Shown: one piece after another, positions 1-64,000 of the stretch
Layout: the number at the start of each line of letters is the position of its first letter
Numbering within the stretch: position 1 is the stretch's first letter
IMG/VR virus record: IMGVR_UViG_3300027973_000056
Location: 2,621-66,620 of that record
DNA: 64,000 bases
Origin: a virus
Strand: one strand, 5' to 3'
Notes under the pieces: generated by a model
The model's database searches: none
What the model was told of the DNA's origin: nothing
Seen by the model: only the letters and a program-made list of their open reading frames with translations
Made by a program: the position numbers and the translations under genes

Positions 1-146
1 CATCTGCCTCAAGAATGGTTAGAGGACATTTAGCCCAAATTGTTAACGGTATTAAAGAAATAAAAAAATCGGGGGCCGAATATGAGGATATTCAAGACCA
101 CCCGATGGTTAAACGTCACATTGATAAGTTAGAAAATTTTATATAA
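1..146 (+). CDS. 3' end of hypothetical protein (partial)
   Basis: Open frame from the window edge (...SASRMVRGHLAQ...KLENFI*) to TAA 144-146. Confidence 0.6.
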   Translation, partial: SASRMVRGHLAQIVNGIKEIKKSGAEYEDIQDHPMVKRHIDKLENFI

Positions 147-981
147 CATACCTTTTCATTGGGTCATATTGTACTAATTCTTTGTAGTGTAATTTATATC
201 CTAATTCAGAAATCATTTTTCTACCCATTTCAATTCCATTAAAAACATCTTCAATTACAACATATTCATTTTTAGTATGATAATCGTAATATCCAATTGA
301 AAAATTAATACATGAGAAACTAAATTTGTTTCTCAAAGCATACACATCGGTATATGGGTGAACCATGTATTGCATGTCTTCATTAACCATACCTTCAGTT
401 AAAACTTTATCAATCTTTTCAAAGAATTCGCTATCTCTATCAAACAATACTTGCCCAAAACATTTTTCTGTAATCATCCAGTTTTCTGGTGCGTCAAATT
501 GGATTCCATATCCAACATTCTCAAAGAATGATTCATCTGCCTTTTTTGAACCGTGACATCCTGTTTCTTCAGAAACAAAAAATGATGCCTTTAAGTACGG
601 TAATTCTTTAAGTAAGGTTAAACAAGCGAAAACACCACATTTGTCATCTCCACCGATACCTGTTGGTAATCCGTGATGATTATATGCCTTTAAAGCATCT
701 TTAATATTCCCTTGAGCATTTGGTAATTGTTCTTCACGAATAAGAATGGTATCTAACTCATGGACTGTATCTGTATGGGCGATTACACATGGAAAATGGA
801 AATCTTCTGGTAATTCAGAATTTTCTTTTTTTGTGGCATAAACATTTTTATGTTTATCTACGTAGTGTTCAATATTATTCTCAGTCAACCAATTAACCAA
901 GAATTCGACCATAAGGTCTTCTTTGTATGTTTTACTAGGAACGCTAAGAACCTCCTTTAGTAAGTCTATATTTTGTGTCAT
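139..981 (-). CDS. M20/M28-family zinc metallopeptidase
   Basis: HTDTV, GGDDKCG, SEETG and C-terminal YH metal-binding motifs; TATCTTTG promoter element just upstream. Confidence 0.8.
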   Translation of the reverse strand: MTQNIDLLKEVLSVPSKTYKEDLMVEFLVNWLTENNIEHYVDKHKNVYATKKENSELPEDFHFPCVIAHTDTVHELDTILIREEQLPNAQGNIKDALKAYNHHGLPTGIGGDDKCGVFACLTLLKELPYLKASFFVSEETGCHGSKKADESFFENVGYGIQFDAPENWMITEKCFGQVLFDRDSEFFEKIDKVLTEGMVNEDMQYMVHPYTDVYALRNKFSFSCINFSIGYYDYHTKNEYVVIEDVFNGIEMGRKMISELGYKLHYKELVQYDPMKRYVI

Positions 982-1001
982 ACCACAAAGATAAGAAAAA
1001 A

Positions 1002-2042
1002 TTAGATTTCTTCCAAATTAAATAATGTTGGCTGATAAAGTAGATGGTAAAAATTTTCTTCACTTAACTTTAACTCTCTTTGTTGAAGTGCTTTAGAAAG
1101 TTTAACAATAATCTTATTTGGATTCATTTCAAAATTTTCAATATAAAATCTAACGTCTTTCTTTTTTGGTAAGTTATGCCATCTGCCGACCTCAAACTTT
1201 TTACTAACTCTATCCACCATATTAACATAATCTTGAATGTTAAAGTCTCCGTCATACCCTTCTTCAATTTTTTCAAGTATATCATCTAATTGACGTTCAA
1301 CATAATTATTGAATGATACACTATCAAATTTTTCAGAATCTTGATATTCATAACTATTTTCTTGCCATCCACCTATTGAACCTGAATTGGTTGAAAAAAT
1401 TTTAGGCAGTAATTCATCAATTGAAAGTTGTAATGAATTTTCCCTGATGTACCACATTACAAGATTTGCAACTGTTGTTGTGAATTCGTCATCGGCAACA
1501 TAAGTAAATCCAAAATCATTAAAATAGTCATTCAACTCTTTTTCAATTCTTTCTTGAGCAACTTGAGTCATTTCCCTATTTTTTTCGGTGTGGTAGTCAT
1601 CAAGAATATCTTGGGTTTGGCGTTTAAATGAAGTTAACAATTTTTCTGCAAATTCCGTTTTGAATTCTTCATTTTCTAAATTAAATTTTTTAGGAAAAAT
1701 GTATCTTGATATTTGTTTTAGTTTTTCAATATTATCTTCATTTAATTCATAAAAAATAATATACCCATTTTTAAAATCGTCAGTAACGCTATACGAATCC
1801 ATGAATTCATAATCTGAATAATGTGAGTTAATCATTTTTAAAAACCAAACATCATCTTCTCCTAAACCAACAGTCTTCCAAAATTTATCATCATTAAATC
1901 CTAATTTAATCACACTCATCCCACGATTAGACCTATCTTCTCTAACATGATAAATGTTAGAGTCAGAATCTTCTAATTCATATCTAGAAATCTTACCTTT
2001 AACGTAATCCCTCAAAGCCATAAATGTATCAAATGACGCCAT
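1002..2042 (-). CDS. hypothetical protein
   Basis: 346-aa ORF; TATTTAT motif upstream. Confidence 0.75.
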   Translation of the reverse strand: MASFDTFMALRDYVKGKISRYELEDSDSNIYHVREDRSNRGMSVIKLGFNDDKFWKTVGLGEDDVWFLKMINSHYSDYEFMDSYSVTDDFKNGYIIFYELNEDNIEKLKQISRYIFPKKFNLENEEFKTEFAEKLLTSFKRQTQDILDDYHTEKNREMTQVAQERIEKELNDYFNDFGFTYVADDEFTTTVANLVMWYIRENSLQLSIDELLPKIFSTNSGSIGGWQENSYEYQDSEKFDSVSFNNYVERQLDDILEKIEEGYDGDFNIQDYVNMVDRVSKKFEVGRWHNLPKKKDVRFYIENFEMNPNKIIVKLSKALQQRELKLSEENFYHLLYQPTLFNLEEI

Positions 2043-2088
2043 ATTGATAATAAATACACTTTCAGTTTGGTTTTACGATATTTATTCT

Positions 2089-2096
2089 TATCTTTG
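2089..2096 (+). promoter_or_regulatory. Bacteroidota-type -7 promoter element (TAnnTTTG) for tmRNA
   Basis: TATCTTTG about 20 nt upstream of the tmRNA 5' end, followed by boxA-like GTTCATTGAA. Confidence 0.7.
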
Positions 2097-2116
2097 TATC
2101 AGTTCATTGAAATTAT

Positions 2117-2530
2117 GGGGGTGTCCAGGTATTGATTGCAGTAGTTAGGGTAACCAGGCACGTAGTCAGAATTCATCTATGACTTAAATCTATGGTGAAG
2201 AAAATCAAACGGCAAAACTTTTGCTAAAATGGCTGCTTTAGGTTTAACTAGAGAAGCTGTTGTTGTTGGTGCTTAATTAGTACAGAACAACATTCGGGTC
2301 GATGTACATATAACCTAGGAACAGAAGTACTCAAGGTGTAATACCACCCAAAGATGTATTAGGAGTCTTGTTCAGGGGTCTACTCCAACACAAGTGAACC
2401 CGACACAGTTATTGGTTACGATGTCAAAATAGGAACCATTTATTTGTCAGTTGAGAACTAACTGAATAAACGTGTAGTCTGTTTATGTTAATATTGTAAG
2501 ACGCGGGTTCGATTCCCGCCACCTCCACCA
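2117..2530 (+). ncRNA. ssrA: tmRNA
   Basis: Acceptor GGGGGTG/CACCTCC-A-CCA with G3:U70, T-arm GCGGG-TTCGATT-CCCGC, tag ORF 2211-2276 (GKTFAKMAALGLTREAVVVGA*). Confidence 0.95.
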
Positions 2531-2569
2531 TAGGTTCACAGAGATGTGAACCTTATTTTTATTTTTATT

Positions 2570-2953
2570 ATGGGAACAGATTGTAATATATGTAGCAACA
2601 AATGCTATGGCGTACCAGGACAACACGGAGGTTGTTGTACTTTAGATGACAGAGATTTCATCATTGGGCCTCATCCTGATGCTGAAGAATTTATTGAGTC
2701 TTTATCTAAAAAATTAGGTAGGGATGTTAATTATCGAGAAGTTTTTGTGGACTATGAAGAAGGAAAAACTTTATTTCCAAATAGGTCTGCATGGCAAAAA
2801 CCAGATACATATCCAGCGTTCAGGGTAGATTTTTATAATCCAAGACTCCCATGTATTTTCTACAATACAAAAGTAAGAGCGTGTTCTATATATGACATTA
2901 GACCTAAAACTTGTCAAGAATATGAATGCGAATACCTAATTCAAAATACATAA
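2570..2953 (+). CDS. YkgJ-like cysteine-cluster (CxxCxxCC) protein
   Basis: CNIC..C..GCC and C-terminal CIFY..CSIY..RP..C motifs; ATG at 2570 preferred. Confidence 0.7.
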   Translation: MGTDCNICSNKCYGVPGQHGGCCTLDDRDFIIGPHPDAEEFIESLSKKLGRDVNYREVFVDYEEGKTLFPNRSAWQKPDTYPAFRVDFYNPRLPCIFYNTKVRACSIYDIRPKTCQEYECEYLIQNT

Positions 2954-2993
2954 ACTATATTTTTTGTCACAAAGTTTTACTATATTTGTGACA

Positions 2994-3344
2994 ATGAACA
3001 AGTTTTATATTGGGTTATTTATTTTTGTAGTATATACCATATCTCAGATTTTTACGTTTTATCAATTACAGGGTCACTTGTGGAATAAATGGATTAAAGA
3101 TAATCCACTTTTAATGACCATCCTTGGACTACCCATTGGTTATGTGGTAATACTAGCCAGCAGACAAATGGTTGAACTGTGGGGTGGCCAAACGTGGCCA
3201 AATAGGATTATAGGATTCTGTCTCGGAGTCATAGTTTTTAGTCTTATGTCTTGGTTTCTTTTAAAAGAACCTGTAACCCTTAAAACATCGGTTTGTCTCT
3301 TTTTAAGTTTTGTTATTCTTGGCATCCAATTGTTTTGGAAATAA
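2994..3344 (+). CDS. small multi-pass membrane protein (DMT/EamA-like)
   Basis: Four hydrophobic helices, LLKEPVT motif. Confidence 0.6.
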   Translation: MNKFYIGLFIFVVYTISQIFTFYQLQGHLWNKWIKDNPLLMTILGLPIGYVVILASRQMVELWGGQTWPNRIIGFCLGVIVFSLMSWFLLKEPVTLKTSVCLFLSFVILGIQLFWK

Positions 3345-3353
3345 AGGGTATTT

Positions 3354-4859
3354 ATGAATATGAAATTCATGAGTATTTTATTAACTGAAAGTAGAAAAGA
3401 AGATTTAAGAAAAAAATACGCCAAAAAGTTTGAAGGCGGTACTGGATTAGATTTTATTTTGAACATTGCCGACTTAGAAGATTTCAATCACAAATACACA
3501 GATTGGGTGCTTAAAAATGTAGACCCTGAATCCGATAATTTTGATGACGATGTTGAATATATCGTAGAATTGGTTAAAGATTTTGATAAATATTCAAGTC
3601 AATTTCCTAAAAAAGATATAAATCAATACGTATCCTTAATTGAACTTGAAAGTGTAGTCAATTTTGTAAGAACTAAAAACAAGGATAAAGAATTAGAATC
3701 ACAAGCAAAAAAGATTTACGAAAAGGGTGACTTTGTAGTTATCCAACCAAAAACTGAACAAGCTTCGTGTAAATACGGTTCAAATACAAAGTGGTGTGTT
3801 ACATCAAAAAATTCAGGTCATTTTGGTAGATATACCGCAGGTCGTCAAGGATTATATTTTATAATTAACAAAGCCAAGTCCACAAACAAAAATTACTCAA
3901 AAGTCGCAATCCATTTTGATGACCAAGGATTTATGAGATATTGGGACGCCCAAGATTCATCAATGAGTCAAAGGGAAATTGATGTATTTGAATATGCATT
4001 TCCTGAAATGATTGAAGCAATTAAAGATGACTATAAAGAATATGCGGGGTCAATGACGGATAAGTTTTTAACTCAGACATTTGACTCTATGGGGGAAAAC
4101 TCCAAAGAAAGTAAAAATTATTTAAACTCAAATTATAATTTATCAACTTATATAAGAGGATTTCAAAATAATCCTGATTTGGGATTTGGTCATTCGGAGG
4201 CTATTTTATCAATATCATTAAATTCAGATAAAGAAAATAACTTGATTGATGAATATCAAGTTTTTATCACTTACAAATCCAAAGATAAAAAAACATTTAC
4301 CGCCAGTATAGGATTTGCAGGCCCCGATAGTATGACCCCTGCAGAAGATTTTGAAGACCTTGGACTTGAGGAATGGGGAATTGATGTAACTTATAGTATT
4401 GGTAGAAATCCTGCGGAAACTGCCGAAAGTATTAGAAAACACATTGCATCCAGAGTATTGGACCATATTATAAACAATCCAAAATTAACTCAAAAAATTG
4501 CAGGAACGTCAAAAGTATGGAGACCAGATAGATTCAACTACGGTTATACTTTTGGAAAAAACAAAGGGTTTATTAAAAAATTGGTTGATTACTTAGACGC
4601 TGGTACTATAGGTACAAAATTAGATTTTTTAGAGTCTCTTGGTAAACTTAAAACAAAAAATGTTGATGGTAAAAAACTATACTCTCGTTCAAATGACAAT
4701 TATGTACCATCTTCTCAATTCAGAGGTCAGTTTTCATCTTTCTTTGCATCCGCAAAAATGGCAGGAATTTTAAATTATAGAAAAGTCGGTAAAGATTATT
4801 TCTTAGTTAAAGGTCCTAATTTTGAAGCGTTCAAATCAGGAGAACTCAAGGCACTTTAG
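3354..4859 (+). CDS. hypothetical phage protein with KYGxxTxWC motif
   Basis: 501 aa; shares a domain with 43339-44385; N-terminal ILLTES; TATTTAT upstream. Confidence 0.8.
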   Translation: MNMKFMSILLTESRKEDLRKKYAKKFEGGTGLDFILNIADLEDFNHKYTDWVLKNVDPESDNFDDDVEYIVELVKDFDKYSSQFPKKDINQYVSLIELESVVNFVRTKNKDKELESQAKKIYEKGDFVVIQPKTEQASCKYGSNTKWCVTSKNSGHFGRYTAGRQGLYFIINKAKSTNKNYSKVAIHFDDQGFMRYWDAQDSSMSQREIDVFEYAFPEMIEAIKDDYKEYAGSMTDKFLTQTFDSMGENSKESKNYLNSNYNLSTYIRGFQNNPDLGFGHSEAILSISLNSDKENNLIDEYQVFITYKSKDKKTFTASIGFAGPDSMTPAEDFEDLGLEEWGIDVTYSIGRNPAETAESIRKHIASRVLDHIINNPKLTQKIAGTSKVWRPDRFNYGYTFGKNKGFIKKLVDYLDAGTIGTKLDFLESLGKLKTKNVDGKKLYSRSNDNYVPSSQFRGQFSSFFASAKMAGILNYRKVGKDYFLVKGPNFEAFKSGELKAL

Positions 4860-4919
4860 AATATACTTTAATTTCTTCAACTTATTTTTTTTTTCAGATA
4901 AATTAACTATCTTTACGAT

Positions 4920-5534
4920 ATGAAAATAATCTTTTTAGATAATGATGGTGTGATATGCCTTTCCACTAATTGGGGTGGGCGTTCTAAAAAATGGGCTAAA
5001 TATCGCTCAGCAAATCCTGAAACAGTTAAATCAATGAGTGTTGCACCAGTTGACGTACGGTTTGATGATTTTGATACAAAAGCGATTAAGGTCCTGAATG
5101 AAATTTTAGAAGAAACAGGAGCTGAAATTGTTGTATCTTCTGATTGGAGATTTCATGCAAACTTAGAAGAATTAGGTGAATACTACACATCCCAAGGAAT
5201 CTCAAAGAAACCTATTGGATTCACAAAAAGATTAGGAGAATGTCATGTACCTGAAAACTTCATATGGTCTCGCCAGTGGGACTCAGAACAGACAAGGTCC
5301 TTAGAGATACTTCAATACCTTCGAGACCATCCAGAGGTCACAGAATGGGTTGCAGTAGATGATTTGAATATGGGTATCCCACAGACTCATGAAACTTGGG
5401 GGGAAATGGAGATGGATTGGGGATTAACCAATTTTGTGTTAACACCAAAAAGTAGTGAAGGAATTAAACAATCTGGAATAAAAGAAAAAATTGTCAAATA
5501 TTTAATTAATGACACTACTGAATCAAATAGTTAA
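4920..5534 (+). CDS. HAD phosphatase of the Swiss-Army-knife RNA-repair type (HAD_SAK_2-like)
   Basis: IIFLDNDGV, IVVSSDWR and WVAVDD motifs. Confidence 0.75.
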   Translation: MKIIFLDNDGVICLSTNWGGRSKKWAKYRSANPETVKSMSVAPVDVRFDDFDTKAIKVLNEILEETGAEIVVSSDWRFHANLEELGEYYTSQGISKKPIGFTKRLGECHVPENFIWSRQWDSEQTRSLEILQYLRDHPEVTEWVAVDDLNMGIPQTHETWGEMEMDWGLTNFVLTPKSSEGIKQSGIKEKIVKYLINDTTESNS

Positions 5535-5628
5535 TCTTATTATTGGACTTGGGTTAATAGTACTAATTATTATTGTTATTTTTAGTTTGGCTCTTTGGAT
5601 TGCAAAAAAATTAAATGAATATGATTGA
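5509..5628 (+). CDS. 39-aa single-pass membrane peptide
   Basis: MTLLNQIVNLIIGLGLIVLIIIVIFSLALWIAKKLNEYD*, bridges the flanking genes. Confidence 0.5.
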   Translation: MTLLNQIVNLIIGLGLIVLIIIVIFSLALWIAKKLNEYD

Positions 5629-5809
5629 TATATTAAAAATAATCAAAGAAGAAGGACCTATTAGAAAATTTGATGGAGTAGCACCTGAAGGATTTGTTTT
5701 AGTTCATGAAAATACTTTAGAAGAACTGAAAGATTTTGAAGTTTGGAAAGAGTGGAAACACAATCAAATTTCTATCAAAGAGTTAAACAATAAACACTTT
5801 GATAAGTAA
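5615..5809 (+). CDS. hypothetical protein
   Basis: 64-aa ORF in operon. Confidence 0.6.
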   Translation: MNMIDILKIIKEEGPIRKFDGVAPEGFVLVHENTLEELKDFEVWKEWKHNQISIKELNNKHFDK

Positions 5810-5840
5810 TAAAAAATTGTTACATTTGTAACACAATTAA

Positions 5841-5997
5841 AGGCGTTAGGTATATGTGAATTTGAATCGAGGTAGAACTTGACAAGGTAAACCATAAGAC
5901 CTTAACGTATGGTGGTCAAACTATTGTAGTTGCCTGCAGCGACGAACGGAAGTGCACTCTCAGGGGGTACCCCAATAGTCCCTGACCACCTTTTTTT
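5841..5997 (+). ncRNA. candidate structured ncRNA (two stems then U-tract)
   Basis: TACATTTG promoter at 5821; stems 5843-5851/5899-5908, 5911-5918/5983-5990 and 5920-5926/5973-5979; T7 tract. Confidence 0.55.
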
Positions 5998-6008
5998 ATT
6001 TTTAAACC

Positions 6009-6197
6009 ATGAAAAAACAATTATTAAGAAAAAGAGAATCCAGACTTGGAGGAGTTTGTGGAGGATTAGGAGAATATTTCAATATTGACAAAACTGTATT
6101 TCGTGCTCTTTTTTTAGTTGGTATTTTTACCCCTCTTCCCGCAATTTTTACATACCTTTTACTTTGGATTATAATTCCAAAAGAATCAAAATATTAA
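6009..6197 (+). CDS. PspC-domain protein
   Basis: LLRKRESRLGGVCGGLGEYFNID..R...YLLLWIIIP PspC signature. Confidence 0.85.
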   Translation: MKKQLLRKRESRLGGVCGGLGEYFNIDKTVFRALFLVGIFTPLPAIFTYLLLWIIIPKESKY

Positions 6198-6198
6198 T

Positions 6199-6594
6199 AT
6201 GAACAAAGTAATTAAGAACCCAACGCTATTTGTGGACATTGATGGTACTTTAGTTAAGTATAGAAAGTTTAGTGAACTTCAAGAATCAACAATAACACCA
6301 ATTCAAGATGTTATTGATTACGTGAATAGTCATCACGATGCTGGGTCAGTTGTTGTAATTACAACGGCTCGTCCTGAGAGTTACAGACTATTTACTAAAC
6401 AAGAACTTGAAAAACTGGATGTTAGATATAGCCAATTAATTATGGAAATGGGAAGAGGTACAAGAGTAATCTTGAATGACGTTGACCCTGAAAATCCAGA
6501 ACTACCGAGAGCAATTGGTATAAACTTAGAAAGAGATGGAGGATTGAAAGATATTGAAATCCCATCTTACATTAGTCCTTATGAATCAAATTAA
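6199..6594 (+). CDS. HAD-superfamily phosphatase (PNKP-phosphatase-like)
   Basis: FVDIDGTL, ITTARP and ND motifs. Confidence 0.7.
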   Translation: MNKVIKNPTLFVDIDGTLVKYRKFSELQESTITPIQDVIDYVNSHHDAGSVVVITTARPESYRLFTKQELEKLDVRYSQLIMEMGRGTRVILNDVDPENPELPRAIGINLERDGGLKDIEIPSYISPYESN

Positions 6595-6904
6595 AGTATC
6601 TGCCAAAAGACACTTGGCAAAAACAGTTAGTTACAGAATAATCAGTACCGCAGTTGGTTTTTTAATTATGTGGTGGGCGACAGGAAGTATAAAATTTGGA
6701 GCGGCCTTTGGAGTTGCCGAATTGATACTTAAACCAGTGATATATTATCTACACGAAAGATTTTGGTATAGACATATGAAATATGGTTTAGTCGGAGTTA
6801 AACCTATTAAAAAAGTTAAAGATTTGAAAGAAGAACCTCAAATTGTAGAACAACCTGAAAAACCAAAAATTAAAAGACTTACCTATACAAAGAAGGCCAA
6901 CTAA
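6581..6904 (+). CDS. DUF2061-like membrane protein
   Basis: RHLAKTVSYRI...YYLHERFW signature. Confidence 0.75.
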   Translation: MNQIKVSAKRHLAKTVSYRIISTAVGFLIMWWATGSIKFGAAFGVAELILKPVIYYLHERFWYRHMKYGLVGVKPIKKVKDLKEEPQIVEQPEKPKIKRLTYTKKAN

Positions 6905-6920
6905 TAGTTGGTCTTTTTTT
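6893..6920 (+). terminator. intrinsic terminator
   Basis: AAGGCCAACT/AGTTGGTCTT stem followed by T-tract. Confidence 0.7.
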
Positions 6921-6946
6921 ATTTAAGTTATGATATTTATTAATAC

Positions 6947-8242
6947 ATGAAAGTAAATAAAGACATATTATCGATATATGAAGAAATTCTAACTAACAAT
7001 AAGAATATCTTAAGTGAATTAGAGTTGGTTCAACTCAATGACACAAATTATAGTAATTTAAAATACGATAACGACGGAACTCAATCTGATTCAGTTAATA
7101 AACCGTTATTAGATGACATTGACGCAGCAGCAAAAGCTGCAGGTCTTACTGCAACAGTAACTACCGCAAGTACAGGACATCCTGCAAACACTGTTACAGG
7201 AAACCCTAGTAGACATGGTCAACAAACTGCTGTTGATATTGCAATCTTAAATGGTATTGGTGCGGGAGGTGCTACTAATTCGGCTGACGGTAATTCAGAA
7301 TTTAGGTCTCTTGGAAACAAACTATCTAAAGCCTTGGTTTCTATGGGTTATACATTAAACACTGAGTCAGGTAATAGTAAATCCGTCCTATGGCAAACAA
7401 ATACAGGTGGTAACCACTTCAACCATTTACACGTATCAAATAACTCAGGAGAGTCAGGAACTGCACCCACAGTGGATTCAAGCGCAAGTGACAAGGCATA
7501 TTCAGACGCAACAAAAACTTCAACGACACCAAAAAGTTTAAATCCGTTTAATGCCTCAGGTGTTGAAAAAGATGATTTTTTAACAAACGTAGCAAAAGGA
7601 TTAACAGGTCAAAAGGAAAGTATAGAAGAACAAAGAAATTTTGGTAAAGATATAAGTAATAGATATGGTAGAATTATAATTCCAAAAGATTCTAATCCAA
7701 AAATTAAAAGCCCAATATCAGGGGTTATCTATAATAAAAGATATTCATCCAGTTGTGTAAATCAAATTACAATACTAAACACGGATAATCAAAAAATTTA
7801 CATTCAATTTTGTGGAATAAGTTCTCCTAAAGTTAGGGACGGACAATCTATTTCGGTTGGAGATACATTAGGTAATACTGATTCTGATGTTGAAGTAACA
7901 ATGTATGATAGCTCATGGGGAAGAATTCCTATCGGTTCTGAAGGAGTTGACAAATACACTGAAAAGAAAAAAGATAATAGAGAAAAAGTTAATAAAAAAG
8001 ACGATACAAGCAAATATTATACCGACCCATTAACCGCTATTGCTGCAGGTGTTCCTGGAAAAATTTTAGATAAAATATTTGGTGACAAATATGATGAAAA
8101 AACAGGAGAGAGGACCCAAAAAAGATGGGGAGGAGTTGCAGACAAAAAACCTGTTGACCCATGGTTATTAGACTTAATTAAAAGTCCATTTAAAAGTAAA
8201 AAAGTTAACGAGAATATTGAAAGAATTAAAAAGTTATTATAA
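6947..8242 (+). CDS. putative virion-associated cell-wall peptidase (M15-like Zn motif plus degenerate M23-like domain)
   Basis: SRHGQQTAVDI and HFNHLHVS motifs; IKSPISGVI...VRDGQSISVGDTLG. Confidence 0.55.
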   Translation: MKVNKDILSIYEEILTNNKNILSELELVQLNDTNYSNLKYDNDGTQSDSVNKPLLDDIDAAAKAAGLTATVTTASTGHPANTVTGNPSRHGQQTAVDIAILNGIGAGGATNSADGNSEFRSLGNKLSKALVSMGYTLNTESGNSKSVLWQTNTGGNHFNHLHVSNNSGESGTAPTVDSSASDKAYSDATKTSTTPKSLNPFNASGVEKDDFLTNVAKGLTGQKESIEEQRNFGKDISNRYGRIIIPKDSNPKIKSPISGVIYNKRYSSSCVNQITILNTDNQKIYIQFCGISSPKVRDGQSISVGDTLGNTDSDVEVTMYDSSWGRIPIGSEGVDKYTEKKKDNREKVNKKDDTSKYYTDPLTAIAAGVPGKILDKIFGDKYDEKTGERTQKRWGGVADKKPVDPWLLDLIKSPFKSKKVNENIERIKKLL

Positions 8243-8289
8243 TAAAAAACCCACCAATAGGTGGGTTTTATTTTTCCAATAGAATGTAA

Positions 8290-8472
8290 TTATTTTTTTT
8301 CTTCTACTGATGCAGGTGCTTCAGCCTTTACAGAATCTACAGCTACTGCCGCTGAATCTACTTTTACTGAATCTACCGCTACTACAGTTGAGTCAGAGTT
8401 AACTTCAGTTGATTTTCCGTTACCACAAGAGGCCAATGCTACGATTGCAAAAATTGCTAATACTTTTTTCAT
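8290..8472 (-). CDS. small lipoprotein
   Basis: Signal peptide with lipobox LASC; VDS repeats typical of Bacteroidota. Confidence 0.7.
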   Translation of the reverse strand: MKKVLAIFAIVALASCGNGKSTEVNSDSTVVAVDSVKVDSAAVAVDSVKAEAPASVEEKK

Positions 8473-8562
8473 GTTTTTTTTTCTTTTTTTGTTTATTAAT
8501 TAATAGACTATAAATATAAGAAGGTTAATGTATTATGTCAACTTTTCAAATATTTTTTTCTG

Positions 8563-8647
8563 CGGAAAGTGAGAGACTCGAACTCTCGCATCATTTGATT
8601 GATGTACGGTTTAGCAAACCGCTGCATTACCACTCTGCCAACTTTCC
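8563..8647 (-). tRNA. tRNA-Ser(GCT)
   Basis: Cloverleaf, anticodon loop TTGCTAA, long variable arm. Confidence 0.9.
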
Positions 8648-8653
8648 AATATT

Positions 8654-8989
8654 TTACAATAATTGTAAAAGATAATAAGACAATTTATATCCCGCAAATG
8701 CCCCTAAGGCTGATGGTATTGGAAACACAATCATTCGTCCCAAATCTGTTACATATTTGGGACGGTTAACTATCTTACCCATAAAAAAGTAATATGTTAG
8801 ATAACCTAATAATACCGCAATATCCGCTCTTGTTGCAATAAACACAACAATAGTCGCACCAATAAACCCAAAAGTAAAATTATCCCTAACTCCTTCCCAA
8901 ATTTCTGAAGTAGTGGCATCTTTATACTCTTTTACAATTTTCTTAAACTTGGCTCTATTGCCAGTTTTCTTTTTAATTTCAGTTTCCAT
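8654..8989 (-). CDS. hypothetical membrane protein
   Basis: ATG at 8989 (the longer ORF call overlaps tRNA-Ile); hydrophobic segments. Confidence 0.7.
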   Translation of the reverse strand: METEIKKKTGNRAKFKKIVKEYKDATTSEIWEGVRDNFTFGFIGATIVVFIATRADIAVLLGYLTYYFFMGKIVNRPKYVTDLGRMIVFPIPSALGAFAGYKLSYYLLQLL

Positions 8990-8991
8990 TG

Positions 8992-9065
8992 TTGGAATAG
9001 ATGGACTCGAACCATCGACATTCACCGTATCAGGATGACGCTCTAACCAACTGAGCTATATTCCA
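8992..9065 (-). tRNA. tRNA-Ile(GAT)
   Basis: Cloverleaf, loop CTGATAC; own TATCTTTG promoter near 9078-9085. Confidence 0.9.
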
Positions 9066-9158
9066 TTGTTGTTGGTACAAAGATACTAATTTTATTTTAT
9101 AAAAAAAATCCCCCTGACTTTTAATCAGAGGGATTCAATATTAAATTTAAAAAATATA

Positions 9159-9608
9159 CTACTTTAAAAATCTTAATTTGTATATTGTTGAATAAATTAA
9201 TTCTTGAACCGTATCTATTTGGTTTTGAATAAACGATTCTTTAACTCCTTTTCTTACTTTTTCAATCATGTAGTCTAATGATTTAAAATAATTAATTACT
9301 TGGTCAACACTTTTATAATCCTCAGTTTTTGCTGAGTCATAATTTTTAACAAGGTCGTACTTACCTTGGTAACTTTCGATAATACCGTCCACTAATTTGT
9401 CTATACCCTCATAATATCCTTGTAATGCTTTATGTTCTGAATATGATTTGGTTTGTAAATGAAAAATATGAACTTGAGTTTGAGAATGTAATAGTGTTGA
9501 TACCATATTCTTAAATCCTGAGTTACTTTTAGTTTCAGACTTATTTTCCTGCTCATTCAAATGCATCACTTTGAATAGTTGTTCTTTTGTTAATGTTAAT
9601 TTATCCAT
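9159..9608 (-). CDS. ferritin/Dps-like protein (DUF5856-like)
   Basis: HIFHLQTKSYSEHKAL..YY...D..IESYQG four-helix-bundle signature; N-terminal extension ending LNEQ. Confidence 0.7.
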   Translation of the reverse strand: MDKLTLTKEQLFKVMHLNEQENKSETKSNSGFKNMVSTLLHSQTQVHIFHLQTKSYSEHKALQGYYEGIDKLVDGIIESYQGKYDLVKNYDSAKTEDYKSVDQVINYFKSLDYMIEKVRKGVKESFIQNQIDTVQELIYSTIYKLRFLK

Positions 9609-9643
9609 ACAGATAAATAGTCAACATATTCAAAAAATATTTG

Positions 9644-9715
9644 GGTCAACGGACGGTATCGAACCGTCTTCCCGAGCTCCACAAACTCGTGCTTCACCTT
9701 AAAGCTTCAAAGACC
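9644..9715 (-). tRNA. tRNA-His(GTG)
   Basis: Loop TTGTGGA, encoded G-1 and C73; mismatched acceptor stem. Confidence 0.8.
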
Positions 9716-9720
9716 ATATG

Positions 9721-9794
9721 TTGCGAGAGGCAGATTTGAACTGCCCACCTCAGGGTTATGAATCCTGCGCTCTCACCAAATGAGCTACCTCGCA
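9721..9794 (-). tRNA. tRNA-Met(CAT), initiator-like
   Basis: TGCGAGG/TCTCGCA acceptor, loop TTCATAA, T-loop TTCAAAT. Confidence 0.85.
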
Positions 9795-9800
9795 GTTTAG

Positions 9801-9872
9801 AGGTTCTATTAGGATTCGAACCTAAACTCCAAAATCCGTAGTTTTGTGTGCTATCCGTTACACCATAAAACC
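9801..9872 (-). tRNA. tRNA-Arg(ACG)
   Basis: Cloverleaf, loop CTACGGA. Confidence 0.9.
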
Positions 9873-9950
9873 TTAGTCACGGTCATTGTCCCATTTTACA
9901 ACAAGCATCAAAATAACCCATAATAATAATAACCACATATTTTTTTCCAT
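9873..9950 (-). CDS. 25-aa hydrophobic micropeptide between tRNAs
   Basis: MEKNMWLLLLWVILMLVVKWDNDRD* fills the Gln-Arg spacer exactly. Confidence 0.35.
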   Translation of the reverse strand: MEKNMWLLLLWVILMLVVKWDNDRD

Positions 9951-9954
9951 TTTG

Positions 9955-10025
9955 TTATCCGACCTGGATTCGAACCAGAAATGACAGTACCAAAAACTGT
10001 AGTGTTACCGTTACACCATCGGACA
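9955..10025 (-). tRNA. tRNA-Gln(TTG)
   Basis: Cloverleaf, loop TTTTGGT. Confidence 0.9.
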
Positions 10026-10030
10026 ATATG

Positions 10031-10104
10031 TGGACCAGATAGGAATCGAACCTATTACCTTCACATTATGAGTGTGCCGCTCTAACCGAATGAGCTACAA
10101 GTCC
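10031..10104 (-). tRNA. tRNA(CAT), probably Ile2 (lysidine) or elongator Met
   Basis: GGACTTG acceptor, loop CTCATAA. Confidence 0.85.
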
Positions 10105-10197
10105 ATGAAGCTAAACATTGCTTTCAGGGTTGAAATGGCTCACAGATAAATCCGAATCACCACCTACTGATTTTACAGTATCTTAGTTTAACTTTTG

Positions 10198-10279
10198 TGG
10201 GAGTAGCTGGACTCGAACCAACGAACTCGAAAGAGGGAAGATTTACAGTCTTCTGCCATTGCCACTAGGCGATACTCCC
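10198..10279 (-). tRNA. tRNA-Tyr(GTA)
   Basis: Loop CTGTAAA, long variable arm. Confidence 0.9.
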
Positions 10280-10282
10280 AAA

Positions 10283-10413
10283 AATCAGGAAAGAGGAAGA
10301 TGGTTCAGTGGACATCCTCTTTTACGATTGGCATTACTAATGGTAGTTTAAACTCCGACGATGTCTTATTCCAACCACTACCAGGTATTTACATCATCAT
10401 TCCCCAATCAACC
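10283..10413 (-). ncRNA. candidate structured RNA in tRNA spacer
   Basis: Nested stems GATTGG/CCAATC and TGGTAGT/ACTACCA, then AAAGAGG/CCTCTTT. Confidence 0.45.
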
Positions 10414-10418
10414 TTTAG

Positions 10419-10491
10419 CACGCACGAAAGGGGTCGAACCTCTGACACATAGTTTTGGAGACTACTGCTCTACCATCTGAGCTACGCACGT
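10419..10491 (-). tRNA. tRNA-Trp(CCA)
   Basis: Cloverleaf, loop CTCCAAA. Confidence 0.9.
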
Positions 10492-10497
10492 GTTTAC

Positions 10498-10743
10498 TTA
10501 ATTAATAAATTCTTCTGTGTTTATGTTATGTTCGTCTAATATTTCGTATATCTTTCCAAACACTAACTCTAAAGTTTCGTACTTATCAACATCTTTACCT
10601 TCTAAAGACCACTCTAAAGACTTTTTAGTATTATGGGTAATTTCCCATAATGCCATAGCCATATCAAAAGACTTAACCGCTCTTTTATGAGCAATTACTT
10701 CATCTTGGTCATTTAAATCAAATTCTAATATTCCTTTTGCCAT
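10498..10743 (-). CDS. hypothetical protein
   Basis: 81-aa ORF between tRNAs. Confidence 0.7.
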   Translation of the reverse strand: MAKGILEFDLNDQDEVIAHKRAVKSFDMAMALWEITHNTKKSLEWSLEGKDVDKYETLELVFGKIYEILDEHNINTEEFIN

Positions 10744-10757
10744 AATATATATTTTTG

Positions 10758-10829
10758 AGGTCGATACAGGATTCGAACCTGTGTAAATAGTTTTGCAGAC
10801 TACCGCCTAATCCACTCGGCCAATCGACC
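10758..10829 (-). tRNA. tRNA-Cys(GCA)
   Basis: Cloverleaf, loop CTGCAAA, U73. Confidence 0.9.
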
Positions 10830-11015
10830 ATTTAACGTTTCTTTAATTTTATATTTTTTACATCTTTTTTTAGGTATCTCAACATAATATGAACCAAATA
10901 CAGAAATAAAAAGTCCAACATAGTTTTCTCCTTGTTCACTAACTTCTTGTAAAACGGTTCCTTCATATAAATGAGGAAAAATATCCGCGCTATCTTTTTT
11001 TACAACTACTTTCAT
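10800..11015 (-). CDS. hypothetical protein (3' end runs into tRNA-Cys)
   Basis: 71-aa ORF; last 10 codons lie within the tRNA. Confidence 0.55.
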   Translation of the reverse strand: MKVVVKKDSADIFPHLYEGTVLQEVSEQGENYVGLFISVFGSYYVEIPKKRCKKYKIKETLNGRLAEWIRR

Positions 11016-11027
11016 TTTAATTTATTT

Positions 11028-11246
11028 TTAATGTGTTCCGTTTGTTAATGAAATCCCATGCCTTACTCCTGTAATGAAATCTTCAATTTCTTCTTCGGTC
11101 ATATTGTTATATCTCTTACCGACAGTATGTCCAATCTCATTACCACAATCACTTAAATCTCCTTCGTATATTGTTACATCTGATTTTCCTTTCAAAGATA
11201 CAGAAATCCAAGATAAATCACTACTGTTAAATGTTCTTTTTTCCAT
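11028..11246 (-). CDS. hypothetical protein
   Basis: 72-aa ORF. Confidence 0.65.
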   Translation of the reverse strand: MEKRTFNSSDLSWISVSLKGKSDVTIYEGDLSDCGNEIGHTVGKRYNNMTEEEIEDFITGVRHGISLTNGTH

Positions 11247-11251
11247 ATTTT

Positions 11252-11875
11252 TTAATTTAATGAATTTGGGTAATACAATAATGTCGGGTTCTTTTTTTGG
11301 ATATCAACCTCGGGATATCTTTCCTTAAATTTCATCACATTAAAAGGTTGAGTTATAATATGGAACCCACTTCTTGTTTTAATAAAAGTCATTCCTTGTT
11401 CTTTTCCCGCCTCTTTCTGTAACTCGTTTATATATTCTCTCATTTTAATTTGACTTGGAGAATGGTTAAATCCATCAATGGATACATTATCAATATCAAT
11501 AATCCATCTTTTCTCTTGAGTCTTTATCTGTCCCACAACCGAGTCAAATAACCCCTTTTGGTTCTGAACTCCATTCTTAATTCTCTCAGCCAAACTTGCC
11601 AACATATCCAAAGACACATCTCTGTGATTTTGTTTCTGAACATGAATGTAAGCTCTTGCCTTGAACATCTCACATAATTGCATCACCTCATCATATCTCC
11701 TTTCCAAATGGTCAACTGATTCAATGCAATATGTTTTAATAGTTCTAACCGACTGATGGTTATCTCTTTCTCCTTCAGGTTGGTCTTTCTTACGTTTGAA
11801 AACATACAGCATATAGAAGTCACCCTTCTCCTCAAAGTTCAATAATGGTTTTATTATGTCTATATTGTTTATCAT
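11252..11875 (-). CDS. AEP (primase-polymerase)-fold-like protein
   Basis: hhDhD (WIIDID) and TRSGFH motifs; ATG at 11875 preferred. Confidence 0.5.
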   Translation of the reverse strand: MINNIDIIKPLLNFEEKGDFYMLYVFKRKKDQPEGERDNHQSVRTIKTYCIESVDHLERRYDEVMQLCEMFKARAYIHVQKQNHRDVSLDMLASLAERIKNGVQNQKGLFDSVVGQIKTQEKRWIIDIDNVSIDGFNHSPSQIKMREYINELQKEAGKEQGMTFIKTRSGFHIITQPFNVMKFKERYPEVDIQKKNPTLLYYPNSLN

Positions 11876-11889
11876 ATCATTTTTTTTTG

Positions 11890-11992
11890 TTGTTAAGGTG
11901 GGATTCGAACCCACAACGTAGTCTCGTAAAGAGAATCATCACCGTTTCGACTTACCGAGCCCTGTGCTCGTTTACATATCTACTACTTAACT
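11890..11992 (-). ncRNA. tRNA-like RNA with rearranged core
   Basis: GTTAAG/CTTAAC acceptor-like stem and perfect T-arm GTGGG-TTCGAAT-CCCAC; no canonical D or anticodon arm. Confidence 0.55.
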
Positions 11993-12330
11993 TCCTACCC
12001 CACTTCACCAGCTTAACGGACTGGCTGCCATATGGGAGTGGGGGTTTCCCGTTAATTCGGGACTCCGCGATGTTGCGGGAATCGAACCCACTCGATGAAC
12101 TACTTGTGATATGCACCAACCATTTGCTCCAATCCTAGTATTAAGGAGTGTTACCTACAAATCACCATCATTCAACCCTTTAACACCAAATTTGACTACT
12201 GACTGACTCCTTTCGAACTTTGAGGGTTTGTATCATTCAATATCAGTAGTCCAAGGCTGTAGGAGCTCATCTTTACACTTAGGCTCTTTGTCTTCTCATG
12301 TTGCAACATTTACGACCGTAGCGTCACCTT
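11993..12330 (-). ncRNA. candidate structured ncRNA(s)
   Basis: GC-rich, no credible ORF; T-arm motif 12075-12091; stems CCCCACT/AGTGGGG, GACTACTGA/TCAGTAGTC, CCTACA/TGTAGG. Confidence 0.5.
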
Positions 12331-12335
12331 GTTTG

Positions 12336-12408
12336 TGGTACGAGGTGGGTTCGAACCACCGACAACTTGTTCTTCAGACAAGCACTCTACCAACTGAGTT
12401 ATCGCACC
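12336..12408 (-). tRNA. tRNA-Phe(GAA)
   Basis: Cloverleaf, loop CTGAAGA. Confidence 0.9.
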
Positions 12409-12411
12409 AAG

Positions 12412-12484
12412 TTTAAAGTTAAAGTCGCCCACACTTGTTCGGGGCGGGACCTTTCGGTCACCTTCGACATCCCCTCAACTTTAA
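12412..12484 (-). ncRNA. candidate small structured RNA
   Basis: TTAAAGTTGA/TTAACTTTAA closing stem with GACC-GAAA-GGTC and CGCCC/GGGCG hairpins. Confidence 0.45.
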
Positions 12485-12696
12485 TTCACTTCAATATCTT
12501 CCAAAGGTACATCTTCTCCCTGAGTATGTTTATAAACTGTATTAAAAAACTCTCCTAACAATCTATAGTCCTCAGGAATCATATGACAAAAATCAAATGC
12601 AGGAATTGCACCATGAATTTGACCTTGTACTACCTTATCAAACTTATCATCTGGTTTGTACTCAAACACAGTATGTCCTCTAAAAATATATTTCAT
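12481..12696 (-). CDS. hypothetical protein
   Basis: 71-aa ORF. Confidence 0.6.
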   Translation of the reverse strand: MKYIFRGHTVFEYKPDDKFDKVVQGQIHGAIPAFDFCHMIPEDYRLLGEFFNTVYKHTQGEDVPLEDIEVN

Positions 12697-12697
12697 A

Positions 12698-12798
12698 ACT
12701 TCCGATTTTGTCTTGTTTTTACTTCCGAATTTGGACGGGTTTTACTTCCGACTTTGTCACTGCTCACATTTGAGGAAGTTTACTGCTCAAATTTGAGA
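12698..12798. repeat. degenerate tandem repeats, 23-bp period
   Basis: ACTTCCGAnTTTG at 12698, 12721, 12744; ACTGCTCAnATTTGAG at 12759, 12782. Confidence 0.75.
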
Positions 12799-12804
12799 TT
12801 TATG

Positions 12805-12877
12805 TAGTCCCTGTAGGAATCGAACCTACGACAACTTGCATGTAAGGCAAGTGCTCTTCCAACTGAGCTAAGAGACT
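12805..12877 (-). tRNA. tRNA-Val(TAC)
   Basis: Cloverleaf, loop CTTACAT. Confidence 0.9.
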
Positions 12878-12882
12878 AAATG

Positions 12883-12956
12883 TATCGCGTACGGGGCTCG
12901 AACCCGTAATCTTCATCGTGAAAGGATGACGACTTAACCAATTTGTCCAACGCGAC
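12883..12956 (-). tRNA. tRNA-Glu(TTC)
   Basis: Cloverleaf, loop CTTTCAC. Confidence 0.9.
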
Positions 12957-12966
12957 ATTTGTTTCA

Positions 12967-12998
12967 CAAAGATACAACCAATATTTCAAAGAGCCAAA
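12967..12998 (-). promoter_or_regulatory. Bacteroidota-type promoter directly upstream of tRNA-Glu
   Basis: TTTG (12998-12995)-N20-TATCTTTG (12974-12967); the spacer contains boxA-like GCTCTTTGAA. Confidence 0.6.
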
Positions 12999-13001
12999 AA
13001 C

Positions 13002-13036
13002 AAAAAACCCTGAACTTCATTTCTGTAGTTCAGGGT
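13002..13036 (-). terminator. attenuator terminator A
   Basis: ACCCTGAACT-N10-AGTTCAGGGT followed by T-tract; 5' arm can alternatively pair with 13097-13088. Confidence 0.8.
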
Positions 13037-13058
13037 ATATAAAAAATTTGGTTTATTT

Positions 13059-13169
13059 TTAGTTTAAAAAATTATTCAAAATTATATCCGAACTACATGA
13101 CTGCATACGCTCATACCAACAAGTTTCTTGTTGTTGACTAAAGACTGTATGTTTTATTGTAGTTCTCAT
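13059..13169 (-). CDS. putative attenuator leader peptide A (36 aa)
   Basis: MRTTIKHTVFSQQQETCWYERMQSCSSDIILNNFLN*; codons match the downstream tRNAs; contains the antiterminator segment. Confidence 0.75.
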   Translation of the reverse strand: MRTTIKHTVFSQQQETCWYERMQSCSSDIILNNFLN

Positions 13170-13187
13170 TGTTTCTAATATATAGTT

Positions 13188-13218
13188 CAAAGATATGAAA
13201 AAATCTTTGAGTGTCAAA
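13188..13218 (-). promoter_or_regulatory. Bacteroidota-type promoter for leader A
   Basis: TTTG (13218-13215)-N19-TATCTTTG (13195-13188), 18 nt before the leader ATG. Confidence 0.7.
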
Positions 13219-13243
13219 TATTTTTCCAAGTATTTATAAAAAG

Positions 13244-13663
13244 ATGAAGACATTAAGAGAAATTATTAAAGAAAATTTATTAGTTGAGAAAAGAATAACT
13301 CAAGTTAACTCATCTTTAGAAGTTTTATTTGTATTTGATGTGAATAGAACCAGTCATGCGTTCGATAGAGATACTAGAGATGATATTGAAGGATATAACA
13401 TAAGAGCGATTGAGAATGATGAAATCAGAGAAATTATCAGTAAGGTAAAAAAAGAAATCTCCGAAAAAATAGTAACAAGAGAAATTGTACCTGAAGAAGA
13501 TTTTGTCGTAAAATCTTTAAAGTGGGAATTGGCAATGGCGATAACTCCTGTTCATATGGGAGGAACCTATTGGCAACTAATCATCAAAACAGTATTTAGA
13601 GAATCCAATCATAACCCTTTTAGAGTTGGTAAAAATCAATTGGTTATTTATTCTGACATCTAA
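13244..13663 (+). CDS. hypothetical protein (late-type, LREIIKENLLVE N-terminus)
   Basis: ATG 13244 after TATTTAT 13231-13237. Confidence 0.7.
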   Translation: MKTLREIIKENLLVEKRITQVNSSLEVLFVFDVNRTSHAFDRDTRDDIEGYNIRAIENDEIREIISKVKKEISEKIVTREIVPEEDFVVKSLKWELAMAITPVHMGGTYWQLIIKTVFRESNHNPFRVGKNQLVIYSDI

Positions 13664-13664
13664 T

Positions 13665-13754
13665 AAAAAAGGGTAACACTAGTATCTGAATCGTTCCCGT
13701 GTTACCCAGTTTGTAATTGAGCTTGTGTATCTAAATCGTGCTCCTCAATCACAA
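13665..13754 (-). ncRNA. candidate sRNA with two hairpins carrying the same loop motif
   Basis: TATCTTTG promoter 13764-13757; ACGATTYAGATAC in both loops; ends GGGTAACAC/GTGTTACCC plus T6. Confidence 0.6.
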
Positions 13755-13816
13755 TACAAAGATACAAAAATATTTTGGTTTACAAAATCTATTGTATTTT
13801 TTTTTTATAAATATTG

Positions 13817-13897
13817 TACCCCAAGTCGGACTCGAACCGACACGACTTACGTCACAAGTTCCTAAAACTTGAGTGTCTACCATTCCACCATCGGGGT
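13817..13897 (-). tRNA. tRNA-Leu(TAG)
   Basis: Loop TTTAGGA, variable arm. Confidence 0.9.
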
Positions 13898-13902
13898 ATA
13901 CA

Positions 13903-13994
13903 TTATCATCGCTCCAGCCACATCGAGGAACACGCCGCCCCCGCGTTGTTTAAGTGTATGAATTGCGCCGTATCTCACTGAGTTACGATGATAA
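13903..13994 (-). ncRNA. candidate structured RNA between tRNA-Arg and tRNA-Leu
   Basis: Closing stem TTATCATCG/CGATGATAA, inner CTTCAGT/GCTGGAG, GC-rich core. Confidence 0.45.
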
Positions 13995-13997
13995 TTG

Positions 13998-14071
13998 TGA
14001 TTCGGAAAGGATTCGAACCTTTGACCCCAAACTTAGAAGGTTTGTGCTCTATCCAGCTGAGCTACCGAACC
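13998..14071 (-). tRNA. tRNA-Arg(TCT)
   Basis: Cloverleaf, loop CTTCTAA. Confidence 0.9.
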
Positions 14072-14279
14072 AAATTTCCCCACCTGAAATCCCAGTGAGT
14101 AGATATTCGCAGTTTTTCGTATTGAAAAACCCAACGCGTCTTACCGCTTAAAAAGTCAAACATACTCGGTGGCGTTGTTACGACCATTCTCCGAGACCCC
14201 CTCTTAAGGCCGTGGTAGGAAACAACCATAACATCTTTAAAGAACGTTACCAAACTTGATGAGTACTTCTAACTCATTG

Positions 14280-14361
14280 TATCAGAGGTGGGACTCGAAC
14301 CCACACGAGCAAAGCTCAACAGATTTTAAGTCTGTCTTGTATACCATTCCAACACTCTGAC
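14280..14361 (-). tRNA. tRNA-Leu(TAA)
   Basis: Loop CTTAAAA, variable arm; TATCTTTG promoter at 14378-14371. Confidence 0.9.
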
Positions 14362-14401
14362 ATTGTTTTACAAAGATAGTGAATATCTTTAATAAAGTCA
14401 T

Positions 14402-14434
14402 AAAAAAACCCCGAACTTTTTTAGTCGGGGTTTT
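14402..14434 (-). terminator. intrinsic terminator
   Basis: AAAACCCCGA/TCGGGGTTTT stem with T-tract. Confidence 0.7.
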
Positions 14435-14451
14435 AATTATAATAATTATTA

Positions 14452-15171
14452 TTAATCATTAAAACTTTCCTCGTAATAAGTATCGCTTGCGTTATCTTCT
14501 ATATTTTCTGTATGAACCAATTCGATTGTCATATCATGAAAATTGAATATAAATTGTCCATCAGAACCTTCATTAATTTCCCAACCACTATAGTTATCAC
14601 TAAGCTCTCTGTAACACCAATCTTCAATTGCAGCTGGAACTCCATCACCTGTTTCATTAAAACTACTTTCAAGATATCCCGAATCACCAGAACCATTATA
14701 TGTTACTATTAAAATCCCATCGTCAGGAATTGTAAGGTCTTCTAATACTCCACTTTCTTCCCATTCTTCAAATAGCTCCTTTCCTTGTTCATCCTCCCAA
14801 GTAACTGAACTACCTTCTCCTCTAGTATAAAAAGACCACCAACGAGTAAAACTAATTTTTTTAGAATCTACGTCAATGTCGTATTCAAGTCTTTGATAAT
14901 TCGTATCATCATTATCAGGTTCTCTAATTAAATTATTATCATCGCAATATTTCATAATTTTTTGAAGTATTGGAATCAATCCTGATGGAATATCTGCATT
15001 GTAGTTATTAGTGAAATGGGTTACATAATCCCAATCAACATTGTCATAATCAAATTCCTCTTGATTATCCATATCAATTTCAATGTTGCCGTCTTGCATT
15101 CCCATTGAACCTAAGTAATTGGATATTCTTCTTAAATATTGTTTTTCTTCTGGTGTTAAAATTCCTTTCAT
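14452..15171 (-). CDS. DUF6878-like protein
   Basis: YNGSGDSG...GWEINEGSDG motif. Confidence 0.6.
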   Translation of the reverse strand: MKGILTPEEKQYLRRISNYLGSMGMQDGNIEIDMDNQEEFDYDNVDWDYVTHFTNNYNADIPSGLIPILQKIMKYCDDNNLIREPDNDDTNYQRLEYDIDVDSKKISFTRWWSFYTRGEGSSVTWEDEQGKELFEEWEESGVLEDLTIPDDGILIVTYNGSGDSGYLESSFNETGDGVPAAIEDWCYRELSDNYSGWEINEGSDGQFIFNFHDMTIELVHTENIEDNASDTYYEESFND

Positions 15172-15182
15172 ACTTATAAATA

Positions 15183-15536
15183 TCAGTCGTTGAACTCTAG
15201 TTTAATTGTTTTTAACATCCATTGAGGACGTTGATTTGTTGATACGTTATTTATCCATTCTTTGGCAGATGGAATGTAGTTATTACAATCTTCTTTAACA
15301 TGTTGTTCTCCAACATATCTGGTGTAGACTGTAGTCCCGTCGCTATTCTTAAATTCGGCCCCAAATCTTTTTTCCATTTCAAAAATACCCTCACTATGAT
15401 GTCTAAACATTCTATGAAGTGAATCTCCAAACCATCCTTTAGTCTCATCTAACCATTCATGTAGATGAATATAGTCTTCAGGTTTTCCACCAAATTTTTT
15501 GGCGGATGATTTTGCATGTAAGTTAGGGTGTGCCAT
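15183..15536 (-). CDS. DUF6915-like protein
   Basis: MAHP..HAKSSAKKFGG..EDY..HEWLD..HR..RHH..G..EQHV.ED signature. Confidence 0.7.
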   Translation of the reverse strand: MAHPNLHAKSSAKKFGGKPEDYIHLHEWLDETKGWFGDSLHRMFRHHSEGIFEMEKRFGAEFKNSDGTTVYTRYVGEQHVKEDCNNYIPSAKEWINNVSTNQRPQWMLKTIKLEFND

Positions 15537-16101
15537 TTTTCCAAGAGTCTTTATTGTAGTTAAAATATACGAAATCTTCTTCTAAATAAGAATAAACATA
15601 ATCAGCCAAATCTTGGTCATAATATTCTTTATAATCATATCCTGATGAATAACCGTTGTTTAAAATGTTATCATACACAATATCAAAAAGTTCATGTGAA
15701 TCATCCATAAAAAATGGAAGTTTTAATATGTCTGAGTATAAATTCTCAACTCTAATTAATAAATCAGGAGTTTTGGTAATCCTTTTTTTTAAAAAAAATT
15801 CATAATCCAAAGTTTTGCCAGGAAATTTTATTTCTTCATGCAATTTTTGTCTAATCCAACTATTAAAGTCATTAGGAATTAAATTAGAGTGTATACAAAA
15901 AAGATGATATATTGAAATCATTCTGATATATGGATTTCTTGTATTTAAAACAAAAAAATATTCTTCTTTACCTTTTGGAATTTGCAAACCATGTAGTCCA
16001 ATAACGTCAAATTCAAAGTATGTTTGAATAGGCATGCATGACCTTGCTGCCGTTCTAATAGGTGTTGCCCACAATACTTTATATTTGTCAGAATAATTCA
16101 T
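15523..16101 (-). CDS. sulfotransferase-family (Sulfotransfer_2-like) protein
   Basis: P.RTA.RS and RNPY.RMIS PAPS-binding-like motifs; EDF..FNY tail. Confidence 0.6.
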   Translation of the reverse strand: MNYSDKYKVLWATPIRTAARSCMPIQTYFEFDVIGLHGLQIPKGKEEYFFVLNTRNPYIRMISIYHLFCIHSNLIPNDFNSWIRQKLHEEIKFPGKTLDYEFFLKKRITKTPDLLIRVENLYSDILKLPFFMDDSHELFDIVYDNILNNGYSSGYDYKEYYDQDLADYVYSYLEEDFVYFNYNKDSWKNGTP

Positions 16102-16334
16102 TATAAAATCTTTTCTTGTCTTCTTCTTGCCATTTCAGCGTCTTTGTACCATCTAATCCAAGTTAAAGACACATCAATTGGTGCTAACACCCAAGCCATA
16201 ACCATAACCATAATAGTATCTAATTCAGGAGACCCACCTGTTGGGTCATCACTATACCTTTTACTAAGGTTTTTAAATAACTGATAGAAACAATATATTA
16301 CACATACAAGGTAATATCCAATAAACATACTCAT
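16101..16334 (-). CDS. small membrane protein
   Basis: ATG 16334; two hydrophobic segments. Confidence 0.6.
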   Translation of the reverse strand: MSMFIGYYLVCVIYCFYQLFKNLSKRYSDDPTGGSPELDTIMVMVMAWVLAPIDVSLTWIRWYKDAEMARRRQEKIL

Positions 16335-16349
16335 AAATAAAAATTTTTG

Positions 16350-16422
16350 AGCCTCCTGTCGGACTCGAACCAACGACCACTTGTTTACAAAACAAGAGCT
16401 CTACCAACTGAGCTAAGGAGGC
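16350..16422 (-). tRNA. tRNA-Thr(TGT)
   Basis: Cloverleaf, loop TTTGTAA. Confidence 0.9.
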
Positions 16423-16425
16423 TTA

Positions 16426-16500
16426 TGGAGCAGATGAGAGGAATCGAACCTCCGTCTCCTACTTGGAAGGAAGGAGTAATGACCATTATACGACATCTGC
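16426..16500 (-). tRNA. tRNA-Gly(TCC)
   Basis: Loop CTTCCAA, encoded CCA. Confidence 0.9.
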
Positions 16501-16556
16501 GTGGAGTGCAGTGGGAGGTACCTTCCCTGTGGTTACTACACATTTTATCCACTTTG

Positions 16557-16629
16557 CGGTCCCGACGGGATTCGAACCCGTATCTCGCACCGTGACAGGG
16601 TGGAATTGTAACCATTCAACCACGGAACC
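16557..16629 (-). tRNA. tRNA-Asp(GTC)
   Basis: Cloverleaf, loop CTGTCAC. Confidence 0.9.
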
Positions 16630-16656
16630 GTGTATGGGGAGTTTCACCCCAAACTT

Positions 16657-17145
16657 TTACTCAACAAAGATATGATTATATTCCAATATTCTTCGTTTTA
16701 ATTTATTAACATATTGTGGGTCCTCGGCATAAACTTTACCGAGTAATGCAAAATATTGTTTTTTTGTCATATCATTACGTGATTTTAACATGTGGTCTTG
16801 CCACAATGAGTAATCATACACGCTATACCCCCAATCTTCGTATTTTGAGTAACCACTTTGGGTTTCCCCAATCTTTGCGGATTCTCTTTTACTTGGAACT
16901 TTCATTCCAAAAAGATTATTAGCTGATTTGAACAACTTTGATGTAAACTCTCCTGATTCTAATATAGCTTGTGCAAACACAATATCAGGAAATTTTATAC
17001 CATACTTAATTATCTGCTCATACAAACTTTCTTTTGAGATACTCTCTTGAGTATTTGATTCAATCTGTACTTGCTTCTCTTGTGCTTTGGTTGCCATTGT
17101 TCCTAACAATAACATCCCAGTCAATAAGAATGTTTTTAACTTCAT
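16657..17145 (-). CDS. GH73/FlgJ-like glucosaminidase with signal peptide
   Basis: AQAILESG, NNLFGMK and YAEDPQY motifs. Confidence 0.85.
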   Translation of the reverse strand: MKLKTFLLTGMLLLGTMATKAQEKQVQIESNTQESISKESLYEQIIKYGIKFPDIVFAQAILESGEFTSKLFKSANNLFGMKVPSKRESAKIGETQSGYSKYEDWGYSVYDYSLWQDHMLKSRNDMTKKQYFALLGKVYAEDPQYVNKLKRRILEYNHIFVE

Positions 17146-17225
17146 TTCTTTCTTTTTGTCTGTTTATGCTTCAGGATTGCTCCATCCACGATACTACAAC
17201 ATTGGAATTTTTCCACCTACCGCAG

Positions 17226-17297
17226 AGGCCCCTGTAGGATTTGAACCTACGACCAGTTGATTAACAGTCAACTGCTCTACCACTGAGCTAAAGGGCC
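17226..17297 (-). tRNA. tRNA-Asn(GTT)
   Basis: Cloverleaf, loop CTGTTAA. Confidence 0.9.
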
Positions 17298-17337
17298 TTA
17301 TAATAATAAATAAAATTTCCAATAAAGGAAACTTTTG

Positions 17338-17411
17338 TCGGGATGGCTGGATTCGAACCAACGGCCTCCACGTCCCAAACGTGGCGCGATACCTGACTAC
17401 GCTACATCCCG
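17338..17411 (-). tRNA. tRNA-Pro(TGG)
   Basis: C1-G72, loop TTTGGGA. Confidence 0.9.
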
Positions 17412-17416
17412 TAAAT

Positions 17417-17447
17417 AAAAAAACCCTGAAGGATAAGTTCAGGGTTT
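17417..17447 (-). terminator. attenuator terminator B
   Basis: AAACCCTGAA-CTTATCC-TTCAGGGTTT then T-tract ending 5 nt before tRNA-Pro; can alternatively pair with 17494-17486. Confidence 0.8.
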
Positions 17448-17468
17448 AAATAATTGGCTATAATATTG

Positions 17469-17567
17469 TTACCAACCACTCGCTTCTGAACTTACGCATA
17501 TAGTGCCCCCATCTCCATTAGGAGTTGTCGGCGTGTCTAAATTTGTATTTGTGTTCATAGTTTTCAT
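17469..17567 (-). CDS. putative attenuator leader peptide B (32 aa)
   Basis: MKTMNTNTNLDTPTTPNGDGGTICVSSEASGW*; 18 of the first 22 codons are T/N/D/P/G, the downstream tRNA set; TATTTAT at 17588-17582. Confidence 0.8.
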   Translation of the reverse strand: MKTMNTNTNLDTPTTPNGDGGTICVSSEASGW

Positions 17568-17622
17568 AGTACAATATTACAATAAATATATTCAAAATCA
17601 AATAAATCCCTATTTTAGTTTT

Positions 17623-18342
17623 TTAAGGTAATGTGTTACTACCTTTCAGGTAAAAGTCACCTACAACTTTTGGTCTTAATTCTGTACCTGAGTACGTACT
17701 ATAAACTCTGTATTCCCCAACAGGAATACGAGTTCCCGTGTAATTTAAAACATAATCAGATAATGTAGAATTAGTATTGAAAGGAGTTCTATATATCATA
17801 TTGGTATGCGCACTAGACATTCTTGATTGTCTCCAATTTGGGTTAGGTGTTGCATTCACAGGAATTAATACCATAATCCACACAAATTGATTATTAACTA
17901 AAGGACCATTAATTTTAACCGTTCCAAAATTATACACACCTGCCGAAGTTTGTGTAATATTTGATTGAATGACTGTAGGTAATGTTCCATTATACCAATA
18001 CGGCATATCAATATAATTTAACAAATCAGTATAATTTGTTGATTTGATTGGTGACCCAGTAAAAAAACCATAAAATGGAGTGTTTGTCGGGGTTTGTGTA
18101 CTACGAGGTCTTGTCTTTAAATAACTCACAATCATATTGAGTTTTGACTGAGGCTCAACAAAAATATAAACCTTTGGTCCAACTGATGAAACAGTCGGAG
18201 ATGTTGACATTGTTCTTAAGTCTTCTCCTTGAGTTGATTCAATTGAAGTTTGTTTAACTGGGTCATACACGTCGTCTTTTGTACAAGATACAAATAATAC
18301 CGATGTTGCGAAAATTGCAAGAAATAATTGTTTTAGTTTCAT
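17623..18342 (-). CDS. lipoprotein of unknown function
   Basis: Signal peptide with FVSC lipobox; TATCTTTG upstream. Confidence 0.75.
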   Translation of the reverse strand: MKLKQLFLAIFATSVLFVSCTKDDVYDPVKQTSIESTQGEDLRTMSTSPTVSSVGPKVYIFVEPQSKLNMIVSYLKTRPRSTQTPTNTPFYGFFTGSPIKSTNYTDLLNYIDMPYWYNGTLPTVIQSNITQTSAGVYNFGTVKINGPLVNNQFVWIMVLIPVNATPNPNWRQSRMSSAHTNMIYRTPFNTNSTLSDYVLNYTGTRIPVGEYRVYSTYSGTELRPKVVGDFYLKGSNTLP

Positions 18343-18411
18343 AGTTGTCTTTTTTTACAAAGATAATAAAATAATTTGATTTTGAAAATTATTTACAGAT
18401 ATTTATTCTTG

Positions 18412-18513
18412 ATGATAGACAATAATATTACGTGTCTTTTGGGAATTAACCAAAAATATGAGAACTCGGGAACGTTGAGATGTGGAAAACCTCGAACCAT
18501 AAACTATTGCTAA
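18412..18513 (+). CDS. 33-aa micropeptide or sRNA
   Basis: TATTTAT at 18400; MIDNNITCLLGINQKYENSGTLRCGKPRTINYC*; terminator 18531-18557. Confidence 0.35.
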   Translation: MIDNNITCLLGINQKYENSGTLRCGKPRTINYC

Positions 18514-18660
18514 ATCATTGGGATATTTTAAAGGGGTCGAAGTTCGTCCCCTTTTTTGTTTTTATCATCCAAATAAACTATGTTTGTAAAAATTGGATAA
18601 AATGTTTAGTAGACTAAATCCAAATATATATAAAAACATTACCGTCTAAACAATTACAGA

Positions 18661-21402
18661 ATGAGAGAAATTAAATCTTTTGATATTTTTGATACTTTAA
18701 TATCAAGAACTGTTGAAAATCCGATTGATATTTTTGACATTGTTGAAAAACAATTCCCGTATAATAATTTTAAAAATTTACGAATTCAGTCACAAAATCA
18801 ATCAAACCACACAATGGATTCAATTTATAATGAATTTAAAAATATCACAAATGAATCTGATGAAACCATAAATAAGTTAAGAGAATTTGAACTAATTACG
18901 GAAATGGAAAATACCATACCAATTTTTAGTAATATTTCAAAAATAAAAGACGGTGATATATTTGTTTCTGATATGTACCTGTCTTCAAATGAAATACGTA
19001 AATTACTTGATTATCATAATATAAATAAAAATACGGAGTTATTTGTTTCATCTGGAGGTAAATCAGATGGTACAATGTGGGAGGCTCTTACACAAACATA
19101 TAAAATTAATTCTCATTATGGTGACAATTATCATTCTGATATAATGATGGCCTCAAGATATGGAATAAAAGGGGTTTACACAGAAGCCTATAAATTCACA
19201 GTTTTAGAATCATATCTTATTCGAAATAATGAATTTGAGTTATGTCAACAAATAAGAAAATTTAGACTTGCAAATCCATATGATGAAAATACTATAGAAT
19301 ACAAAATATACGAACAACAAATTTCTTATAATATACCAATACTATTATTTATTTGTAATAAACTAGATGAAATTTTAATAAATGAAAATCGTAATACTGT
19401 ATTATTTCATTCAAGAGATGGGTGCTTATTAATAAAATTATTTTCTTACTTATACCCACAATATAAATCAATATATTTACATTCTAGCAGAATTATTAAT
19501 AATGATTATACCGATGACTATATTTCATATTTAAAAGAAAATTATGATAAAGATAGTTGTGTTTTATTTGATTTACATGGTTCATTAAACAGTGGGAAAA
19601 AACTTTTTACATCACTTTTTGAACATTTGCCTAGAATATTTATTTTTGACCTTTCTTATATTGAAAATTATATTAGTGAAATAACATATATCACAAATTA
19701 CTCAAGTAAAATAGAGGAGTTTAATCATGATTATAAAGGAACATTAGTTCAATTTATAAAGAATGAAGATATACGTACCCCAACTGAGCATCCTCTAAAA
19801 TATATTGATATAATTCATAGTATTTTTGATTCTTTTATAAAATATTTTGATGTAAATTTGAAAAAAAATCCAATATTGAACAATAATGATTTTTTTAAAA
19901 AATATTATGTAGAAACTGTATGTAAATCTGAAACTATTTTAAAAAACCAATTTGAATTTTTGAATCTTACCAAATTAGCAAACAAATATAACTCAGACAA
20001 AGGAAACCTTTTTTTGTGTGCTCACCATTACTCTATAAAGTACGAACAAATATTCAATGATATATTAAATTTTAAATTAGGAAGAAAAGATTTTTCTACA
20101 TTTGATTTATTAGAAATTGGATTAAATATATCAACCACAGAAGAATCAATCCCATCATTAATGATATGGAATGATTATTTTAATAAAAATATAAATATTA
20201 CAGGATTTGATATAGATAATCGTTTTTCAAAATTAAATATAGACCAAAATATAGATATTAAAATTGGTGACCAATCAAGTGAAAAGGACTTATTACAATT
20301 AAAAAATAAAAACTATGACATGATAATTGATGATGGTTATCATGCGTCAAAACATCAACAAATTACATTTAAAACATTGTGGCAAAACGTAAAACCAGGA
20401 GGATATTTTATTATTGAGGATTTACATTACCAACCAGAGCCAGAAACGTGCATAAAAACAAAAGAGTTATTTGAAAATTGGAAGAGCGATAATTGGATAG
20501 AAACTGAGTATATTAACTCAGATGAAATACAAATCATCAAAAAGGATATTGAAAGTATTGAATTTTATGACTCAAGCTCAAAAAATTGGGGGGATTCCGT
20601 AAAAAACGCGTTTGTGTATATTAAAAAAAAAGAAAGAATGAATATTATAAATGAAAACACTATGAATGAAATTATACAATATGAATTTCCAGTACCATCA
20701 CAGGCGGAAGAAAAATATTATTACACAGATAAATCAGCGATTTTGAATATCAGAAACATTTTAAGTAAAAATGGTAAGTATAATTATTGTGAAATTGGTT
20801 CTTATTTAGGAGGTTCATTAGTCCCCTTTTTAAGAGACCCTCAATGTGAGTATATACTATCAGTTGATGATAGAGGTAATATACAACCAGATGAAAGGGG
20901 TATTAGTTATGATTACAGGCATATTTCAACCCAAACTATGTTAGATACATTATCAAAGCATAGTTTAGATTTAACAAAATTAGAAACATTTGATGGTTCT
21001 GTACATGAATTAAATAAAAACATCAATAAATTTGATTTAGTTTTTATAGATGGTGAACATACCGATTATGCATGTTTTAGAGACTTTATGTATTCTCAAA
21101 AATACCTAAAAGAAAATTCAGTTGTTATGTTTCATGATAGTACTTTAGTATATAAATCATTAAAAATAATACAAGAATATCTGACATGTAATAATATAGT
21201 TCATAAATTTATTAAAATTCCAAATTCATCAGTAACGTTTATTTTTTTTGGTGATTATATTTCTTTGTGTACTGAATTTGAATCAGAAGATGTTGAAATT
21301 TTTTATAATAAGTCAGAAGAAGAGGTTCTTTACCATGTTATACAAAATAGAGTAGAGGGAAGTTTTATTATTAAAAATAAAACATACACAATAGGTGGGT
21401 AA
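18661..21402 (+). CDS. multidomain HAD-like hydrolase with two class I SAM methyltransferase domains
   Basis: SFDIFDTL/HYGDN..SD HAD motifs; LEIG..IIDDGYH..KPGG..IED; YCEIGSYLGGS..FIDGEH..FHD. Confidence 0.75.
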   Translation: MREIKSFDIFDTLISRTVENPIDIFDIVEKQFPYNNFKNLRIQSQNQSNHTMDSIYNEFKNITNESDETINKLREFELITEMENTIPIFSNISKIKDGDIFVSDMYLSSNEIRKLLDYHNINKNTELFVSSGGKSDGTMWEALTQTYKINSHYGDNYHSDIMMASRYGIKGVYTEAYKFTVLESYLIRNNEFELCQQIRKFRLANPYDENTIEYKIYEQQISYNIPILLFICNKLDEILINENRNTVLFHSRDGCLLIKLFSYLYPQYKSIYLHSSRIINNDYTDDYISYLKENYDKDSCVLFDLHGSLNSGKKLFTSLFEHLPRIFIFDLSYIENYISEITYITNYSSKIEEFNHDYKGTLVQFIKNEDIRTPTEHPLKYIDIIHSIFDSFIKYFDVNLKKNPILNNNDFFKKYYVETVCKSETILKNQFEFLNLTKLANKYNSDKGNLFLCAHHYSIKYEQIFNDILNFKLGRKDFSTFDLLEIGLNISTTEESIPSLMIWNDYFNKNINITGFDIDNRFSKLNIDQNIDIKIGDQSSEKDLLQLKNKNYDMIIDDGYHASKHQQITFKTLWQNVKPGGYFIIEDLHYQPEPETCIKTKELFENWKSDNWIETEYINSDEIQIIKKDIESIEFYDSSSKNWGDSVKNAFVYIKKKERMNIINENTMNEIIQYEFPVPSQAEEKYYYTDKSAILNIRNILSKNGKYNYCEIGSYLGGSLVPFLRDPQCEYILSVDDRGNIQPDERGISYDYRHISTQTMLDTLSKHSLDLTKLETFDGSVHELNKNINKFDLVFIDGEHTDYACFRDFMYSQKYLKENSVVMFHDSTLVYKSLKIIQEYLTCNNIVHKFIKIPNSSVTFIFFGDYISLCTEFESEDVEIFYNKSEEEVLYHVIQNRVEGSFIIKNKTYTIGG

Positions 21403-21465
21403 CATCTAAAAAAGATTCAATAAAATTTATATAAAAATTTCTTATCTTTGATAAAAGCGGATAAA

Positions 21466-21954
21466 ATGAGTACGGTATTGGTATTAAATTATGATTACAC
21501 CCCCCTAAATGTTACAACTATAAGGAGAGGGTTTGTATTGGTAGATAAGGGTAAGGCAGAGGTTGTTAAATCAGATGAATCACCTATTATGACTAGTTAT
21601 AAGATATACATACGCCCTGTAATCATCCGACTTTTAAAATACATCAAATATCAAACAAGAGGATTAAGAGCCAATAGAACAAGAATATATAAAAGAGATA
21701 GTTATGAATGTGTTTATTGTGGTTCAAAAAAAGATTTGACATTAGACCATGTTTTACCTAAATCAAGAGGTGGTGGAAACGAATGGACCAATCTTGTAAC
21801 ATCTTGTTTTAAATGTAATCTTAAAAAAGGTAGTAAAACACCTGATGAAGCCAAGATGACGATGAAACATAGACCTTTCGCTCCAACATTAATTAATGAG
21901 AACGTAGGAATGCAAAAGATTTGGAATGATTATCAAAAATCATTTGTTTATTAG
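21466..21954 (+). CDS. HNH endonuclease
   Basis: RDSYECVYCG..LTLDHVLPKSRGG..W.NLVTSC..CN..KG. Confidence 0.9.
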   Translation: MSTVLVLNYDYTPLNVTTIRRGFVLVDKGKAEVVKSDESPIMTSYKIYIRPVIIRLLKYIKYQTRGLRANRTRIYKRDSYECVYCGSKKDLTLDHVLPKSRGGGNEWTNLVTSCFKCNLKKGSKTPDEAKMTMKHRPFAPTLINENVGMQKIWNDYQKSFVY

Positions 21955-21983
21955 AATTTTTTACTAAAATTAAAAATACAGTT

Positions 21984-22256
21984 ATGTCAATAGAAACTAA
22001 ATTAAGGGGATTTTTGGTGTTATCAATTTTAATACTATTATGGGAAATGGTTATGTGGAATAATAGTATCATAACCGTGAAAGAACAAAAAAGTAAAATT
22101 GATAGTTTAACAAATATATCTGATAGTCTCCGTGATGAATCATTTGTCAATTCTATTGAAGCCAGTAGATATGAAATTGCCTTAGAAATTTATAAAGAAA
22201 AAAATCCTAAAGCAGTTGAAGAAATTGAATTAATAAAAACAACACAAACAGAATAA
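21984..22256 (+). CDS. hypothetical membrane-anchored protein
   Basis: N-terminal TM helix plus coiled coil. Confidence 0.65.
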   Translation: MSIETKLRGFLVLSILILLWEMVMWNNSIITVKEQKSKIDSLTNISDSLRDESFVNSIEASRYEIALEIYKEKNPKAVEEIELIKTTQTE

Positions 22257-22257
22257 A

Positions 22258-22563
22258 ATGCAAGAAGTAAATTACACAAATCCAGAAAAAGCAGGTGTAG
22301 GACAAAATCCTCAAGACCTAATGAACGCATCTTTAATTTTCGCAAGAGCTTTAGGATTAATCTTAAAGGATGGCGAAGGTATTGTAGTTGATGTCGTAGG
22401 TGATATCAATTTAGGTGAAGAAGTTAAAAAAGTGATTGTATTTGAACACAAAGACCAAGTACACATTTATAAATGTGAAGAAGATTTGGTTGAGGGGACT
22501 GCAGTAAACATGGACACAAATGAAAAAGGTCCTGAAACGACTGAAGTAGCTGAGGAGGCATAA
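22258..22563 (+). CDS. hypothetical protein
   Basis: 101-aa ORF in operon. Confidence 0.7.
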   Translation: MQEVNYTNPEKAGVGQNPQDLMNASLIFARALGLILKDGEGIVVDVVGDINLGEEVKKVIVFEHKDQVHIYKCEEDLVEGTAVNMDTNEKGPETTEVAEEA

Positions 22564-22584
22564 TCTTTTTTAAAAATATATAAA

Positions 22585-24252
22585 ATGAGGGTACTAGGAT
22601 TTTCGGTAGGCCATGATAAAGGCGCGGTTATTATTGAGAACGGAAAAGTTGTTGTTGGGATAACCCAAGAAAGACTTTCCAGAATAAAGCATGATGGTGC
22701 ATATCAAGGTGGCGTAATACCATTTGAATCAATAAATTATTGTCTAAGCTCTATGGGTATTACACATAGAGATATTGACTATTATGTTTATAGTACAACA
22801 GAAGTTGAAGATACTGTTTTTAGGCAGTTTTTTGCCAAGTATAGCGACCTTAGAAAAGAAATCTTATATTTCATTCCTCACCATTTAGCTCACGCATATT
22901 CAGCATTTTTTAGTTCAGGTCTTGAAGAATCTGCAGTTGTTGTTGCGGACGCCTCAGGAAGTATTTTAACCTTTAAAAACAAATTAAATCTTTGGTATGA
23001 AAAAACCAGAGATGGGTTAGATACCAATGAAGATTGGGCTGAAGGTATATCTATTTTTAAATTTAATAAAACGGAGCATAATGAAGTTTATAAAAAATGG
23101 ATAAAATACCCCGTTCCTCTTGAAACCGATGAATCAACCTCTTTAGGTACAATGTATTCAACAGGTTCATTACAGTTAATTTATGAACCTAATAGTCAGA
23201 CTTGGCCAGCAGGTAAATTAATGGGATTAGCATCTTATGCCGATATGGATATTGTTAATGAAGCTCCTCAATTTGTTCAAGAATTAGAAGATGATATTTT
23301 TATTTCAAATCATAAAATTTATCCAAAAGTTTCTTGGAAATCTGATTTCTTCTCAAGAGCTTGTGTTGCAGGAATTTACCAAAGGGAACAAGAAAGAGCC
23401 TCAATGATTTTAGCTAAAATGGCTAAAAAGTTCACTGATTCAAAAAATATTTGTGTTGTTGGTGGTTCTTTTTTAAACTGTAATTCAAATGAATTAATTT
23501 TAAACTCAGGATTATTTGAGAATTGTTACTTCATACCTCCTAGTGATGATAGTGGTATACCATTAGGATGTGCGTGGTACGCATATCAAAAAATAACCGA
23601 TATTGAATCTACAGAACAATTAATCCCATATTTTGGTAAATCTTACGATAAAGAAGATATTTTTACGGCATTAAATCAATTTCCAAATTTAAAGTACACT
23701 GAGTATCAGAACTTTGAAGATTTAACTGAAGAAATTTCATATTCTTTAACTCAAAATAGAGTAGTTGGATGGTTCCAAGGAGGGTCTGAAATTGGCCCAA
23801 GAGCATTAGGTAATCGTTCAATATTAGCGTCACCAATACAATCTTGGATGACAGGCCATATCAATAGTGATATTAAAAAAAGAGAGTGGTATCGACCATT
23901 TGCACCTGCTGTAATGTTTGAACACCAATCTGAAATTTTTGAGTCTTCAGATTATTCTCCTTATATGTTAGTAACAACAACAGTTAAAGAAGAATGGAGA
24001 AATAAAATTCCTGCAGTTACTCACATCGATAATTCCGCAAGACACCAATCAGTTACTGAACAAAATAATCTAAAGTTTTATTCTTTAATTAATAAATTTT
24101 ATGATAAGACAGGAGTACCTGTATTACTTAATACAAGTTTTAATGGGCCATCGGAACCTATTGTTGAAACGCCTTTAGACGCTATTAATACATTTTTGGA
24201 AACAAATTTAGACATCTTAGTTATTAATAATATTGTTATTATCCGTGAGTAA
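22585..24252 (+). CDS. carbamoyltransferase (NodU/CmcH family)
   Basis: HD..A, ERLSRIKH, HHLAHA, GKLMGLA, GPRALGNRS, RPFAP, LLNTSFN. Confidence 0.92.
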   Translation: MRVLGFSVGHDKGAVIIENGKVVVGITQERLSRIKHDGAYQGGVIPFESINYCLSSMGITHRDIDYYVYSTTEVEDTVFRQFFAKYSDLRKEILYFIPHHLAHAYSAFFSSGLEESAVVVADASGSILTFKNKLNLWYEKTRDGLDTNEDWAEGISIFKFNKTEHNEVYKKWIKYPVPLETDESTSLGTMYSTGSLQLIYEPNSQTWPAGKLMGLASYADMDIVNEAPQFVQELEDDIFISNHKIYPKVSWKSDFFSRACVAGIYQREQERASMILAKMAKKFTDSKNICVVGGSFLNCNSNELILNSGLFENCYFIPPSDDSGIPLGCAWYAYQKITDIESTEQLIPYFGKSYDKEDIFTALNQFPNLKYTEYQNFEDLTEEISYSLTQNRVVGWFQGGSEIGPRALGNRSILASPIQSWMTGHINSDIKKREWYRPFAPAVMFEHQSEIFESSDYSPYMLVTTTVKEEWRNKIPAVTHIDNSARHQSVTEQNNLKFYSLINKFYDKTGVPVLLNTSFNGPSEPIVETPLDAINTFLETNLDILVINNIVIIRE

Positions 24253-24315
24253 TATTTTTTTAGTAAATGTTGTGGGTTTAAATTAAAATTACTACATTTG
24301 TAAAAAATAAAATAC

Positions 24316-24996
24316 ATGAATATAGGACAAGATTTTCAAAACTACTACGTAAAACATTTAGGTAAGTCTTCATTAGACATACACAACTTTTCAAACCATA
24401 TTGAGTCTTCTATGACTCCGTATATTCTTGAAGAAAGAGAATTAAGAGCAACTCAAATTGACATCTTTTCAAGATTAATGAGAGATAGAATTTTATGGGT
24501 TGCAGGTCCTGTTAATGACCACATGTCCACCATTGTTCAAGCTCAATTAATGTTCTTGGATTCAAACGACAAAGCCGATATCACAATGCATATCGATTCT
24601 CCTGGTGGAAGTGTTAAATCAGGGTTATCTATGGTTGATGTAATGAATTATATCGCTTGTGATATTAAAACAATTAATACAGGTATGGCGGCTTCTATGG
24701 GTTCTGTATTATTAGGAGCAGGGACTAAAGGTAAAAGAAGTTCATTGAAATTCTCAAGGACTATGTTACACCAATCTTCTGGTGGAGCTGGAGGTAATAT
24801 TCAGGACGCAAGAGTTTCATTTAAAGAGTGGGAGAAAATAAACGACACTTTATTTGACTTATTAGGAGAATATTGTGGTAAGACATCTGAACAAGTTAAA
24901 CTTGACGCAACTCGTGATTTATGGTTGGATAGTCAAGAGGCTTTAGATTATGGTATTATTGACGAAATCGTTAAAACAAAAAAGAAGGGTATTTAA
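24316..24996 (+). CDS. clpP: ATP-dependent Clp protease proteolytic subunit
   Basis: DIFSRL, SPGGSV, AASMG (Ser), MLHQ (His), RD, YGIID. Confidence 0.95.
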   Translation: MNIGQDFQNYYVKHLGKSSLDIHNFSNHIESSMTPYILEERELRATQIDIFSRLMRDRILWVAGPVNDHMSTIVQAQLMFLDSNDKADITMHIDSPGGSVKSGLSMVDVMNYIACDIKTINTGMAASMGSVLLGAGTKGKRSSLKFSRTMLHQSSGGAGGNIQDARVSFKEWEKINDTLFDLLGEYCGKTSEQVKLDATRDLWLDSQEALDYGIIDEIVKTKKKGI

Positions 24997-25082
24997 CCCT
25001 TCTTTTTTTAGACTTTAGAACACCCCCTTTTTTCTTTTTGTTCACCAGTTTATGAAAATAACTTTTTAATGTTATTTTGGCA

Positions 25083-25802
25083 TTAAGATGTAGCGACTGC
25101 AGGTGTTAATGCTTTTTTACCAGCATCTAATAATCCACCAAGTCCACCTCCACTAGAAATATCAGTTTTTAACTTACCATAAACATCTGAAGCCTTATCG
25201 TTAATTTTTCCAAAAAGACTACAAACAGTAGAACTAAGTTGTTTTTCTAAACTTTCAATAAATTTATAATCTTTAACCGCTCCACCTAAAGCATTTCTAA
25301 TAAAAGTATAACCTTGACCCGATAATCCTTTTTCTCTTTGAATCATCATGGCAACAGCCTCAGTTAATGATTCAGCAATTAATTTAGTTAACTCTTCACA
25401 ACTTTTAAGTGCTTTTGCAAGTCTTAACGGATTTGAAGTTATAAATGAAACTAAGAAATCTTTAAAATATCCACCAAGTCCTATTGAACTTAAAAGTGAA
25501 TTAACTAAAGGTTCAACAATTGTTTGAGCAATGCCTCCTAATGAATTTCCAAAGATTTTACCTAAAAAATCCCATACTTGTTCATTCATTAAACCTTGTT
25601 CTTCAAGATAACCAATTTCTTCAAAAAGAGCATAAGCCATTTTTTGTTGCTTTTCTTCAGATAATCTTTTGAATTTTTTGATATTATCTTTTGATTCAAT
25701 AATCATCATGATTCTACTTTCAACTAATTTTTGCTCAATTAAAAGTTTCTCTTTTCTTTCTTTGGTCTCTAAAATAGACTTCTTTATTTCTTTTTTTAAC
25801 AT
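25083..25802 (-). CDS. hypothetical (probable virion) protein
   Basis: ATG 25802; IKKSILE/LLIEQ-type N-terminus. Confidence 0.7.
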   Translation of the reverse strand: MLKKEIKKSILETKERKEKLLIEQKLVESRIMMIIESKDNIKKFKRLSEEKQQKMAYALFEEIGYLEEQGLMNEQVWDFLGKIFGNSLGGIAQTIVEPLVNSLLSSIGLGGYFKDFLVSFITSNPLRLAKALKSCEELTKLIAESLTEAVAMMIQREKGLSGQGYTFIRNALGGAVKDYKFIESLEKQLSSTVCSLFGKINDKASDVYGKLKTDISSGGGLGGLLDAGKKALTPAVATS

Positions 25803-25812
25803 TGTCTTTTTT

Positions 25813-26814
25813 TTACTGTATTCTCCATTTAGAATCATCACCGTATGACGTTGGGCCACCTTCTTTAACTCCTCTAAGAATGTCAACGTAATTGTCAATC
25901 TTACTTAAAACTCCTCCCCACTTACCATTAAACTCATTCGCACATGCCTGAACTTTTTCTTTCATCGGTTCAAATGCGTTAGGTTGAATTCTTTTTTTAG
26001 TGATGTAAGCTTGGTAATACGCTTCAATAGTATTTTTACAATCTCCTTTACTTGATGGAGTTTGACTTGATACTGCGAGATTAAATTGTTGTTCAATACT
26101 TGAACCGTTTGCACCCACGACATTTTCAGGTGGGAAATACATTACTAAATCTTGAGAGAAATATCCTTCACTTGCAGGACTAACGACTCTTGAACTCCAT
26201 GTCTTTGCCTCTTCAGGGTCTAATTCTTTTCTTAATTTAGCTCCTTTGCCTTTCCATTTTTCAATTACTTTAGTTTGGTCAGGAGTTAATCCTCCCGTAA
26301 TTCCACTGCCAGGAACACTTCTATATAATGTCACACCATTAACAACTTTCTTTTCAAACATTAATGGGTTTTCTAAATTTTCACGAGTTGTTTTAATGTC
26401 TTTAGCTTCTTGCCATCCACCTTCTTGTTGTATTAAAGAAGTATCCGCAGCATTTGCAGCTGCTGTCGCAGCATTTGCTGCTGCTGCAGTTGCTTGTTGA
26501 ACTTCTGAACAATCTAATTTACCTGGAAGGAATTGAAATTTGCCACTTCCGTCAAAAATACCTGCTCTTCCGTCTGCAAAGAAATATCTAACTTTTCCTG
26601 GTGTTTTAGTACTCTCTTGTTTAATTGCAAACTGTAATGCAGGATTCTTAGTTTGCATTGTCACAATTTTACCATTCTTTACACATCCATCTGATATTAT
26701 TTTATTTAATTTACTTTTTAAATCAGAGTCAACTTGTTCTGAAATTAAAGATTTTTTCATTTTGGAATGCATTTCCAAAATTGATTCTTTATCTATTTGA
26801 GTGATATTATACAT
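25813..26814 (-). CDS. hypothetical (probable virion) protein
   Basis: 333 aa; ILEMH..LISEQ N-terminus, Ala-rich linker. Confidence 0.75.
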   Translation of the reverse strand: MYNITQIDKESILEMHSKMKKSLISEQVDSDLKSKLNKIISDGCVKNGKIVTMQTKNPALQFAIKQESTKTPGKVRYFFADGRAGIFDGSGKFQFLPGKLDCSEVQQATAAAANAATAAANAADTSLIQQEGGWQEAKDIKTTRENLENPLMFEKKVVNGVTLYRSVPGSGITGGLTPDQTKVIEKWKGKGAKLRKELDPEEAKTWSSRVVSPASEGYFSQDLVMYFPPENVVGANGSSIEQQFNLAVSSQTPSSKGDCKNTIEAYYQAYITKKRIQPNAFEPMKEKVQACANEFNGKWGGVLSKIDNYVDILRGVKEGGPTSYGDDSKWRIQ

Positions 26815-26832
26815 TTTTATATTTTTTTTAAT

Positions 26833-27786
26833 TTAGAAATCATTGCCGTTGATACGTTCTTCTTCCCCTGAAATCTCAGGTTCAACTACAGCCTTTTCAC
26901 ATATTTTAGTTACGTCAGCATCTGTAAATGTTGTAAATCCTTTACCACTTAATGCCGCTTGAGTTTTTGGACCAAATTTACCATCAGTAACTAACCCTAA
27001 ACATCCTTGTACTTTAGCAATTACATCAGACTTACATCCTTTTGAGTAAGTTCCTGAACAAGATTTATATCCACCTCCTGAGTTACCACCATCAGTTTTT
27101 TTCTGTTCTTCAGGAGTTAATACTATTTCAGTATCTTCAATCATTCCCGCTAAAGGTCTTGTAAACATTTTCCATTCATCAGGACTATCAGTTAAATCAT
27201 CTAAAAATTTTAAAAGTCCGCCAGTCACTTTTTTATCTAAAGCACATAAGTCAGGAATTGATTCAACTTTTTGTAATGTAGACACAATAGCATCTTCATC
27301 ATCATTCCAGTTACCTTTGGCGTCTTCAATTTGAAAAGCTAAAGTTCGTATCTCACTTTTTGACATTTTAGGGACCAATTTAGATACTCCAGGTGCTTGA
27401 CAAACACTTATTACTTGAGCAAATCCATCTTTACCCTTATCTCCATTTACCATCCAATCAACAAGTTTATATAATCCATAAGCAGCGACTGCACCTACAG
27501 CCGCGGGACCTAAGATACCTACGCTCAATAAAGCACCTCCACCAGCACTAAGTCCAGCTAAAGTTCCTGCACCTCCAGCGAGACCAGCTGCATTTGCCGC
27601 TGCTGCCGCTCCACCTGCCAAAGCTCCACCTGTCAAAGCTCCTCCTGTTACCGCTCCAACTTCACCTGGTGAAGGTTGTTCGGAAATTATTTGTCTATTT
27701 TCATTCAAAGTTTTTGATGAATCATATTTCATCATTAACTTCATTTTCTCTAAAGCCTCTTCAGGGCTATATTTTGGTTGTACCAT
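26833..27786 (-). CDS. probable virion protein with Gly/Ala-rich hydrophobic segment and C-terminal PG-binding-like domain
   Basis: TLNEN..ISEQ N-terminus; KVQGCLGLVTDGKFGPKT motif. Confidence 0.65.
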   Translation of the reverse strand: MVQPKYSPEEALEKMKLMMKYDSSKTLNENRQIISEQPSPGEVGAVTGGALTGGALAGGAAAAANAAGLAGGAGTLAGLSAGGGALLSVGILGPAAVGAVAAYGLYKLVDWMVNGDKGKDGFAQVISVCQAPGVSKLVPKMSKSEIRTLAFQIEDAKGNWNDDEDAIVSTLQKVESIPDLCALDKKVTGGLLKFLDDLTDSPDEWKMFTRPLAGMIEDTEIVLTPEEQKKTDGGNSGGGYKSCSGTYSKGCKSDVIAKVQGCLGLVTDGKFGPKTQAALSGKGFTTFTDADVTKICEKAVVEPEISGEEERINGNDF

Positions 27787-27818
27787 GTGATGTATTTTAT
27801 ATTATAAATATGTTAATT

Positions 27819-28067
27819 CTACCAAATTTTATTTGCGGCTCCTCTATTAAGGCCAGTTTCCCATTTTTCACCTGCAAGTCCTAATTTGTTTGCTTTACCT
27901 CTTGTTAGAGTGTAAGTGTCAGCCCACTTTGGAATTGAGCCTCCTCCACCTCCTGTTGAGGGTGCTGGTGAGGACGCCGCAGCGTCTTGTTCTCCCATTT
28001 CTCCTTTACTATCTTCGTTAGTGTGCTTCTTAAAAAAATCAATAAGGAAATCTACGTCTAATATCAT
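27819..28067 (-). CDS. hypothetical protein
   Basis: 82 aa; TRGKAN/NRGAAN repeats; TATTTAT upstream. Confidence 0.65.
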   Translation of the reverse strand: MILDVDFLIDFFKKHTNEDSKGEMGEQDAAASSPAPSTGGGGGSIPKWADTYTLTRGKANKLGLAGEKWETGLNRGAANKIW

Positions 28068-28115
28068 AGTTATAAATATTTTGTAGTTTGTAAAAAAAAA
28101 TATTATATTTGCGAT

Positions 28116-28649
28116 ATGAAAAAACTCTTTTTATTATTGCTCGTTTTAGTTCTAACCTCTTGTGAAAGATATGTTACAGAGATTAGAGATTTATCCTTAA
28201 GCGGAAAATATGTTGTCTCAAAATTGGAGATTACAAATGTTGACCAAAACGAAACAAGAGATTCGTTGTACCTTCTTGGTACAACCTATAATAATACTTT
28301 ATTACCAAAACCATTTGATAATATTAGAATTAATAATTTTTATGTTCATATGGATTATTCAACCATTAGAATGAAACTATTAGGTGTAACCCAATCAGGA
28401 CAAGACATTTGGAAATACGGTTCAAATAATGACCCAATTTTTTACAACACATTTGGAGCAACACCATTTAGTTTTGGGTATATGCAATTCAACTACATCA
28501 CTGATGATGGCTCATCAAGAACAGTAACATTTTTAATTGAAGACGACGGTTTTGAGACTCTTCAATTGAAAAGTTCTGGCGCATGGTTTAATGGAAAATT
28601 TGGTCAAAAACAAGTTATGACTTTATCCTTAACAAGAGTGGGTCCTTAA
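28116..28649 (+). CDS. lipoprotein (lipocalin-like beta protein)
   Basis: LTSC lipobox, LSGKYVVS motif; TATATTTG promoter. Confidence 0.7.
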   Translation: MKKLFLLLLVLVLTSCERYVTEIRDLSLSGKYVVSKLEITNVDQNETRDSLYLLGTTYNNTLLPKPFDNIRINNFYVHMDYSTIRMKLLGVTQSGQDIWKYGSNNDPIFYNTFGATPFSFGYMQFNYITDDGSSRTVTFLIEDDGFETLQLKSSGAWFNGKFGQKQVMTLSLTRVGP

Positions 28650-28951
28650 TAGAACTCACTCTTTGGTAATGCGTCTGGATTAATAGTATAATATTCGTTC
28701 AAGAATATAATCAACTCTTCCTCATCTAACTCAATTTTATCTTCCCCTTCCAAGATTTCATCATCTGCGAAATCGTCGTCAAAAAAATCAAAGGATTCTG
28801 ACACAAGGTCAAAACCATAATCTTCAACATGAGTATAATCAATGTTGTCAGTTCTCAATACTTCTTCACTATCTTCAATCGTTCTAAACGAAACATCCAA
28901 AACATTGGTGCTAGGGTTTAAGAAGTAGGATATAATTTCTTTAATTTCCAT
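28646..28951 (-). CDS. acidic hypothetical protein
   Basis: 101-aa ORF. Confidence 0.7.
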   Translation of the reverse strand: MEIKEIISYFLNPSTNVLDVSFRTIEDSEEVLRTDNIDYTHVEDYGFDLVSESFDFFDDDFADDEILEGEDKIELDEEELIIFLNEYYTINPDALPKSEFY

Positions 28952-29067
28952 AATAAGTTAATTTATAAACAAATATGCTTAAACATAGCGAAAGTCATAA
29001 AATTAATCAATAATTATCATTTTTATTTTTCTATTTATGGTTATAATTTATTTATAAATTAAAATAT

Positions 29068-29649
29068 ATGAGATTTAATTCATTAACAATCGACAATTTT
29101 TACGCTAACCCAATGGAGGTTAGAGAGTTTGCCCTTAAACAAGAATTTAAAGTTAGAGGAAACTACCCAGGTCAAAGAACTGAGTCATTTTTAAATGATG
29201 GTATTAAAAAAAGATTAAGAGATATTTTATTTCCATTTGCTGGTGAGATTACTTGGTGGGGAGGTGATTATACAGGGTCATTCCAATATACTACCGCAGC
29301 AGATAGGTCTTGGATTCATGCCGATTCAACAACCGATTGGGCAGCCGTATGTTATTTAACCCCTGACGCTCCTGTTAGTGCAGGTACTGGAATTTTCAGG
29401 CATAAGAAAACAGGTTGGATGAATTACGATTATAAAAGAGAAAGTGAGCCAGGATATAAAGAATCGGCTCCTTCAGGTGATGATACACAAGATTATACTA
29501 AATGGGAAATGGTTGATAGAGTAGGAAATATTTTTAATAGATTAATTATGTATCGTGCAGACAACTATCATGTGTCATTAGACTATTTTGGGAAAGATAA
29601 AGAAGATGGAAGATTATTTCAGGTCTTCTTCTTCAACACTGAGAGATAA
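29068..29649 (+). CDS. 2OG-Fe(II) oxygenase (DUF6445-like)
   Basis: IDNFY.NP, YPG.RT, HxD (WIHAD), FNRL..Y....H, RL.QVFF. Confidence 0.75.
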   Translation: MRFNSLTIDNFYANPMEVREFALKQEFKVRGNYPGQRTESFLNDGIKKRLRDILFPFAGEITWWGGDYTGSFQYTTAADRSWIHADSTTDWAAVCYLTPDAPVSAGTGIFRHKKTGWMNYDYKRESEPGYKESAPSGDDTQDYTKWEMVDRVGNIFNRLIMYRADNYHVSLDYFGKDKEDGRLFQVFFFNTER

Positions 29650-30078
29650 TAAAAACTCAGGATTTAATGATGCAATAACTTCAAGAACACCTTCTGTACA
29701 ATAACATGAATCTAAAGTACTGAAAACTTTATTAAATTTTTTAAACCCAACTAATACTGGGTTAAAAAGAAAATTAGAATTAGTAACAACTTTAGGTTTT
29801 GGGGGATTCCATAATCTACTATAGTGATAACCAAGTCCATGTATAAAATCAATACTGTCTTCGACATAAGATTCATAATATGGTATCTCTAATTGGTCTA
29901 CTATAGTTTTAATATAGTTTATTTCGTTTTCTCTATTTTCAAAATATGAATACATTGTTATAGATGCACCCATTATAGAATTTTTATATTGTTCTTTTTG
30001 CAAAAAATGCCACAAGAAATATTCATTATTTCTTGCGACATCTCTAAAGTCTTTGATTGTAATAATTTTTCTATCCAT
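29614..30078 (-). CDS. hypothetical protein
   Basis: 154-aa ORF. Confidence 0.65.
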   Translation of the reverse strand: MDRKIITIKDFRDVARNNEYFLWHFLQKEQYKNSIMGASITMYSYFENRENEINYIKTIVDQLEIPYYESYVEDSIDFIHGLGYHYSRLWNPPKPKVVTNSNFLFNPVLVGFKKFNKVFSTLDSCYCTEGVLEVIASLNPEFLLSLSVEEEDLK

Positions 30079-30677
30079 TATCTAAAATTAGCACCTGCAA
30101 TCCAAGTTACTAATGATTTTCTTACACCTGAGGTTAATGGGGTTACTCGATGTAATAAAAATGAAGGAAAGAAACAAAGTGTCCCTAATCCTTTTGGAAC
30201 TGAAATTACTCCACCTCCTGGATTCATTTCTAAGTCACCACCTTCATACTCTTCGGGTGTTGATAATTGTAAAACACAAGATAGTTTTCTATTTGAAATT
30301 CCCGCTCCTAAATCAGCGTGCCAGTCGTAATGACCACCATTTCCGTAATACTTAGTATACTGTAGACTATCGTAATAATCCCAAAGGTCAAAATTCCACA
30401 TTTCTTTATTTGCAATTTTTGCGTAATGTGCTAATTTTTCATAAATCCATTGTGCTTCGGGGATATCGTTAATCCACGAAATTTCGCTAAGTCTATAGTC
30501 ACTAACTGTTGACCCCAATTCGTTACTTACGGTAGTTCCTGACTGTTTTACTTGGCTTTCACCAATATCAATGATTTTCACAATCTCTTCAGGAGTAAAT
30601 GCGTTAGTGAAATAATAGTAGTTCAAATGATTTACATTTGTTCTTTGTTCTGCTAAAAAATAGTTTGGTGATGACAT
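30078..30677 (-). CDS. 2OG-Fe(II) oxygenase (prolyl-hydroxylase-like)
   Basis: YDWHAD, RKLS..LQL, YEGG, FPSFLLHRVTP..G.RKSLV.W. Confidence 0.88.
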   Translation of the reverse strand: MSSPNYFLAEQRTNVNHLNYYYFTNAFTPEEIVKIIDIGESQVKQSGTTVSNELGSTVSDYRLSEISWINDIPEAQWIYEKLAHYAKIANKEMWNFDLWDYYDSLQYTKYYGNGGHYDWHADLGAGISNRKLSCVLQLSTPEEYEGGDLEMNPGGGVISVPKGLGTLCFFPSFLLHRVTPLTSGVRKSLVTWIAGANFR

Positions 30678-30746
30678 TTTGAATTAATTTTATATCTTTA
30701 ATTATAGATAAACAAAATCCGATATTCAATAGAAATTTTTAAATTA

Positions 30747-31907
30747 ATGAAAAAACATAAAATAATCGATACCATATTTTTTTATGATGAAATAGACATG
30801 TTATTGTTTAGACTTACCGAATTAAACGAATATGTTGACCATTTTATCATTATGGAGTCAAACATTGATTTTTTAGGAAATTTAAAACCTCTTTTCTTTT
30901 TGGAAAATCAAAACTTATTTGAAAATTGGAAGGATAAAATTACATATTTACCGACTTCAAATATTACTTCAGATACCATTTCATCTCTACATGATGAATT
31001 GAAAAAGGCCAGATGTGGTAGTAATTTTACATTATCAATAAACAGAGATAATATACAACTTACCCAATTAAATAATTTAAAAAATTATTTGCTGTCAACT
31101 GACTTATCTTTTGAAGATTTAATATTAATATCTGATGTTGATGAAATTCCAAATTTATCTGATTATCATATCATTTTAAATAAACTAAAATTTAACCCTG
31201 TCATTTTACGACAAAAAAATTTCCAATGGTCCAAAGACTATATTAATACCAAACCTCATTTGGGTACTTGTTGTCTATTATTTACAAGTATAATAACAAC
31301 CCTACCACATTTTTTTAAGCTTTATTTTATTCGAAATGACATACATTCTCAATTGTATGAGATTATTGATTCTGGGTATCACTTTTCACATTTTTCATCA
31401 ATGGATAAAACCAAAGAAAAATTATCATTATTAAATCCTGAAATTTCAGAATCATACATAAAATATTGTTGGGATAATTTAATTTCTTTAACGACCGACG
31501 AAACCAAAAGAAAATATAGTTTGATTGAATATGACGGAGAACTACCAAAAAATATTAAATTAATTCAAAGTCAAAAAATTAGCCGAAATTTTTCAAAAAA
31601 ATACACAATAACATTAGACTATAACAAAGTTGAATCGACATTTAGTTTAAACGTGCATTGTGAGGAAAATAATCAATTTGATATTCTATTGCCAACATCA
31701 AAATATTATGATATTTTAATAGAGGAGAATACTCTTGAGAATTTTCAAAAGATGTACTGCGTTAATGAAATTAAAAAAATAATAAATTCTTTTAACCCAT
31801 TAAGCCGAGACCTATTTAAGTTTGTTAATGATGGCAAATTTATAGAATATTCGTGGGCAGAATTAAAAAATGAATTTATTTACGATAGAATTAAAGATAT
31901 CCTATAA
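30747..31907 (+). CDS. GT17-like glycosyltransferase
   Basis: FFYDE.DML..RL.EL..VD.FII.ES, SDVDEIP, G.HFS. Confidence 0.75.
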   Translation: MKKHKIIDTIFFYDEIDMLLFRLTELNEYVDHFIIMESNIDFLGNLKPLFFLENQNLFENWKDKITYLPTSNITSDTISSLHDELKKARCGSNFTLSINRDNIQLTQLNNLKNYLLSTDLSFEDLILISDVDEIPNLSDYHIILNKLKFNPVILRQKNFQWSKDYINTKPHLGTCCLLFTSIITTLPHFFKLYFIRNDIHSQLYEIIDSGYHFSHFSSMDKTKEKLSLLNPEISESYIKYCWDNLISLTTDETKRKYSLIEYDGELPKNIKLIQSQKISRNFSKKYTITLDYNKVESTFSLNVHCEENNQFDILLPTSKYYDILIEENTLENFQKMYCVNEIKKIINSFNPLSRDLFKFVNDGKFIEYSWAELKNEFIYDRIKDIL

Positions 31908-31937
31908 AAAAACCCCTCCGTTAAGAGGGGTTTGTTA

Positions 31938-33503
31938 TTAATTGTATTTGTTAAATCTGTTAAACATTTCCATGATTTTGTTTTTCTGAGTTTGAAATGA
32001 CTCTTGTAAGTCTTCATCAATTTCACTCCAATCAGTATCACCAAAATGAGACTTAATATCTTCCCATGAACTCATCGCATCTAAACCTTCGTAATCTGAT
32101 GGGTCAAATTCATCATCGTCAAAATCTTCTCCCTTATCTTTAGCATCTTGTTGTCTTTTCATCTTTTTCCACGCATGTGCTGGTAAATATTGTTCGTCAG
32201 TTTCACCTTCATATGAAAATTCTTGATAAGGTCCCGCTTTACCTGGCCCTTCACTATCAAAATCAAATGCTGGGTCCATATCACTATAAACACCCTGAGA
32301 ACCTGAAATATCTACTTCATCAATTTCATCTGCCCAAGCTGATTCCATTGGTTCCCAACATTCTTCACATTCTCCATCTTCATTTACAGGATAAACTGAA
32401 TCTGGCCCGTTTGATTCAAAATCGTAAGCTGGTTCAACATCATCAACATCCATGTCATAAGAATTTCCACCTTGTTCATCTAAGTTATCAACAAATCTCT
32501 CAATATGTTTTCCTGGCATTAAATGAGACATTGAATCTTTACCTTTAAAATGATACATTTTTTCTCCATGATTTTTATCCTCATGTTCATCATCAAATTC
32601 AATTTCATCCTCAAAACTTGGTGTACTATATCTGTATTTTCTACCTTTTTCTAATTCATGAGTACCTAATTCGTCTATTTCGCCATTACTTGATTTCTCA
32701 AGGTCAACTAACCCAAGGTCAACTAATCTTTTTGTAAAAACTTTTCTTGGTAATTTTCTTAAGTATCTAATAACAATTGGTGGAATATCATCGCCATATT
32801 GACCAAAAAGTTTTGCTAAAATGTCTTTTTCTTTTGGAGTTGGTTCAAAGCTAGCTCTTGCACGAGAAGCTTTCATTCCAAATTTACCTTTTTCGTACGG
32901 TTTGTCGTCTGTTTCATCTTCACCCATTTCTGCACTATTTAAATCTTCAAATCCGTCATCTTCATTATCAGGGTCTTCAAAATTATCATTATAATTTACA
33001 AAATCATCTGATTCGTCTTCTCGATATAAATTTTTGTACATTCCTTCAAATGTATCTACATCATTACCACCACCTTCAACATAGTCAAAATCGCCATGTT
33101 TTAAGTTAAGGTCTTTAACTTTATAAATGTCATCTAAATGACCTGTCTCTTCTTCTAATCCATCCATTAAAGTTGCATCCCAATCAGAATCATCTTCTTC
33201 TGACATGCCATCTTTATAACCACATTCCATACATTCACCTTCGTACATTTCTCCACCACACTCACACATAGATTTTTTAGAAACTTGTTCGTTAATTCCC
33301 ATGTTTGTATATTTCTTAACCTCACCTTTATTATTAACCACTAATCCTTCTTTGTCTCCAGCAAAATCATATACAGTTAATGGTTGAGTATTTGATACTT
33401 GCGGTTGCATTGTTTGGTAACCGTTATATACACTTTTATGTTGGTCTAATATATCTGACTTCTCAGTTGCAGATAATTGACCTAATCCAAAATAACCTCT
33501 CAT
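31938..33503 (-). CDS. highly acidic protein, possibly head core/scaffold
   Basis: 521 aa, D/E-rich, many (I/L/M)xE sites, duplicated PAYDFES.GP motif; TATTTAT upstream. Confidence 0.7.
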   Translation of the reverse strand: MRGYFGLGQLSATEKSDILDQHKSVYNGYQTMQPQVSNTQPLTVYDFAGDKEGLVVNNKGEVKKYTNMGINEQVSKKSMCECGGEMYEGECMECGYKDGMSEEDDSDWDATLMDGLEEETGHLDDIYKVKDLNLKHGDFDYVEGGGNDVDTFEGMYKNLYREDESDDFVNYNDNFEDPDNEDDGFEDLNSAEMGEDETDDKPYEKGKFGMKASRARASFEPTPKEKDILAKLFGQYGDDIPPIVIRYLRKLPRKVFTKRLVDLGLVDLEKSSNGEIDELGTHELEKGRKYRYSTPSFEDEIEFDDEHEDKNHGEKMYHFKGKDSMSHLMPGKHIERFVDNLDEQGGNSYDMDVDDVEPAYDFESNGPDSVYPVNEDGECEECWEPMESAWADEIDEVDISGSQGVYSDMDPAFDFDSEGPGKAGPYQEFSYEGETDEQYLPAHAWKKMKRQQDAKDKGEDFDDDEFDPSDYEGLDAMSSWEDIKSHFGDTDWSEIDEDLQESFQTQKNKIMEMFNRFNKYN

Positions 33504-33584
33504 AATAATATTTTTATTATAAATAGTTTGAAATTCTTCTTTTTTTAGTTTGACTTATTGCAGAAGGAATTCTATTATTTTGAT

Positions 33585-33666
33585 TAGGGGGAGGTCCAAC
33601 TTCATTTTGATAGTATCTTGGTAATTTACTTATCGCCTTCATTTTGGATTTCTCCCTATTTTTTTT
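33585..33666 (+). ncRNA. candidate trans-acting antisense sRNA
   Basis: 15-bp stem 33585-33599/33644-33658 with G:U pairs, T8 tract; 44-nt loop complementary to start regions at 51757-51780 and 59020-59034. Confidence 0.65.
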
Positions 33667-33921
33667 ATGACAATTTCAATCGACGATATTAACGAACAAG
33701 CTGAAGGGGCCGTATTATTAGACGGTCTTAATGACGCAATTATTGGAATTGTTGAGGAATTCGGCAACGGACCGAGAATCCTATACTCCAAAAACAAAGT
33801 TCTTCAGATTCTTGAAGACCGAGACGGAATGACTCCACTCGAAGCAGTTGAATTCTACGAATACAATATTTTAGGTTTATTCGCTGGAGACCAAAATCCC
33901 ATTTTTTTAATTACAGAATAA
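33667..33921 (+). CDS. hypothetical phage protein
   Basis: LDG..DAIIG...YS...EA.EF..YNI.G...P pattern. Confidence 0.75.
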   Translation: MTISIDDINEQAEGAVLLDGLNDAIIGIVEEFGNGPRILYSKNKVLQILEDRDGMTPLEAVEFYEYNILGLFAGDQNPIFLITE

Positions 33922-33937
33922 TTCTTATCTTTGTCGT

Positions 33938-34615
33938 ATGATAAAAGTACCTGTAGATACCAAAAATATCCCAGAAGTTAATGTATGGATTACTTCTGAC
34001 ACCCACTATTCTCACAAGAATATATGTAGGGGTGTAACCAGTTGGAGAACACCATCAGGTGAAATTCCTGTGTCTCAAACTCGTGACTTTTCCACAATAG
34101 AAAAAATGAATGCCTCAATTGTTAATAACATTAATGAAGTTGTTGGTCAAGATGATATGTTAATTCACCTTGGTGACTGGTCTTTTGGTGGAAACGAACA
34201 AATACGTGAATTTTGGGATAGAATCATATGTAAAAATATTCACTTAGTGTTAGGAAACCACGACCACCACATCGAAAACAATAGAGATGGATGTCAGGGT
34301 TTATTTAAATCTGTTTCTCACTACAATACACTTGAAATGGGACAGTTTAAGTTCCGTTTGATGCACTACCCTATAAGTTCATGGGATGGTCTTGGTAAAG
34401 GTGTAATGCACTTACACGGTCACTGCCACTTACCAAACAATTTAAAACTTAGTAAAGGTCAAAGAATGGATGTGGGTATGGATGGTCACCTTGAGTTTAG
34501 ACCATACAATGTTTATAGGGAAATTGTTCCATTACTTAGAAACAGACCTAAAGTTTCTGAAATAGGTGAATATGACCATCATTTAGATAATATTCAAAAT
34601 AAGGATAATGGATAA
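33938..34615 (+). CDS. calcineurin-like metallophosphoesterase
   Basis: SDTH, HLGD, GNHD, HYP, HGHCH. Confidence 0.88.
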   Translation: MIKVPVDTKNIPEVNVWITSDTHYSHKNICRGVTSWRTPSGEIPVSQTRDFSTIEKMNASIVNNINEVVGQDDMLIHLGDWSFGGNEQIREFWDRIICKNIHLVLGNHDHHIENNRDGCQGLFKSVSHYNTLEMGQFKFRLMHYPISSWDGLGKGVMHLHGHCHLPNNLKLSKGQRMDVGMDGHLEFRPYNVYREIVPLLRNRPKVSEIGEYDHHLDNIQNKDNG

Positions 34616-34928
34616 GTCAGTTAAATTATTTTATACTCCTCCAAAAGATGAATGCTTTGAAGAATTACGAACAATTTGCATTCGTTTTTGGAGGACTTTT
34701 GATGAGGTTGAATATGTAGATGAGAAAATTAATAGAATAAAAAATTTAAAAAATGAAGGTTGTAATTTTGTGATGATGATTCAAATGATTCATGCAGTAA
34801 GTAGGGAATTTATTGCAAAAGCATTATCTTTGGAGACTCGAAATGAAATTAGTATGAGGTTACATGGGTGGGAAAAAGAAAACGAATTTGATTTTTTCAA
34901 TATATGGAATATAAACAATAATTTATGA
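34608..34928 (+). CDS. hypothetical protein
   Basis: 106-aa ORF in operon. Confidence 0.65.
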   Translation: MDKSVKLFYTPPKDECFEELRTICIRFWRTFDEVEYVDEKINRIKNLKNEGCNFVMMIQMIHAVSREFIAKALSLETRNEISMRLHGWEKENEFDFFNIWNINNNL

Positions 34929-35338
34929 ATGGAGTATTATTTTTAGTAAGAGGTTTACCTGGTTCAGGTAAGACATCATTTGCATCGGCTATTTGGAATG
35001 AATATGCTGTATGTGAAGCAGACAAATTTTTTTACGATAAAGAAGGGAACTACAATTTTGACGTGTCAAAGTTAAAGGAGGCACATACTTGGTGTAAAAA
35101 TCAAGTTGAGACCAAAATGATTGACCATCAAAATAACCAACAATATTATCCTGAAATTGCAGTTTCAAATACCTTTACCCAAGAATGGGAAATGGAAGAT
35201 TATTTCAAATTAGCAGAAAAATATGGATATAAAGTAGTATCTTTGATTATTGAAAATAGACATGGTGGACAGAACGTTCATGGAGTACCAGAAGACAAAC
35301 TCCAAATAATGAAAGATAGATTTCAAATTAAATTATAA
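34925..35338 (+). CDS. P-loop polynucleotide-kinase-like protein (AAA_33)
   Basis: RGLPGSGKT, EAD.FF, VSNTF, N.HGVP. Confidence 0.85.
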   Translation: MNGVLFLVRGLPGSGKTSFASAIWNEYAVCEADKFFYDKEGNYNFDVSKLKEAHTWCKNQVETKMIDHQNNQQYYPEIAVSNTFTQEWEMEDYFKLAEKYGYKVVSLIIENRHGGQNVHGVPEDKLQIMKDRFQIKL

Positions 35339-35342
35339 TATT

Positions 35343-35576
35343 ATGATAAGTCCATTTTGTTATATTGCAATACACAACTGGGAATACCGTAGAGAGAAAC
35401 ATAAAGTAGAGAATCATCCATTAGGTAGAGACGTAATCAGAGTAGTGGTTAGGGAATGCAAATGGTGCGGACATAGAGAACATCATACCTTGCCAAGAGT
35501 TGGTAAAAAATTTACTTTTTGGAGAAATTTTGATACTATTGGTAAAGACGACACAATAAAATTTGAACAATTATAA
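35343..35576 (+). CDS. hypothetical protein (DUF1660-like Cys/His)
   Basis: C...HNW...ECKWCG. Confidence 0.55.
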   Translation: MISPFCYIAIHNWEYRREKHKVENHPLGRDVIRVVVRECKWCGHREHHTLPRVGKKFTFWRNFDTIGKDDTIKFEQL

Positions 35577-35587
35577 AAAACAATCAC

Positions 35588-35806
35588 ATGCAAACATTAG
35601 TATTTAACACATCAACAAAATCAGTAAAACTTTATGAAGGAAATGAGTCATCTCCAATCCTTTATACTTTTGACTCAGTACCAACCGTAAAAATTGAAGT
35701 CGGTTATTATCAAGTAATGCAAGTAGACGGAGCATCAACAGAAGACAAAAGAGTACCTGTCGCCCGTTTCCCTGTATCAAACACAAACATGTTAATTAAG
35801 AAATAA
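35588..35806 (+). CDS. hypothetical protein
   Basis: 72-aa ORF in operon. Confidence 0.65.
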   Translation: MQTLVFNTSTKSVKLYEGNESSPILYTFDSVPTVKIEVGYYQVMQVDGASTEDKRVPVARFPVSNTNMLIKK

Positions 35807-35807
35807 A

Positions 35808-36896
35808 TTGAATTTAGATATAAACATATTGAACGAATACCTTGAGAAGGGTTTGGTGGTTAAAAATGACCATCCAACCCTTCCATTGTCTATTTGGAAT
35901 TATTCTCGTACTTGCCAGTATGAGAATAAGTGGGATGATATTACCAAAATGTGCCGAGGTCTTATCTTGGATAGAGAAGGTAATGTTATTGCTAAAGCGT
36001 TCAATAAGTTTTTTAACTACGAAGAATTAACTTTAAACGATATACCTGAAGAATCTTTTGAGGTATTTGAAAAATTGGATGGTTCTTTAGGTATTTTATT
36101 TTGGTATCAAGGCAAATGGATATTAGCAAGTAAAGGTTCGTTTACTTCAGACCAATCAATTAAGGGTAGAGATATTTTAAATAAAAAATACAACGTAGAA
36201 GTATTACCAAAAGGATATACTACCGTTGTTGAAATTATTTACCCTGAAAATCGTATTGTTTGCGATTACGGTGTTGATGAAGAATTGGTTGTACTGTCTA
36301 TGGTGAGTAACGCAAATGGTAAAGAATTGGACTACGATTCTATGTTGTCAATCAACGAAGTAAGTGGATTTCCAACCATTAAGAAATATGATGGTATCAC
36401 AGATTATGATACCCTTAAAGATAAGATTAACGGTAACAGAGAAGGATATGTAATTCGTTTTAAGAATGGATTTAGAATGAAAATAAAAGGAGAAGAATAC
36501 GTTCGTCTTCACAGAATCTTAACTGGATTTTCAAATGTGGATATATGGGAATACCTTAAAGACGGAAAAAATATCGATGAATTACTTGACAGGGTTCCTG
36601 ATGAATTTGATAAGTGGGTTAAAACCACAATTCGAGATTTAAAATATGAATGTTTTCAATTGAGGGAGAGAGCAGGAAAACTTCACGATGGATTCCGTTA
36701 TGGAAAATATGGTGATGTAGACCCTGAACCATCTAAAAAAGAATTTGCAGAATTTGTTATGAAACAACAAGAAGTTTTACATGCAATTATGTTTGCGATG
36801 TGGGACCATAACAACGAAAAAGTTGACGATATTATTTGGAAATTAGTTAAACCAAAATATTCAAAACCATTTTGGCAAAAAGAAATTGAACCATGA
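35808..36896 (+). CDS. RNA ligase, T4 Rnl1-like
   Basis: CRGLI, KFFN, EKLDGS (adenylated Lys), EGYV, KIK..EY. Confidence 0.88.
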   Translation: MNLDINILNEYLEKGLVVKNDHPTLPLSIWNYSRTCQYENKWDDITKMCRGLILDREGNVIAKAFNKFFNYEELTLNDIPEESFEVFEKLDGSLGILFWYQGKWILASKGSFTSDQSIKGRDILNKKYNVEVLPKGYTTVVEIIYPENRIVCDYGVDEELVVLSMVSNANGKELDYDSMLSINEVSGFPTIKKYDGITDYDTLKDKINGNREGYVIRFKNGFRMKIKGEEYVRLHRILTGFSNVDIWEYLKDGKNIDELLDRVPDEFDKWVKTTIRDLKYECFQLRERAGKLHDGFRYGKYGDVDPEPSKKEFAEFVMKQQEVLHAIMFAMWDHNNEKVDDIIWKLVKPKYSKPFWQKEIEP

Positions 36897-37138
36897 AAAA
36901 TAAAATAGACAAAATCTACGAATCAAAAATCGTACATACTTCATTCTTAGATAAAGAATCCATTGTTGATGCAATGATGGATTCTTATATCTTAGGATTA
37001 AACGAATCAGAAGAAAAATACAATAAACTTAAATTAGCTTTTGAATCTTTATTAGATTATTGGGGTGATTATGGAAACTATAACTCGTCAAGAAATCATA
37101 TGGAAGAAGATTGGAAAAAAGAAGGAGGATTAATATGA
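36893..37138 (+). CDS. hypothetical protein
   Basis: 81-aa ORF in operon. Confidence 0.6.
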   Translation: MKNKIDKIYESKIVHTSFLDKESIVDAMMDSYILGLNESEEKYNKLKLAFESLLDYWGDYGNYNSSRNHMEEDWKKEGGLI

Positions 37139-38460
37139 ACAATATAGATAAACAATACACAGAGTTACTTCAAGACATTCTTGATAATGGAGTGGAGAAA
37201 AAAGATAGAACAGGTACTGGCACAATTTCAGTATTTGGTCGTCAAATACGCCATAACATGAATGAAGGGTTTCCTTTACTTACGACCAAGAAAATGGCGT
37301 GGAAGACTATGGTTGTCGAGTTGTTATGGTTCTTAAGAGGTGATACTAACATCAAGTTCCTATTAGATTATGATTGTCACATTTGGGATGGAGATGCATA
37401 TAAGAATTATTGTAAATTTATTGAGTCAGATGTAAGTCAGAATAATAAACTTGAAATAGTAAAAATACCCGAATCAAAGGAAATATTTATCAAAACTATC
37501 AAATGTGATGATGAGATTGTAAGAAAAATGGGTAAAAGATATTGTGATGAGTTTGCAAAACAATGGGGAGACCTTGGACCAATATACGGTAAACAATGGA
37601 GAAGTTGGACTAAAAAGAAAATGTATCTATCAACAGATGGTTTATATGAAAACATCTATGATGAGACAGACCAAACTGTTATTGACCAAATATCTAGTTT
37701 AATCAACGAACTAAAAACAAATCCAGACTCAAGACGATTAATGGTTTCAGCTTGGAATGTTGGAGAATTAGACCAAATGGTTCTTCCACCTTGTCATTAT
37801 GGATTTCAAGTTTATACAACTGAATTAAGTGATTTAAGAAGATATAATATTTGGTTTAATAACAACTACGAAACAGGTATGGAAAGGTTCTTTGACCCTA
37901 AAAACTTACCTGATTTTGATAACCCGTATTATACTCCAACCCCAAAGAGAGCAATCTCCTTAATGTGGAATCAACGTTCAGTGGATACATTTTTAGGTCT
38001 TCCATTCAATATTGCATCTTATGCGTTGTTATTGAATATCATTGCAGAAGAAGTTAATATGGTTCCTGATGAATTGATTGGTAATTTAGGTGACGTTCAT
38101 TTATATTCAAACCATATTGAACAAGCAAAAGAACAGATTGGTAGAACGTTAACTTTCGATGAAAGATATGCTTTGTATACAGGACATGATAAAACATGGG
38201 AAGAAGATGGTGGAAATTCGTATGGTAAAATTAATGGGTTGGATATGATGGATGATAGAGGAATACCAACCAGAACAAGAGAACCATATCCATTACCGTC
38301 AGTTAAAATAACTCATAGAGAATGGTATCAACATGAAAAAGTTAAAGAACATTTAGGTGAAAAAACTTTTAATGAAAAAATATTATCATTAAGACCTGAT
38401 TGTTTTGAATTATTAAATTATAAATCTCATCCACCAATTAAAGCGCCCTTATCAAACTAA
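37135..38460 (+). CDS. thyA: thymidylate synthase (with insertions)
   Basis: DRTGTGT, FPLLTTKK, ELLWFLRG, LPPCH, QRSVD.FLGLPFNIASY, GDVHLY.NH. Confidence 0.95.
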   Translation: MNNIDKQYTELLQDILDNGVEKKDRTGTGTISVFGRQIRHNMNEGFPLLTTKKMAWKTMVVELLWFLRGDTNIKFLLDYDCHIWDGDAYKNYCKFIESDVSQNNKLEIVKIPESKEIFIKTIKCDDEIVRKMGKRYCDEFAKQWGDLGPIYGKQWRSWTKKKMYLSTDGLYENIYDETDQTVIDQISSLINELKTNPDSRRLMVSAWNVGELDQMVLPPCHYGFQVYTTELSDLRRYNIWFNNNYETGMERFFDPKNLPDFDNPYYTPTPKRAISLMWNQRSVDTFLGLPFNIASYALLLNIIAEEVNMVPDELIGNLGDVHLYSNHIEQAKEQIGRTLTFDERYALYTGHDKTWEEDGGNSYGKINGLDMMDDRGIPTRTREPYPLPSVKITHREWYQHEKVKEHLGEKTFNEKILSLRPDCFELLNYKSHPPIKAPLSN

Positions 38461-38681
38461 TGGAATACGAAATTATATTACCCGAAATAATCGGTGACGA
38501 ATGGCATAATATTGGAATTGATTTTGCGCCTCAAACAATTACTGGAGTCATCCGAGGTGAAGATAAGGATAAAACAATTATTGATTTAAAAAAATATTGT
38601 CTTTCATTAGACAATCGTTTTTTAAAAAATTACAAAATAATAAAGAAAGAAGATAAAACGATAATTCAAATTACTGTTTAA
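38460..38681 (+). CDS. hypothetical protein
   Basis: 73-aa ORF. Confidence 0.6.
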   Translation: MEYEIILPEIIGDEWHNIGIDFAPQTITGVIRGEDKDKTIIDLKKYCLSLDNRFLKNYKIIKKEDKTIIQITV

Positions 38682-39112
38682 TGAAAAAATACGGAATAAC
38701 ATCAATGTACGGAAACCCAATCCATCCAGGACATATAGAATGTCTTATGTTGTCTAAAGAACTTGTGGACGAATTATGGGTAATTGTGAACAACGATAAA
38801 CAAGCAGAATTAAAAAGAGGAATACCTTCTTTTCAAGATGAGGAATATCGTAAAGTGGTTATTGAATCAATCAGATATGTTGACCACGCTGAAATCGCTA
38901 TCGACCAAGATGGTAGTGTTTGTGAAACAATCAAATTATTTTACGATAAGATTAAATCATTAGACTCTAAGTCTGAAATTATTTTCACAAAGGGAGGAGA
39001 CCGATTTGCGAACGAAATCCCTGAGAAAGTAGTTTGCGATTCATTAGGAATAAAAATAGTTGACGGATTAGGGTTAAAAACTCACAACTCAAGTGATATG
39101 ATTAATCGTTAA
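38681..39112 (+). CDS. HxGH cytidylyltransferase-like protein
   Basis: PIHPGH, VNND, KGGDR. Confidence 0.85.
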   Translation: MKKYGITSMYGNPIHPGHIECLMLSKELVDELWVIVNNDKQAELKRGIPSFQDEEYRKVVIESIRYVDHAEIAIDQDGSVCETIKLFYDKIKSLDSKSEIIFTKGGDRFANEIPEKVVCDSLGIKIVDGLGLKTHNSSDMINR

Positions 39113-39720
39113 GCAAACGTCATATAGAGTTGGACTATTTTGTTGGCAAATTTTTCAGCCAAATGGTTCACTCTACTCATATCATCCATATCTATTTTTT
39201 TAGATTCCATGTATTTCATAAGACCTTGTATCAATTTCATTTTAGATTCTTCTGCCATTTCTAAAACTTCCTGAAATGATTCATTATCTTCTTGATTTTC
39301 TCCATGGTATCTATCAATCCATTCTTTACCTGAATATAAAAATGGATGGGCTTGAAACATATTTACAACACTTGATTCTCTAAGTTTGTTAAGAAATTCT
39401 CTAAAAAATCTCCAATCAAAGTTTTCAAATACTTCAGGATTTTTAGCGAAAAAATCATAGTGACGGTCACCTGTAGTTGCACTTTCTTGAACTCTCTCTT
39501 TTGGTTTTTTCCACGCATCTGTAGATGAAACCAATGCTAACGTACTTCCATTATCCCAAATAACCTCAATGATTGATTCATCACCATTTGACTCAAATGG
39601 GTCTCTACTAACTCTTCTAACAGTTCCTTTAGTACCAGGAGGTACTCCTGTTTCACCATCCATGTGGTAACAAATTACCTTATCTCCTTCTTTTAATTTT
39701 GGATTTAATTCACCTTTCAT
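39109..39720 (-). CDS. DUF4314-like domain protein
   Basis: GDKV....M....VPPGTKGTV...V.WDNGS.LAL...D; C-terminal LRES..VNMF. Confidence 0.65.
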   Translation of the reverse strand: MKGELNPKLKEGDKVICYHMDGETGVPPGTKGTVRRVSRDPFESNGDESIIEVIWDNGSTLALVSSTDAWKKPKERVQESATTGDRHYDFFAKNPEVFENFDWRFFREFLNKLRESSVVNMFQAHPFLYSGKEWIDRYHGENQEDNESFQEVLEMAEESKMKLIQGLMKYMESKKIDMDDMSRVNHLAEKFANKIVQLYMTFA

Positions 39721-39753
39721 AACAATAAATATATGCGGTATATTTATTGTCAT

Positions 39754-40374
39754 ATGGATTTTTTAATTAACGAATCTCAATTGAGAATAATTTTACAGGA
39801 ACAAGATGAATCAAAAATGACTGATTACATGAAAACCATGTATTCATTCACTAAAAATCTTGCAAATAGAGTTAGTAAAGTTTATGGTCTTAACGTTAAA
39901 ATGTTAATGACTTGGGCTACATCCGTTGGTGGTTTAGTAATGCCGTTAGATAAATTTATTAGAGACGGTAATTTTGAACTAACTGATGACCAAAGATATT
40001 TGGTTTTAGCAGGTATTGCATTTATAATGTTTTATGAAAACAAAAAAGGATTAGTTAAAATTTTAAGTAAAATTAAAGAGGAAGGTCTTGAGGATACATT
40101 TCGTTTAGTATTAGAAAAAGCTAAGGATTTAAAATCAGCATTTAAAGGATTCCTTTCATCATTAAAAATTACTGTAAGTACTTTTATGGATACGGTAGCA
40201 TATTCATTTTTAATACCAATTATTATGGATATTCAAGATATCGCATATAGAACATCAAATCCTAAAGAAAGTGCCATATTAATTGCCGAAAGATTGATTG
40301 CGTCGGGAGGTGTCCTAATAACAGCTCAAGTTTTATCTCAAGTAATCAAAAAAATCATCGAAAAAATTAAGTAA
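39754..40374 (+). CDS. hypothetical (probable virion) protein
   Basis: MDFLINESQLRIILQEQ N-terminus after TATTTAT. Confidence 0.7.
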   Translation: MDFLINESQLRIILQEQDESKMTDYMKTMYSFTKNLANRVSKVYGLNVKMLMTWATSVGGLVMPLDKFIRDGNFELTDDQRYLVLAGIAFIMFYENKKGLVKILSKIKEEGLEDTFRLVLEKAKDLKSAFKGFLSSLKITVSTFMDTVAYSFLIPIIMDIQDIAYRTSNPKESAILIAERLIASGGVLITAQVLSQVIKKIIEKIK

Positions 40375-41116
40375 ACATATCGGGTTCTAAATCGTAATAA
40401 TTACCCCACTTTTGAGTAATTTCAAACCCATCCATTTTAATAATAAAGTATCGTGCTTGATAATATAAGTCATCAATACCGATAATATCAATCTCATTAC
40501 CCATTACATCATAAAGTACATTATTAATCTCATCTCTTAGGTAATCAGTATCGTACATCACATTCAAAATAGCGCCAGCAACATCGTCCGCAATTTTCAA
40601 ATTAGGTACTACATAATGACTATCAAACATGAAGTTAGATATTTCAATGTTAAAATTAAAATCAATATATACGTCATCTAAGTAGTAGAATTCTTCCATA
40701 GGTCTCCAATATATATCAAAAGTCAATGGACCTATTGCGGTTCTTAAGGTTACTTCTTTAACTTCTTTTCTCATCGTAAATAAAACCTCTCTTTGTTTCT
40801 CAGAGGAAATAAAAATACCTTTATTAATAGGTTCTTTACCATCAACCAATATTTTCTCTGAATATGAAAAATTACTACCTACGTATTTCCAAATATTAGT
40901 AAGAATGTCGTGAATATGACCACTGAATACTGGAGTCGCATATGATTGACCTTTTTTAGGTAAAACAACATTTACCACAATATTGTAACTCCATCCTTTC
41001 GCATCATCTGGTTCTATGGATAAAAAATGATATTCATATCCATCTTTATCAAAGGAGTGTTCCATTAATACCTTACGAAATATTTTTAATTCCCTATCCT
41101 TTAATTCTGTATTCAT
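40367..41116 (-). CDS. hypothetical protein
   Basis: 249-aa ORF. Confidence 0.7.
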   Translation of the reverse strand: MNTELKDRELKIFRKVLMEHSFDKDGYEYHFLSIEPDDAKGWSYNIVVNVVLPKKGQSYATPVFSGHIHDILTNIWKYVGSNFSYSEKILVDGKEPINKGIFISSEKQREVLFTMRKEVKEVTLRTAIGPLTFDIYWRPMEEFYYLDDVYIDFNFNIEISNFMFDSHYVVPNLKIADDVAGAILNVMYDTDYLRDEINNVLYDVMGNEIDIIGIDDLYYQARYFIIKMDGFEITQKWGNYYDLEPDMFT

Positions 41117-42093
41117 TACTTCTGTAAAATTTGTTGGATTACTTTTTCCTGTTGTTTTGGATTCAAAGTATGCTTATGTGGATTTTTTTGAAACCAAGTT
41201 CTAACTAAAGTTTCAAAATCCGCTTTTTCAGATTTGGCTCTTTTATTAAATCCAGCTCTTTGGGCTTCCAATTCGTGTTGTTGGGTATAATACTTTTCAG
41301 GGGACTTTGGCTCTTTATTTGGAAACTTATATCCTTGTTCGTGTTGTTTAATATGTTCTAATTCATGGCGAATAACCTCGTTTAGTTCTTTGGTTAATTC
41401 ATCAAGTATTGTATATCCCGCATTTGGATTAGAGATGATTGTAAGGTACATTAAATCATCGTCATAATATAACTCCCCATCTACATCAACAGTCTCTACA
41501 TCGTCACTTAATTGCAAATCTAAGAAGATACTAAACCCGTTAAATTCAGGATAAGTATAAACCATTTCATCTTTACCCAAATCTTCAGGTAATCCAAATT
41601 CTCCTTGTCTTTGGTGTTTGAAAAATTGTACAACATCTTGTACCAATTTTCTGGTAAGTTTGTCTAATTGACCTTCAACTATTAACGATTCGTTTATTTT
41701 TTTTGGTTCTACTTCATTTATAACTTTTGTAACCATTGATGATGGTAATGAAAAATATTTTAATATCTCATCCACTTTTCCTTGTGTGACCCACACAAGA
41801 TTTTGATAAGGTCCAGTATCATATGTTTCAATTTTTGTTTCACGACCAAAATGAAACCTCATAATTGAATTATGAGCGTCAGATAATTCGCTTGAAGGTA
41901 AGATATACAATGTAAGAGTAACATAATCTTTCTTATCTCCCATTGAGATATATTCCCTTACTCCTGTGATTTCAACTTTAATGTTAGTAGGCGTAGGATA
42001 TTCACCATCCCCATCTTGAAGATAATATATTTCAAATGTGTGGCCTTCAAAAAATCTATTAACCCTATCTATTATTGCCTGTTCTTGATTCAT
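41116..42093 (-). CDS. protein with HExxH zincin-like motif
   Basis: IRHELEH..Q...ELEA; internal INESLIVE. Confidence 0.6.
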   Translation of the reverse strand: MNQEQAIIDRVNRFFEGHTFEIYYLQDGDGEYPTPTNIKVEITGVREYISMGDKKDYVTLTLYILPSSELSDAHNSIMRFHFGRETKIETYDTGPYQNLVWVTQGKVDEILKYFSLPSSMVTKVINEVEPKKINESLIVEGQLDKLTRKLVQDVVQFFKHQRQGEFGLPEDLGKDEMVYTYPEFNGFSIFLDLQLSDDVETVDVDGELYYDDDLMYLTIISNPNAGYTILDELTKELNEVIRHELEHIKQHEQGYKFPNKEPKSPEKYYTQQHELEAQRAGFNKRAKSEKADFETLVRTWFQKNPHKHTLNPKQQEKVIQQILQK

Positions 42094-42107
42094 TAACTAT
42101 AAATACA

Positions 42108-42530
42108 TCAAAATGGAATTGATAACCCAAAACCGTATCTAATTCCTTTCATGAAATTTATGCCAACAGTAAAATCAGGTCCACGTTTAGTATTGGTTAA
42201 TATTCTTAATGGATATACCTTAACCCAAACATCTGGTTTAAAATCAACTCCATCAACATGAGTTTCACCAAAAACACCTCCCATAATAGAAAATTTATGA
42301 TTGGTTAAACTAAGTCCAATTCTATTCATTCTTGATTGAGGTGTTGTATAGATATATGGTTGAGGAAACGTTGTTGTAACGTATGCTCCGATATAATAAC
42401 CAAATCCATTATAATTATTGTTGTACGTGACTACCAAACTTTTTTCTTTTGGAATATACATAATGTCAGAAGTCTGACTTTTGCCAACAAAAGAAATAAA
42501 TAATAAAAAGAGTGCGAGTGTTGTTTTCAT
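42108..42530 (-). CDS. small outer-membrane beta-barrel-like protein
   Basis: Signal peptide, alternating beta strands, C-terminal F. Confidence 0.55.
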   Translation of the reverse strand: MKTTLALFLLFISFVGKSQTSDIMYIPKEKSLVVTYNNNYNGFGYYIGAYVTTTFPQPYIYTTPQSRMNRIGLSLTNHKFSIMGGVFGETHVDGVDFKPDVWVKVYPLRILTNTKRGPDFTVGINFMKGIRYGFGLSIPF

Positions 42531-42585
42531 AACACAAATATACTACTTTTGTGTCAATATAAAAAGACTATTAAATAAAACACAC

Positions 42586-42798
42586 ATGAACGAAAAATTG
42601 ATTACCATGTTGAGACTATCTGCAGAGTCAGATAAAGCAAAAGCATTATTAACTTTAGACCTATTGGGGAATAAAGGTGTCGGTATCGGTGACCACTCAA
42701 CTAAAGACTTCTACAGCAACGCTGAAGAAGCGTTACAAATGTTGGTAGACGCTGAAGATAGGTTAAAGGTTATTGAGAAGTATTTTGGTGGAAAATAA
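42586..42798 (+). CDS. hypothetical protein
   Basis: ATG 42586; VGIGDH motif. Confidence 0.7.
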   Translation: MNEKLITMLRLSAESDKAKALLTLDLLGNKGVGIGDHSTKDFYSNAEEALQMLVDAEDRLKVIEKYFGGK

Positions 42799-42810
42799 AG
42801 TTTTAAAATA

Positions 42811-42895
42811 GGAAGCTTGCCAGAGTGGTTGAATGGAACGGTCTTGAAAACCGTCATACTGAAAGGTATCTGGGGTTCGAATCCCTGAGCTTCCG
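42811..42895 (+). tRNA. tRNA-Ser(TGA)
   Basis: Loop CTTGAAA, long variable arm. Confidence 0.92.
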
Positions 42896-42991
42896 CAAAC
42901 TTGGAGTACGAGGAACTAACATAAACGGAGTACTTAACCCATAAGTTTATTAAATTAAATTATAAGGTTTCCAGTGAGTTAGTTCAAATAT

Positions 42992-43161
42992 TGTAAGGTG
43001 GCGAAATTGGGTTGTCTCTGTTATGACCTTGGCATACGCACCCACCTGTCTCGTGGGCGAGGACAAAGAAATAGATTAATAATATGGGGTAGACCACCAG
43101 CTTGCAAGCGTTCTGTTATTAATTGAATCTCCTCTTGAAGGTTCGACTCCTTCCCTTACAG
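42992..43161 (+). ncRNA. extended tRNA-like RNA (170 nt, GTC anticodon position)
   Basis: TGTAAGG/CCTTACA acceptor, GAAGG-TTCGACT-CCTTC T-arm, CCCAC-CTGTCTC-GTGGG arm, D-loop insertion and ~80-nt variable arm. Confidence 0.65.
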
Positions 43162-43263
43162 CATGTGTTACCCAAAGGGTAACTCAATGGTATGAGACTT
43201 GTTCTCTCAAACTCAATACCTAAAGTTGAGCATCTTCTCTACGGGAGAGGATTTAAGTTATTA

Positions 43264-43295
43264 ACATTCAGTAGAAATACTGAATGTTTTTTTTT
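43264..43295 (+). terminator. intrinsic terminator
   Basis: AACATTCAGTA/TACTGAATGTT followed by T-tract. Confidence 0.75.
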
Positions 43296-43338
43296 GACTA
43301 ATATTTTTATTTAACTTATCTTTTAAAAAAACAAAAAT

Positions 43339-44385
43339 ATGTCTCGTATAAATGAATTAAAAAAACAATATCCTGAATTGAATATTACAATGTTTGATTT
43401 AATGGTTAGATTAGATACCACTAAAACTCACAAATACCTTCCTTTAATGTGTAAAATTTTTGGAAAAAGATTTGATGTAAAAGAAATGTGGCGTAAAGAT
43501 GAATTATCAATTGGCATATTGGAAATTCAATCAAATTTAATTAATAAAGGAATTTCAACTGATGGACTTACAGATAATCAAATGTTTTATTTGTCAAACT
43601 ATATTACTGAAAATTTCACTACTGAAACATATCATACTTTAAACTTATTCATGGAATACATGGATAAAAATATGATTGAAAAAAATGATGTTACAAGTTA
43701 TAAAGATATTGATGATATTAGAGGTGCCGTAACATTAGCTACCATGAAAGAGCTTACAAAAGAACTTGAGGGTCAGGTTGTCAAAGAATATGAAGATGAA
43801 AAGTGGGTTGTTGTTAGACCTTTAACATTTTCAGCATCGGCAAAATATGGTTCATCAACAAGATGGTGTACAACATATCAAAAAGAAAAAAACTATTTTG
43901 AAAAATATTGGAGACGAGGTATTTTGGCATATTTTATCAATAAAGAAACAGGATATAAGTTTGCGGGTTACAAAGGATTAGATGGTGATTCAGAATTTAG
44001 TTTTTGGAATGCTGAAGATAGTAGAGTTGATTACCTTGATGTTGATGCTGATGATTATCTATTCCCTATTGTTAGAAAAATATTCAAATCCGAATTTACA
44101 AACAAAAATTTATGTTCAGATGAAATTCAACAACAAGTTTATACAGAATGTATAAGTGTTCACGAAAAAATGAGAATTGAATTTAGTGATGAGACAATTC
44201 CACTCAATGAACAACCGACGGAGGTATCAATGGAACAACCAGAATTACCCGTTCATAATTATCAAAGAGAAATGGACACAATACGCGAATTACTTAGTGA
44301 AACAGAAAATGACATTGTTCCAGGAGAAAGACAAGTTCGAGAATTATTATCTGAATTCACAGATGTTCCAACAATGAGGGCCTAA
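43339..44385 (+). CDS. hypothetical protein with KYGxxTxWC motif
   Basis: SAKYGSSTRWCTT..YFINK..FWNAED, paralogous to 3354-4859. Confidence 0.8.
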   Translation: MSRINELKKQYPELNITMFDLMVRLDTTKTHKYLPLMCKIFGKRFDVKEMWRKDELSIGILEIQSNLINKGISTDGLTDNQMFYLSNYITENFTTETYHTLNLFMEYMDKNMIEKNDVTSYKDIDDIRGAVTLATMKELTKELEGQVVKEYEDEKWVVVRPLTFSASAKYGSSTRWCTTYQKEKNYFEKYWRRGILAYFINKETGYKFAGYKGLDGDSEFSFWNAEDSRVDYLDVDADDYLFPIVRKIFKSEFTNKNLCSDEIQQQVYTECISVHEKMRIEFSDETIPLNEQPTEVSMEQPELPVHNYQREMDTIRELLSETENDIVPGERQVRELLSEFTDVPTMRA

Positions 44386-44479
44386 GATTTCCTTCTCTCC
44401 TAATAACTTGATGCCAAACAAATTTTAAAATTGAAATTTGTTTGGCATTTCACAATTTGTTTGGCACGGATAAATTATA

Positions 44480-44773
44480 TTAAAATAACGGTCTTTTATT
44501 CCAATAGATATGTAGATTTTTATCGACTCCTAACATTCTAAAAAATCCTGAAATATCAGAATTAATTTTATTAGTAAAACTACCTTTGGACCAATCTGGG
44601 TCCATATCTAAGAAAAAATTTATTCTATTTGGATTTGATTCTCCAAAATTAATCTTATATATGGTGATTCTTATTGGTTCATCGTCATCACCAACCAATT
44701 CGTTATTAATTTCTGGTATTATAACGTCATCAATATATACTTGTAAGTATTTTTCAATTTTATCAATATTCAT
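44480..44773 (-). CDS. hypothetical protein
   Basis: 97-aa ORF. Confidence 0.65.
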   Translation of the reverse strand: MNIDKIEKYLQVYIDDVIIPEINNELVGDDDEPIRITIYKINFGESNPNRINFFLDMDPDWSKGSFTNKINSDISGFFRMLGVDKNLHIYWNKRPLF

Positions 44774-44775
44774 TA

Positions 44776-45318
44776 CTAATAATTTGAAGAGGAAAGTCCA
44801 AGTTGTTTAGAATATCTACCAAGATTACAAGACCAATATCCTGCGGTTGTTCTATCTGTTTTTTGAGAACACTTGCGGTTCTCTTTAACTATTAATATAG
44901 AATTACCAAAAGTTATTTTTTTAACTCCTTCAGTTTTACTCTTAGTATAAACTGCGAATTTCTTAGGATTTCTTGGAGTTTTACCTTCCGTTAAAATATC
45001 ATCTTCTGTTTCGTAGATGTAAGGAGCATCTAAATAAACATATTCCTTACCAATTTTAACTTTAATACCTAAATCAGATTCAACCATCAATCTATCCTTT
45101 TTATTAAGGTCAATTTTTCCCTGATTAAATAACTCTCTAACTTCATTAACCAAATTAAAATAACCTTCAGAATAAAACATAAATGCATTTTCAGCTAAGG
45201 TCATTTCATTATCAATATGATATTGTAACGCGTTTGAAATTTTAACATTCTCTTTCAATATTAAAGATTTGTCTAACTGTTTCTCTAATGTTTCTTTAAT
45301 TAATTCACGCAAATCCAT
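44776..45318 (-). CDS. hypothetical (probable virion) protein
   Basis: LRELIKE..ILKE N-terminus; KKFAVY..KKITFG..AGYWSC motif. Confidence 0.7.
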   Translation of the reverse strand: MDLRELIKETLEKQLDKSLILKENVKISNALQYHIDNEMTLAENAFMFYSEGYFNLVNEVRELFNQGKIDLNKKDRLMVESDLGIKVKIGKEYVYLDAPYIYETEDDILTEGKTPRNPKKFAVYTKSKTEGVKKITFGNSILIVKENRKCSQKTDRTTAGYWSCNLGRYSKQLGLSSSNY

Positions 45319-45342
45319 GAGATTATTTTTTATATAAATAGT

Positions 45343-45963
45343 CTAATCTTTTTTAACTTTAATTTTCCAATAAATCCCGCCATTAATATACGGTGTGAAT
45401 TCTCCTGATATTCCGTCTGTAGTTCTATTTGCAACTCCAACACCTACTTGATATAAATGGTCTTTTTTAGTTTTTAATATTAATCCCATCCCTAAAGAGT
45501 TAACCCAATCTTTTTGACTCCAAGAACCATCAACACCAATAAACATTTGATTTTTAATTGGTGGCAAAGGAGGAGCTGATTCTCTAACAATTTTTGGTTT
45601 AATCGATGCCGACCATTCTCTGGATATTATTTTATTTTGAGAGATACTATCAGACAAGTATAGAAATCCTTGATTATTATTCAACTTAATAGTGTCCATA
45701 TTAATCATTTTAGCATAAAAATTTTTAAGAATTTCTGCGGTATCTACATGTACTAATGTTGGCACATAGATTGTAGTATCATGATAAATGTCACTACCTT
45801 GAATATATTCAGGGTATGAAATTGTAATGGTATCATGAACCGATTCTCCAGGGATTTCTTTAACCACTTCTTTAATCACTGTACGATTGTCTCCGTCTAA
45901 AAAAAGCACCGCAACAATTAAAGCAAGAATTATAAAATGTCTAATGTCTAATATTTTTTTCAT
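45343..45963 (-). CDS. membrane-anchored hypothetical protein
   Basis: N-terminal TM, HDTI repeats, C-terminal beta strands ending YWKI. Confidence 0.7.
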   Translation of the reverse strand: MKKILDIRHFIILALIVAVLFLDGDNRTVIKEVVKEIPGESVHDTITISYPEYIQGSDIYHDTTIYVPTLVHVDTAEILKNFYAKMINMDTIKLNNNQGFLYLSDSISQNKIISREWSASIKPKIVRESAPPLPPIKNQMFIGVDGSWSQKDWVNSLGMGLILKTKKDHLYQVGVGVANRTTDGISGEFTPYINGGIYWKIKVKKD

Positions 45964-45967
45964 AGTT

Positions 45968-47257
45968 TTACAGCATTAATCTTGAACCAATCAAGAAGTT
46001 ATTAAGAATCGGTGTCTCTTTTTGAGTAGACGCCGAAACTTTATAGTTTAGGCTTAAACCAAATCGTTTACTGATTTTATAATCAAACGACGAACCAACT
46101 AAAAATCCAAATTGTCTATTAACTGTCGTTTCACCAGTTTTTGAATTCCAACTTAGTGGTGAATTCATAACAAATACTTGTGGAGATAAAACTATTTTTG
46201 GACTAACAGGGAATGGTTTAGTCCAAAACCCAACCACAGATGTTGAAAATGAAACATTAAAAATATCTCTCATCTCTCCTGTCTTTACATTAACCAACTC
46301 TTTATCTTGTAATAATAAAGTAATTGCACCTATATTATATCCATATGTTCCGTATTTTGGATTTGGTATAATGTGGGTATATCCAACAAGATTCATATAA
46401 TTTCCGTCCAAATAAGCGGCAGTCATAGAATATGAATTAATAGATTCTAACTTACCATTTTTAAAATCCATTTTAGTATATCCACCACTTAACGCAAATT
46501 GTTTTAATGTACTCCAAATCATACCATTTGCACTCCAACTTTCATTACCCGCCATTGAAGCTTTACTAACACCAAATGACGCAATTACACTATACTTTAA
46601 ATCAGGCCCTTGTGTTGTAGTTAAGTCCGATGCAAATAACATTGGGTTTGCACTAATCGCTTTCTTTTTTTCTTCTTTCTTTTTCTCGTCAGATTTTTTT
46701 TCTTCTTTCTTTTCTTCACTTTTACTCTCAGACTTACTTTCTGATTTGCTTTCTGAAGTTTCTCCTTTTGAATCTCCAGACCCACCCTCCGATGAGGATG
46801 ATTCCCCAGAAGATGATGACGATTGGGAGGATGACGATGAAGATGAAGAGGAGGGTTGAGGTTGTGAGGATGCCGATGAGCTTGCGGCCGAACCAGCTGC
46901 GGAACTTGCTGCCGATGATGCGGCTGAAGAAGCTGCCGCACTTGCCGCTGCAGATACTGCCTGAGTCACTGTTGTTGCTACTGTTTGAGTTACTACTGTT
47001 GTTGATGGACATGGTGTTGCAAATATTGAATTAACCCATCTGTCTACTTCCCCACTTGCAAATTGAGAATATGTAAAAATTTTAGAGGTTCCTCTAATAA
47101 TAACTAATACTCCTGTTGTAGATTGAATCGGTATTGATACGACATAGGTCTTTAAATCACAAGGGTCCAGGTAGGTTTGAGTTACTACCTGTCCTTGCGA
47201 CCTGTGGGTGAGGAAAACCACAAATAAGATACTTAATAATATTTTTAGACCTTTCAA
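45968..47257 (-). CDS. secreted protein with Ser/Ala/Glu-Lys linker and C-terminal beta-barrel-like domain
   Basis: Signal peptide, low-complexity linker, amphipathic beta strands. Confidence 0.7.
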   Translation of the reverse strand: MKGLKILLSILFVVFLTHRSQGQVVTQTYLDPCDLKTYVVSIPIQSTTGVLVIIRGTSKIFTYSQFASGEVDRWVNSIFATPCPSTTVVTQTVATTVTQAVSAAASAAASSAASSAASSAAGSAASSSASSQPQPSSSSSSSSSQSSSSSGESSSSEGGSGDSKGETSESKSESKSESKSEEKKEEKKSDEKKKEEKKKAISANPMLFASDLTTTQGPDLKYSVIASFGVSKASMAGNESWSANGMIWSTLKQFALSGGYTKMDFKNGKLESINSYSMTAAYLDGNYMNLVGYTHIIPNPKYGTYGYNIGAITLLLQDKELVNVKTGEMRDIFNVSFSTSVVGFWTKPFPVSPKIVLSPQVFVMNSPLSWNSKTGETTVNRQFGFLVGSSFDYKISKRFGLSLNYKVSASTQKETPILNNFLIGSRLML

Positions 47258-47269
47258 TTATATTGTATC

Positions 47270-47986
47270 TTATTTGGTGTAAATTCCTTTTTTAATCATC
47301 CTATCTAAGATTCTAGCACAAGCAATATCAAGAGCTTTTTTAGTTGCAATTGATATTGTTGATTGATTGAATTTAACTGGGTCTACGGTTGCGTCTGATA
47401 ATAAAGTTAGTTCTCTTGTTGTCTTTGCTTCACCTAATCCTGATGCTCCAAATACAACTCCTGTTTCTGCATTTGTGAATCTTACTTGTAAACCAATACG
47501 GGTAACCATTAAATTTTTAACCCCATTTTGTAAATTAACGGTTTCATCTTCGGACACAGAATAATCGTAACACTCAATTGTTACAAAGTATTGTGCCAAG
47601 TTAATTTTACCTCTACCGTCTAATTTATTCTCAGAAATTCCTGCTTGTGATGCTTGGAATTGCTTAACCATTCTATTCTTAATTTCTGTTTTATCTTCTG
47701 TGAATTTAAAACGATTAAGATTTTCAAGGTATTCCATTGAAATATTTGCAACCCCTAACCCAACTCTTTTTTCTTTAAGTTCAGGATACATCTCATACAT
47801 TTCGTCTGAGATTCCCGCCTTTAATATTTGTATTGGTATTTGTGGTCCATCGTAATCCAAAAACCGACTAATATCTATTGCGGTCTCAAAAGATGCTTTA
47901 TATTGTTCTGTCTGAGTTTTACCTATAGTTTGGCCATAGGAAGCCATTGAGACTAAAAGTCCCGCCATTAATAATATCTTTTTCAT
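47270..47986 (-). CDS. CsgG/HfaB-like protein
   Basis: Signal peptide; L.NLNRF..TE, G.INLAQY.VT, GLQVRF.NAETG. Confidence 0.6.
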   Translation of the reverse strand: MKKILLMAGLLVSMASYGQTIGKTQTEQYKASFETAIDISRFLDYDGPQIPIQILKAGISDEMYEMYPELKEKRVGLGVANISMEYLENLNRFKFTEDKTEIKNRMVKQFQASQAGISENKLDGRGKINLAQYFVTIECYDYSVSEDETVNLQNGVKNLMVTRIGLQVRFTNAETGVVFGASGLGEAKTTRELTLLSDATVDPVKFNQSTISIATKKALDIACARILDRMIKKGIYTK

Positions 47987-47993
47987 ATGTTGA

Positions 47994-48203
47994 TTAATAT
48001 CTTTTAGGCCATCTCCAGTCTTTTTTTCTACTGTACAGACCTAATAATGTTCCTAACGTAAAGAACTGTATAATCCAAAGAGGTCCCATCCAATCTGTAG
48101 TTCTCATTTCGTTATCAAAATAGAACATAAATCCGATTAGATAGATGATTGATGAGCAAAACAAGATTACTTGTTCAAACTCTTGATAGAATTTTTTAAT
48201 CAT
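47994..48203 (-). CDS. small two-TM protein
   Basis: 69 aa, hydrophobic. Confidence 0.6.
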   Translation of the reverse strand: MIKKFYQEFEQVILFCSSIIYLIGFMFYFDNEMRTTDWMGPLWIIQFFTLGTLLGLYSRKKDWRWPKRY

Positions 48204-48433
48204 TATTTCTTACCCCCTTCATACCAAATATTATCAGGATTGTCCTTGAACGTTCCGTCTATTTTCCATTCTATCTCATTTACAATGTTTCTTATTCTTT
48301 CGTCTTGACTTGTGAATTGTAAATAAAGAAAAAATACTTGTGTTGATAATGCGAACGCAAGCCATACTCCGACAAATCCCAAGTATGATTTGAACATTAC
48401 ATCACCGATTTTTTGAAAGTTAATTTTTTTCAT
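48203..48433 (-). CDS. small membrane protein
   Basis: 76 aa, one TM. Confidence 0.6.
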   Translation of the reverse strand: MKKINFQKIGDVMFKSYLGFVGVWLAFALSTQVFFLYLQFTSQDERIRNIVNEIEWKIDGTFKDNPDNIWYEGGKK

Positions 48434-48457
48434 TTTTCCTCAATTTTTATTTTTATT

Positions 48458-48775
48458 TTACCATTTTGGAGCTTCTTCCTTGAATTCGTCTCCTTCTTTT
48501 TTCTTAGGTTTAGGTGCCACTGTTGCAGGTGCACTAGATTTTTCTTTAATGATTATTGTTTTTCCGCCACCCGCAGCTTGTTGTTGAGTTTGAGTGTTAT
48601 TGATGTTAATCACAGGTGCCGCTTGTTGTGTTGCAGGTTTTTCTTCCTCTCCACCAATTAGTTTAGTTGTAACCACACCACCAGCACCTAATACGATAGT
48701 TGTGACCAATCCAATGATTGTTTTTTTAAGACCTGACCATGTACCGTCATTATGGTCTTGTGTTTCCTCTGACAT
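48458..48775 (-). CDS. membrane-anchored protein
   Basis: TM segment followed by Q/N-rich tail. Confidence 0.7.
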   Translation of the reverse strand: MSEETQDHNDGTWSGLKKTIIGLVTTIVLGAGGVVTTKLIGGEEEKPATQQAAPVININNTQTQQQAAGGGKTIIIKEKSSAPATVAPKPKKKEGDEFKEEAPKW

Positions 48776-48798
48776 AAAATTTGTTTTTTATTTTTAGT

Positions 48799-49155
48799 TT
48801 ATTTTATTATAATTGGGTACTTCACCTCTTTACCATTAATGTCGATAAAGATAAAATCGTAGTCCTTTTTAGGTAATCCTGACAAGTCATAAGTTTTTTG
48901 AGTTGTCAATTCATTAGCAGTGAACCCGTCTTTTTTAACTGGTTCTTCACTTCCAAAAGGAACGATTTGTACCGAATATTTTGAACCAACAGTTGTTTCA
49001 AAAACTGCCGTTACAATGTTATTAGTTTGATTTATTGATTTAATTGCCGTTGACGTTGACTTAACTCCTAAGTCAATTGTTACAGGTTCAGGTAATTCTA
49101 TTTTTGTACAACCCGCCAATACGATTAAGACTAATGCGATAATTGTTTTTTTCAT
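48799..49155 (-). CDS. lipoprotein (Ig-like)
   Basis: LAGC lipobox. Confidence 0.7.
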   Translation of the reverse strand: MKKTIIALVLIVLAGCTKIELPEPVTIDLGVKSTSTAIKSINQTNNIVTAVFETTVGSKYSVQIVPFGSEEPVKKDGFTANELTTQKTYDLSGLPKKDYDFIFIDINGKEVKYPIIIK

Positions 49156-49156
49156 T

Positions 49157-51268
49157 TTAAAAATTTTTATATCCTGTTAATTTTATTTGTGTGGTATTCA
49201 AGTTAATGCCTAATTGAGTTCCATTGGAACTACTAGCGTCCATTGTTGGAGAAACTTTAACAGATGTTAAAATATCAACACCACTTCCTATTGTTGAAAA
49301 CTTTAATTTGAATGGTGTTAAATTTCCCTTAATTGAAATTTTATTATTTTGGTCAATTGCTCCGAATTTAACTTTACCTTCTTTTGAATTAACAAAAATG
49401 TACCAAGAATTTGGAACCTCTGATTTTAGTTCTTCAAATTTGATTTTTGAATTGTCATAATTAAATTCAAATTGTAATCCTCCCACACTATTTCCATTTG
49501 TATTAAGTGTTATAGGTATTTCAACGTTATTTGACGTTACAGTTACATTAGATAGATTAATATCGATAGATGAAATTTCATTTGGTGTATTAATAAATGA
49601 TGTTGATTGTGTTGCCATAGTTCTAAATGCGGTATTAGTCATTAAACTATTTACAGCATTTGTTTGAATAGTACTTGTACCATTTATACTAGTTACAACT
49701 TGTGAAGAATGTGAACGATTTACATCTCCCCATAAAAGGTATTTTAAATCAACAATTTCATTTGTTCCTAATACACCTGTTTTAACATATGTTCTAGGAT
49801 ATGTAATATCTTTCCAATTTGCGGATGTTACTGAACCCCATGAATTAGAAGGATTTGTATTAAATGTAAATTCAGCTTTAATACCATAATCGTTATTACC
49901 TGAACTTCTTATGTAAGGGGTAAATGTTGAAGTTGACACTGTTGTAAAGCTTGATGGTACTTTGTAGAAAGCCCAGTTAGCATCTTTACTAACAAATTCA
50001 ACAGGTCCTGAATACAAGTCAAATAATTGTAAACTTTTAATATCTTCAGGTAATATATTTAACCCGTTAAATTCTCTCAAATCAATATATACTCTTGACT
50101 GACCTGAACCATATCCGTCAACATTAACAACACACCATTCAACTTGACCTGCGACACTTGTTGCGTCTGTTGTTCTCCAAGTAGGTAAACTCATATAACC
50201 ATTACTGCCCATAACATATCCTGTTGGTACAGTTACAAGTGTGTCTAATCCAACAACCTGAGCCAATAATCTTGGTAGGTCTCCTCCATCTATGATTTTA
50301 TTTCTGTTTATGTCGGCCGCGTATAAAGATTGACCCGTTTTTAAAATTTGACCGTTACTACCATCTAATCCCATTGATGTAAATTCACCTTGTGCTGTAG
50401 TAAAATCTGATATTGTGATTGCTCCGTTATATATCGCATTTGTTTTATCTATGTTGTGCATTACAGTCACTTCATAAATTTTATTTTCAGATAATAATGA
50501 TTGATTAATATCTACATTACCATTAGATAAAACATTGAATAATTGTCCAGTATTACTAACAGTATCTCTAAAAGAAACTTTAACATCTGATATTGCAAGT
50601 AAATTAGAACTAATATCAACTTTAGCGGTTAAAAGTTTGCCTGTATTTTGGTTCATTATAACCTCAGTTGATAATGGGGTGTCCATAAATGTTGCAACTC
50701 CGATACCTTGAGCGTTCCATCCAGCAACAAAGTTTAATTTAACAGGATTAAACGAATTTGATGTTGACGCAGCCTTTAATCTAAACCTTACAATTAACAT
50801 TCTATCATAAGATGTGTATGGCATTGATGAAGTTGTTGCCCAAGTTATTGTAGCCCTAAGAATTGCATTAGACCCAGTAGGGTTATATACGTAAGTTGCG
50901 TTAGCCGTATATCTTTGAGTGCCGTTTGTGTAAGTACTATTTCCCCCATAAGAATAATTCGGGTAATTCTGCCATGATAGTTGTATATTAGAACCTGATG
51001 GAAGTATTCCTCCGTTTCCACCTGTACCTGTATGGTTAATTGAAACTACCTCAAAGTTTGTTTGGTCATATTGGAAATCAAACATTAACTGCCTTGTAAC
51101 CGCATCACTATTACCATTTGCATGGACTATAACATCAAATTGGTCTCCTCTATCAATAACTCCACCGTTAATATCGGTAAGAACTCTTGTGTCAGGGAAC
51201 TTAAATTTAATTTGACTAAATGATGTTAAGGACAATAGTAAAAGTCCTATTGTTAAAAGTTTTTTCAT
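49157..51268 (-). CDS. secreted protein with cohesin-like domains and a dockerin/EF-hand-like motif
   Basis: Signal peptide; VEIPITL...GGLQFEFNYD and FDFQYD cohesin-like strands; AADINRNKIIDGGD. Confidence 0.65.
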   Translation of the reverse strand: MKKLLTIGLLLLSLTSFSQIKFKFPDTRVLTDINGGVIDRGDQFDVIVHANGNSDAVTRQLMFDFQYDQTNFEVVSINHTGTGGNGGILPSGSNIQLSWQNYPNYSYGGNSTYTNGTQRYTANATYVYNPTGSNAILRATITWATTSSMPYTSYDRMLIVRFRLKAASTSNSFNPVKLNFVAGWNAQGIGVATFMDTPLSTEVIMNQNTGKLLTAKVDISSNLLAISDVKVSFRDTVSNTGQLFNVLSNGNVDINQSLLSENKIYEVTVMHNIDKTNAIYNGAITISDFTTAQGEFTSMGLDGSNGQILKTGQSLYAADINRNKIIDGGDLPRLLAQVVGLDTLVTVPTGYVMGSNGYMSLPTWRTTDATSVAGQVEWCVVNVDGYGSGQSRVYIDLREFNGLNILPEDIKSLQLFDLYSGPVEFVSKDANWAFYKVPSSFTTVSTSTFTPYIRSSGNNDYGIKAEFTFNTNPSNSWGSVTSANWKDITYPRTYVKTGVLGTNEIVDLKYLLWGDVNRSHSSQVVTSINGTSTIQTNAVNSLMTNTAFRTMATQSTSFINTPNEISSIDINLSNVTVTSNNVEIPITLNTNGNSVGGLQFEFNYDNSKIKFEELKSEVPNSWYIFVNSKEGKVKFGAIDQNNKISIKGNLTPFKLKFSTIGSGVDILTSVKVSPTMDASSSNGTQLGINLNTTQIKLTGYKNF

Positions 51269-51269
51269 T

Positions 51270-51761
51270 TTATTTTATTTCAAATAATTTATTTACCAAT
51301 TTGTTACTAGATTTTTTTAACGCATTACTTAATGATTGCTGGTTAAAATTACCACCATTATCAATCGCCAATGTTGACATTGATATTTCTGAAGATTCCT
51401 CTTCAACAATAACTTCTTTGATTTTTTTACCGTCGTGTTTTAAAATTCCTTTAAGTCGGATTACAACGGATTCTGCGTCCTTGTGAAAAACAGAAAGATT
51501 TGATTTGGTTTTTAATACATCTAAATAAATGATGTCAATTGTAACTTTATCCTTTGATTCTGGATTAAGTTCAAAATCTTTCTCTTGTAAAAATTCTTCT
51601 ACTACGTTTTTTACACCAAACTCAAGGTTACGGTTACCCGCAAGGTTTCCTATTTGAATCTTGTTAGAAACAGATTCAACCCATATTTCTTTTGTTTGGT
51701 CTAAATTGTTTGATGATAGAGTGAGCATTCCGCACACTACTAGTAGTAGAAGTTTGTTCAT
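51270..51761 (-). CDS. secreted alpha/beta protein (CsgG/LptE-like fold possible)
   Basis: Signal peptide; first gene of the operon; TATTTAT upstream. Confidence 0.6.
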   Translation of the reverse strand: MNKLLLLVVCGMLTLSSNNLDQTKEIWVESVSNKIQIGNLAGNRNLEFGVKNVVEEFLQEKDFELNPESKDKVTIDIIYLDVLKTKSNLSVFHKDAESVVIRLKGILKHDGKKIKEVIVEEESSEISMSTLAIDNGGNFNQQSLSNALKKSSNKLVNKLFEIK

Positions 51762-51828
51762 TTTAATTAGTATCTTGGTATCTATAAATACTAACTAACT
51801 GCCTATTTATTACTAAAGATTTAAAATT

Positions 51829-52932
51829 ATGTCGGTCCTTAATGAAGAATTAGATAAAATATTGTCGGTAATGAAAATAGTTTCAGAGCAGGAAGATTCA
51901 AATGAACAAATGAATGTTAATTTGAAAAAAACTGTGGAAGTATTAAAATATCTTAGATTATATTCTAAAAATATTGAAAAAATGTTGGTGGAAATCAGCG
52001 TCATGGGTACATCTCAAATTATAGATTTTCATTTATTAGAAAGAGGTCTTAAAACAGTATTACTTAAAAAAGGAGATAAAAAGAAAAACGTTGAAGAATA
52101 TTTTAATAAAATTATTTCATCATTAAAATTAAGAGATAAATCAGGATATGGTCCTGATTCAGATGATGATTATGGATTTGAAGTTGAGGAACCTTCTATT
52201 GTACCTAAAAAGGTATATAGAAAAGAAATATTTGAATTACAAGTAGAGCTATTAAAAATGCAAGAATGGTTGAAAGAATCAAATAGAACCGTAATTATCG
52301 TGTTTGAAGGTAGAGATTCTGCGGGTAAAGGAAGTACAATTAAAAAATTTACAGAAAATCTTAATCCAAGATATTATAATATTATCGCATTAGGAGTCCC
52401 AACTCCTGAAGATAGACAAGATTGGTGGAACAGATATAAAAAAGAAATTAAACCAGGAATGATTAATCTATTTGACAGAAGTTGGTATAATAGAGGTTTA
52501 GTTGAGCCAGTAATGGGGTATGGTAGTCCTGAAGAATATGAAGATTTTATGAAGAATGTAGAAGGATTTGAAATGGATTTGGTTAAAGAAGGAGATTACC
52601 TTTTTAAATTATGGTTTTCAATTGACAAAGGAACACAAAAAAGAAGATTTGATATTAGACAACAATCTCCATTAAAATATTGGAAATATTCGCCAAACGA
52701 TTCTAAAATGCAAGATTTATGGGATAGATTTACAGAATTTAAAGAAAAACTATTCGATAAAACTTCTACAATTAATCACCCATGGGTTATTGTTGACGCT
52801 GAAGACAAAAGAGTTTCAGGTTTAAACGCAATTAGATATATTCTACAAAATTTACCTTATAAAGGTAAAGACGAGAAGGTTTTAGACAAATCTTACCCTG
52901 AAGCATTAGCAGTTTTAAGACCAAAATCATAA
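51829..52932 (+). CDS. ppk2: polyphosphate kinase 2 with ~120-aa N-terminal extension
   Basis: LQVELLK.Q, FEGRDSAGKG, FDRSWYNR..VEPVMG, KLWFSI. Confidence 0.92.
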   Translation: MSVLNEELDKILSVMKIVSEQEDSNEQMNVNLKKTVEVLKYLRLYSKNIEKMLVEISVMGTSQIIDFHLLERGLKTVLLKKGDKKKNVEEYFNKIISSLKLRDKSGYGPDSDDDYGFEVEEPSIVPKKVYRKEIFELQVELLKMQEWLKESNRTVIIVFEGRDSAGKGSTIKKFTENLNPRYYNIIALGVPTPEDRQDWWNRYKKEIKPGMINLFDRSWYNRGLVEPVMGYGSPEEYEDFMKNVEGFEMDLVKEGDYLFKLWFSIDKGTQKRRFDIRQQSPLKYWKYSPNDSKMQDLWDRFTEFKEKLFDKTSTINHPWVIVDAEDKRVSGLNAIRYILQNLPYKGKDEKVLDKSYPEALAVLRPKS

Positions 52933-52987
52933 TAAATTAAGCAATCTTTTAATTAAAAAGTATTTATAGTAATAAACTTAAATTACT

Positions 52988-53824
52988 ATGATACTAAAAA
53001 TTGGCTCTTCAGGAGAAGACGTAAAAAAACTCCAATCAAAATTAGGTTTGAACGCTGATGGCGTATTTGGACCAGGAACTGAAACTGCCGTTAAAAAATG
53101 GCAAATAGATAATGATTTAGCCGCTGACGGAATTGTTGGTGAAGGAACTTGGGGTAAAATGTTCCCACAACAATTAATTACCGAACCAGCTCCTGTTAAA
53201 TCATCAACTCCATCAGGTAGTGGATTTAAATTAGAGAATCTAAAAGGTCACATACCTGATTCAGTAATTGCTCAAATTCCTGATACCGCTAAAAAGTTTA
53301 ACATAACAACACCATTAAGATTAGCACACTTTTTAGCTCAGTGTGGACACGAATCAGGTGGTTTTAAAGCAGTACAGGAAAATTTAAACTATTCTGCAAC
53401 TGGTCTTAAAGGTACTTTTTCAAAATACTTTAAAGAGGCTGGTTTGGCGGAATCATATCAAAGAAATCCACAAAAAATTGCAAGTCGAGTTTATGGTGGA
53501 AGAATGGGTAATGGTCCTGAGTCTACTGGAGATGGATATAAATTCCGTGGAAGAGGTTACATTCAATTAACAGGAAAAGACAATTATACAAACTTTGCCA
53601 AATTTATCGGTGAAGACACAATTGCTAATCCTGATTTAGTTGCAACAAAATATCCATTAGCATCAGCAGCGTTTTTTTTCGATTCAAATAAACTTTGGTC
53701 TATTTGTGATAAAGGGGCTGATGTCGCAACAGTAACTGCTGTAACTAAAAGAGTTAATGGTGGAACTATAGGCTTACCTGATAGAATTAAGCACTTCCAA
53801 GAATATTATCATTTACTATCATAA
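52988..53824 (+). CDS. endolysin: PG-binding domain plus GH19 domain
   Basis: DGVFGPGTE.AVK.WQ; FLAQCGHESG, ENLNYS, RGRGYIQLTG, VNGG..GL.DR. Confidence 0.9.
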   Translation: MILKIGSSGEDVKKLQSKLGLNADGVFGPGTETAVKKWQIDNDLAADGIVGEGTWGKMFPQQLITEPAPVKSSTPSGSGFKLENLKGHIPDSVIAQIPDTAKKFNITTPLRLAHFLAQCGHESGGFKAVQENLNYSATGLKGTFSKYFKEAGLAESYQRNPQKIASRVYGGRMGNGPESTGDGYKFRGRGYIQLTGKDNYTNFAKFIGEDTIANPDLVATKYPLASAAFFFDSNKLWSICDKGADVATVTAVTKRVNGGTIGLPDRIKHFQEYYHLLS

Positions 53825-53867
53825 TTTTGTAATTAATAGAATTAATACTATTTTTGAAAAAGAAATT

Positions 53868-54098
53868 ATGTTAATAAAAGCGAGTATTGCAAAAGCAATT
53901 TATGATTTTGAGTGGGTTTTAAGAGTATTAGAATCTTCAAGAGACGAAAGTCATATGGACTGTACATTGAAGTGCTTTTATTTGTGGGAAAAAAAATATT
54001 CTAGTTCAAAAGAAAAAAAATTAATCATAAAATTAAAAAGTAATTTTTGGGTTTTATTTAAAAATAAAAACATACATGTCAGACCATATATCATATAA
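53868..54098 (+). CDS. hypothetical protein
   Basis: 76-aa ORF. Confidence 0.55.
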   Translation: MLIKASIAKAIYDFEWVLRVLESSRDESHMDCTLKCFYLWEKKYSSSKEKKLIIKLKSNFWVLFKNKNIHVRPYII

Positions 54099-54495
54099 TA
54101 GTGAATTTTTACCAAGTATAACCATCTTTGTTGTTTTTTCAGACGACCCACAGTACGAACAACTTAAACCATTATTTGAAGAATATGGGTATGGGTTTAT
54201 GGTTCCAAATAAAAATATAATTTTAATTGATGGGGAAATTCTTTTGGAAAATGGGAATACTGAGGATTTGTTAAAATTCATAGAAGCTCATGAAATTGCA
54301 CATGTTATTTTAAATCATGATGGCCCAAGAGATGAAGATGAAGAATTAGATGCTGATTTAGGTGCGTATTTATTACTATCCCGAAATAATAACATAAGAG
54401 CAATAAAACCTTTATTAAAACATTTTAAAGAACGTCATGGTATTAAATTTGATGAAAAATTATTAGATAGAGTAAAAAAACACTTTCCAGACTAG
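54076..54495 (+). CDS. HExxH metallopeptidase-like protein
   Basis: AHEIAH...E..AD. Confidence 0.7.
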   Translation: MSDHISYNSEFLPSITIFVVFSDDPQYEQLKPLFEEYGYGFMVPNKNIILIDGEILLENGNTEDLLKFIEAHEIAHVILNHDGPRDEDEELDADLGAYLLLSRNNNIRAIKPLLKHFKERHGIKFDEKLLDRVKKHFPD

Positions 54496-54646
54496 CTCAA
54501 ACTTGACTTTTTTAAACTAATATCATATTTATTTGTACACATCGCTCCACAAGGAGTGTTCTCATATATCCCTTTTCCAAAAGACCCGCGAAATTTATTT
54601 TGTCGGGTCTTATTTTTTTATTATATTTGTAGAAATATTTAGAAAA

Positions 54647-55282
54647 ATGGAACCAGAGAAAGACATATTTGACGAGTGGGATGAGGACAGACTTAAATCC
54701 CCATGGATTGTAAGAAAATTAGAATTTATTCCATTATGGTGGAATCATGAAGGTAGGTATCTACATAGAAACGTTTGGACAGGGATAAAGAATATTTGGT
54801 ATTGGTTACCAATTATTTGGAAAGACAGAAATTGGGACTCTCACTACATCTTTGAGATTATGATGCATAAACTCAAAGCTCAATCAAAATATATTGGAGG
54901 TAGAGGTATTCATTTACGTGCTGAAAGAGATGCTGAAGTTATGATGACATGTGTCAAATTGATGAAATTTATTCAAGATGACTTTTATAGCTCAGAGTAC
55001 TCAGATTATCATAAAACAAAACATTGGTTTGAAGATGTACCAGGAAAAGAAGGTTATAGCTCTTGGGAGTCTAGACTTTTAGAAGAAAACTTTGACGATT
55101 ATTTTAAGAAATACCCTCTAATTTACAAGAAAGTCCTAAATGGAGAAGGTATGTTTAAAAGAAAAGGTCGTGAAGATGATAAACAGGTTATTGCGATGAA
55201 TATTGCTCATATTAATCATGACAGAGCAAGAAAGTTACTATTCAAGTTAATGGAAGAAAATATTGAACGTTGGTGGGATTAA
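54647..55282 (+). CDS. hypothetical phage protein
   Basis: ATG 54647; W.DR.WD and C-terminal WWD; TATATTTG promoter. Confidence 0.75.
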   Translation: MEPEKDIFDEWDEDRLKSPWIVRKLEFIPLWWNHEGRYLHRNVWTGIKNIWYWLPIIWKDRNWDSHYIFEIMMHKLKAQSKYIGGRGIHLRAERDAEVMMTCVKLMKFIQDDFYSSEYSDYHKTKHWFEDVPGKEGYSSWESRLLEENFDDYFKKYPLIYKKVLNGEGMFKRKGREDDKQVIAMNIAHINHDRARKLLFKLMEENIERWWD

Positions 55283-55297
55283 TAAAATTTAAAAATT

Positions 55298-55453
55298 ATG
55301 TGGAAAGTTTATCTATTAATGGTTATTGTAGTCGGAATTATTTCGTATCTTTGGGTTCGAGGAATTGACTACATGAAAGAAAATCATCCTGACTATAAGG
55401 GGGATGACTTATTTGGAAAATTTGAAGAAGACGATAAAGACAATATATTATGA
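55298..55453 (+). CDS. 51-aa membrane peptide
   Basis: MWKVYLLMVIVVGIISYLWVRGIDYMKENHPDYKG... Confidence 0.6.
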   Translation: MWKVYLLMVIVVGIISYLWVRGIDYMKENHPDYKGDDLFGKFEEDDKDNIL

Positions 55454-56124
55454 AAATAACATTCATCAGCGACACGCACAACAAACACAACCACCTTACA
55501 AGTAAGGGGATGGGAAATATATTGGGTAGTGGAGACGTTTTAGTTCACGCTGGTGATTGTACCAGTATGGGTAAGAGTCATGAAATTACAAAATTCTTGA
55601 ATTGGTTTGGTATGACCGATTTTAAACATAAAATCTTTATTGCTGGTAACCACGATTTTGGTTTTGAGATGCATACTGACATTGCTGAAGAATTCAAAGA
55701 AAAAGGTATCATCTATCTTTTTGATAGTGAAGTTGTAATTGATGGTGTGAAGTTCTACGGTAGTCCTTGGCAACCTGAATTCTACGATTGGGCATTCAAC
55801 CTACCAAGAGGAGAAAAACTTGCTGAGAAGTGGGCTAAAATCCCTGGTAATACCGATATCTTAATCACTCACGGTCCTGCTCACGGAATGTTAGATTGGA
55901 CTATGTCAGGACAAAGAGTTGGTTGTGAAGATTTGTTTCACAGAATTATGGAAGTTCAACCAAAAATTCATGTTTGTGGACATATCCATTGTGCTTACGG
56001 TCAAAAAACCTTTAATGGTGTTGAATTCTTAAATGCATCTGTTCTTGATGAAAGATATGATTATGCAAACAAACCAATTGTTATAGATTTTGATATTGAA
56101 ACAAAAGAAATTAATTATCCATGA
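55450..56124 (+). CDS. metallophosphoesterase
   Basis: SDTH, HAGD, GNHD, THGP, GHIH. Confidence 0.9.
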   Translation: MKITFISDTHNKHNHLTSKGMGNILGSGDVLVHAGDCTSMGKSHEITKFLNWFGMTDFKHKIFIAGNHDFGFEMHTDIAEEFKEKGIIYLFDSEVVIDGVKFYGSPWQPEFYDWAFNLPRGEKLAEKWAKIPGNTDILITHGPAHGMLDWTMSGQRVGCEDLFHRIMEVQPKIHVCGHIHCAYGQKTFNGVEFLNASVLDERYDYANKPIVIDFDIETKEINYP

Positions 56125-56333
56125 AAAATAAGATAAACGATGGCCATTATTTAGAATTAATGGATAGATTACATGTACAAACATGTATGATAGATGACCA
56201 CTTAGTAAGTCATCCATTAACAAAAAAAATAAAAAAGGCTAAAAAACTTATTGATAGTGCGGTAATGTCTTTAGCTGAAGCATATCAAATTGTAGGTAAT
56301 GAATCTTATAAAAAAATAAAGAAAAATGATTAA
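56121..56333 (+). CDS. hypothetical protein
   Basis: 70-aa ORF. Confidence 0.65.
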   Translation: MKNKINDGHYLELMDRLHVQTCMIDDHLVSHPLTKKIKKAKKLIDSAVMSLAEAYQIVGNESYKKIKKND

Positions 56334-56730
56334 AATTTATTTAGATGATGTAAGAACTCCTGTGGATAAAGATTGGATTATCGTAAGAGATTACGAACAA
56401 TTTGTATCTAAAATTCAAGACATTGGATTGGAAAACATTGAGTTAATTTCTTTGGACCATGACTTGGGGGACACTGCAATGTCTGAATGGCATAAAAATG
56501 TTTATCACAACTATACTTTAAATTACGATAACATTTTAGAAAAAACAGGAATGGATTGCACCAAGTGGTTAGTAGAACAATGGTTAGATGGAAAACCTGT
56601 GGTAGATGTGGTAGTTCATTCTGCAAATGCAATTGGAAGTGCTAACATGATGGGATATATTAACAATTATCGACACATAAATAGATTACCTCAAAATTGT
56701 GTTAGAGTGAGAATAGAACATACCGTATAA
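56326..56730 (+). CDS. cyclic-phosphate-processing receiver-domain protein
   Basis: IYLDD.R, ISLDHDLG, TG.D, HSAN..G. Confidence 0.8.
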   Translation: MIKIYLDDVRTPVDKDWIIVRDYEQFVSKIQDIGLENIELISLDHDLGDTAMSEWHKNVYHNYTLNYDNILEKTGMDCTKWLVEQWLDGKPVVDVVVHSANAIGSANMMGYINNYRHINRLPQNCVRVRIEHTV

Positions 56731-56770
56731 TAAAAGGTGGAGAAATCCACCTTTTTTGGTATTTATTAAT

Positions 56771-57424
56771 ATGGGTGCAGAACAAAGTCAATTTTCAAGA
56801 TTACCAAAAAAACAATTAGTATTTATTTCTGAAAAGTTAGTCGACCAAGAATTTCCTATCGGGAACCCTTATGATGGTTTTGAAAGTGCTTATATTACTT
56901 TACAAGAAGTTTCAAGATATTTTAGTATTGAAGCCGTTCAAGAAGATGTTGAATTTTTTGCAAAATTTTTAGAATTAAATGAAAACATCATTGCAGACCT
57001 TTTCGCAAACAACAGGAAACAAATGAATAACAGGCAACTGATTGAACAATTAGAAATACCTGTTGCAAAGAGTTACGATTTACATTTTGAAACAAATGGC
57101 ACCTGTACTTATACTGAATATAAATCTCAAGAATTTGATTGCTACGATAAAGATTGGGTAAGAGATTCCGCATCACAACAAAGAGATGACGGTAATTGGA
57201 ATATGTGGGATAGTAATGATATTCATCCAACAGAATATGAAAATTACGAAGAAAGCGATTATGAGTTTGGTGATGTATCTGAAATTGATGAAACTGAAAT
57301 TAAAACTGAATCTATTTTAGATAGACTTGTAATTGAAAATACATCGGATGTTATTAAATGTTTAGACAAAAAAACTTTAATTAAATTAAAGTCTATTATT
57401 GAATCAAGACTTAGAATTATTTAA
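56771..57424 (+). CDS. hypothetical protein
   Basis: ATG 56771 after TATTTAT. Confidence 0.7.
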   Translation: MGAEQSQFSRLPKKQLVFISEKLVDQEFPIGNPYDGFESAYITLQEVSRYFSIEAVQEDVEFFAKFLELNENIIADLFANNRKQMNNRQLIEQLEIPVAKSYDLHFETNGTCTYTEYKSQEFDCYDKDWVRDSASQQRDDGNWNMWDSNDIHPTEYENYEESDYEFGDVSEIDETEIKTESILDRLVIENTSDVIKCLDKKTLIKLKSIIESRLRII

Positions 57425-57646
57425 TTTAGATTCTTTTCGAGCCTGTTTCGCCAATTCACCCAAAGTGTTCTTTTTCTTATCTAACGGATGAACGTAACCT
57501 CTCTTATATTTCTGTTCAACTTCTACAGGTCCTGCGGTAGTTATTTTTGAATTATATCTCCAAATGGATATACATTCATCATCTTCGTATACAACCTCCC
57601 ATTTGGTAGGTTTTACTGGTATTTTTGAATTAACGGGTATTGCCAT
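57404..57646 (-). CDS. hypothetical protein
   Basis: 80 aa; TACCTTTG promoter upstream. Confidence 0.65.
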   Translation of the reverse strand: MAIPVNSKIPVKPTKWEVVYEDDECISIWRYNSKITTAGPVEVEQKYKRGYVHPLDKKKNTLGELAKQARKESKLNNSKS

Positions 57647-57667
57647 AAAACAAAGGTACGTCTATTT

Positions 57668-58705
57668 TTAATCTTCTCCAAATTCTTCTTGCTCGCCAGA
57701 AGAGTAACAGAACTCATGTTGATTATATTGATTAGGATTACCATGAACATTTAAGAATGTGGTTTGGTCCAATTCTATTGTCTTACATTGTTTTTTGGAT
57801 TTAACCATTTTTTCCCCATCATAAACTCTAATGTTAAAATATTTGGATTCGTTTGAAACACACCAGTTTTCACACATATGTTGTCTCGCATATTTGATAG
57901 TCGTATCATCGCAACCTCCAACATATTTTTTAACTTGTACTGGAACCCAAATACCTTCAGGATTTTTCACTAACATATCAATACCAATCATATCCATAAA
58001 TGAATAATCTCCAGCATATACTACAACATTTTCAGAACCAATCTGCTCTGAAATATATTCATAAAATTTTTCTTCTATTATTGAACCTTCTTTTGTTTTT
58101 TGGGCAATTGTTTGATTAATTTTTTCTCTAATTTCTTTCTTATTATCGAGTTCAATTCTACCCATAAATTCTTCAAATGGTGTTACACCTGTGTTATTTT
58201 TATGGTTAAAAAAATATTCTAAAGCATTTTCAAATGATACACTATTTTTATAATGTTCAGGTAATTCTGAAGTCATCATATATGCCGCCGCAGTATAATT
58301 TGTGTTTAATTTATTTAATAAATCGTATTGTTTTTCTTCATTCCAAATAACATATTGTTCAGTGAACTTAATCATTCTATCAATAATATATTTTCTAAGT
58401 TTTGGACAAGAAGTAACAAACTTATTTAAAGCACTCACGACCATTTCTCTTCTTTCCGAAAAGAACTCATGTTCTTTGTCATATTTAACCGCTCTAATTC
58501 CTGTAGTATAGGTAGACAAATATTCTATAACATAATTGTCCATGGCTTGTTTTACCTTTCTCGTATTCCTCATTAACTTGTTTTCGGCAAATTTACACCA
58601 TCTATAGTCATTGGTATCTTGTGAGAAAAAGTCACACCCAACCATAACTTTTTTAGAATTTTTTTGTTCTATTAAAACTTGTTTTATTTTTGTACGAATA
58701 TCCAT
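57668..58705 (-). CDS. hypothetical protein with PD-(D/E)xK-like motif
   Basis: E...GIDMLV...PVQVK; IKQVLIEQ N-terminus. Confidence 0.55.
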   Translation of the reverse strand: MDIRTKIKQVLIEQKNSKKVMVGCDFFSQDTNDYRWCKFAENKLMRNTRKVKQAMDNYVIEYLSTYTTGIRAVKYDKEHEFFSERREMVVSALNKFVTSCPKLRKYIIDRMIKFTEQYVIWNEEKQYDLLNKLNTNYTAAAYMMTSELPEHYKNSVSFENALEYFFNHKNNTGVTPFEEFMGRIELDNKKEIREKINQTIAQKTKEGSIIEEKFYEYISEQIGSENVVVYAGDYSFMDMIGIDMLVKNPEGIWVPVQVKKYVGGCDDTTIKYARQHMCENWCVSNESKYFNIRVYDGEKMVKSKKQCKTIELDQTTFLNVHGNPNQYNQHEFCYSSGEQEEFGED

Positions 58706-58762
58706 TGTGTATAAATATCTGTAATAAATAAAAACCCCCTCTTTTGGAGGGGGTTAGTTAAT

Positions 58763-59014
58763 TTACTCTTCTGTTGAGTCAGACTTTCCTTTATTAATCC
58801 ATTTGTCGATGGAACCGATTCCAAAAGACCCTAAAACTAACCATAAGAATGCATTAAAAATGAATTCGTTGATTACTAGGTCTTTCCCTAATGAACCTGT
58901 AACAATGTCTGCAATTGCAAACGCTGTCATCATAATAAAAGCTAAAAAGCCTACAACAGATTTCTCGTTGATTGTGTTGTTGTCGTTAAACAACTGTGCA
59001 AAGAATTTTTTCAT
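58763..59014 (-). CDS. two-TM holin-like protein
   Basis: ATG 59014; two TM helices, charged C-terminal tail; late-type motif upstream. Confidence 0.55.
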   Translation of the reverse strand: MKKFFAQLFNDNNTINEKSVVGFLAFIMMTAFAIADIVTGSLGKDLVINEFIFNAFLWLVLGSFGIGSIDKWINKGKSDSTEE

Positions 59015-59056
59015 AATATTTGGTAATTTACTTACCAATAAATATCTAAAACTTTA

Positions 59057-61156
59057 CTAAGATACTACAACATTGATTGATGTTCCTGAAACAAATTGTG
59101 TTGATGCTGCTTGAATCATTTGTGCCGACCTAGTCACCACAAGACGAATTAAACTAGCAGTTCCAACATAATCTGCGGAAGTTCCTGAGTAAATCGCTGT
59201 ACTACTTCCTTGACTTATTGTTATTGTTCCGCCCGAATTATCTAATGTTGAGAATTGTGACGCGTAACTTGTTCCAACTGTATTAATATTATTAAAGCTT
59301 AAGTTTAATGTTCCACCAGTATAGTTTGGATTGTACACTGATTTACCCAAACCATTATAAAATGCTGTTTCACCATTGTTATTTGGCGCTCTTGTTATAG
59401 TTGCACCATTAGCAAAAAAGAAGAACCAACCTCCTCCTGGTGTCGGAGTTGGAGTAGGAGTTCCTGTTGTTGTCACTGTCGGTGTTACCGATGCAGTTCT
59501 TGTTGGTGTTTGAGTATTAGTAGGAGTTAGTGTTGGTGTTGGTGTTGGTAATGAAGCTTCACAATCATCACAATTCGAATAGAAAGTTAGTGGTGAGCCT
59601 GTATCTGTTGGGGTAGCAACAATCTTATTGACGATTCTATAACATCCACTTGGCGTTGCTCCTGTAAATGTCATGTTGAATACATCACCTGGTGCAAATG
59701 CTCCTGGTCCTAAATCAGCGACTAATACATTCAAAGTAGTACATCCTGAAATTGTGTAAGTTGTGGTTGTTCCGTCAATACAATCGGCACAATTAGGATA
59801 GGAAGATATTGGGTTACCACCATCTGTAGGTGTTGCGTTGATTTTATTGATAATTGTGTAACATTCAGTTGCAGTCGCTCCTGTAAAGTCCAAATAGAAT
59901 GTATCACCAGGGAAAAATGCTCCTGGTCCTAAATCAGCGACAATAACATTTGAACTACTACATCCTGAGATGGTGTAAGTGGTAATCGTACTTAAATCAG
60001 TTGAAGTTGGTGTTTGTGTTAATGTTGGTGTAACTGATGGTGTTTGAGTATTTGTTACACTTGGCGTAGGTGTAATTGTATTAGTTGGTGTTTGAGTATT
60101 AGTAGGTGTCGGTGTTGGCGTTACCGCTACTGATGTTTCTGTTGGAGTTGGAGTTGGTGATGGTCCATAACCGTATCTTGATTTAGTTGTGTTATAGATT
60201 CCTAAAATTTCTGCTGATGTTAATCCTCTGTCATAAATTGATACTTCCCCTACATTACCGTTCAAAAACTCATTACCACCAGTTTTTGCAATCTGCAATG
60301 CACTTGTAACAACATTATGTCCGACAGGAGTATCCGAACCAACTGAAGTACCATTAACATATATACTTCTTGTTGTACCATCATAAGTTGCAACAACATT
60401 AAACCAATCTGTCGCTGAAACAGAAGTAACCCCCACTAAATCATTAGCCCACCAATAATTTAACAACACACCAGTTGCCGCTGTTCTAAGTGCGTTTGAT
60501 TGATTTGTAGTACCAAATGACCCAATACTCATAAGTCCACTACCACCCCAATTAGAACCAAGTTGAACCCATATTATAAAAGTATAATTTTCATTTCCTA
60601 TAGGTAGATTGGAACCTGATGGATTATTAAACCAACCGTTTGCTCCTGTTGAAAAATAAACAGGTGATGAATTATTCCAAGCAATACTACCTGAATTTAC
60701 CATTGTGACATCGTTTCCATTACCACTTATATCATACCAAGTGGTTCCTGTACCAGGATAGCTTGATAAATTATTGGCATCCAAATATAAAACAGGTCCA
60801 CCATACGAATTCCAATAACCATTATTTGTTAACCATGTACTAGCCTCTGTTGCAGACGTAAAATTTTGATTAAACTCATTATTTGTTAACTGAAGAAAAG
60901 AAATATCAGTCAAATCTGTTGACTTAAAAAATCCAACTGATGCGGTTACTCCTGAGATTGGTGTTGGTTGAGTATTTCCTGAAACAGGAACGGCAATAAC
61001 ATACCCATCTGATTCTTCGGGTCCCATCCACCAAGTAACTCCTCCTGGTTCTATACTATAATCTTGGTCAGCTATTCCAACCGCCAAACTTCCTACTTGT
61101 GTTGTTCCCGCAATTGGTGACGCACTTGGGTTATACGATAAAGGTGTTGTTGCCAT
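59057..61156 (-). CDS. virion fibre/adhesin-like protein (LamG domain, PT repeats, duplicated Cys module)
   Basis: LYLDA...SYPGTGTTWYDISG, LamG strands, (TP)n linkers, two TTYTISGC..ADLGPGAF.PGD repeats. Confidence 0.75.
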   Translation of the reverse strand: MATTPLSYNPSASPIAGTTQVGSLAVGIADQDYSIEPGGVTWWMGPEESDGYVIAVPVSGNTQPTPISGVTASVGFFKSTDLTDISFLQLTNNEFNQNFTSATEASTWLTNNGYWNSYGGPVLYLDANNLSSYPGTGTTWYDISGNGNDVTMVNSGSIAWNNSSPVYFSTGANGWFNNPSGSNLPIGNENYTFIIWVQLGSNWGGSGLMSIGSFGTTNQSNALRTAATGVLLNYWWANDLVGVTSVSATDWFNVVATYDGTTRSIYVNGTSVGSDTPVGHNVVTSALQIAKTGGNEFLNGNVGEVSIYDRGLTSAEILGIYNTTKSRYGYGPSPTPTPTETSVAVTPTPTPTNTQTPTNTITPTPSVTNTQTPSVTPTLTQTPTSTDLSTITTYTISGCSSSNVIVADLGPGAFFPGDTFYLDFTGATATECYTIINKINATPTDGGNPISSYPNCADCIDGTTTTYTISGCTTLNVLVADLGPGAFAPGDVFNMTFTGATPSGCYRIVNKIVATPTDTGSPLTFYSNCDDCEASLPTPTPTLTPTNTQTPTRTASVTPTVTTTGTPTPTPTPGGGWFFFFANGATITRAPNNNGETAFYNGLGKSVYNPNYTGGTLNLSFNNINTVGTSYASQFSTLDNSGGTITISQGSSTAIYSGTSADYVGTASLIRLVVTRSAQMIQAASTQFVSGTSINVVVS

Positions 61157-61189
61157 TTTTCTTTTTTCTTATAAATAGTTAAATGGCAC

Positions 61190-61491
61190 AAAAAAAGGAG
61201 ACACCGTCGCGTCTCCTTCAAAGTCCCCGTCAGGACTATATGTGTGGTGTTCTTGATTAGGTAGGGAGTACACACCGAGACCCCGTAAAATTGGACATTT
61301 TTTATTTTTCTGAATTGTGAAAAATACCTAAAAAAGACAAGGTGAGTTTAGATTTATCCTGGAAAATCTGAGAGAACCACTCATTAAAAACCGCCCGTGT
61401 TTGATTTAACAATTTTCTAATTTATAACGCGGAGAAGAAATTGTTTGGGTGAGTATGGGGAACCACCACTAAAAAACATTCCGCTGTCCAT
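61190..61491 (-). ncRNA. candidate ~300-nt structured ncRNA
   Basis: No credible ORF; TGGACA/TGTCCA stem; twice GTGGTTC...ACTCACC; terminator AAGGAGAC/GTCTCCTT plus T-tract. Confidence 0.45.
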
Positions 61492-61571
61492 TTTTTATAA
61501 AGATAAGAAAGATTTTAATGCCTTCCAAATCTTTTGATGAAAATTCCGAAAATAAATTTCGGGGACTTCCG

Positions 61572-61661
61572 TGGTTGGGATTGGAGTCGAACCAATGGCA
61601 CATTACTTTTCAGATAATTGCTCTACCGTGAATCTTAAAGGATTCCTGAGCTACCACAACC
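61572..61661 (-). tRNA. atypical tRNA-Phe(GAA) with hairpin insertion in the D-loop
   Basis: Loop CTGAAAA, T-arm ATTGG-TTCGACT-CCAAT, GAATC/GATTC insert, bulged acceptor stem; promoter TATCTTTG near 61686-61693. Confidence 0.65.
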
Positions 61662-61800
61662 ATATATTAAAGAACTTTTGTTTCACAAAGATAAGAAGAA
61701 TTTTTCAAACCATCAAATCTTTTTTTTTCAGAATTTGGATACCGAGTATCTTTCATTACCTATAGGTTCCAAACTCTTTTACAAAGATATAAATAACTTT

Positions 61801-62055
61801 TTACATTGACAACATCCATCCCATTTTATTTTGCTCCTGATATTGGGAATAGGTACACTTACGCATCGACTTATAATCAGGTCTCAACTTTGAGTTCTTT
61901 GGGTACTTCTCCTCATGAGATTTTTGCTCTCTCATAACACGAGCATATGCCTCAGTTTTGCTTGGAGCCCACACGTCATTAAACCCACCGCCAATCCAAT
62001 TAAACAAGTAAAGGTAATCACCATTAACACTTCTGTATAACTTCTCTTTTGCCAT
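61801..62055 (-). CDS. hypothetical protein
   Basis: 84 aa; TACATTTG promoter upstream. Confidence 0.7.
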   Translation of the reverse strand: MAKEKLYRSVNGDYLYLFNWIGGGFNDVWAPSKTEAYARVMREQKSHEEKYPKNSKLRPDYKSMRKCTYSQYQEQNKMGWMLSM

Positions 62056-62230
62056 ATCGTTTATCGTTTTGTGAATACAAATGTAAGAAACTTTTTTTAT
62101 TCTGCCAAACTATTTATTAGAAAATAAGCCTCCTTTAATTAGGGACTTTTAGGACCATTCCAGTTATGGAACAAACTAGAGAACGATTCGCTACCGTTCT
62201 CTTTTTTTTAAAAACTCGTATATTTCTATT

Positions 62231-62518
62231 ATGTTAGACAAGAAACAGAGACTCTTTCGCCTGATTGAAAATTATATCAATGATTTTCAAGGAGAATCTG
62301 TTCAAAAACTATATGGGGAGGGAGCACGAATTAAAGTTCATTCTATGAGTGATAGTTACTCCGAAAAATCTATTCTATTTGAAATCGTAATTATATTAGG
62401 TGATACAATTAATGAATCTGTAATGGATAAGGCTCTTGCAAATGTTTTAATTCAAGACGCTCTTGTATATTTCTTCCCTGACCAAAAAGTTAAAACTTAC
62501 GTTAGATTTGATGTATAA
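62231..62518 (+). CDS. hypothetical protein
   Basis: 95-aa ORF followed by a bidirectional terminator at 62518-62544. Confidence 0.65.
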   Translation: MLDKKQRLFRLIENYINDFQGESVQKLYGEGARIKVHSMSDSYSEKSILFEIVIILGDTINESVMDKALANVLIQDALVYFFPDQKVKTYVRFDV

Positions 62519-62551
62519 AAAAAACCCTCAAAAGAGGGTTTTTATATTTTA

Positions 62552-63826
62552 TTAACTAAACGGGTTAAAACTAAATCCTTTTTTTTCAGGTTGTTGTGGT
62601 ATGAATCTTGGATTTTCTGCCGCCTGTGCAACTGTATTATCACTTACAACCCATACTATCATGTCTTCAGAATTTTTATTCAACATTTGAGTTGCTGGAG
62701 TTGCGATATGAGTACCATGAACGTTATGAATAATTACAGGAACTCCGTTTTTAATCGCCCCAACAAATCCAACGTGACTATTAAATGTGAATGGGTCTTT
62801 ATCTTTAACATTTCCGCTATTATCAAGACCTCTTTTTAACGCTCTTTGACAAAATGCCATACCTTTATTACCTGAATCTTTATGATATAATCCAACTATG
62901 TCACCTAATTTTAATGATGAAATATTTACCTTTGGTGATGATGGGACGTTGTTTGTTACTATTGATGGAACCGCACTACCAATTTGTTTGTCAGCATCTT
63001 CGGATGCTGCGTGTTTTTCACAAACAGATTTACTTACTTTATTTTTTACAAGTTGTGACCATATATTATTCCAATTAATTTCACCACTTGTAAACGCATT
63101 ATATTTTACTGACCCTCCACTTTTAACATTGTTAAAAACATCCCAAGCATTTCCACCATATAATTCACTATCATATTGACTCAAACATTTAACCATATAT
63201 GCAGAACATCTTTTTTCAGATTTGTCACTACTAATTACAACAGGTTTTGTTGAACTAATTTTACTACATTCTTCTTTAGATATTGCAATACATCTTTCAC
63301 TTTCTTTAGTAACTACAGGTTTTTTAGTTATGGGCTCAACTTTTGTTTTTTGAGGTATTGGTTTTTTAGTTATAGGGTCAATTTTAATTGGTTGTGTAGT
63401 AACTGGGTTTTTTCTTGTTCCTTGTTTTCCAACAAATGTAACCCCTTTCATTGGCTCAGCATCTAATAAAGGAGCCGTAACTGTTCCAACCCAACCTGTT
63501 TGTTTAATTCCATTTTTTCTTTGGAAATCTTTGATTGCCATTAATGTACGTCTACCATAATTTCCGTCAACTCCATCTTTATTTGGACCAAAGGTACCTA
63601 AATTATATCCTAATTCTTTCAATTTTGATTGAATTAGTTTCATGTTTTGTTTTTGGTCTGATGGTGCATTTTGATTGAAATTATTAATTTCAACATTAAC
63701 AGTTTCTTGAGAACCGTCTAAATCTTCTGCATCCGACTCAATTTCATTAATCAAAGAACTTTCTTTAAGAACTTTCTTAACAATTTTTTCTAAATCAGAT
63801 TCTGTTAATTTTATAATTTTTTTCAT
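62552..63826 (-). CDS. probable virion protein: PG-binding domain plus Cys/His (CHAP/NlpC-like) amidase domain
   Basis: MKKIIKLTESDL..IVKKVLKE N-terminus; DGNYG..T..AIKDFQ; CSAY..GNAW..GDIV..HVG. Confidence 0.65.
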   Translation of the reverse strand: MKKIIKLTESDLEKIVKKVLKESSLINEIESDAEDLDGSQETVNVEINNFNQNAPSDQKQNMKLIQSKLKELGYNLGTFGPNKDGVDGNYGRRTLMAIKDFQRKNGIKQTGWVGTVTAPLLDAEPMKGVTFVGKQGTRKNPVTTQPIKIDPITKKPIPQKTKVEPITKKPVVTKESERCIAISKEECSKISSTKPVVISSDKSEKRCSAYMVKCLSQYDSELYGGNAWDVFNNVKSGGSVKYNAFTSGEINWNNIWSQLVKNKVSKSVCEKHAASEDADKQIGSAVPSIVTNNVPSSPKVNISSLKLGDIVGLYHKDSGNKGMAFCQRALKRGLDNSGNVKDKDPFTFNSHVGFVGAIKNGVPVIIHNVHGTHIATPATQMLNKNSEDMIVWVVSDNTVAQAAENPRFIPQQPEKKGFSFNPFS

Positions 63827-63888
63827 TTTTCAGTATTATCCAATAAATAGTCGTATATTTGACTTTGTAACTCAAAAAAAAAAACATT

Positions 63889-64000
63889 ATGAAAATATTC
63901 CTATCTCTACTTTTTATTTTTTTCTTGACATCGGCTTCAAAAAACTATATCTATCCATTTTTCAAAATATCCGAAAAAAAAGATAACATTACGATTAATC
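63889..64000 (+). CDS. 5' end of secreted hypothetical protein (partial)
   Basis: MKIFLSLLFIFFLTSAS... open to the window end. Confidence 0.5.
   Translation, partial: MKIFLSLLFIFFLTSASKNYIYPFFKISEKKDNITIN

What the first reader, a model, noticed from the sequence alone, without database searches (positions are those of the whole stretch)
9644..17588. Codon-matched leader-peptide attenuators appear to control phage tRNA arrays (candidate tRNA-depletion-sensing switch)
Seen: each of the two largest tRNA arrays is preceded by promoter, a 32-36-codon ORF and an intrinsic terminator. The two units look homologous: both terminators begin ACCCTGAACT, and both leaders carry the complementary antiterminator AGTTC(A/G)G in frame at codons 26-28 (Ser-Ser-Asp/Glu). 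The upstream codons differ and match each leader's own array (B: Thr/Asn/Asp/Pro/Gly; A: His/Val/Phe/Gln/Glu/Cys/Trp/Tyr/Arg-CGT/Met/Ile-ATA). Established: in trp/his/thr-type attenuation, ribosome stalling at hungry codons frees the antiterminator; host anticodon nucleases (PrrC, PARIS AriB, RloC etc.) destroy tRNAs during infection and phage tRNAs can rescue translation. Inference: these are multiplex sensors that induce replacement tRNAs when any matching host tRNA is cleaved or uncharged. I do not know of ribosome-mediated attenuation described for tRNA genes.
Basis: partly seen in the sequence, partly recalled or inferred. Interest (0 to 1): 0.97.

Follow-up and report, generated by a model that had tools for sequence, protein, structure and literature searches.

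The report
Leader-peptide switches before phage tRNA genes
Two tiny translated genes, each written in the amino acids of the tRNA genes behind it and joined to a transcription stop that can refold, probably let this uncultured phage make more of a tRNA set when ribosomes read those codons slowly.

Summary
On the minus strand there are two paralogous units, each made of a promoter, a short ORF and an intrinsic terminator. Unit B lies at 17414-17590 in front of tRNA-Pro. Unit A lies at 12995-13195 in front of tRNA-Glu.

Each leader contains every tRNA class of its own terminator-delimited array.

In relatives from IMG/VR I found 31 distinct leaders. I tested 14 representatives.
- 12 of the 14 list all classes of their own array.
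- Swapping arrays among units never reached the observed match, in 0 of 20,000 permutations.

A short segment at the 3' end of the ORF can pair with the 5' arm of the terminator. In one lineage the terminator sequence is different, and this segment has changed to match it.

Leader B varies only synonymously in codons 1-19 and freely after that.

The best reading is trp/ilv-style ribosome-mediated attenuation applied to tRNA genes. My confidence is about 0.6.

Three caveats apply.
- Array A, and the second half of array B, have their own TAnnTTTG promoters downstream of the terminator. Control there can only be partial.
- Base-pair covariation is thin.
- The link to anticodon nucleases is untested.

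Four full-text searches found no published description. This scan has noted the same design before, on other DNA.

The parts
17572..17590 (-). Candidate promoter P1 of unit B. Two overlapping near-consensus -7 boxes, each one base off TAnnTTTG, conserved in all 9 distinct B-type sequences.
   Evidence: The box position relative to the transcription start (-12 to -5) comes from passages of PMC9723704. With the proximal box the transcript would start at or next to the ATG.
17469..17567 (-). Leader ORF B, 32 codons plus stop. 19 of the 31 codons after the start are Thr, Asn, Gly, Asp or Pro.
   Evidence: Among 9 distinct relatives, the 8 variable codons within codons 1-19 are all synonymous, while codons 23-32 vary non-synonymously at 9 positions.
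17486..17495 (-). Segment 2 of unit B, the antiterminator strand (ORF nt 73-82, codons 25-28). It pairs with the terminator 5' arm and the first loop bases.
   Evidence: The MFE of the whole transcript contains this 10-bp helix closing an inner hairpin. The core 6 pairs are invariant in 9 of 9 sequences, and two outer pairs break in 1 and 7 sequences.
17414..17447 (-). Intrinsic terminator B with its T run. tRNA-Pro begins 5 nt after the T run, so there is no room for a promoter.
   Evidence: There is no TAnnTTTG on this strand between the terminator and tRNA-Pro.
16349..17411 (-). Array B: tRNA-Pro, tRNA-Asn, a 162-aa glucosaminidase-family ORF (17145..16657), an internal TATCTTTG promoter (16672-16665), then tRNA-Asp, tRNA-Gly and tRNA-Thr. 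The transcription unit runs on through four ORFs to the next terminator, at 14440-14401.
13188..13195 (-). Promoter P1 of unit A, a perfect TAnnTTTG -7 box 18 nt before the ATG.
   Evidence: for the motif
13059..13169 (-). Leader ORF A, 36 codons plus stop. It contains every tRNA class of array A.
   Evidence: The frame is kept across relatives by a 3-nt insertion. A 1-nt deletion after segment 2 lengthens the tail in the window and L004.
13158..13165 (-). Segment 1 of unit A (codons 2-4). It can pair with the 5' half of segment 2, which would make it an anti-antiterminator.
   Evidence: It pairs in the MFE. 7 of the 8 pairs hold in 12 of 12 variants, but they never vary on both sides, so this is neither supported nor refuted.
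13088..13097 (-). Segment 2 of unit A (ORF nt 73-82, codons 25-28). It forms 10 bp with the terminator 5' arm and loop in the window, and a 7-bp core in all relatives.
   Evidence: The same bases are read in another frame in the L038/L130 lineage.
12995..13036 (-). Intrinsic terminator A: 10-bp stem, 10-nt loop, T run.
   Evidence: One stem pair changes on both sides between relatives (C-G in 10 rows, U-A in 2).
12967..12993 (-). Conserved promoter block P2 between terminator A and tRNA-Glu. Its -7 box is at 12974-12967, so transcripts would start about 6 nt before the tRNA.
   Evidence: (box present in 12 of 12 A-type variants, with the two free positions varying)
9643..12956 (-). Array A: tRNA-Glu, Val and Phe, five small ORFs and structured RNA, then tRNA-Cys, Trp, Tyr, Met, Gln, Arg(acg), Met and His. 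A 149-aa ORF follows (9608..9159), and the unit ends at the terminator 9136-9106.

Best explanation
Units A and B are ribosome-mediated (leader-peptide) transcription attenuators that sit in front of phage tRNA genes.

Proposed mechanism (inferred, not shown):
- RNA polymerase starts at P1 and a ribosome translates the short ORF.
- The first 20 or so codons are a roster of the amino acids or codon boxes served by the tRNA genes downstream.
- If all are decoded quickly, the ribosome reaches the end of the ORF and covers or passes segment 2. The terminator hairpin then forms and transcription stops.
- If the ribosome is slow at any roster codon, segment 2 stays free and pairs with the 5' arm of the terminator. 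The terminator cannot form, and polymerase runs into the tRNA array.
- The result is negative feedback on decoding capacity: the phage tops up a tRNA set when that set runs short.

In this window the gate looks complete only for tRNA-Pro and tRNA-Asn. Array A and tRNA-Asp/Gly/Thr also have their own sigma-A-type promoters, so read-through would add to a basal level.

Shown here: the anatomy, conservation of the frame, co-variation of roster and array, and the alternative pairing.
Inferred: translation in vivo, coupling to polymerase, and the direction and size of the response.
For: (1) Roster.
- Leader B has 18 of 24 codons in the five classes of its array. The next best of 148 short ORFs has 12.
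- Leader A holds all 11 classes of its array. No window of 13,706 does.

(2) Co-variation.
- There are 31 distinct leaders in IMG/VR relatives, of which 21 have a terminator-delimited array.
- In 14 representatives, 248 of 403 leader codons are read by the unit's own array, against a mean of 184.7 (maximum 238) when arrays are permuted. That is 0 of 20,000 permutations.
- In the 10 A-like units alone the figures are 180 against 160.9, again 0 of 20,000.
- 12 of the 14 leaders contain every class of their own array.
- L139 has Phe codons and tRNA-Phe. Its close relative L135 has neither.
- L130 lacks Val, Phe, Trp, Lys, Met and CGN-Arg before segment 2, and its array lacks those tRNAs.
- The L134 leader is rich in Ala, Gly, Asp, Thr, AGA-Arg and AUA-Ile, and its array begins Glu, Ala, Met, Met, Gly, Asp, Asp, Arg(tct), Thr, Met.

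(3) Translation.
- In B, the 8 variable codons within codons 1-19 are all synonymous, including a two-base Leu-to-Leu change.
- 9 variable codons after codon 22 are non-synonymous.
- In A, a 3-nt indel keeps the frame.

(4) RNA-level constraint.
- Segment 2 is conserved at the base level even where it is read in another frame (L038/L130).

(5) Alternative pairing.
- In the nascent-transcript fold (3' arm not yet made), the terminator 5' arm pairs with the 3' end of the ORF in 9 of 14 units clearly and in 3 partly.
- Duplex energy beats all or nearly all shuffles in L134 (0/300), L135 (0/300), L139 (1/300), window A (3/300), L130 (6/300) and L144 (8/300).
- L134 has an unrelated terminator sequence, and its ORF ends in the matching complement.
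- Across types, the base pairs seen at two positions of the 2:3 helix are G-C, G-U, A-U and U-A, U-G, C-G. I saw no mismatch there. This is my own reading of the sequences printed, not a tool count.

(6) Position.
- Segment 2 ends 0-15 nt before the stop codon in 10 of the 12 representatives where the helix falls at the 3' end of the ORF.

(7) Context.
- No promoter fits between terminator B and tRNA-Pro. The gap is 12-16 nt in 8 of 9 B-type variants.
- Passages of PMC9723704 report clues to leader-peptide attenuation in a Flavobacterium.
- An RNA-library contig spans leader A, its terminator and the start of tRNA-Glu (X2 record 9, 217 nt, depth 2.6). This is weak, because it may be DNA carry-over.
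Against: (1) A conserved promoter block lies between terminator A and tRNA-Glu in all A-type units.
- The same layout of terminator, TATCTTTG box and tRNA follows ordinary protein genes at 9136/9085 and 14440/14378.
- Terminator A could therefore be a plain gene end.

(2) Base-pair covariation among close relatives is nearly absent.
- The core helices never vary.
- The outer pairs of the window's 9-10-bp helices are lost in relatives without compensation.

(3) The pairing is weak by the shuffle test in several units: window B 27/300, L132 49/300, L152 45/300, L140 86/300. In L130 and L144 the nascent fold does not use it.

(4) There are exceptions to the roster.
- Leader A has Thr four times, plus Lys and Ser, with no such tRNA in array A. 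The window lacks the tRNA-Lys that relatives carry.
- L078 and L132 keep Ala at codon 20 although their array has no tRNA-Ala.
- The L042/L006 array has no CAU tRNA, yet the leader has two Met codons.
- L130 has four Asn and two Pro codons, and I found no such tRNA in a 142-kb record.
- L135 matches its own array less well than the mean of the other arrays (12/25 against 13.2).

(5) In the window, leader A ends 27 nt after segment 2. A ribosome at the stop codon would not cover segment 2.

(6) The units are related by descent, so permutation counts overstate independence. I chose the 14 representatives myself.

(7) There is no experimental or end-mapping data.
Confidence: 0.6

Rival explanations
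1. The leader is translated and does sense decoding of the roster codons, but the output is not read-through into the tRNAs. Possible outputs are stability or processing of the transcript, a trans-acting role for the terminated leader RNA or the peptide, or control of promoter P2 by transcription across it.
For: - P2 lies downstream of terminator A in 12 of 12 variants, so the array does not need read-through.
- Terminated attenuator RNAs and leader peptides with trans functions are described for Sinorhizobium trpL. I saw only the search listing and abstracts of PMC6614838 and 10.1101/606483.
Against: - Unit B has no promoter between its terminator and tRNA-Pro.
- Segment 2 follows the terminator sequence when that changes (L134). 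That is what a terminator/antiterminator choice predicts.
- The C-terminal peptide is not conserved.
Confidence: 0.15
2. The units are ordinary stand-alone small genes with ordinary terminators. The tRNA arrays run from their own promoters or from leaky termination, and the codon match has no regulatory meaning.
For: - The same order of terminator, TATCTTTG box and tRNA follows normal protein genes at 9136-9078 and 14440-14371.
- Leader B is low in complexity. 0.23% of windows in real proteins of this genome are as rich in the same five residues.
Against: - All array classes are present in 12 of 14 leaders, and no permutation of 20,000 reaches the observed match.
- The C-terminal third is free to change, to shift frame and to lengthen, while a nucleotide segment inside it is conserved.
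- The segment complementary to the terminator is replaced together with the terminator in L134.
- Neither peptide matches any PHROG family.
Confidence: 0.12
3. The units are untranslated structured RNAs, either a small RNA or a protein- or tRNA-binding riboswitch such as a T-box-like element, and the ORFs are incidental.
For: - Both transcripts fold better than shuffles (z -4.0 and -3.7).
- Segments 1 and 2 are conserved as nucleotides.
Against: - Variation in codons 1-19 of B is purely synonymous.
- The indel in A is frame-preserving.
- The roster co-varies with the array.
- No Rfam family, T-box included, matches either locus at E up to 1.
Confidence: 0.05

Closest known systems
Multivalent leader-peptide attenuators of enterobacterial amino-acid operons (ilvGMEDA, ilvBN, thr; also trp, his, leu, pheA). 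This comparison rests on my own knowledge of the textbook systems.
   Same: - A short translated ORF rich in the codons whose supply is being measured.
- An intrinsic terminator just downstream.
- A segment at the end of the ORF that can pair with the terminator 5' arm.
- In unit A, a further upstream segment that can sequester that strand.
   Different: - The regulated genes are tRNA genes, not biosynthetic enzymes.
- The roster covers 5 to 14 different amino-acid or codon-box classes, usually once to four times each. The known leaders carry runs of one to three amino acids.
- The element is viral.
- The hosts are Bacteroidota-type, without Shine-Dalgarno sequences. One leader may be leaderless.
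- In unit A a second promoter follows the terminator.
Attenuator of the pheST operon (pheM leader) and other leader-peptide controls of aminoacyl-tRNA synthetase genes. Recalled, not checked here.
   Same: Leader-peptide attenuation is applied to a component of the decoding machinery rather than to amino-acid synthesis, which gives feedback on charged-tRNA supply.
   Different: That system controls a synthetase, not the tRNA itself. It senses a single amino acid and is cellular.
T-box riboswitches
   Same: They couple tRNA status to read-through of an intrinsic terminator by way of an antiterminator.
   Different: - T-boxes bind uncharged tRNA directly, need no translation, and have a specifier loop and a T-box sequence.
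- No T-box or other Rfam family matched at E up to 1.
- Here an ORF under coding constraint does the sensing.
Phage tRNA clusters of T4, T5 and Caulobacter phage phiCbK
   Same: - Clustered tRNA genes are interspersed with small ORFs and stable RNAs.
- In the phiCbK record, predicted rho-independent terminators are annotated directly in front of three tRNA clusters, with short ORFs before them.
   Different: - I know of no regulatory role assigned to such upstream ORFs, and four full-text searches found none.
- I did not analyse the phiCbK ORFs beyond reading their translations.

Membership tests
Ribosome-mediated (leader-peptide) transcription attenuator | A short ORF upstream of the regulated genes that is translated | tested here: met
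   - The ORFs are conserved in 31 distinct forms.
- In B, the 8 variable codons within codons 1-19 are all synonymous.
- A 3-nt indel keeps the frame in A.
- Translation itself was not observed.
Ribosome-mediated (leader-peptide) transcription attenuator | The leader is enriched in codons whose decoding reports on the product of the regulated genes | tested here: met
   All array classes are present in 12 of 14 leaders, and no permutation of 20,000 reaches the observed match.
Ribosome-mediated (leader-peptide) transcription attenuator | An intrinsic terminator lies between the leader and the regulated genes, with no promoter in between | tested here: inconclusive
   - Met for unit B up to tRNA-Pro and tRNA-Asn.
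- Not met for unit A. A conserved TAnnTTTG block lies at 12993-12967, downstream of the terminator.
- Not met for tRNA-Asp, Gly and Thr, which have a box at 16672-16665.
Ribosome-mediated (leader-peptide) transcription attenuator | An antiterminator helix that is mutually exclusive with the terminator | tested here: met
   - The complementarity lies at the 3' end of the ORF in 12 of 14 units.
- It is used in the nascent fold in 9 of 14 units clearly and in 3 partly.
- It is replaced together with the terminator in L134.
- Strict two-sided covariation within close relatives is almost absent.
Ribosome-mediated (leader-peptide) transcription attenuator | The stop codon is placed so that a terminating ribosome masks the antiterminator strand | tested here: inconclusive
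   The distance from segment 2 to the stop codon is 0-15 nt in most units. It is 27 nt in the window's leader A, after a 1-nt deletion.
Ribosome-mediated (leader-peptide) transcription attenuator | Read-through rises when the cognate charged tRNA is limiting | not testable with these tools
   This needs reporter assays, Term-seq or in-vitro coupled transcription-translation.
T-box riboswitch | Match to the T-box covariance model (specifier loop, T-box motif) | tested here: not met
   cmscan of 8000-19000 at E up to 1 lists only tRNAs and sub-threshold chance hits. Nothing was found at either unit.
Known Rfam leader families (Phe_leader and the like) | Match at or above the gathering score | tested here: not met
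   The only Phe_leader hits are at 8221-8300, at 28 bits against a threshold of 55. They lie on a bidirectional terminator, not on the units.

The most novel reading that the evidence does not exclude
The rosters are multiplex damage sensors in an arms race. When a host anticodon nuclease or other tRNA-directed defence cuts any one of the 5 to 14 tRNA species listed in a leader, the ribosome stalls there and the phage switches on a replacement set. The phage's tRNA island would then be an inducible counter-defence operon rather than a codon-usage supplement. The design may have arisen more than once in unrelated phages. Notes of this scan, and my brief look at phiCbK, suggest Caulobacter phages as a second case.
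Probability: 0.15. Interest if true: 0.95.

Novelty: new variant of a known kind. Interest (0 to 1): 0.85.

Why it matters
Why phages carry tRNA genes, and how those genes are controlled, has been debated for decades. The abstracts of PMC10264068 and PMC11464382, seen in the search listing, set out the codon-supplement view and the defence-evasion view.

A leader-peptide attenuator whose codons list the tRNAs behind it would be a new use of a textbook mechanism in three respects.
- It regulates tRNA genes.
- It measures many codons at once.
- It would give the phage feedback control over decoding capacity.

It also makes the question testable. Each leader predicts which tRNA shortages should induce which array.

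In addition, the rosters offer a way to read, from sequence alone, which tRNA genes form one regulatory unit.

Tried and rejected
Searches that found nothing at the two units:
- Rfam at E up to 1.
- Pfam and PHROGs for the two peptides (one search covered the neighbouring genes).
- The phage collection by megablast and by sensitive blastn. One search matched only tRNA-Asn, to T4-like phages. One search found no match.

Cultured relative:
- The nearest cultured phage by thymidylate synthase is Flavobacterium phage immuto, at 60% identity.
- It has three tRNAs behind a 51-codon ORF with no terminator. There is no unit there.

An apparent Gly/Ala co-variation at codon 20 of leader B with tRNA-Ala:
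- It holds in the window and L005 against L001, L006 and L011.
- It is broken by L078 and L132. I dropped it as evidence.

Pair counting on close relatives:
- The helices hardly vary, so the counts say little either way.
- The extended 9-10-bp helices of the window are not kept in relatives.

RNA runs:
- Four metatranscriptome runs hold parts of the stretch, but only as contigs.
- Contigs cannot show transcript ends or strand.
- The bin over terminator B and tRNA-Pro (17336-17497) is almost empty. I draw nothing from that.

It gave mostly chance matches: 13 of 80 distinct matches had the terminator 3' arm. I replaced it with stricter patterns.

Of the 28 distinct units found with the promoter-block pattern, two (L138, L149) have no tRNA and no leader unit.

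Rows left out of the permutation test:
- 10 of the 31 leader types, because their array is cut by the contig end.
- 7 complete near-duplicates: L084, L042, L006, L019, L040, L078 and L118.

Supplementary files of papers were not consulted.

Full report
WHAT THE DNA IS

The window covers 64 kb of a 66.6-kb single-contig virus record.

It carries 23 tRNA genes. Of these, 21 lie on the minus strand between 8562 and 17411.

Several observations point to an uncultured large phage of a Bacteroidota host.
- Relatives in IMG/VR are fragments of 130-142 kb that CheckV rates 43-46% complete.
- The nearest cultured phage by thymidylate synthase is a Flavobacterium myovirus, at 60% identity.
- The octamer TATCTTTG occurs 20 times in the window against 4.9 expected, and none of 100 shuffles reaches 20.
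- That octamer is an instance of the Bacteroidota sigma-A -7 box TAnnTTTG. According to passages of PMC9723704, the box spans -12 to -5.
- In the window the octamer sits just upstream of genes and tRNAs.
- Contigs identical over up to 523 nt occur in an RNA library labelled lake water (X1 record 7).

THE OBSERVATION

Reading the minus strand, the order of unit B is as follows.
- Near-consensus promoter boxes at 17590-17572.
- A 32-codon ORF at 17567..17469.
- A terminator at 17447-17421 with its T run.
- tRNA-Pro from 17411, five bases after the T run.

The order of unit A is as follows.
- A perfect box at 13195-13188.
- A 36-codon ORF at 13169..13059.
- A terminator at 13036-12995.
- tRNA-Glu from 12956.

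The two terminator 5' arms share ten bases.

TRANSCRIPTION UNITS

A simple terminator finder locates exactly five terminators on this strand between 8 and 19 kb. They cut the tRNA island into four units.
- Unit B: Pro, Asn, Asp, Gly, Thr.
- A leaderless-type unit: Leu, Arg(tct), Leu.
- Unit A: Glu, Val, Phe, Cys, Trp, Tyr, Met, Gln, Arg(acg), Met, His.
- A last unit: Ile, Ser.

THE ROSTERS ARE NOT CHANCE

Leader B:
- 18 of codons 2-25 belong to the five classes of array B.
- Among 148 short ORFs of the genome the next best has 12.
- Among 13,706 windows of 24 codons in the long ORFs, 0.23% reach 18. None of those contains all five classes.

Leader A:
- It contains every class of array A.
- No window of the 13,706 contains 11 of these classes, and 0.02% contain 10.
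- The eleventh class, AUA, assumes that one of the two CAU tRNAs reads it. I did not test that.

THE UNITS IN RELATIVES

Protein-anchored searches and three DNA-pattern scans gave 55 distinct units with 31 distinct leader peptides. Of these, 21 have an array bounded by a predicted terminator. Every unit sits directly in front of a tRNA array.

The two types are homologous. L078 and L132 carry a B-type leader with an A-type C-terminus. L133, L135 and L139 carry a B-type start on an A-type body.

CO-VARIATION OF LEADER AND ARRAY

I took one representative of each of 14 leader families, chosen by locus id. The rows I dropped are listed under Tried and rejected.

- Whole leaders: 248 of 403 codons are read by the unit's own array. 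When arrays are permuted among units the mean is 184.7, the sd 11.1 and the maximum 238. No permutation of 20,000 reaches 248.
- First 22 codons after the start: 221 of 308 against a mean of 148.3, again 0 of 20,000.
- The 10 A-like units alone, without B, L134 and the two arrays that lack tRNA-Glu: 180 against 160.9, 0 of 20,000.
- Completeness: 12 of 14 leaders contain every class of their array. L041 misses Leu(tag) and L152 misses Asp.

Telling cases:
- L139 has two Phe codons and a tRNA-Phe. Its close relative L135 has neither.
- L130 has lost Val, Phe, Trp, Lys, Met and CGN-Arg from the sensing part, and its array lacks those six tRNAs. It has gained AGY-Ser and AUY-Ile codons, and its array includes Ser(gct) and Ile(gat).
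- L152 lacks Glu and Tyr codons, and its array lacks those tRNAs.
- L134 has a quite different leader, rich in Thr, Gly, Asp, Ala, AGA-Arg and AUA-Ile. Its array begins Glu, Ala, Met, Met, Gly, Asp, Asp, Arg(tct), Thr, Met. Its relative L147 has an Ile(tat) gene.

Exceptions, stated as fully:
- Codons 3-4 are Thr in all A-type leaders I looked at, although array A has no tRNA-Thr. These two codons form segment 1 (see below).
- The window's leader A has a Lys codon, but the tRNA-Lys that relatives carry is missing from the window.
- L078 and L132 have Ala at codon 20 of leader B without a tRNA-Ala.
- The L042/L006 array has no CAU tRNA, but the leader has two Met codons.
- L130 has four Asn and two Pro codons, and I found no such tRNA in 142 kb of its record.
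- L152 has Gln codons without a tRNA-Gln.
- L135 matches its own array slightly worse than the average foreign array.
- The units share ancestry, so the permutation figures overstate the number of independent events. I judge that there are six or seven independent lineages.

TRANSLATION AND RNA-LEVEL CONSTRAINT

I compared nine distinct B-type sequences.
- The eight variable codons within codons 1-19 are all synonymous. One is a two-base Leu-to-Leu change.
- Codon 20 is Gly or Ala.
- Nine variable codons between 23 and 32 change the amino acid.

In A-type leaders:
- A 3-nt insertion keeps the frame.
- A 1-nt deletion after segment 2 changes and lengthens the tail in the window and L004.

In the L038/L130 lineage about 15 bases around segment 2 are identical to those of other A-type leaders, but they are read in a different frame.

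So the front of the ORF is constrained as codons, and the back is constrained as RNA. That is the pattern expected of an attenuator leader and not of a small protein.

THE ALTERNATIVE STRUCTURES

Window unit B:
- The minimum-energy fold of the whole transcript already contains a 10-bp helix between segment 2 and the terminator 5' arm.
- That helix closes an inner hairpin (-40.3 kcal/mol, z -3.7).
- Forcing the terminator costs 1.3 kcal/mol.

Window unit A:
- The fold shows the terminator.
- It also shows a helix between codons 2-4 (segment 1) and the 5' half of segment 2.
- The 3' half of segment 2 can form 10 bp with the terminator arm.
- Together these give the classical 1:2, 2:3, 3:4 layout.

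Across the 14 representatives:
- The best leader-to-arm complementarity lies at the 3' end of the ORF in 12 units.
- In folds of the nascent transcript, the arm pairs there clearly in 9 units, partly or mixed in 3, and not in 2, L130 and L144.
- Against 300 shuffles the duplex energy is matched or beaten 0, 0, 1, 3, 6 and 8 times in six units, and 19 to 86 times in the other eight.

The strongest single item is L134.
- Its terminator has an unrelated sequence.
- The last codons of its ORF contain a 9-base complement to the new 5' arm. No shuffle of 300 does as well.

Reading the sequences printed, the pairs seen across types at two positions of the 2:3 helix are G-C, G-U, A-U and U-A, U-G, C-G. 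I saw no mismatch. This is my own reading, not a tool count.

Pair counts on close relatives add little.
- The core pairs never vary.
- One terminator pair changes on both sides.
- Two pairs of the inner hairpin of B change on both sides.
- The outer pairs of the window's long helices are lost in relatives.

WHAT SPEAKS AGAINST A SIMPLE GATE

- A 27-nt block ending in a TAnnTTTG box lies between terminator A and tRNA-Glu.
- The box is present in 12 of 12 A-type variants, with its two free positions varying.
- The block is conserved enough to serve as a search pattern that found the most divergent units.
- It would start transcripts about 6 nt before the tRNA.
- The same order of terminator, box and tRNA follows ordinary protein genes in front of tRNA-Ile and tRNA-Leu.
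- tRNA-Asp, Gly and Thr have a box at 16672-16665.

Read-through from leader A can therefore only add to what P2 gives. Only tRNA-Pro and tRNA-Asn, and the glucosaminidase-family gene after them, depend on passing a leader terminator.

In the window's leader A the stop codon lies 27 nt beyond segment 2, so a terminating ribosome would not mask it. In most relatives the distance is 0-15 nt.

EXPRESSION

- Four metatranscriptome runs hold parts of the stretch, as contigs only.
- One 217-nt contig (X2 record 9, one mismatch, depth 2.6) runs from the start of leader A across the terminator and P2 into tRNA-Glu. That is compatible with read-through, but it could be DNA carry-over.
- Nothing can be said about unit B from these data.

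COMPARISON WITH WHAT IS KNOWN

The architecture is that of leader-peptide attenuators, and closest to the multivalent ilv and thr leaders. It differs in four ways.
- The target is tRNA genes.
- The roster is broad, 5-14 classes.
- The element is viral.
- Unit A has a second promoter.

It is not a T-box and matches no Rfam family.

Four full-text searches listed no paper on attenuation of tRNA genes or on leader ORFs in front of phage tRNA arrays. I read only listings and abstracts, apart from the passages of PMC9723704.

Notes of this scan describe the same design on other genomes, including Caulobacter phages. Those are unchecked AI notes and I do not count them as support. Following that lead, I looked at phiCbK.
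- Its record annotates rho-independent terminators directly in front of three tRNA clusters.
- Short ORFs precede them.
- The ORF in front of the Phe-Val-Ile-Ile-Val-Gln-Gln cluster is rich in just those residues in its first 18 codons. The other two are less clear.
- I did not analyse this further.

VERDICT

- The attenuator reading is the best explanation, at about 0.6. It is a new variant of a known mechanism.
- It rests on comparative sequence evidence only.
- Its quantitative weight for array A is in doubt because of P2.
- The anticodon-nuclease trigger remains speculation, at about 0.15.

Noticed in passing
window 14072-14263 (-), between tRNA-Arg(tct) and tRNA-Leu(taa): The roughly 200-nt spacer inside the third tRNA unit is by far the most abundant part of the stretch in two RNA libraries (contig depth 72 in X2 and 533 in X3). 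It may be a stable RNA released by tRNA processing, like the T4 cluster RNAs. No Rfam family matches it.
   Followed up: partly
window 11880-12334 (-), between tRNA-Phe and the 220-aa ORF: Relatives carry tRNA-Lys(ttt) at this place. The window instead has about 450 nt of GC-richer sequence with two tRNA-like T-arm and acceptor ends that ARAGORN and Rfam do not call. Part of it is shared with L004 at 98.6% identity. It may be a tRNA-like or cargo RNA, or a disrupted tRNA.
   Followed up: partly
window 13669-13772 (-): Two overlapping TAnnTTTG boxes (13772-13757) are followed after about 45 nt by a hairpin with a T run. The hairpin also ends the plus-strand 150-aa gene. This could be a small RNA of about 90 nt, or a bidirectional terminator with a stray promoter.
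   Followed up: no
window 61571-61661 (-): ARAGORN calls a tRNA with anticodon UCA, which it labels SeC. TATCTTTG boxes lie at 61693-61686 and 61789-61782. It may be a UGA suppressor or recoding tRNA. I did not check whether any phage gene has in-frame TGA.
   Followed up: no
L001 6936-7008 and L078 3426-3500, compared with window 17337-17411: The tRNA-Pro(tgg) gene behind the nearly identical leader B differs strongly in sequence between relatives. tRNA genes seem to be exchanged as cassettes while the leader and terminator stay in place.
   Followed up: no
L005/L062 (B-type unit): 49 nt lie between terminator B and tRNA-Pro, instead of 12-16 nt. The insert begins with a copy of the first part of the P2-type block.
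   Followed up: no
L156 (Caulobacter phage phiCbK, JX100813.1 47300-52700): The record annotates rho-independent terminators directly in front of three tRNA clusters, each preceded by a short ORF. One of these ORFs is annotated as gp083, 45 aa. The ORF in front of the Phe/Val/Ile/Gln cluster is rich in those residues. This may be a cultured, tractable analogue.
   Followed up: partly
window 37111-38460 (+): The thymidylate synthase ORF is 449 aa and matches the PHROG profile in two stretches. Erwinia phage homologues are split by a homing-endonuclease gene. The extra length here may be an insertion.
   Followed up: no

What the first reader, a model, noticed from the sequence alone, without database searches (positions are those of the whole stretch)
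12957..13218. Attenuator A: full 1:2 / 2:3 / 3:4 architecture with a Cys-Trp-Tyr run mirroring tRNA gene order
ORF 13169-13059 follows a consensus Bacteroidota promoter. Codons CAT..GTC TTT AGT CAA CAA CAA GAA..TGT TGG TAT GAG CGT ATG CAG cover the downstream tRNAs, and Val-Phe...Cys-Trp-Tyr occur in the same order as the genes. CGT and ATA match the ACG and Ile2 isoacceptors, and there is no Pro, Gly, Asn or Asp in the first 27 codons. Segment 1 GAACTACA (13165-13158) pairs with segment 2 TGTAGTTC(GG) (13097-13088). Segment 2 alternatively pairs with CTGAACTACA (13033-13024), and 3:4 is the terminator. CAACAAG-AAA-CTTGTTG could be a pause hairpin. Caveat: a second consensus promoter (12998-12967) lies after the terminator, so attenuation may boost the array rather than gate it.
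Basis: partly seen in the sequence, partly recalled or inferred. Interest (0 to 1): 0.9.

Follow-up and report, generated by a model that had tools for sequence, protein, structure and literature searches.

The report
Leader-peptide switch before phage tRNA genes
A large phage places a tiny test gene, written in the codons of the tRNA genes that follow it, in front of a switchable transcription stop, so it probably makes more of those tRNAs when ribosomes run short of them.

Summary

The unit is conserved. I found 37 distinct copies on viral contigs and 25 more leader peptides on metagenome contigs. Three results support a ribosome-dependent attenuator.

- **Segment 2 is kept as RNA, not protein.** One subfamily reads it in another frame. 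It pairs with the terminator's 5' arm in nearly all groups, with compensatory changes. One group uses entirely different sequences for the same pairing.
- **The frame stays open.** It is open in 40 of 40 distinct leaders, while both other frames always carry stops.
- **Leader content tracks the tRNA genes behind it.** This holds for leader A, for a second leader before tRNA-Pro in this window, and for a Leu/Arg-rich leader before tRNA-Leu/Arg/Leu in relatives.

Weaker points:
- The 1:2 pairing is weak.
- The Cys-Trp-Tyr "gene order" match is not general.
- In this window the stop codon lies unusually far from segment 2.
- A conserved second promoter means unit A can only boost expression, not gate it.

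Nothing has been tested experimentally. This scan had already noted the sister unit on this genome (e1-6211265, e1-6211264). Five literature searches found no description of it.

The parts
13188..13218 (-). Promoter P1 (TTTG, 19 nt, TATCTTTG) driving the leader
   Evidence: Exact match to the Bacteroidota-type motif, which is 17 vs 3.65 expected in the window. Conserved upstream of the leader ORF in relatives.
13059..13169 (-). Leader ORF A, 36 codons including stop at 13061-13059 (MRTTIKHTVFSQQQETCWYERMQSCSSDIILNNFLN)
   Evidence: Sequence. The frame is open in 40 of 40 distinct leaders, while frames 2 and 3 carry at least 1 stop in 40 of 40. Codons 2-24: 15 are read by the 13 downstream tRNAs and 3 by the upstream set.
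13158..13165 (-). Segment 1 (GAACTACA, codons 2-4), 5' strand of the long-range leader stem
   Evidence: 8 bp with segment 2 at -10.8 kcal/mol. The partner always lies at +1 to +14 of the ATG in groups A-F. 85% paired in 33 sequences with no compensatory change.
13117..13133 (-). Apical hairpin CAACAAG-AAA-CTTGTTG (encodes QQ..CW); possible pause hairpin
   Evidence: 99% of cells paired in 33 sequences, 7 with G.U, loop variable in sequence and length. A pausing role was not tested.
13088..13097 (-). Segment 2 (TGTAGTTCGG), the switch strand: pairs with segment 1 or with segment 3
   Evidence: Conserved as nucleotides even where it is read in another frame (subfamily B). Covaries with segment 3.
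13024..13033 (-). Segment 3 (CTGAACTACA): terminator 5' arm plus the first loop bases, partner of segment 2 in the antiterminator
   Evidence: 10 bp, -13.9 kcal/mol, 0 of 300 shuffles reach it. Helix 92.2% paired, 3 of 10 pairs with changes on both sides, 0 of 500 shuffles reach the covariation score.
13002..13035 (-). Intrinsic terminator (9-bp stem CCCTGAACT/AGTTCAGGG, loop of 10, T6)
   Evidence: -14.9 kcal/mol. 97.6% paired in 33 sequences with one compensatory pair.
12967..12998 (-). Promoter P2 between the terminator and tRNA-Glu
   Evidence: Motif match. In relatives the -7 box is TAnnTTTG and only nn varies. An RNA-library contig ends at 12967 (weak).
8562..12956 (-). Regulated block: tRNA Glu, Val, Phe, Cys, Trp, Tyr, Met, Gln, Arg(ACG), Met, His, Ile, Ser(GCT), with interspersed small ORFs
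   Evidence: ARAGORN and Rfam.
17469..17567 (-). Sister leader ORF B (MKTMNTNTNLDTPTTPNGDGGTICVSSEASGW), with segment 2 AAGTTCAG at 17493-17486
   Evidence: Codons 2-24: 14 are read by the Pro/Asn/Asp/Gly/Thr/Leu/Arg(TCT)/Leu set and 3 by the Glu block.
17417..17447 (-). Terminator of unit B with its T7 run. CTGAACTT (17442-17435) pairs 8 bp with segment 2 of leader B. tRNA-Pro starts at 17411, 5 nt after the T run, leaving no room for a promoter

Best explanation
Region 13218-12957 is a ribosome-dependent transcription attenuator placed ahead of a block of 13 phage tRNA genes.

P1 starts a roughly 180-nt leader RNA that carries a 36-codon ORF. The ORF samples the codons read by the tRNAs encoded downstream.

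**When those tRNAs are plentiful.** The ribosome runs to the end of the ORF. In most relatives it then sits on segment 2. In this window it stands between segments 2 and 3. Either way the terminator hairpin (3:4) forms and the P1 transcript ends at the T run.

**When any sampled tRNA is scarce.** The ribosome lags or stalls in codons 2 to about 20. That opens the leader stem (1:2 plus the inner helices) and leaves segment 2 free. Segment 2 pairs with the terminator's 5' arm as it emerges, the terminator cannot form, and P1 transcripts read into the tRNA genes.

Unit A also has a conserved constitutive promoter P2 behind the terminator, so attenuation here adds to a basal level. The sister unit before tRNA-Pro has no such promoter and must gate its genes.

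**Shown:** the sequence elements, their conservation and covariation, conservation of the frame, and the match between leader codons and downstream tRNA genes.

**Inferred:** translation of the ORF, stalling, and the direction of the response.
For: **1. The module is conserved.** P1, small ORF, terminator, P2 and tRNA occur together in 37 distinct viral-contig copies. A search keyed only on P2 found it in 18 of 27 new loci. A metagenome scan added 25 new leader peptides.

**2. Segment 2 is conserved as RNA.**
- Subfamily B keeps the same nucleotides in a shifted frame.
- The best duplex between leader and terminator 5' arm always falls at the 3' end of the ORF, at -8.5 to -18.4 kcal/mol.
- The 2:3 helix is 92.2% paired over 308 cells. 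G-C, G.U and A-U alternate at column pair 101:162 (22, 3 and 6 sequences). Of 500 shuffles, 0 reach the covariation score, and slid controls give 28-43% pairing.
- Group H has an unrelated terminator, and the end of its ORF carries a copy of that terminator's 3' arm. Its own pairing scores -16.0 kcal/mol against -5.5 to -7.8 with the other groups' arms.

**3. The frame is open.** It is open in 40 of 40 distinct leaders. The other two frames average 3.1 stops and have at least one stop in 40 of 40. The length differences I read before segment 2 were 3 nt long.

**4. A ribosome at the stop codon blocks 2:3.** Masked folds give 2:3 pairing in 5 of 44 modules with a ribosome at the stop, 34 of 44 with a ribosome stalled upstream, and 29 of 44 with no ribosome.

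**5. Leader content follows the tRNA genes.**
- In the window, leader A has 15 block-A and 3 block-B codons, and leader B has 3 and 14 (Fisher p = 1.5e-4).
- Across 28 leaders, an amino acid whose tRNA is in the block occurs in the leader in 260 of 284 cases, against 98 of 276 otherwise.
- Within the homologous leader family, matched pairs beat 20000 of 20000 permutations.
- In a third leader class, before tRNA-Leu(UAA), Arg(UCU) and Leu(UAG), those three tRNAs read 10-12 of 21 codons (TTA, AGA, CTA/CTG, and CTT with superwobble).

**6. Unit B leaves no room for a promoter.** tRNA-Pro starts 5 nt after the T run, so the stop must be conditional if those tRNAs are to be made from this strand.

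**7. Weak RNA hint.** A 217-nt contig from an RNA library, with 1 mismatch, spans 12946-13162. It bridges leader ORF, terminator, P2 and the start of tRNA-Glu.
Against: - No experiment exists. Translation, termination and read-through are all inferred.
- P2 can supply the tRNAs without any read-through.
- In this window the stop codon lies 26 nt past segment 2, so the classic masking by a terminating ribosome does not apply. 2:3 stays possible in the masked fold.
- 1:2 is weak: no compensatory changes, energy near shuffles in most groups and absent in group H by the duplex test, and not in the RNAalifold consensus.
- Without a ribosome the minimum-energy fold already shows 2:3 in 29 of 44 modules. 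The default state is therefore unclear.
- Sensor codons are mostly single, not tandem runs, which should make the response to any one tRNA shallow.
- The leader-tRNA statistics are not corrected for shared ancestry.
- Thr, Lys, Ile, Asn and Pro occur in many leaders regardless of the block.
- One divergent member (L293) shows no significant 2:3 pairing.
- The RNA contig could derive from DNA in the library, and contigs cannot show ends.
Confidence: 0.72

Rival explanations
1. The unit is a ribosome-dependent attenuator, but it reports general translation capacity or transcription-translation coupling (ribosome availability, infection stage) rather than the supply of the particular tRNAs behind it. 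On this view the codon match is a by-product.
For: - Sensor codons are single and dispersed rather than tandem.
- Without a ribosome, 2:3 is already the minimum-energy state in 29 of 44 modules. Failure to translate for any reason would then give read-through.
- Several residues (T, K, I, N, P) are present regardless of the block.
Against: - Two leaders in one genome have nearly disjoint codon sets that match their own blocks.
- Leader content changes with tRNA gene content within one homologous family.
- The Leu/Arg leader matches at the isoacceptor level.
- A general sensor would not need any of this.
Confidence: 0.12
2. The ORF is an independent small gene (a small protein, or a small RNA with an incidental ORF) with its own promoter and a constitutive terminator. 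P2 is the only promoter of the tRNA block, and nothing is switched.
For: - P1, ORF and terminator form a complete unit, and P2 follows immediately.
- The peptide has conserved residues.
- The termination-state fold is the minimum-energy fold of the whole leader.
Against: - Segment 2 is conserved in a different frame in subfamily B.
- 2:3 complementarity is maintained by covariation, and by an unrelated sequence in group H.
- The peptide's C-terminus is not conserved.
- There is no PHROG or Pfam match.
- In unit B the tRNA follows the terminator with no promoter between them.
- The match between leader and tRNA block would remain unexplained.
Confidence: 0.08
3. The leader is an untranslated RNA switch. 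It senses a ligand, a protein or tRNAs directly (as T-box RNAs do), and the open frame is incidental.
For: - The leader has a strong predicted structure (z = -4.19).
- The conserved blocks show little synonymous variation.
Against: - The frame is open in 40 of 40 distinct leaders, although the other frames always carry stops.
- The length differences I read before segment 2 were 3 nt long.
- No Rfam family, T-box included, matches at E up to 1.
- A single RNA is unlikely to bind 12-13 different tRNAs by specifier pairing.
Confidence: 0.04

Closest known systems
Multivalent leader-peptide attenuators of amino-acid operons (thr leader with Thr and Ile codons; ilvGMEDA and ilvBN leaders with Ile, Leu and Val codons). 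This comparison is recalled textbook knowledge, not a call.
   Same: A short translated leader; a terminator; an antiterminator that shares a strand with the terminator; a stop codon placed so that a finishing ribosome covers the switch strand (in most relatives); more than one amino acid sensed.
   Different: - The regulated genes are tRNA genes, not biosynthetic enzymes.
- The leader samples up to 12-13 amino acids, mostly once each, instead of runs of one to three.
- It sits in a phage that uses Bacteroidota-type promoters.
- A second promoter follows the terminator in unit A.
- The 1:2 helix is weak.
The trp operon attenuator of E. coli (1:2, 2:3, 3:4 model). Recalled textbook knowledge.
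   Same: Three alternative pairings can be drawn, and a hairpin inside the leader could act as a pause signal.
   Different: - There are no tandem regulatory codons inside segment 1. Segment 1 lies at codons 2-4, next to the start codon.
- 1:2 lacks covariation support.
- The window's stop codon is 26 nt past segment 2.
T-box riboswitches. Recalled; Rfam models were searched.
   Same: The logic is similar: the state of the tRNA pool decides between terminator and antiterminator ahead of translation-apparatus genes.
   Different: - T-boxes bind one uncharged tRNA directly, without a ribosome.
- No T-box or other Rfam model matches here.
- This element has a conserved ORF and would read the pool through translation.
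The pheM leader of the pheST operon. Recalled, not checked in a paper.
   Same: A leader-peptide attenuator controls a gene of the translation apparatus according to the supply of one charged tRNA.
   Different: It controls a synthetase, senses only Phe, and is chromosomal. Here the tRNA genes themselves are controlled, which closes a direct feedback loop.

Membership tests
Ribosome-dependent (leader-peptide) transcription attenuators | A short ORF in the leader transcript, kept open by selection | tested here: met
   Open in 40 of 40 distinct leaders, while frames 2 and 3 have at least 1 stop in 40 of 40. The length differences I read before segment 2 were 3 nt long.
Ribosome-dependent (leader-peptide) transcription attenuators | The ORF is actually translated | not testable with these tools
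   No ribosome profiling or proteomic data could be reached. RNA runs were available only as contigs.
Ribosome-dependent (leader-peptide) transcription attenuators | An intrinsic terminator between the leader ORF and the regulated genes | tested here: met
   9-bp stem plus T6, -14.9 kcal/mol. 97.6% paired in 33 relatives.
Ribosome-dependent (leader-peptide) transcription attenuators | An antiterminator (2:3) that excludes the terminator, supported by covariation | tested here: met
   10 bp at -13.9 kcal/mol, 0 of 300 shuffles. 92.2% paired, 3 of 10 pairs with changes on both sides, 0 of 500 shuffles. Group H keeps the pairing with different sequence.
Ribosome-dependent (leader-peptide) transcription attenuators | An anti-antiterminator (1:2) that holds segment 2 when no ribosome stalls | tested here: inconclusive
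   8 bp in the window, with 2.6% of shuffles reaching it. Single-sequence folds of 7 representatives show a long-range stem. However, it is 85% paired with no compensatory change, is absent from the RNAalifold consensus, and 2:3 is the minimum-energy state without a ribosome in 29 of 44 modules.
Ribosome-dependent (leader-peptide) transcription attenuators | Regulatory codons cognate to what is regulated | tested here: met
   Window: 15/3 against 3/14 codons, Fisher p = 1.5e-4. Across 28 leaders, 260 of 284 against 98 of 276. Leu/Arg leader: 10-12 of 21 codons read by the three following tRNAs.
Ribosome-dependent (leader-peptide) transcription attenuators | Tandem runs of the regulatory codon | tested here: not met
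   Leader A has mostly single codons; the only run is three consecutive Gln codons, which lie in the hairpin arm. Leader B and the Leu/Arg leader do repeat codons: T x7, N x4, TTA x5, AGA x4.
Ribosome-dependent (leader-peptide) transcription attenuators | A stop codon placed so that a terminating ribosome covers segment 2 | tested here: not met
   In the window the stop lies 26 nt past segment 2, and 2:3 remains possible. The feature is met in 39 of 44 modules of relatives.
Ribosome-dependent (leader-peptide) transcription attenuators | Regulated genes depend on read-through, with no promoter behind the terminator | tested here: not met
   A conserved P2 lies at 12998-12967. The feature is met in the sister unit B, where tRNA-Pro starts 5 nt after the T run.
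Ribosome-dependent (leader-peptide) transcription attenuators | Read-through rises when the sensed tRNA or amino acid is scarce | not testable with these tools
   This needs an infection or reporter experiment.
T-box riboswitch and other curated RNA leaders (Rfam 15) | A match to the family covariance model | tested here: not met
   No match at E up to 1 on 12957-13218. Only tRNAs and chance-level hits elsewhere in 8000-18500.

The most novel reading that the evidence does not exclude
Large phages divide their tRNA arrays into regulons. Each regulon is headed by a 'checklist' leader peptide that measures, codon by codon and down to the isoacceptor, the supply of exactly the tRNA species encoded behind it, and raises their transcription when any of them runs low.

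This would be a self-correcting tRNA supply circuit. It could also answer host defences that cut or deplete tRNAs. The same window carries an Rnl1-type RNA ligase, a kinase and RNA-repair phosphatase domains.
Probability: 0.55. Interest if true: 0.92.

Novelty: new variant of a known kind. Interest (0 to 1): 0.85.

Why it matters
Leader-peptide attenuation is textbook biology for amino-acid operons. I found no description of it controlling tRNA genes, nor of a leader that samples a dozen amino acids matched to the genes behind it. That rests on five full-text searches, for which I saw only listings and the starts of abstracts.

If real, it would matter in three ways.
- Phage tRNA arrays would be regulated, feedback-controlled units rather than passive codon-usage supplements.
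- There would be a direct, testable handle on why phages carry tRNAs: codon adaptation or replacement of tRNAs destroyed by host defences.
- It would supply natural sensors of individual tRNA pools for Bacteroidota-type hosts.

The co-variation of a peptide's composition with neighbouring tRNA gene content is also a new kind of comparative evidence. It could be used to find such leaders elsewhere.

Tried and rejected
- **Known RNA family.** Rfam at E up to 1 gave nothing on the leader. It also gave nothing on the roughly 100-nt insert that some relatives carry between P2 and tRNA-Glu.
- **Known protein family.** PHROGs had no match for the 36-aa ORF or for the divergent neighbour gene. Pfam had none for the neighbour.
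- **Close relatives among deposited phages.** Only tRNA-sized matches were found, and no record covered 80% of 12000-14500.
- **RNAalifold on 33 leaders.** It returned only the apical hairpin and the terminator. The 1:2 and 2:3 helices had to be specified by hand.
- **Gene-order mirroring.** Rejected as a general feature.
- **The hairpin-plus-core pattern.** Of the 79 new loci returned, it added 1 new member.
- **Group G (L293).** No significant 2:3 duplex: -7.1 kcal/mol, with 68% of shuffles as good.
- **RNA runs.** Three metatranscriptome runs hold only small shares (0.17, 0.12, 0.05) and are kept as contigs. Laid on 12300-13700, they cannot show starts, ends or strand. Stretches without cover mean nothing, and most X3 pieces come from relatives under 95% identity. 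I use only the statement that one contig bridges the terminator.
- **Not used.** No structure prediction, complex prediction or protein-representative search was run, because the question concerns RNA and codons.
- **Supplementary files.** Those of the listed papers were not opened. They could hold transcript maps of related phages.
Full report
**What the window is.** The window lies in a 66.6-kb virus record rated 22% complete. It carries phage-type genes and an RNA-repair set: RNA_lig_T4_1, AAA_33 kinase, HAD_SAK_2 and cREC_REC. There are 21 tRNA genes on the minus strand between 8562 and 17411. The Bacteroidota-type promoter motif TTTG-N18-21-TAnnTTTG occurs 17 times against 3.65 +/- 2.03 expected.

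**The observation.** On the minus strand, P1 (13218-13188) is followed by an ATG at 13169 and a 36-codon ORF ending at 13059. A terminator follows (stem 13035-13027 with 13016-13008, T6 at 13007-13002; -14.9 kcal/mol). Then come P2 (12998-12967) and tRNA-Glu at 12956.

Segments 1, 2 and 3 lie where stated. Segment 2 pairs with segment 3 as an unbroken 10-bp helix with one G.U. It scores -13.9 kcal/mol, and 0 of 300 dinucleotide shuffles of the leader reach that. Segment 1 pairs with segment 2 over 8 bp at -10.8 kcal/mol; 2.6% of 500 shuffles reach it. The whole 183-nt leader folds at -40.4 kcal/mol with z = -4.19. No Rfam family matches it.

**Relatives.** I collected relatives by five routes.
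- The neighbouring protein gave 8 loci.
- A degenerate pattern for six central codons gave 44 loci, 27 with the ORF and 15 distinct sequences counting the window.
- A pattern on segments 1 and 2 gave 9 further members, but this route is biased towards those segments.
- A pattern on the centre of the ORF gave 10 further members.
- A pattern on P2 alone says nothing about the leader. It gave 27 new loci, of which 18 carry the whole module and 9 are unrelated.

Together these make 37 distinct modules. Among these were 45 terminators within 140 nt upstream of a tRNA and preceded by a small ORF, and 25 leader peptides not seen before.

**Is segment 2 RNA or protein?** In subfamily B a 1-nt deletion shifts the frame. 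The same nucleotides are then read as ..CCT GTA GTT CGG ATG.. instead of ..TGT AGT TCG GAT... The peptide after that point is not conserved, and the stop falls at different places. Segment 2 is therefore kept as nucleotides.

**The antiterminator.**
- In nearly every group the best duplex between the leader and the terminator's 5' arm (plus 3 nt) falls at the 3' end of the ORF, at nt 61-86. Energies run from -8.5 to -18.4 kcal/mol, and for most groups 0 to 9% of shuffles do as well.
- On a MAFFT alignment of 33 distinct leaders, the 2:3 helix is paired in 92.2% of 308 cells. Three of its 10 pairs change on both sides. At columns 101:162 there are 22 G-C, 6 A-U and 3 G.U. Of 500 column shuffles, 0 reach the covariation score, and sliding the partner by 1-3 columns drops pairing to 28-43%.
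- The history is readable. The terminator arm changed C to U. The window's lineage then repaired the terminator (G to A in the 3' arm), while subfamily C repaired the antiterminator (G to A in segment 2).
- Group H (L281, L285, L301) has an unrelated terminator, and the last codons of its ORF contain a copy of that terminator's 3' arm. Its leader pairs with its own arm at -16.0 kcal/mol and with other groups' arms at -5.5 to -7.8.
- One divergent member (L293) shows no significant pairing.

**The 1:2 helix.**
- Its partner always lies at +1 to +14 of the ATG in groups A-F.
- Single-sequence folds of 7 representatives all give a long-range stem that closes the ORF around the apical hairpin.
- However, the helix is 85% paired without any compensatory change.
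- Its energy is near shuffles in most groups.
- RNAalifold does not return it.
- I count it as inconclusive.

The apical hairpin (which encodes QQ..CW) is 99% paired, and its loops vary in length by multiples of three.

**Is the ORF meaningful?** Across 40 distinct leader ORFs, the two other frames over the same span carry a mean of 3.1 stops. Each has at least one stop in 40 of 40. An open frame of this length is therefore not the default in this A+T-rich DNA. Yet all 18 modules found through P2 alone had one. The length differences I read before segment 2 were 3 nt long.

**Geometry.** I folded each transcript up to the terminator's 5' arm plus 4 nt, under three conditions. At least 5 arm bases pair with segment 2 in:
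- 29 of 44 modules with no ribosome;
- 34 of 44 with a ribosome stalled about seven codons before segment 2;
- 5 of 44 with a ribosome at the stop codon.

The window's leader A is one of the five exceptions. A 1-nt difference has pushed its stop 26 nt past segment 2.

**Leader content and tRNA genes.** The window holds a second unit, which I found before consulting earlier notes. It consists of an ORF at 17567-17469 and a terminator at 17447-17421. Its segment 2 (17493-17486) pairs 8 bp with the terminator arm. tRNA-Pro starts 5 nt after the T run, so no promoter fits in between.

Under strict wobble rules:
- Codons 2-24 of leader A are read by the Glu-to-Ser block in 15 cases and by the Pro-to-Leu block in 3.
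- For leader B the counts are 3 and 14 (Fisher p = 1.5e-4; 4.8e-5 if U34 reads four-fold boxes).

In relatives, the amino acids of the downstream tRNAs are almost always all present in the leader. Examples are 12 of 12 in the window, and 13 of 13 and 7 of 7 for the two leaders of L281, whose array is divided differently.

Over 28 distinct leaders with a bounded block or at least 3.5 kb of downstream sequence:
- An amino acid with a tRNA in the block is in the pre-segment-2 peptide in 260 of 284 cases, against 98 of 276 otherwise.
- The per-residue tables (block+/leader+, block+/leader-, block-/leader+, block-/leader-) are 13/0/0/15 for Gly, 11/0/2/15 for Val and 15/0/1/12 for Phe.
- One non-family ORF picked up in L005 was dropped before this count.

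Within the homologous QQ..CW family alone (15 lineages), matched leader-block pairs reach 98.5% coverage against 86.4% under permutation, and 0 of 20000 permutations do as well. These tests do not correct for shared ancestry, so the p-values are nominal.

A third leader class exists in relatives before tRNA-Leu(UAA), Arg(UCU) and Leu(UAG). Those three tRNAs read 10-12 of its 21 codons: TTA x4-5, AGA x4, CTA or CTG, and CTT if U34 reads four-fold boxes. Its segment 2 lies right after the stop codon. The window has lost this leader; 14362-14452 keeps only the terminator and promoter.

**What did not hold.** The C-W-Y run is not conserved: CCY, CWK, CWE, CWF and CWN all occur. Colinearity with gene order is not significant in the window (8 of 13; 15% of 2000 shuffles) or in most groups.

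**Expression.** Three RNA-library runs hold small parts of the region as contigs.
- One 217-nt contig with a single mismatch covers 12946-13162. It bridges the leader ORF, the terminator, P2 and the first 11 nt of tRNA-Glu.
- Another covers 12734-12967.

Contigs cannot show ends or strand, and DNA carry-over cannot be excluded. This is only a weak hint that read-through molecules exist.

**Reading.** The best explanation is a ribosome-dependent attenuator that reads the supply of the tRNAs encoded behind it. Unit A adds P1 read-through to the basal output of P2. Unit B gates its genes. The closest known systems are the multivalent thr and ilv leaders.

The differences are:
- the target is tRNA genes;
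- the sampling is broad, up to 13 amino acids and mostly single codons;
- the setting is a phage;
- a promoter follows the terminator in unit A.

Five literature searches gave no description of such control of tRNA genes (listings and abstract starts only). I also read one passage of PMC3082878, which proved irrelevant.

This scan had already noted the sister unit and the pair on this genome (e1-6211265, e1-6211264).

Noticed in passing
window 13660-13786 (-): A promoter motif match (13786-13757) is followed by a roughly 90-nt unit with a 10-bp stem and a strong terminator. It lies convergent with the end of the + strand gene 13247-13663. It looks like a small RNA. No Rfam match.
   Followed up: no
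window 14362-14452 (-); L013, L015, L019, L022, L035, L039, L044, L053, L311, L383: Relatives carry a third, Leu/Arg-rich leader ORF before tRNA-Leu(UAA)-Arg(UCU)-Leu(UAG). The window keeps only that unit's terminator and promoter.
   Followed up: partly
L015, L023, L025 (about 100 nt between P2 and tRNA-Glu): Some relatives have a G+C-richer insert of about 100 nt between the second promoter and tRNA-Glu. It has no Rfam match at E up to 0.1.
   Followed up: partly
window 12975-12994 (-) and the same place in relatives: The 18-20 nt spacer of P2 (..TCTTTGAAATATTGG..) is almost invariant across groups that differ elsewhere, which is unusual for a promoter spacer. Most members were found with patterns that do not include it. 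If it acts in RNA, only P1 read-through transcripts would carry it. Not tested.
   Followed up: no
A1 columns 125-155; L229, L248, L280, L282, L283, L298: A conserved stretch (..TTCCTGAAGAG..TTATATATAC..) lies between the leader's stop codon and the terminator in groups C to F. Its role is unknown.
   Followed up: no
window 4920-5534, 34925-35338, 35808-36896, 56326-56730 (+): An RNA-repair set: HAD_SAK_2, AAA_33 kinase, RNA_lig_T4_1 ligase and a cyclic-phosphate receiver domain. It fits a phage that meets tRNA-cutting host defences.
   Followed up: partly
window 61571-61717 (-): ARAGORN calls a 91-nt 'tRNA-SeC' here. A promoter motif precedes it, and this region is 85% identical over 33 nt to the P2 region.
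   Followed up: no
window 12409-12803 (-): The 395 nt between tRNA-Val and tRNA-Phe hold short direct repeats (..tcggaagtaaaa..) and no long ORF. One RNA-library contig of a relative skips 12398-12803.
   Followed up: no

What the first reader, a model, noticed from the sequence alone, without database searches (positions are those of the whole stretch)
17338..17588. Attenuator B: T/N/D/P/G leader directly gates tRNA-Pro, Asn, Asp, Gly, Thr
Unannotated ORF 17567-17469 encodes MKTMNTNTNLDTPTTPNGDGGTICVSSEASGW. Of the first 22 codons, 18 are Thr (7), Asn (4), Gly (3), Asp (2) or Pro (2), the five tRNAs that follow. TAAGTTCAG (17494-17486) pairs 9/9 with CTGAACTTA (17442-17434), which excludes the terminator hairpin. 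The U-tract ends 5 nt before tRNA-Pro, leaving no room for a separate promoter, so tRNA-Pro should depend on read-through. The upstream element is the phage TATTTAT motif.
Basis: partly seen in the sequence, partly recalled or inferred. Interest (0 to 1): 0.92.

Follow-up and report, generated by a model that had tools for sequence, protein, structure and literature searches.

The report
Leader-peptide switch before phage tRNA genes
A giant freshwater phage puts a tiny test gene, spelled in the amino acids of the tRNA genes that follow it, in front of a switchable transcription stop, so it probably makes those tRNAs only when ribosomes run short of them.

Summary
A 32-codon ORF (17567-17469, minus strand) has 18 of its first 22 codons as Thr/Asn/Gly/Asp/Pro. 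A 10-bp, U7 intrinsic terminator follows and ends 5 nt before tRNA-Pro. A leader segment is complementary to the terminator's 5' arm and loop. Comparison turns this one case into a family. A scan that ignored tRNAs and peptides found 123 such units in uncultured viral contigs. Of these, 120 have the small ORF and 115 have a tRNA within 150 nt. Across 32 non-redundant leaders, the ORF names on average 94% of the amino acids of its own downstream array (67% when arrays are permuted; 0 of 20,000 permutations reach it). The match extends to Arg and Ser isoacceptor codons. The antiterminator helix shows compensatory changes, including a terminator loop base (0 of 500 shuffles). In the window's close relatives, the roster codons change almost only synonymously. 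I read it as a multivalent leader-peptide attenuator feeding tRNA genes (confidence 0.7). Caveats: there are no expression data, equilibrium folding does not discriminate, and most relatives, though not this unit, have a promoter-like box after the terminator. My five searches found no published account. This scan has noted the same kind of element before on other DNA.

The parts
17572..17602 (-). Candidate promoter P1 of the leader: TTTG (17602-17599), a 19-nt spacer, TAATATTG (17579-17572).
   Evidence: Read. A TTTG or TTG at the same 19-20 nt spacing is kept in relatives whose upstream sequence otherwise differs. The exact TTTG-N18-21-TAnnTTTG pattern is enriched in the window, 17 found against 3.65 expected, but this site has one mismatch in the second box. 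No TSS data.
17469..17567 (-). Leader ORF, 32 codons plus stop: MKTMNTNTNLDTPTTPNGDGGTICVSSEASGW.
   Evidence: The ORF is kept in all 8 distinct close-relative sequences. No Pfam match.
17502..17564 (-). Roster codons 2-22. 19 of 21 name amino acids of the downstream tRNAs (Thr, Asn, Gly, Asp, Pro, Leu); the exceptions are Lys2 and Met4.
   Evidence: Across the 8 close variants, 9 of these codons vary: 8 only synonymously, and codon 20 is Gly/Ala.
17486..17495 (-). Segment 2, the 5' strand of the antiterminator: GTAAGTTCAG, with core GTTCAG at 17491-17486, inside codons 25-28.
   Evidence: 10 bp, 1 G-U; 2 of 200 shuffles as good. Family covariation.
17448..17481 (-). Inner hairpin: 5' arm 17481-17471 (last ORF codons and the first base of the stop), 12-nt loop, 3' arm 17458-17448. 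It stacks under the antiterminator helix.
   Evidence: Present in the predicted MFE of the nascent RNA. The outer helix alone is -8.9 kcal/mol; the outer plus inner structure is -20.6 kcal/mol. Predicted only; no covariation was seen.
17433..17442 (-). Segment 3, the partner of segment 2: CTGAACTTAT, made of 5 bases of the terminator's 5' arm plus 5 loop bases.
17417..17447 (-). Intrinsic terminator: AAACCCTGAA / loop CTTATCC / TTCAGGGTTT, with T7 ending at 17417.
   Evidence: The hairpin alone is -12.3 kcal/mol. The stem is paired in 97.8% of cells across 55 family members.
17337..17411 (-). tRNA-Pro (tgg), starting 5 nt after the T-run.
17225..17297 (-). tRNA-Asn (gtt).
16657..17145 (-). 162-aa secreted glucosaminidase-family gene lying inside the array.
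   Evidence: Pfam PF01832, E 3.3e-19.
16349..16629 (-). tRNA-Asp (gtc), tRNA-Gly (tcc), tRNA-Thr (tgt).
13816..14361 (-). tRNA-Leu (taa), tRNA-Arg (tct), tRNA-Leu (tag). These are the last tRNAs before the next leader unit. They have their own TATCTTTG box at 14378-14371.
12957..13218 (-). Sister unit 'A': promoter 13218-13188, leader ORF 13169-13059, terminator 13036-13007, second promoter 12998-12967, then tRNA-Glu.
   Evidence: The leader covers 12 of 12 amino-acid types of its array.

Best explanation
This is a multivalent leader-peptide transcription attenuator placed in front of phage tRNA genes.

Shown:
- A promoter-proximal 32-codon ORF whose codons 2-22 are a roster of the amino acids, and largely the isoacceptor codons, of the tRNAs encoded downstream.
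- An intrinsic terminator 5 nt before tRNA-Pro.
- A leader segment (17495-17486) complementary to the upper half of the terminator's 5' arm plus loop bases. This pairing is kept by compensatory changes across a family of at least 55 distinct units.

Inferred mechanism:
- A ribosome that reads the roster without delay reaches the stop codon 14 nt past segment 2. There it melts the inner hairpin (17481-17448) and crowds segment 2. The terminator then folds and transcription ends at about 17417.
- If any roster codon is decoded slowly because its tRNA is scarce or uncharged, the ribosome stalls upstream of codon ~20.
- Segment 2 then pairs with 17442-17433 as soon as that stretch is made, the terminator cannot nucleate, and RNA polymerase runs into tRNA-Pro and tRNA-Asn and on through the array.

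The result would be negative feedback: the phage tops up exactly those tRNAs whose codons are being read slowly.
For: 1. Anatomy in the window.

2. Family. A viral-contig scan for 'GTTCRG, spacer, terminator' did not use tRNAs or peptides. It gave 123 unit instances: 120 of 123 have a 24-40 aa ORF spanning segment 2 and stopping before the terminator (the 3 misses are at locus edges), 115 of 123 have a tRNA start within 150 nt, and 123 of 123 have a same-strand tRNA downstream. The same pattern in bacterial genome contigs gave 16 hits. Only 1 has the ORF and an array; of the other 15, 14 have no downstream same-strand tRNA in the fetched DNA and 1 has its nearest about 3 kb away. That one reads MRNLSLHSLSYLYLHSVGSGDILM before His-Ser-Ser-Tyr-Leu-Leu-Leu.

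3. Roster match. For 32 cluster representatives, chosen from 63 distinct peptides (51 with enough downstream DNA), leaders cover on average 0.94 of their own array's amino-acid types against 0.67 for permuted arrays. The fraction of leader residues found in the array is 0.74 against 0.51. In both cases 0 of 20,000 permutations reach the observed value. 23 of 32 leaders have full coverage. Permuting only within the two leader classes still gives 0 of 20,000.

4. Codon level. 498 of 567 codons are decodable by the array's own anticodons, against 472.5 +/- 7.1 after synonymous resampling (p 0.0006). AGR codons accompany tRNA-Arg(tct) in 11 of 13 arrays with it against 6 of 19 without. CGN accompanies Arg(acg) in 11 of 12 against 4 of 20. 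AGY accompanies Ser(gct) in 10 of 10 against 6 of 22.

5. Antiterminator covariation on 55 distinct sequences. 97.4% of 385 cells pair, 45 cells are changed on both sides (0 of 500 shuffles reach this), and slid controls pair at 53.5% or less. The base before GTTC pairs with the base after GAAC as AU 17, GC 16, UA 10, GU 2 and other 10. The R:Y core pair has no A-C mismatch (AU 33, GC 18, GU 4). In the 67-unit set, the terminator's own 3' arm pairs that base in only 25 of 67 units.

6. Segment 2 is read in all three frames (56, 6 and 5 units), so the RNA, not the peptide, is what is kept.

7. Close relatives (8 distinct ORFs). Of the variable codons among codons 2-22, 8 of 9 are purely synonymous; the expected synonymous share is 45 of 189. 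All 9 variable codons in 23-32 change the residue.

8. Folding. With a ribosome at codons 13-20, the nascent RNA folds into the antiterminator at -20.6 kcal/mol, against -12.3 for the terminator. With the ribosome at the stop codon, the MFE holds the terminator. In all 75 of 75 family units, the nascent MFE pairs at least 5 bases of the 5' arm upstream (mean 7.8 against 4.9 when shuffled).
Against: - There are no transcription start, 3'-end or ribosome data. The RNA libraries available were contigs only.
- Equilibrium folding does not discriminate. With everything behind a stalled ribosome masked, the terminator is still the MFE in 72-75 of 78 units, including this one. Only 17 of 75 units (arm sequestration) and 29 of 75 (energy) beat shuffles individually at p<=0.05.
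- The pairing covers only half of the terminator stem. The 9/9 match is not conserved: relatives keep 7 or 6 bp, and the loop changes in them are not compensated.
- I found no strong '1:2' pairing in this leader, so an untranslated leader would read through.
- In most family members a conserved box (TAnnTTTG and/or GTTCTTTGAMATATTGG) lies between the terminator and the first tRNA. The sister unit A in this window also has a full promoter there. The arrays are therefore not generally dependent on read-through.
- Terminators of the same sequence type also follow ordinary genes ahead of tRNAs.
- T/P/N/G-rich stretches occur in a real linker of this phage.
- Leaders often hold amino acids that the array lacks (56 and 51 'leader+/array-' cells). 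Ala20, for example, is present in L189 and L225, whose arrays have no tRNA-Ala.
- The scan pattern fixed five of the seven helix pairs. The units are related, so shuffle counts overstate independence.
Confidence: 0.7

Rival explanations
1. The roster ORF does sense decoding of the array's codons, but its output is not termination control of the tRNA genes. Stalling might, for example, change the stability or processing of the leader or tRNA precursor, or set the level of a terminated leader RNA that acts elsewhere. The arrays would be driven mainly by their own promoters.
For: Most family members carry a conserved TAnnTTTG and/or GTTCTTTGAMATATTGG element between the terminator and the first tRNA. 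Unit A in this window has a full TTTG-N20-TATCTTTG promoter there. Equilibrium folding favours the terminator in nearly all conditions.
Against: In this unit and its close clade the terminator abuts tRNA-Pro with no promoter-like box (8 nt after the pattern end). The conserved, covarying pairing is precisely between the leader and the terminator's 5' arm, which is the signature of termination control.
Confidence: 0.15
2. An ordinary small gene or spacer with a plain terminator that also ends the upstream lipoprotein gene's transcript. On this reading, tRNA-Pro and tRNA-Asn are made by constitutive leak-through, and the T/N/D/P/G bias is a low-complexity, linker-like coincidence.
For: The upstream 239-aa gene has its own TATCTTTG box (18365-18358) and no other terminator before 17447. 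One RNA-library contig of a relative runs from that gene through the leader and terminator to tRNA-Asp (X17 record 16, 1497 nt). PT-rich linkers in this phage reach the same composition. The same terminator type follows ordinary genes.
Against: Chance cannot explain leaders that track different arrays across 32 non-redundant units (0 of 20,000 permutations). Examples are an L/R-rich leader before Arg-Leu-Leu in L167 and an H/S/Y/L leader before His-Ser-Ser-Tyr-Leu-Leu-Leu in L233. Nor can chance explain the synonymous-only change in the roster or the compensatory changes with a terminator loop base.
Confidence: 0.08
3. The small ORF encodes a functional peptide (for instance a secreted or modified peptide with a Cys/Ser-rich tail), and its conservation reflects peptide function.
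For: Codons 2-22 are under purifying selection at the amino-acid level. Many family members share a C-x-S-S-[DE] tail.
Against: The tail varies freely in close relatives; all 9 variable codons in 23-32 change the residue. The conserved GTTCRG is read in three different frames. There is no Pfam family. Peptide composition follows the tRNA array rather than any fixed motif.
Confidence: 0.05

Closest known systems
Multivalent leader-peptide attenuators of amino-acid operons (thr leader: Thr+Ile; ilvGMEDA leader: Ile/Leu/Val; also trp, his, leu, pheA). Recalled from textbook knowledge, not from a call.
   Same: A short translated leader rich in the codons of the regulated product, an intrinsic terminator, and a leader segment that competes for the terminator's 5' arm. 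The position of the ribosome would decide between the two folds.
   Different: The regulated genes are tRNA genes, not biosynthetic enzymes. The roster holds up to 13 or more amino-acid types, often one codon each, and tracks isoacceptor anticodons. It is carried by a phage. This unit has no evident 1:2 'pause' pairing. No Rfam leader family matches.
pheST (phenylalanyl-tRNA synthetase) leader-peptide attenuator of E. coli. Recalled, not from a call.
   Same: Leader-peptide attenuation applied to a gene of the translation apparatus, sensing the supply of charged tRNA.
   Different: It controls a synthetase and one amino acid, whereas here the tRNAs themselves and many codons are involved.
T-box riboswitches. 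Recalled; no T-box match.
   Same: A terminator/antiterminator switch in a leader that reports on the state of specific tRNAs.
   Different: A T-box binds uncharged tRNA directly, needs no translation and controls synthetase or amino-acid genes. Here an ORF is conserved and evolves synonymously.
Anabaena PCC 7120 trn operon, a long tRNA array induced under translational stress. For PMC8421152 I read passages by term search. For PMC10272220 I read the abstract.
   Same: An accessory tRNA array that is switched on when translation is impaired.
   Different: Control there is at the promoter, by direct repeats and the RHH repressor TrcR. The words 'leader peptide', 'attenuat' and 'terminator' occur 0 times in PMC8421152. 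It is bacterial, not phage.

Membership tests
Leader-peptide transcription attenuator | A short ORF with its own start, upstream of and on the same strand as the regulated genes. | tested here: met
   32-codon ORF at 17567-17469. 120 of 123 family units have such an ORF.
Leader-peptide transcription attenuator | The leader is enriched in codons cognate to the regulated product. | tested here: met
   18 of 22 codons are T/N/G/D/P. Family coverage is 0.94 against 0.67 permuted, 0 of 20,000. The codon-level match has p 0.0006.
Leader-peptide transcription attenuator | An intrinsic terminator between the leader ORF and the regulated genes. | tested here: met
   17447-17421 plus T7. The stem is paired in 97.8% of cells across 55 units.
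Leader-peptide transcription attenuator | An alternative antiterminator pairing that overlaps the terminator and is maintained in evolution. | tested here: met
   A 7-pair helix, 97.4% paired, 45 cells changed on both sides, 0 of 500 shuffles, slid controls at 53.5% or less. Caveat: the search pattern fixed five of the pairs.
Leader-peptide transcription attenuator | Geometry in which a stalled ribosome frees the antiterminator and a ribosome at the stop codon blocks it. | tested here: inconclusive
   Segment 2 ends 14 nt before the stop codon. Masked folds of this unit behave as expected when 5' bases are left free, but not when they are masked.
Leader-peptide transcription attenuator | The leader is translated. 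| tested here: inconclusive
   Indirect only. Of the variable codons among codons 2-22, 8 of 9 change synonymously, against an expected share of 45 of 189. No ribosome profiling or peptide data.
Leader-peptide transcription attenuator | Read-through rises when the cognate charged tRNA is limiting. | not testable with these tools
   Needs in vitro or in vivo assays. The RNA runs were contigs only.
T-box riboswitch | Specifier loop, T-box sequence and stem I fold matching Rfam RF00230. | tested here: not met
   No match at gathering score over the window and none at E<=1 in 17400-17640. The accession number is recalled.

The most novel reading that the evidence does not exclude
These units are a phage-borne sensor of tRNA depletion. 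Each array would be switched on when any one of the tRNAs it encodes becomes limiting in the infected cell, whether through host anticodon nucleases or other tRNA-targeting defences, host shut-off, or codon-usage mismatch. A jumbo-phage lineage of freshwater Bacteroidota would then deploy replacement tRNAs on demand, array by array.
Probability: 0.35. Interest if true: 0.92.

Novelty: new variant of a known kind. Interest (0 to 1): 0.85.

Why it matters
Phage tRNA genes are usually discussed as constitutive codon-usage aids or as replacements for tRNAs cut by host defences. How their expression is controlled is largely unknown. A leader ORF that lists the array's own codons would be a direct feedback sensor of decoding speed for many tRNAs at once. 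It would extend classical attenuation from amino-acid supply to tRNA supply.

It would also give a testable handle on when phages need their tRNAs. And it would provide a compact, programmable 'codon roster' switch: the family shows rosters rewritten to fit different arrays.

Tried and rejected
- Cultured-phage search (blastn distant). 1116 records matched, but only through tRNA genes. The best place covers 7% of the query and 0 records cover 80% or more, so there is no cultured relative of the unit.
- A generic palindromic terminator pattern returned 118+ mostly unrelated loci. It yielded L074, L113 and L117 only by luck.
- RNA evidence. All four RNA runs were Logan contigs. The window's own strain (X15) has contigs over 16165-17192 and 17987-18342 but none over the leader. 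Absence of cover means nothing. X17 holds one 1497-nt contig of a relative that bridges upstream gene, leader, terminator, tRNA-Pro and on to tRNA-Asp. DNA in the library cannot be excluded, so it shows neither read-through nor its regulation.
- Equilibrium MFE with ribosome masks did not separate the stalled and stop states. I keep it as evidence against, not for.
- Gly/Ala at codon 20 against tRNA-Ala looked like neat covariation. The window and L006 have Gly and no tRNA-Ala. L003/L132, L117, L134 and L131/L133 have Ala and tRNA-Ala. But L189 and L225 have Ala20 without tRNA-Ala, and L074 is truncated. What remains is the weaker rule 'array has it, so the leader has it' (0 of 7 exceptions for Ala).
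- The TATCTTTG at 16672-16665 as an internal promoter for Asp-Gly-Thr. It lies in the last codons of the glucosaminidase gene and is kept in only 2 of 7 distinct relatives. Undecided.
- Rfam gave nothing; the weak hits are far below gathering score.
- Rows dropped. One search left out 4 of 71 distinct units: L168, L182 and L020 had no match to the segment-2 regex, and one L223 unit has a different terminator. Searches left out C-terminal fragments of longer proteins (peptides starting MIEK, MTIEL, MVTLN). One search used 51 of 63 peptides (those with enough downstream DNA) and 32 representatives at 70% identity. One search aligned 55 sequences, chosen from the 67 by dropping near-duplicates by eye, plus the window's two units.
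- Literature. Five searches found no account of leader-peptide attenuation of tRNA genes. I saw search listings only, except PMC8421152 (passages) and PMC10272220 (abstract). Subscription journals and supplementary files were not searched.
Full report
**Setting.** The window is bases 2621-66620 of a 66.6-kb uncultured virus record estimated at 22% complete, so it is a fragment of a jumbo phage. It carries 23 ARAGORN tRNA calls (22 confirmed by Rfam) and a tmRNA. The Bacteroidota-type promoter pattern TTTG-N18-21-TAnnTTTG is enriched, with 17 found against 3.65 expected and 0 of 100 shuffles reaching 17. DNA runs that hold the stretch are freshwater metagenomes.

**The observation.**
- On the minus strand, ORF 17567-17469 encodes MKTMNTNTNLDTPTTPNGDGGTICVSSEASGW. 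I counted 7 Thr, 4 Asn, 3 Gly, 2 Asp and 2 Pro in the first 22 codons.
- Among 626 ORFs of at least 25 aa it is the only one at 18 of 22; the next best has 11. A PT-rich linker in a 699-aa protein reaches the same density in sliding windows.
- The terminator at 17447-17421 has 10 pairs, a 7-nt loop and T7. tRNA-Pro begins at 17411, 5 nt after the T-run.
- After the terminator come tRNA-Pro and tRNA-Asn, then a glucosaminidase-family gene. tRNA-Asp, Gly and Thr follow, then three more genes, and finally tRNA-Leu(taa), Arg(tct) and Leu(tag).
- With Leu counted, 19 of 21 roster codons name a downstream tRNA's amino acid (binomial 2.5e-6).

**A sister unit.** Earlier notes on this window pointed to a second unit at 13218-12957, which I read. 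Its leader is MRTTIKHTVFSQQQETCWYERMQSCSSD... It contains all 12 amino-acid types of the array behind it: Glu, Val, Phe, Cys, Trp, Tyr, Met, Gln, Arg, His, Ile and Ser. A random 26-mer of this phage's composition does so in 0.04% of trials. Only these two places in the window hold the terminator core, where 0 are expected.

**Relatives.** Neighbouring proteins and non-coding patterns brought in close relatives.
- Eight distinct sequences of this ORF exist. In codons 2-22, nine codons vary. Eight vary only synonymously, including TTA to CTT for Leu, and codon 20 is Gly or Ala.
- In codons 23-32, all nine variable codons change the residue. A random change in codons 2-22 is synonymous in 45 of 189 cases.
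- So the identity of the roster residues is under selection, and the peptide's tail is not.

**A family found blind.** I scanned viral contigs for GTTCRG, 35-62 nt, CCCYGAAC, a loop, and TTCRGGGTTTTT. This pattern says nothing about ORFs or tRNAs.
- It gave 123 unit instances. 120 have a 24-40 aa ORF that spans GTTCRG and stops before the terminator; the 3 failures sit at locus ends.
- 115 have a tRNA start within 150 nt, and all 123 have a same-strand tRNA downstream. There are 56 distinct peptides.
- As a control, the same pattern in 596 Gb of bacterial genomes gave 16 hits. Of these, 14 have no downstream same-strand tRNA in the fetched DNA and 1 has its nearest about 3 kb away.
- The remaining hit (L233) is on a 375-kb contig binned as Bacteroidota. 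It reads MRNLSLHSLSYLYLHSVGSGDILM before His, Ser, Ser, Tyr, Leu, Leu, Leu.
- A hairpin-based search added units with variant terminators, bringing the total to 63 peptides.

**Roster test.** For each leader I took the residues from codon 2 to the codon before segment 2. I took the tRNAs up to the next leader or the end of the locus.
- With 32 representatives (70% identity clusters of the 51 peptides that have enough downstream DNA), leaders cover 0.94 of their array's amino-acid types against 0.67 +/- 0.04 when arrays are permuted.
- 0.74 of leader residues are in the array against 0.51 +/- 0.04. No permutation of 20,000 reaches either value. 23 of 32 leaders cover their array completely.
- Permuting only within the two broad leader classes still gives 0 of 20,000.
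- The asymmetry is telling. An array tRNA whose amino acid is missing from the leader is rare, 12 of 127 and 15 of 113 array-positive cells. Leader residues without a tRNA are commoner.
- Examples:
  - L153 type: MKNMNLHIAVIKPMAVCQWYPRAV... before Pro, Pro, Lys, Cys, Trp, Leu, Val, Tyr, Ala, Gln, Met, His, Arg, Ile.
  - L167: three leaders, one of them Leu/Arg-rich, before Arg(tct), Leu(tag), Leu(aag).
- At codon level, 498 of 567 in-array codons are read by the array's own anticodons under strict wobble, against 472.5 +/- 7.1 after synonymous resampling (p 0.0006). The Arg and Ser codon boxes follow the isoacceptor present.

**The RNA switch.** I aligned 55 distinct units from segment 2 to the terminator and counted pairs.
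- The seven-pair helix between the leader and the terminator's 5' arm is paired in 97.4% of 385 cells. It has 45 cells changed on both sides (shuffles: 15.9 +/- 3.4; 0 of 500 reach 45). Its covariation score is 0.275 against 0.118. Sliding the partner gives at most 53.5% pairing.
- Two pairs carry the signal. The R:Y pair inside the core is AU 33, GC 18, GU 4 and never A-C, although the search pattern allowed A-C.
- The pair between the base before GTTC and the base after GAAC is AU 17, GC 16, UA 10, GU 2 and other 10. The pattern did not constrain this pair.
- In most units that terminator base is a loop base: the 3' arm pairs it in only 25 of 67 units.
- Segment 2 is read in all three frames (56, 6 and 5 units).
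- The terminator stem itself is 97.8% paired with no double changes.
- The units are related and five pairs were fixed by the pattern, so the shuffle counts are not probabilities.

**Folding of this unit.**
- The MFE of the 159-nt leader contains the antiterminator stacked on an inner hairpin (17481-17448). That hairpin is made of the last ORF codons and the conserved AGCCAATTAT box.
- With a ribosome at codons 13-20, the nascent RNA folds this way at -20.6 kcal/mol. The outer helix alone is -8.9 and the terminator is -12.3. With the ribosome on the stop codon, the full-length MFE holds the terminator.
- This fits a kinetic switch, but it is fragile. When all bases behind the ribosome are masked, the terminator is the MFE in 72-75 of 78 units, this one included.
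- In nascent folds, all 75 units sequester at least 5 bases of the 5' arm (mean 7.8 against 4.9 shuffled; -18.4 against -13.8 kcal/mol). Only 17 units (arm sequestration) and 29 (energy) are individually beyond shuffles.

**What limits the claim.**
- Most family members have a TAnnTTTG box and/or the conserved GTTCTTTGAMATATTGG between the terminator and the first tRNA. Unit A here has a full promoter in that place.
- TATCTTTG boxes precede tRNA-Leu, tRNA-Glu and tRNA-Ile. The arrays are therefore not in general dependent on read-through, and the attenuator would add to a basal supply.
- This unit and its close clade are the exception: 8 nt separate the pattern end from tRNA-Pro, with no such box.
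- Terminators of the same type also follow ordinary genes.
- RNA data were contigs only. One contig of a relative crosses the terminator, but DNA carry-over cannot be excluded.

**Comparison with known systems.**
- The logic is that of leader-peptide attenuation (trp, his, thr, ilv, pheST; recalled). It differs in the target (tRNA genes), in a roster of many codons, and in its phage carrier.
- No Rfam family matches.
- The nearest published parallel I could read is the Anabaena trn array. It is induced under translational stress, but through promoter repeats and the TrcR repressor.
- Five full-text searches found no report of attenuation of tRNA genes.
- This scan's own earlier notes describe the same kind of element in other phage genomes. 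They are unchecked AI notes, and I count them as leads only.

**Verdict.** The mechanism is inferred, not shown. Confidence is 0.7 that this is a translation-sensing attenuator feeding tRNA-Pro and tRNA-Asn and the array beyond.

Noticed in passing
window 18412-18550 (+): A second conserved small ORF (MIDNNITCLLGINQKYENSGTLRCGKPRTINYC) with its own terminator (18533-18550). Both are kept in at least 12 related loci. It lies upstream of a 913-aa protein with methyltransferase domains (18661-21402). It might be another leader or a small protein.
   Followed up: no
window 12979-12993 (-); many related loci: A conserved motif, GTTCTTTGAMATATTGG, lies between the terminator and the first tRNA in most family members. 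In this window it is found (1 mismatch) only before tRNA-Glu. Its role is unknown; it could be a second promoter, a processing site or a binding site.
   Followed up: partly
window 14371-14378, 12967-12974, 9078-9085 (-): TATCTTTG boxes 10-13 nt upstream of tRNA-Leu(taa), tRNA-Glu and tRNA-Ile. They look like promoters for each sub-array.
   Followed up: partly
L167 (three units); L233:4496-4581: Further leader types. L167 has a Leu/Arg-rich leader before Arg(tct)-Leu(tag)-Leu(aag). L233, a 375-kb contig binned as a Bacteroidota MAG, has a His/Ser/Tyr/Leu leader before His-Ser-Ser-Tyr-Leu-Leu-Leu.
   Followed up: partly
window 61571-61661 (-): ARAGORN calls a 'tRNA-SeC' here, but the Rfam tRNA model does not report it at gathering score. 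A full TTTG-N-TATCTTTG promoter sits just upstream at 61717-61686.
   Followed up: no
window 2066-2530 (+): A phage-encoded tmRNA (93.9 bits) with a Bacteroidota-type promoter at 2066-2096.
   Followed up: no
L140, L141, L132 (unit A copies): In some relatives about 80 extra bases lie between the post-terminator box and tRNA-Glu, so the tRNA starts 140 nt after the terminator instead of 60. Their nature is unknown.
   Followed up: no
L006:3100-3330: In one relative the leader and terminator are nearly identical to the window's. But tRNA-Pro and tRNA-Asn have been replaced by different, longer genes (77 and 86 nt by ARAGORN), and an HNH-like ORF has been inserted. This looks like a recombination joint right at the first bases of the old tRNA-Pro.
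   Followed up: no
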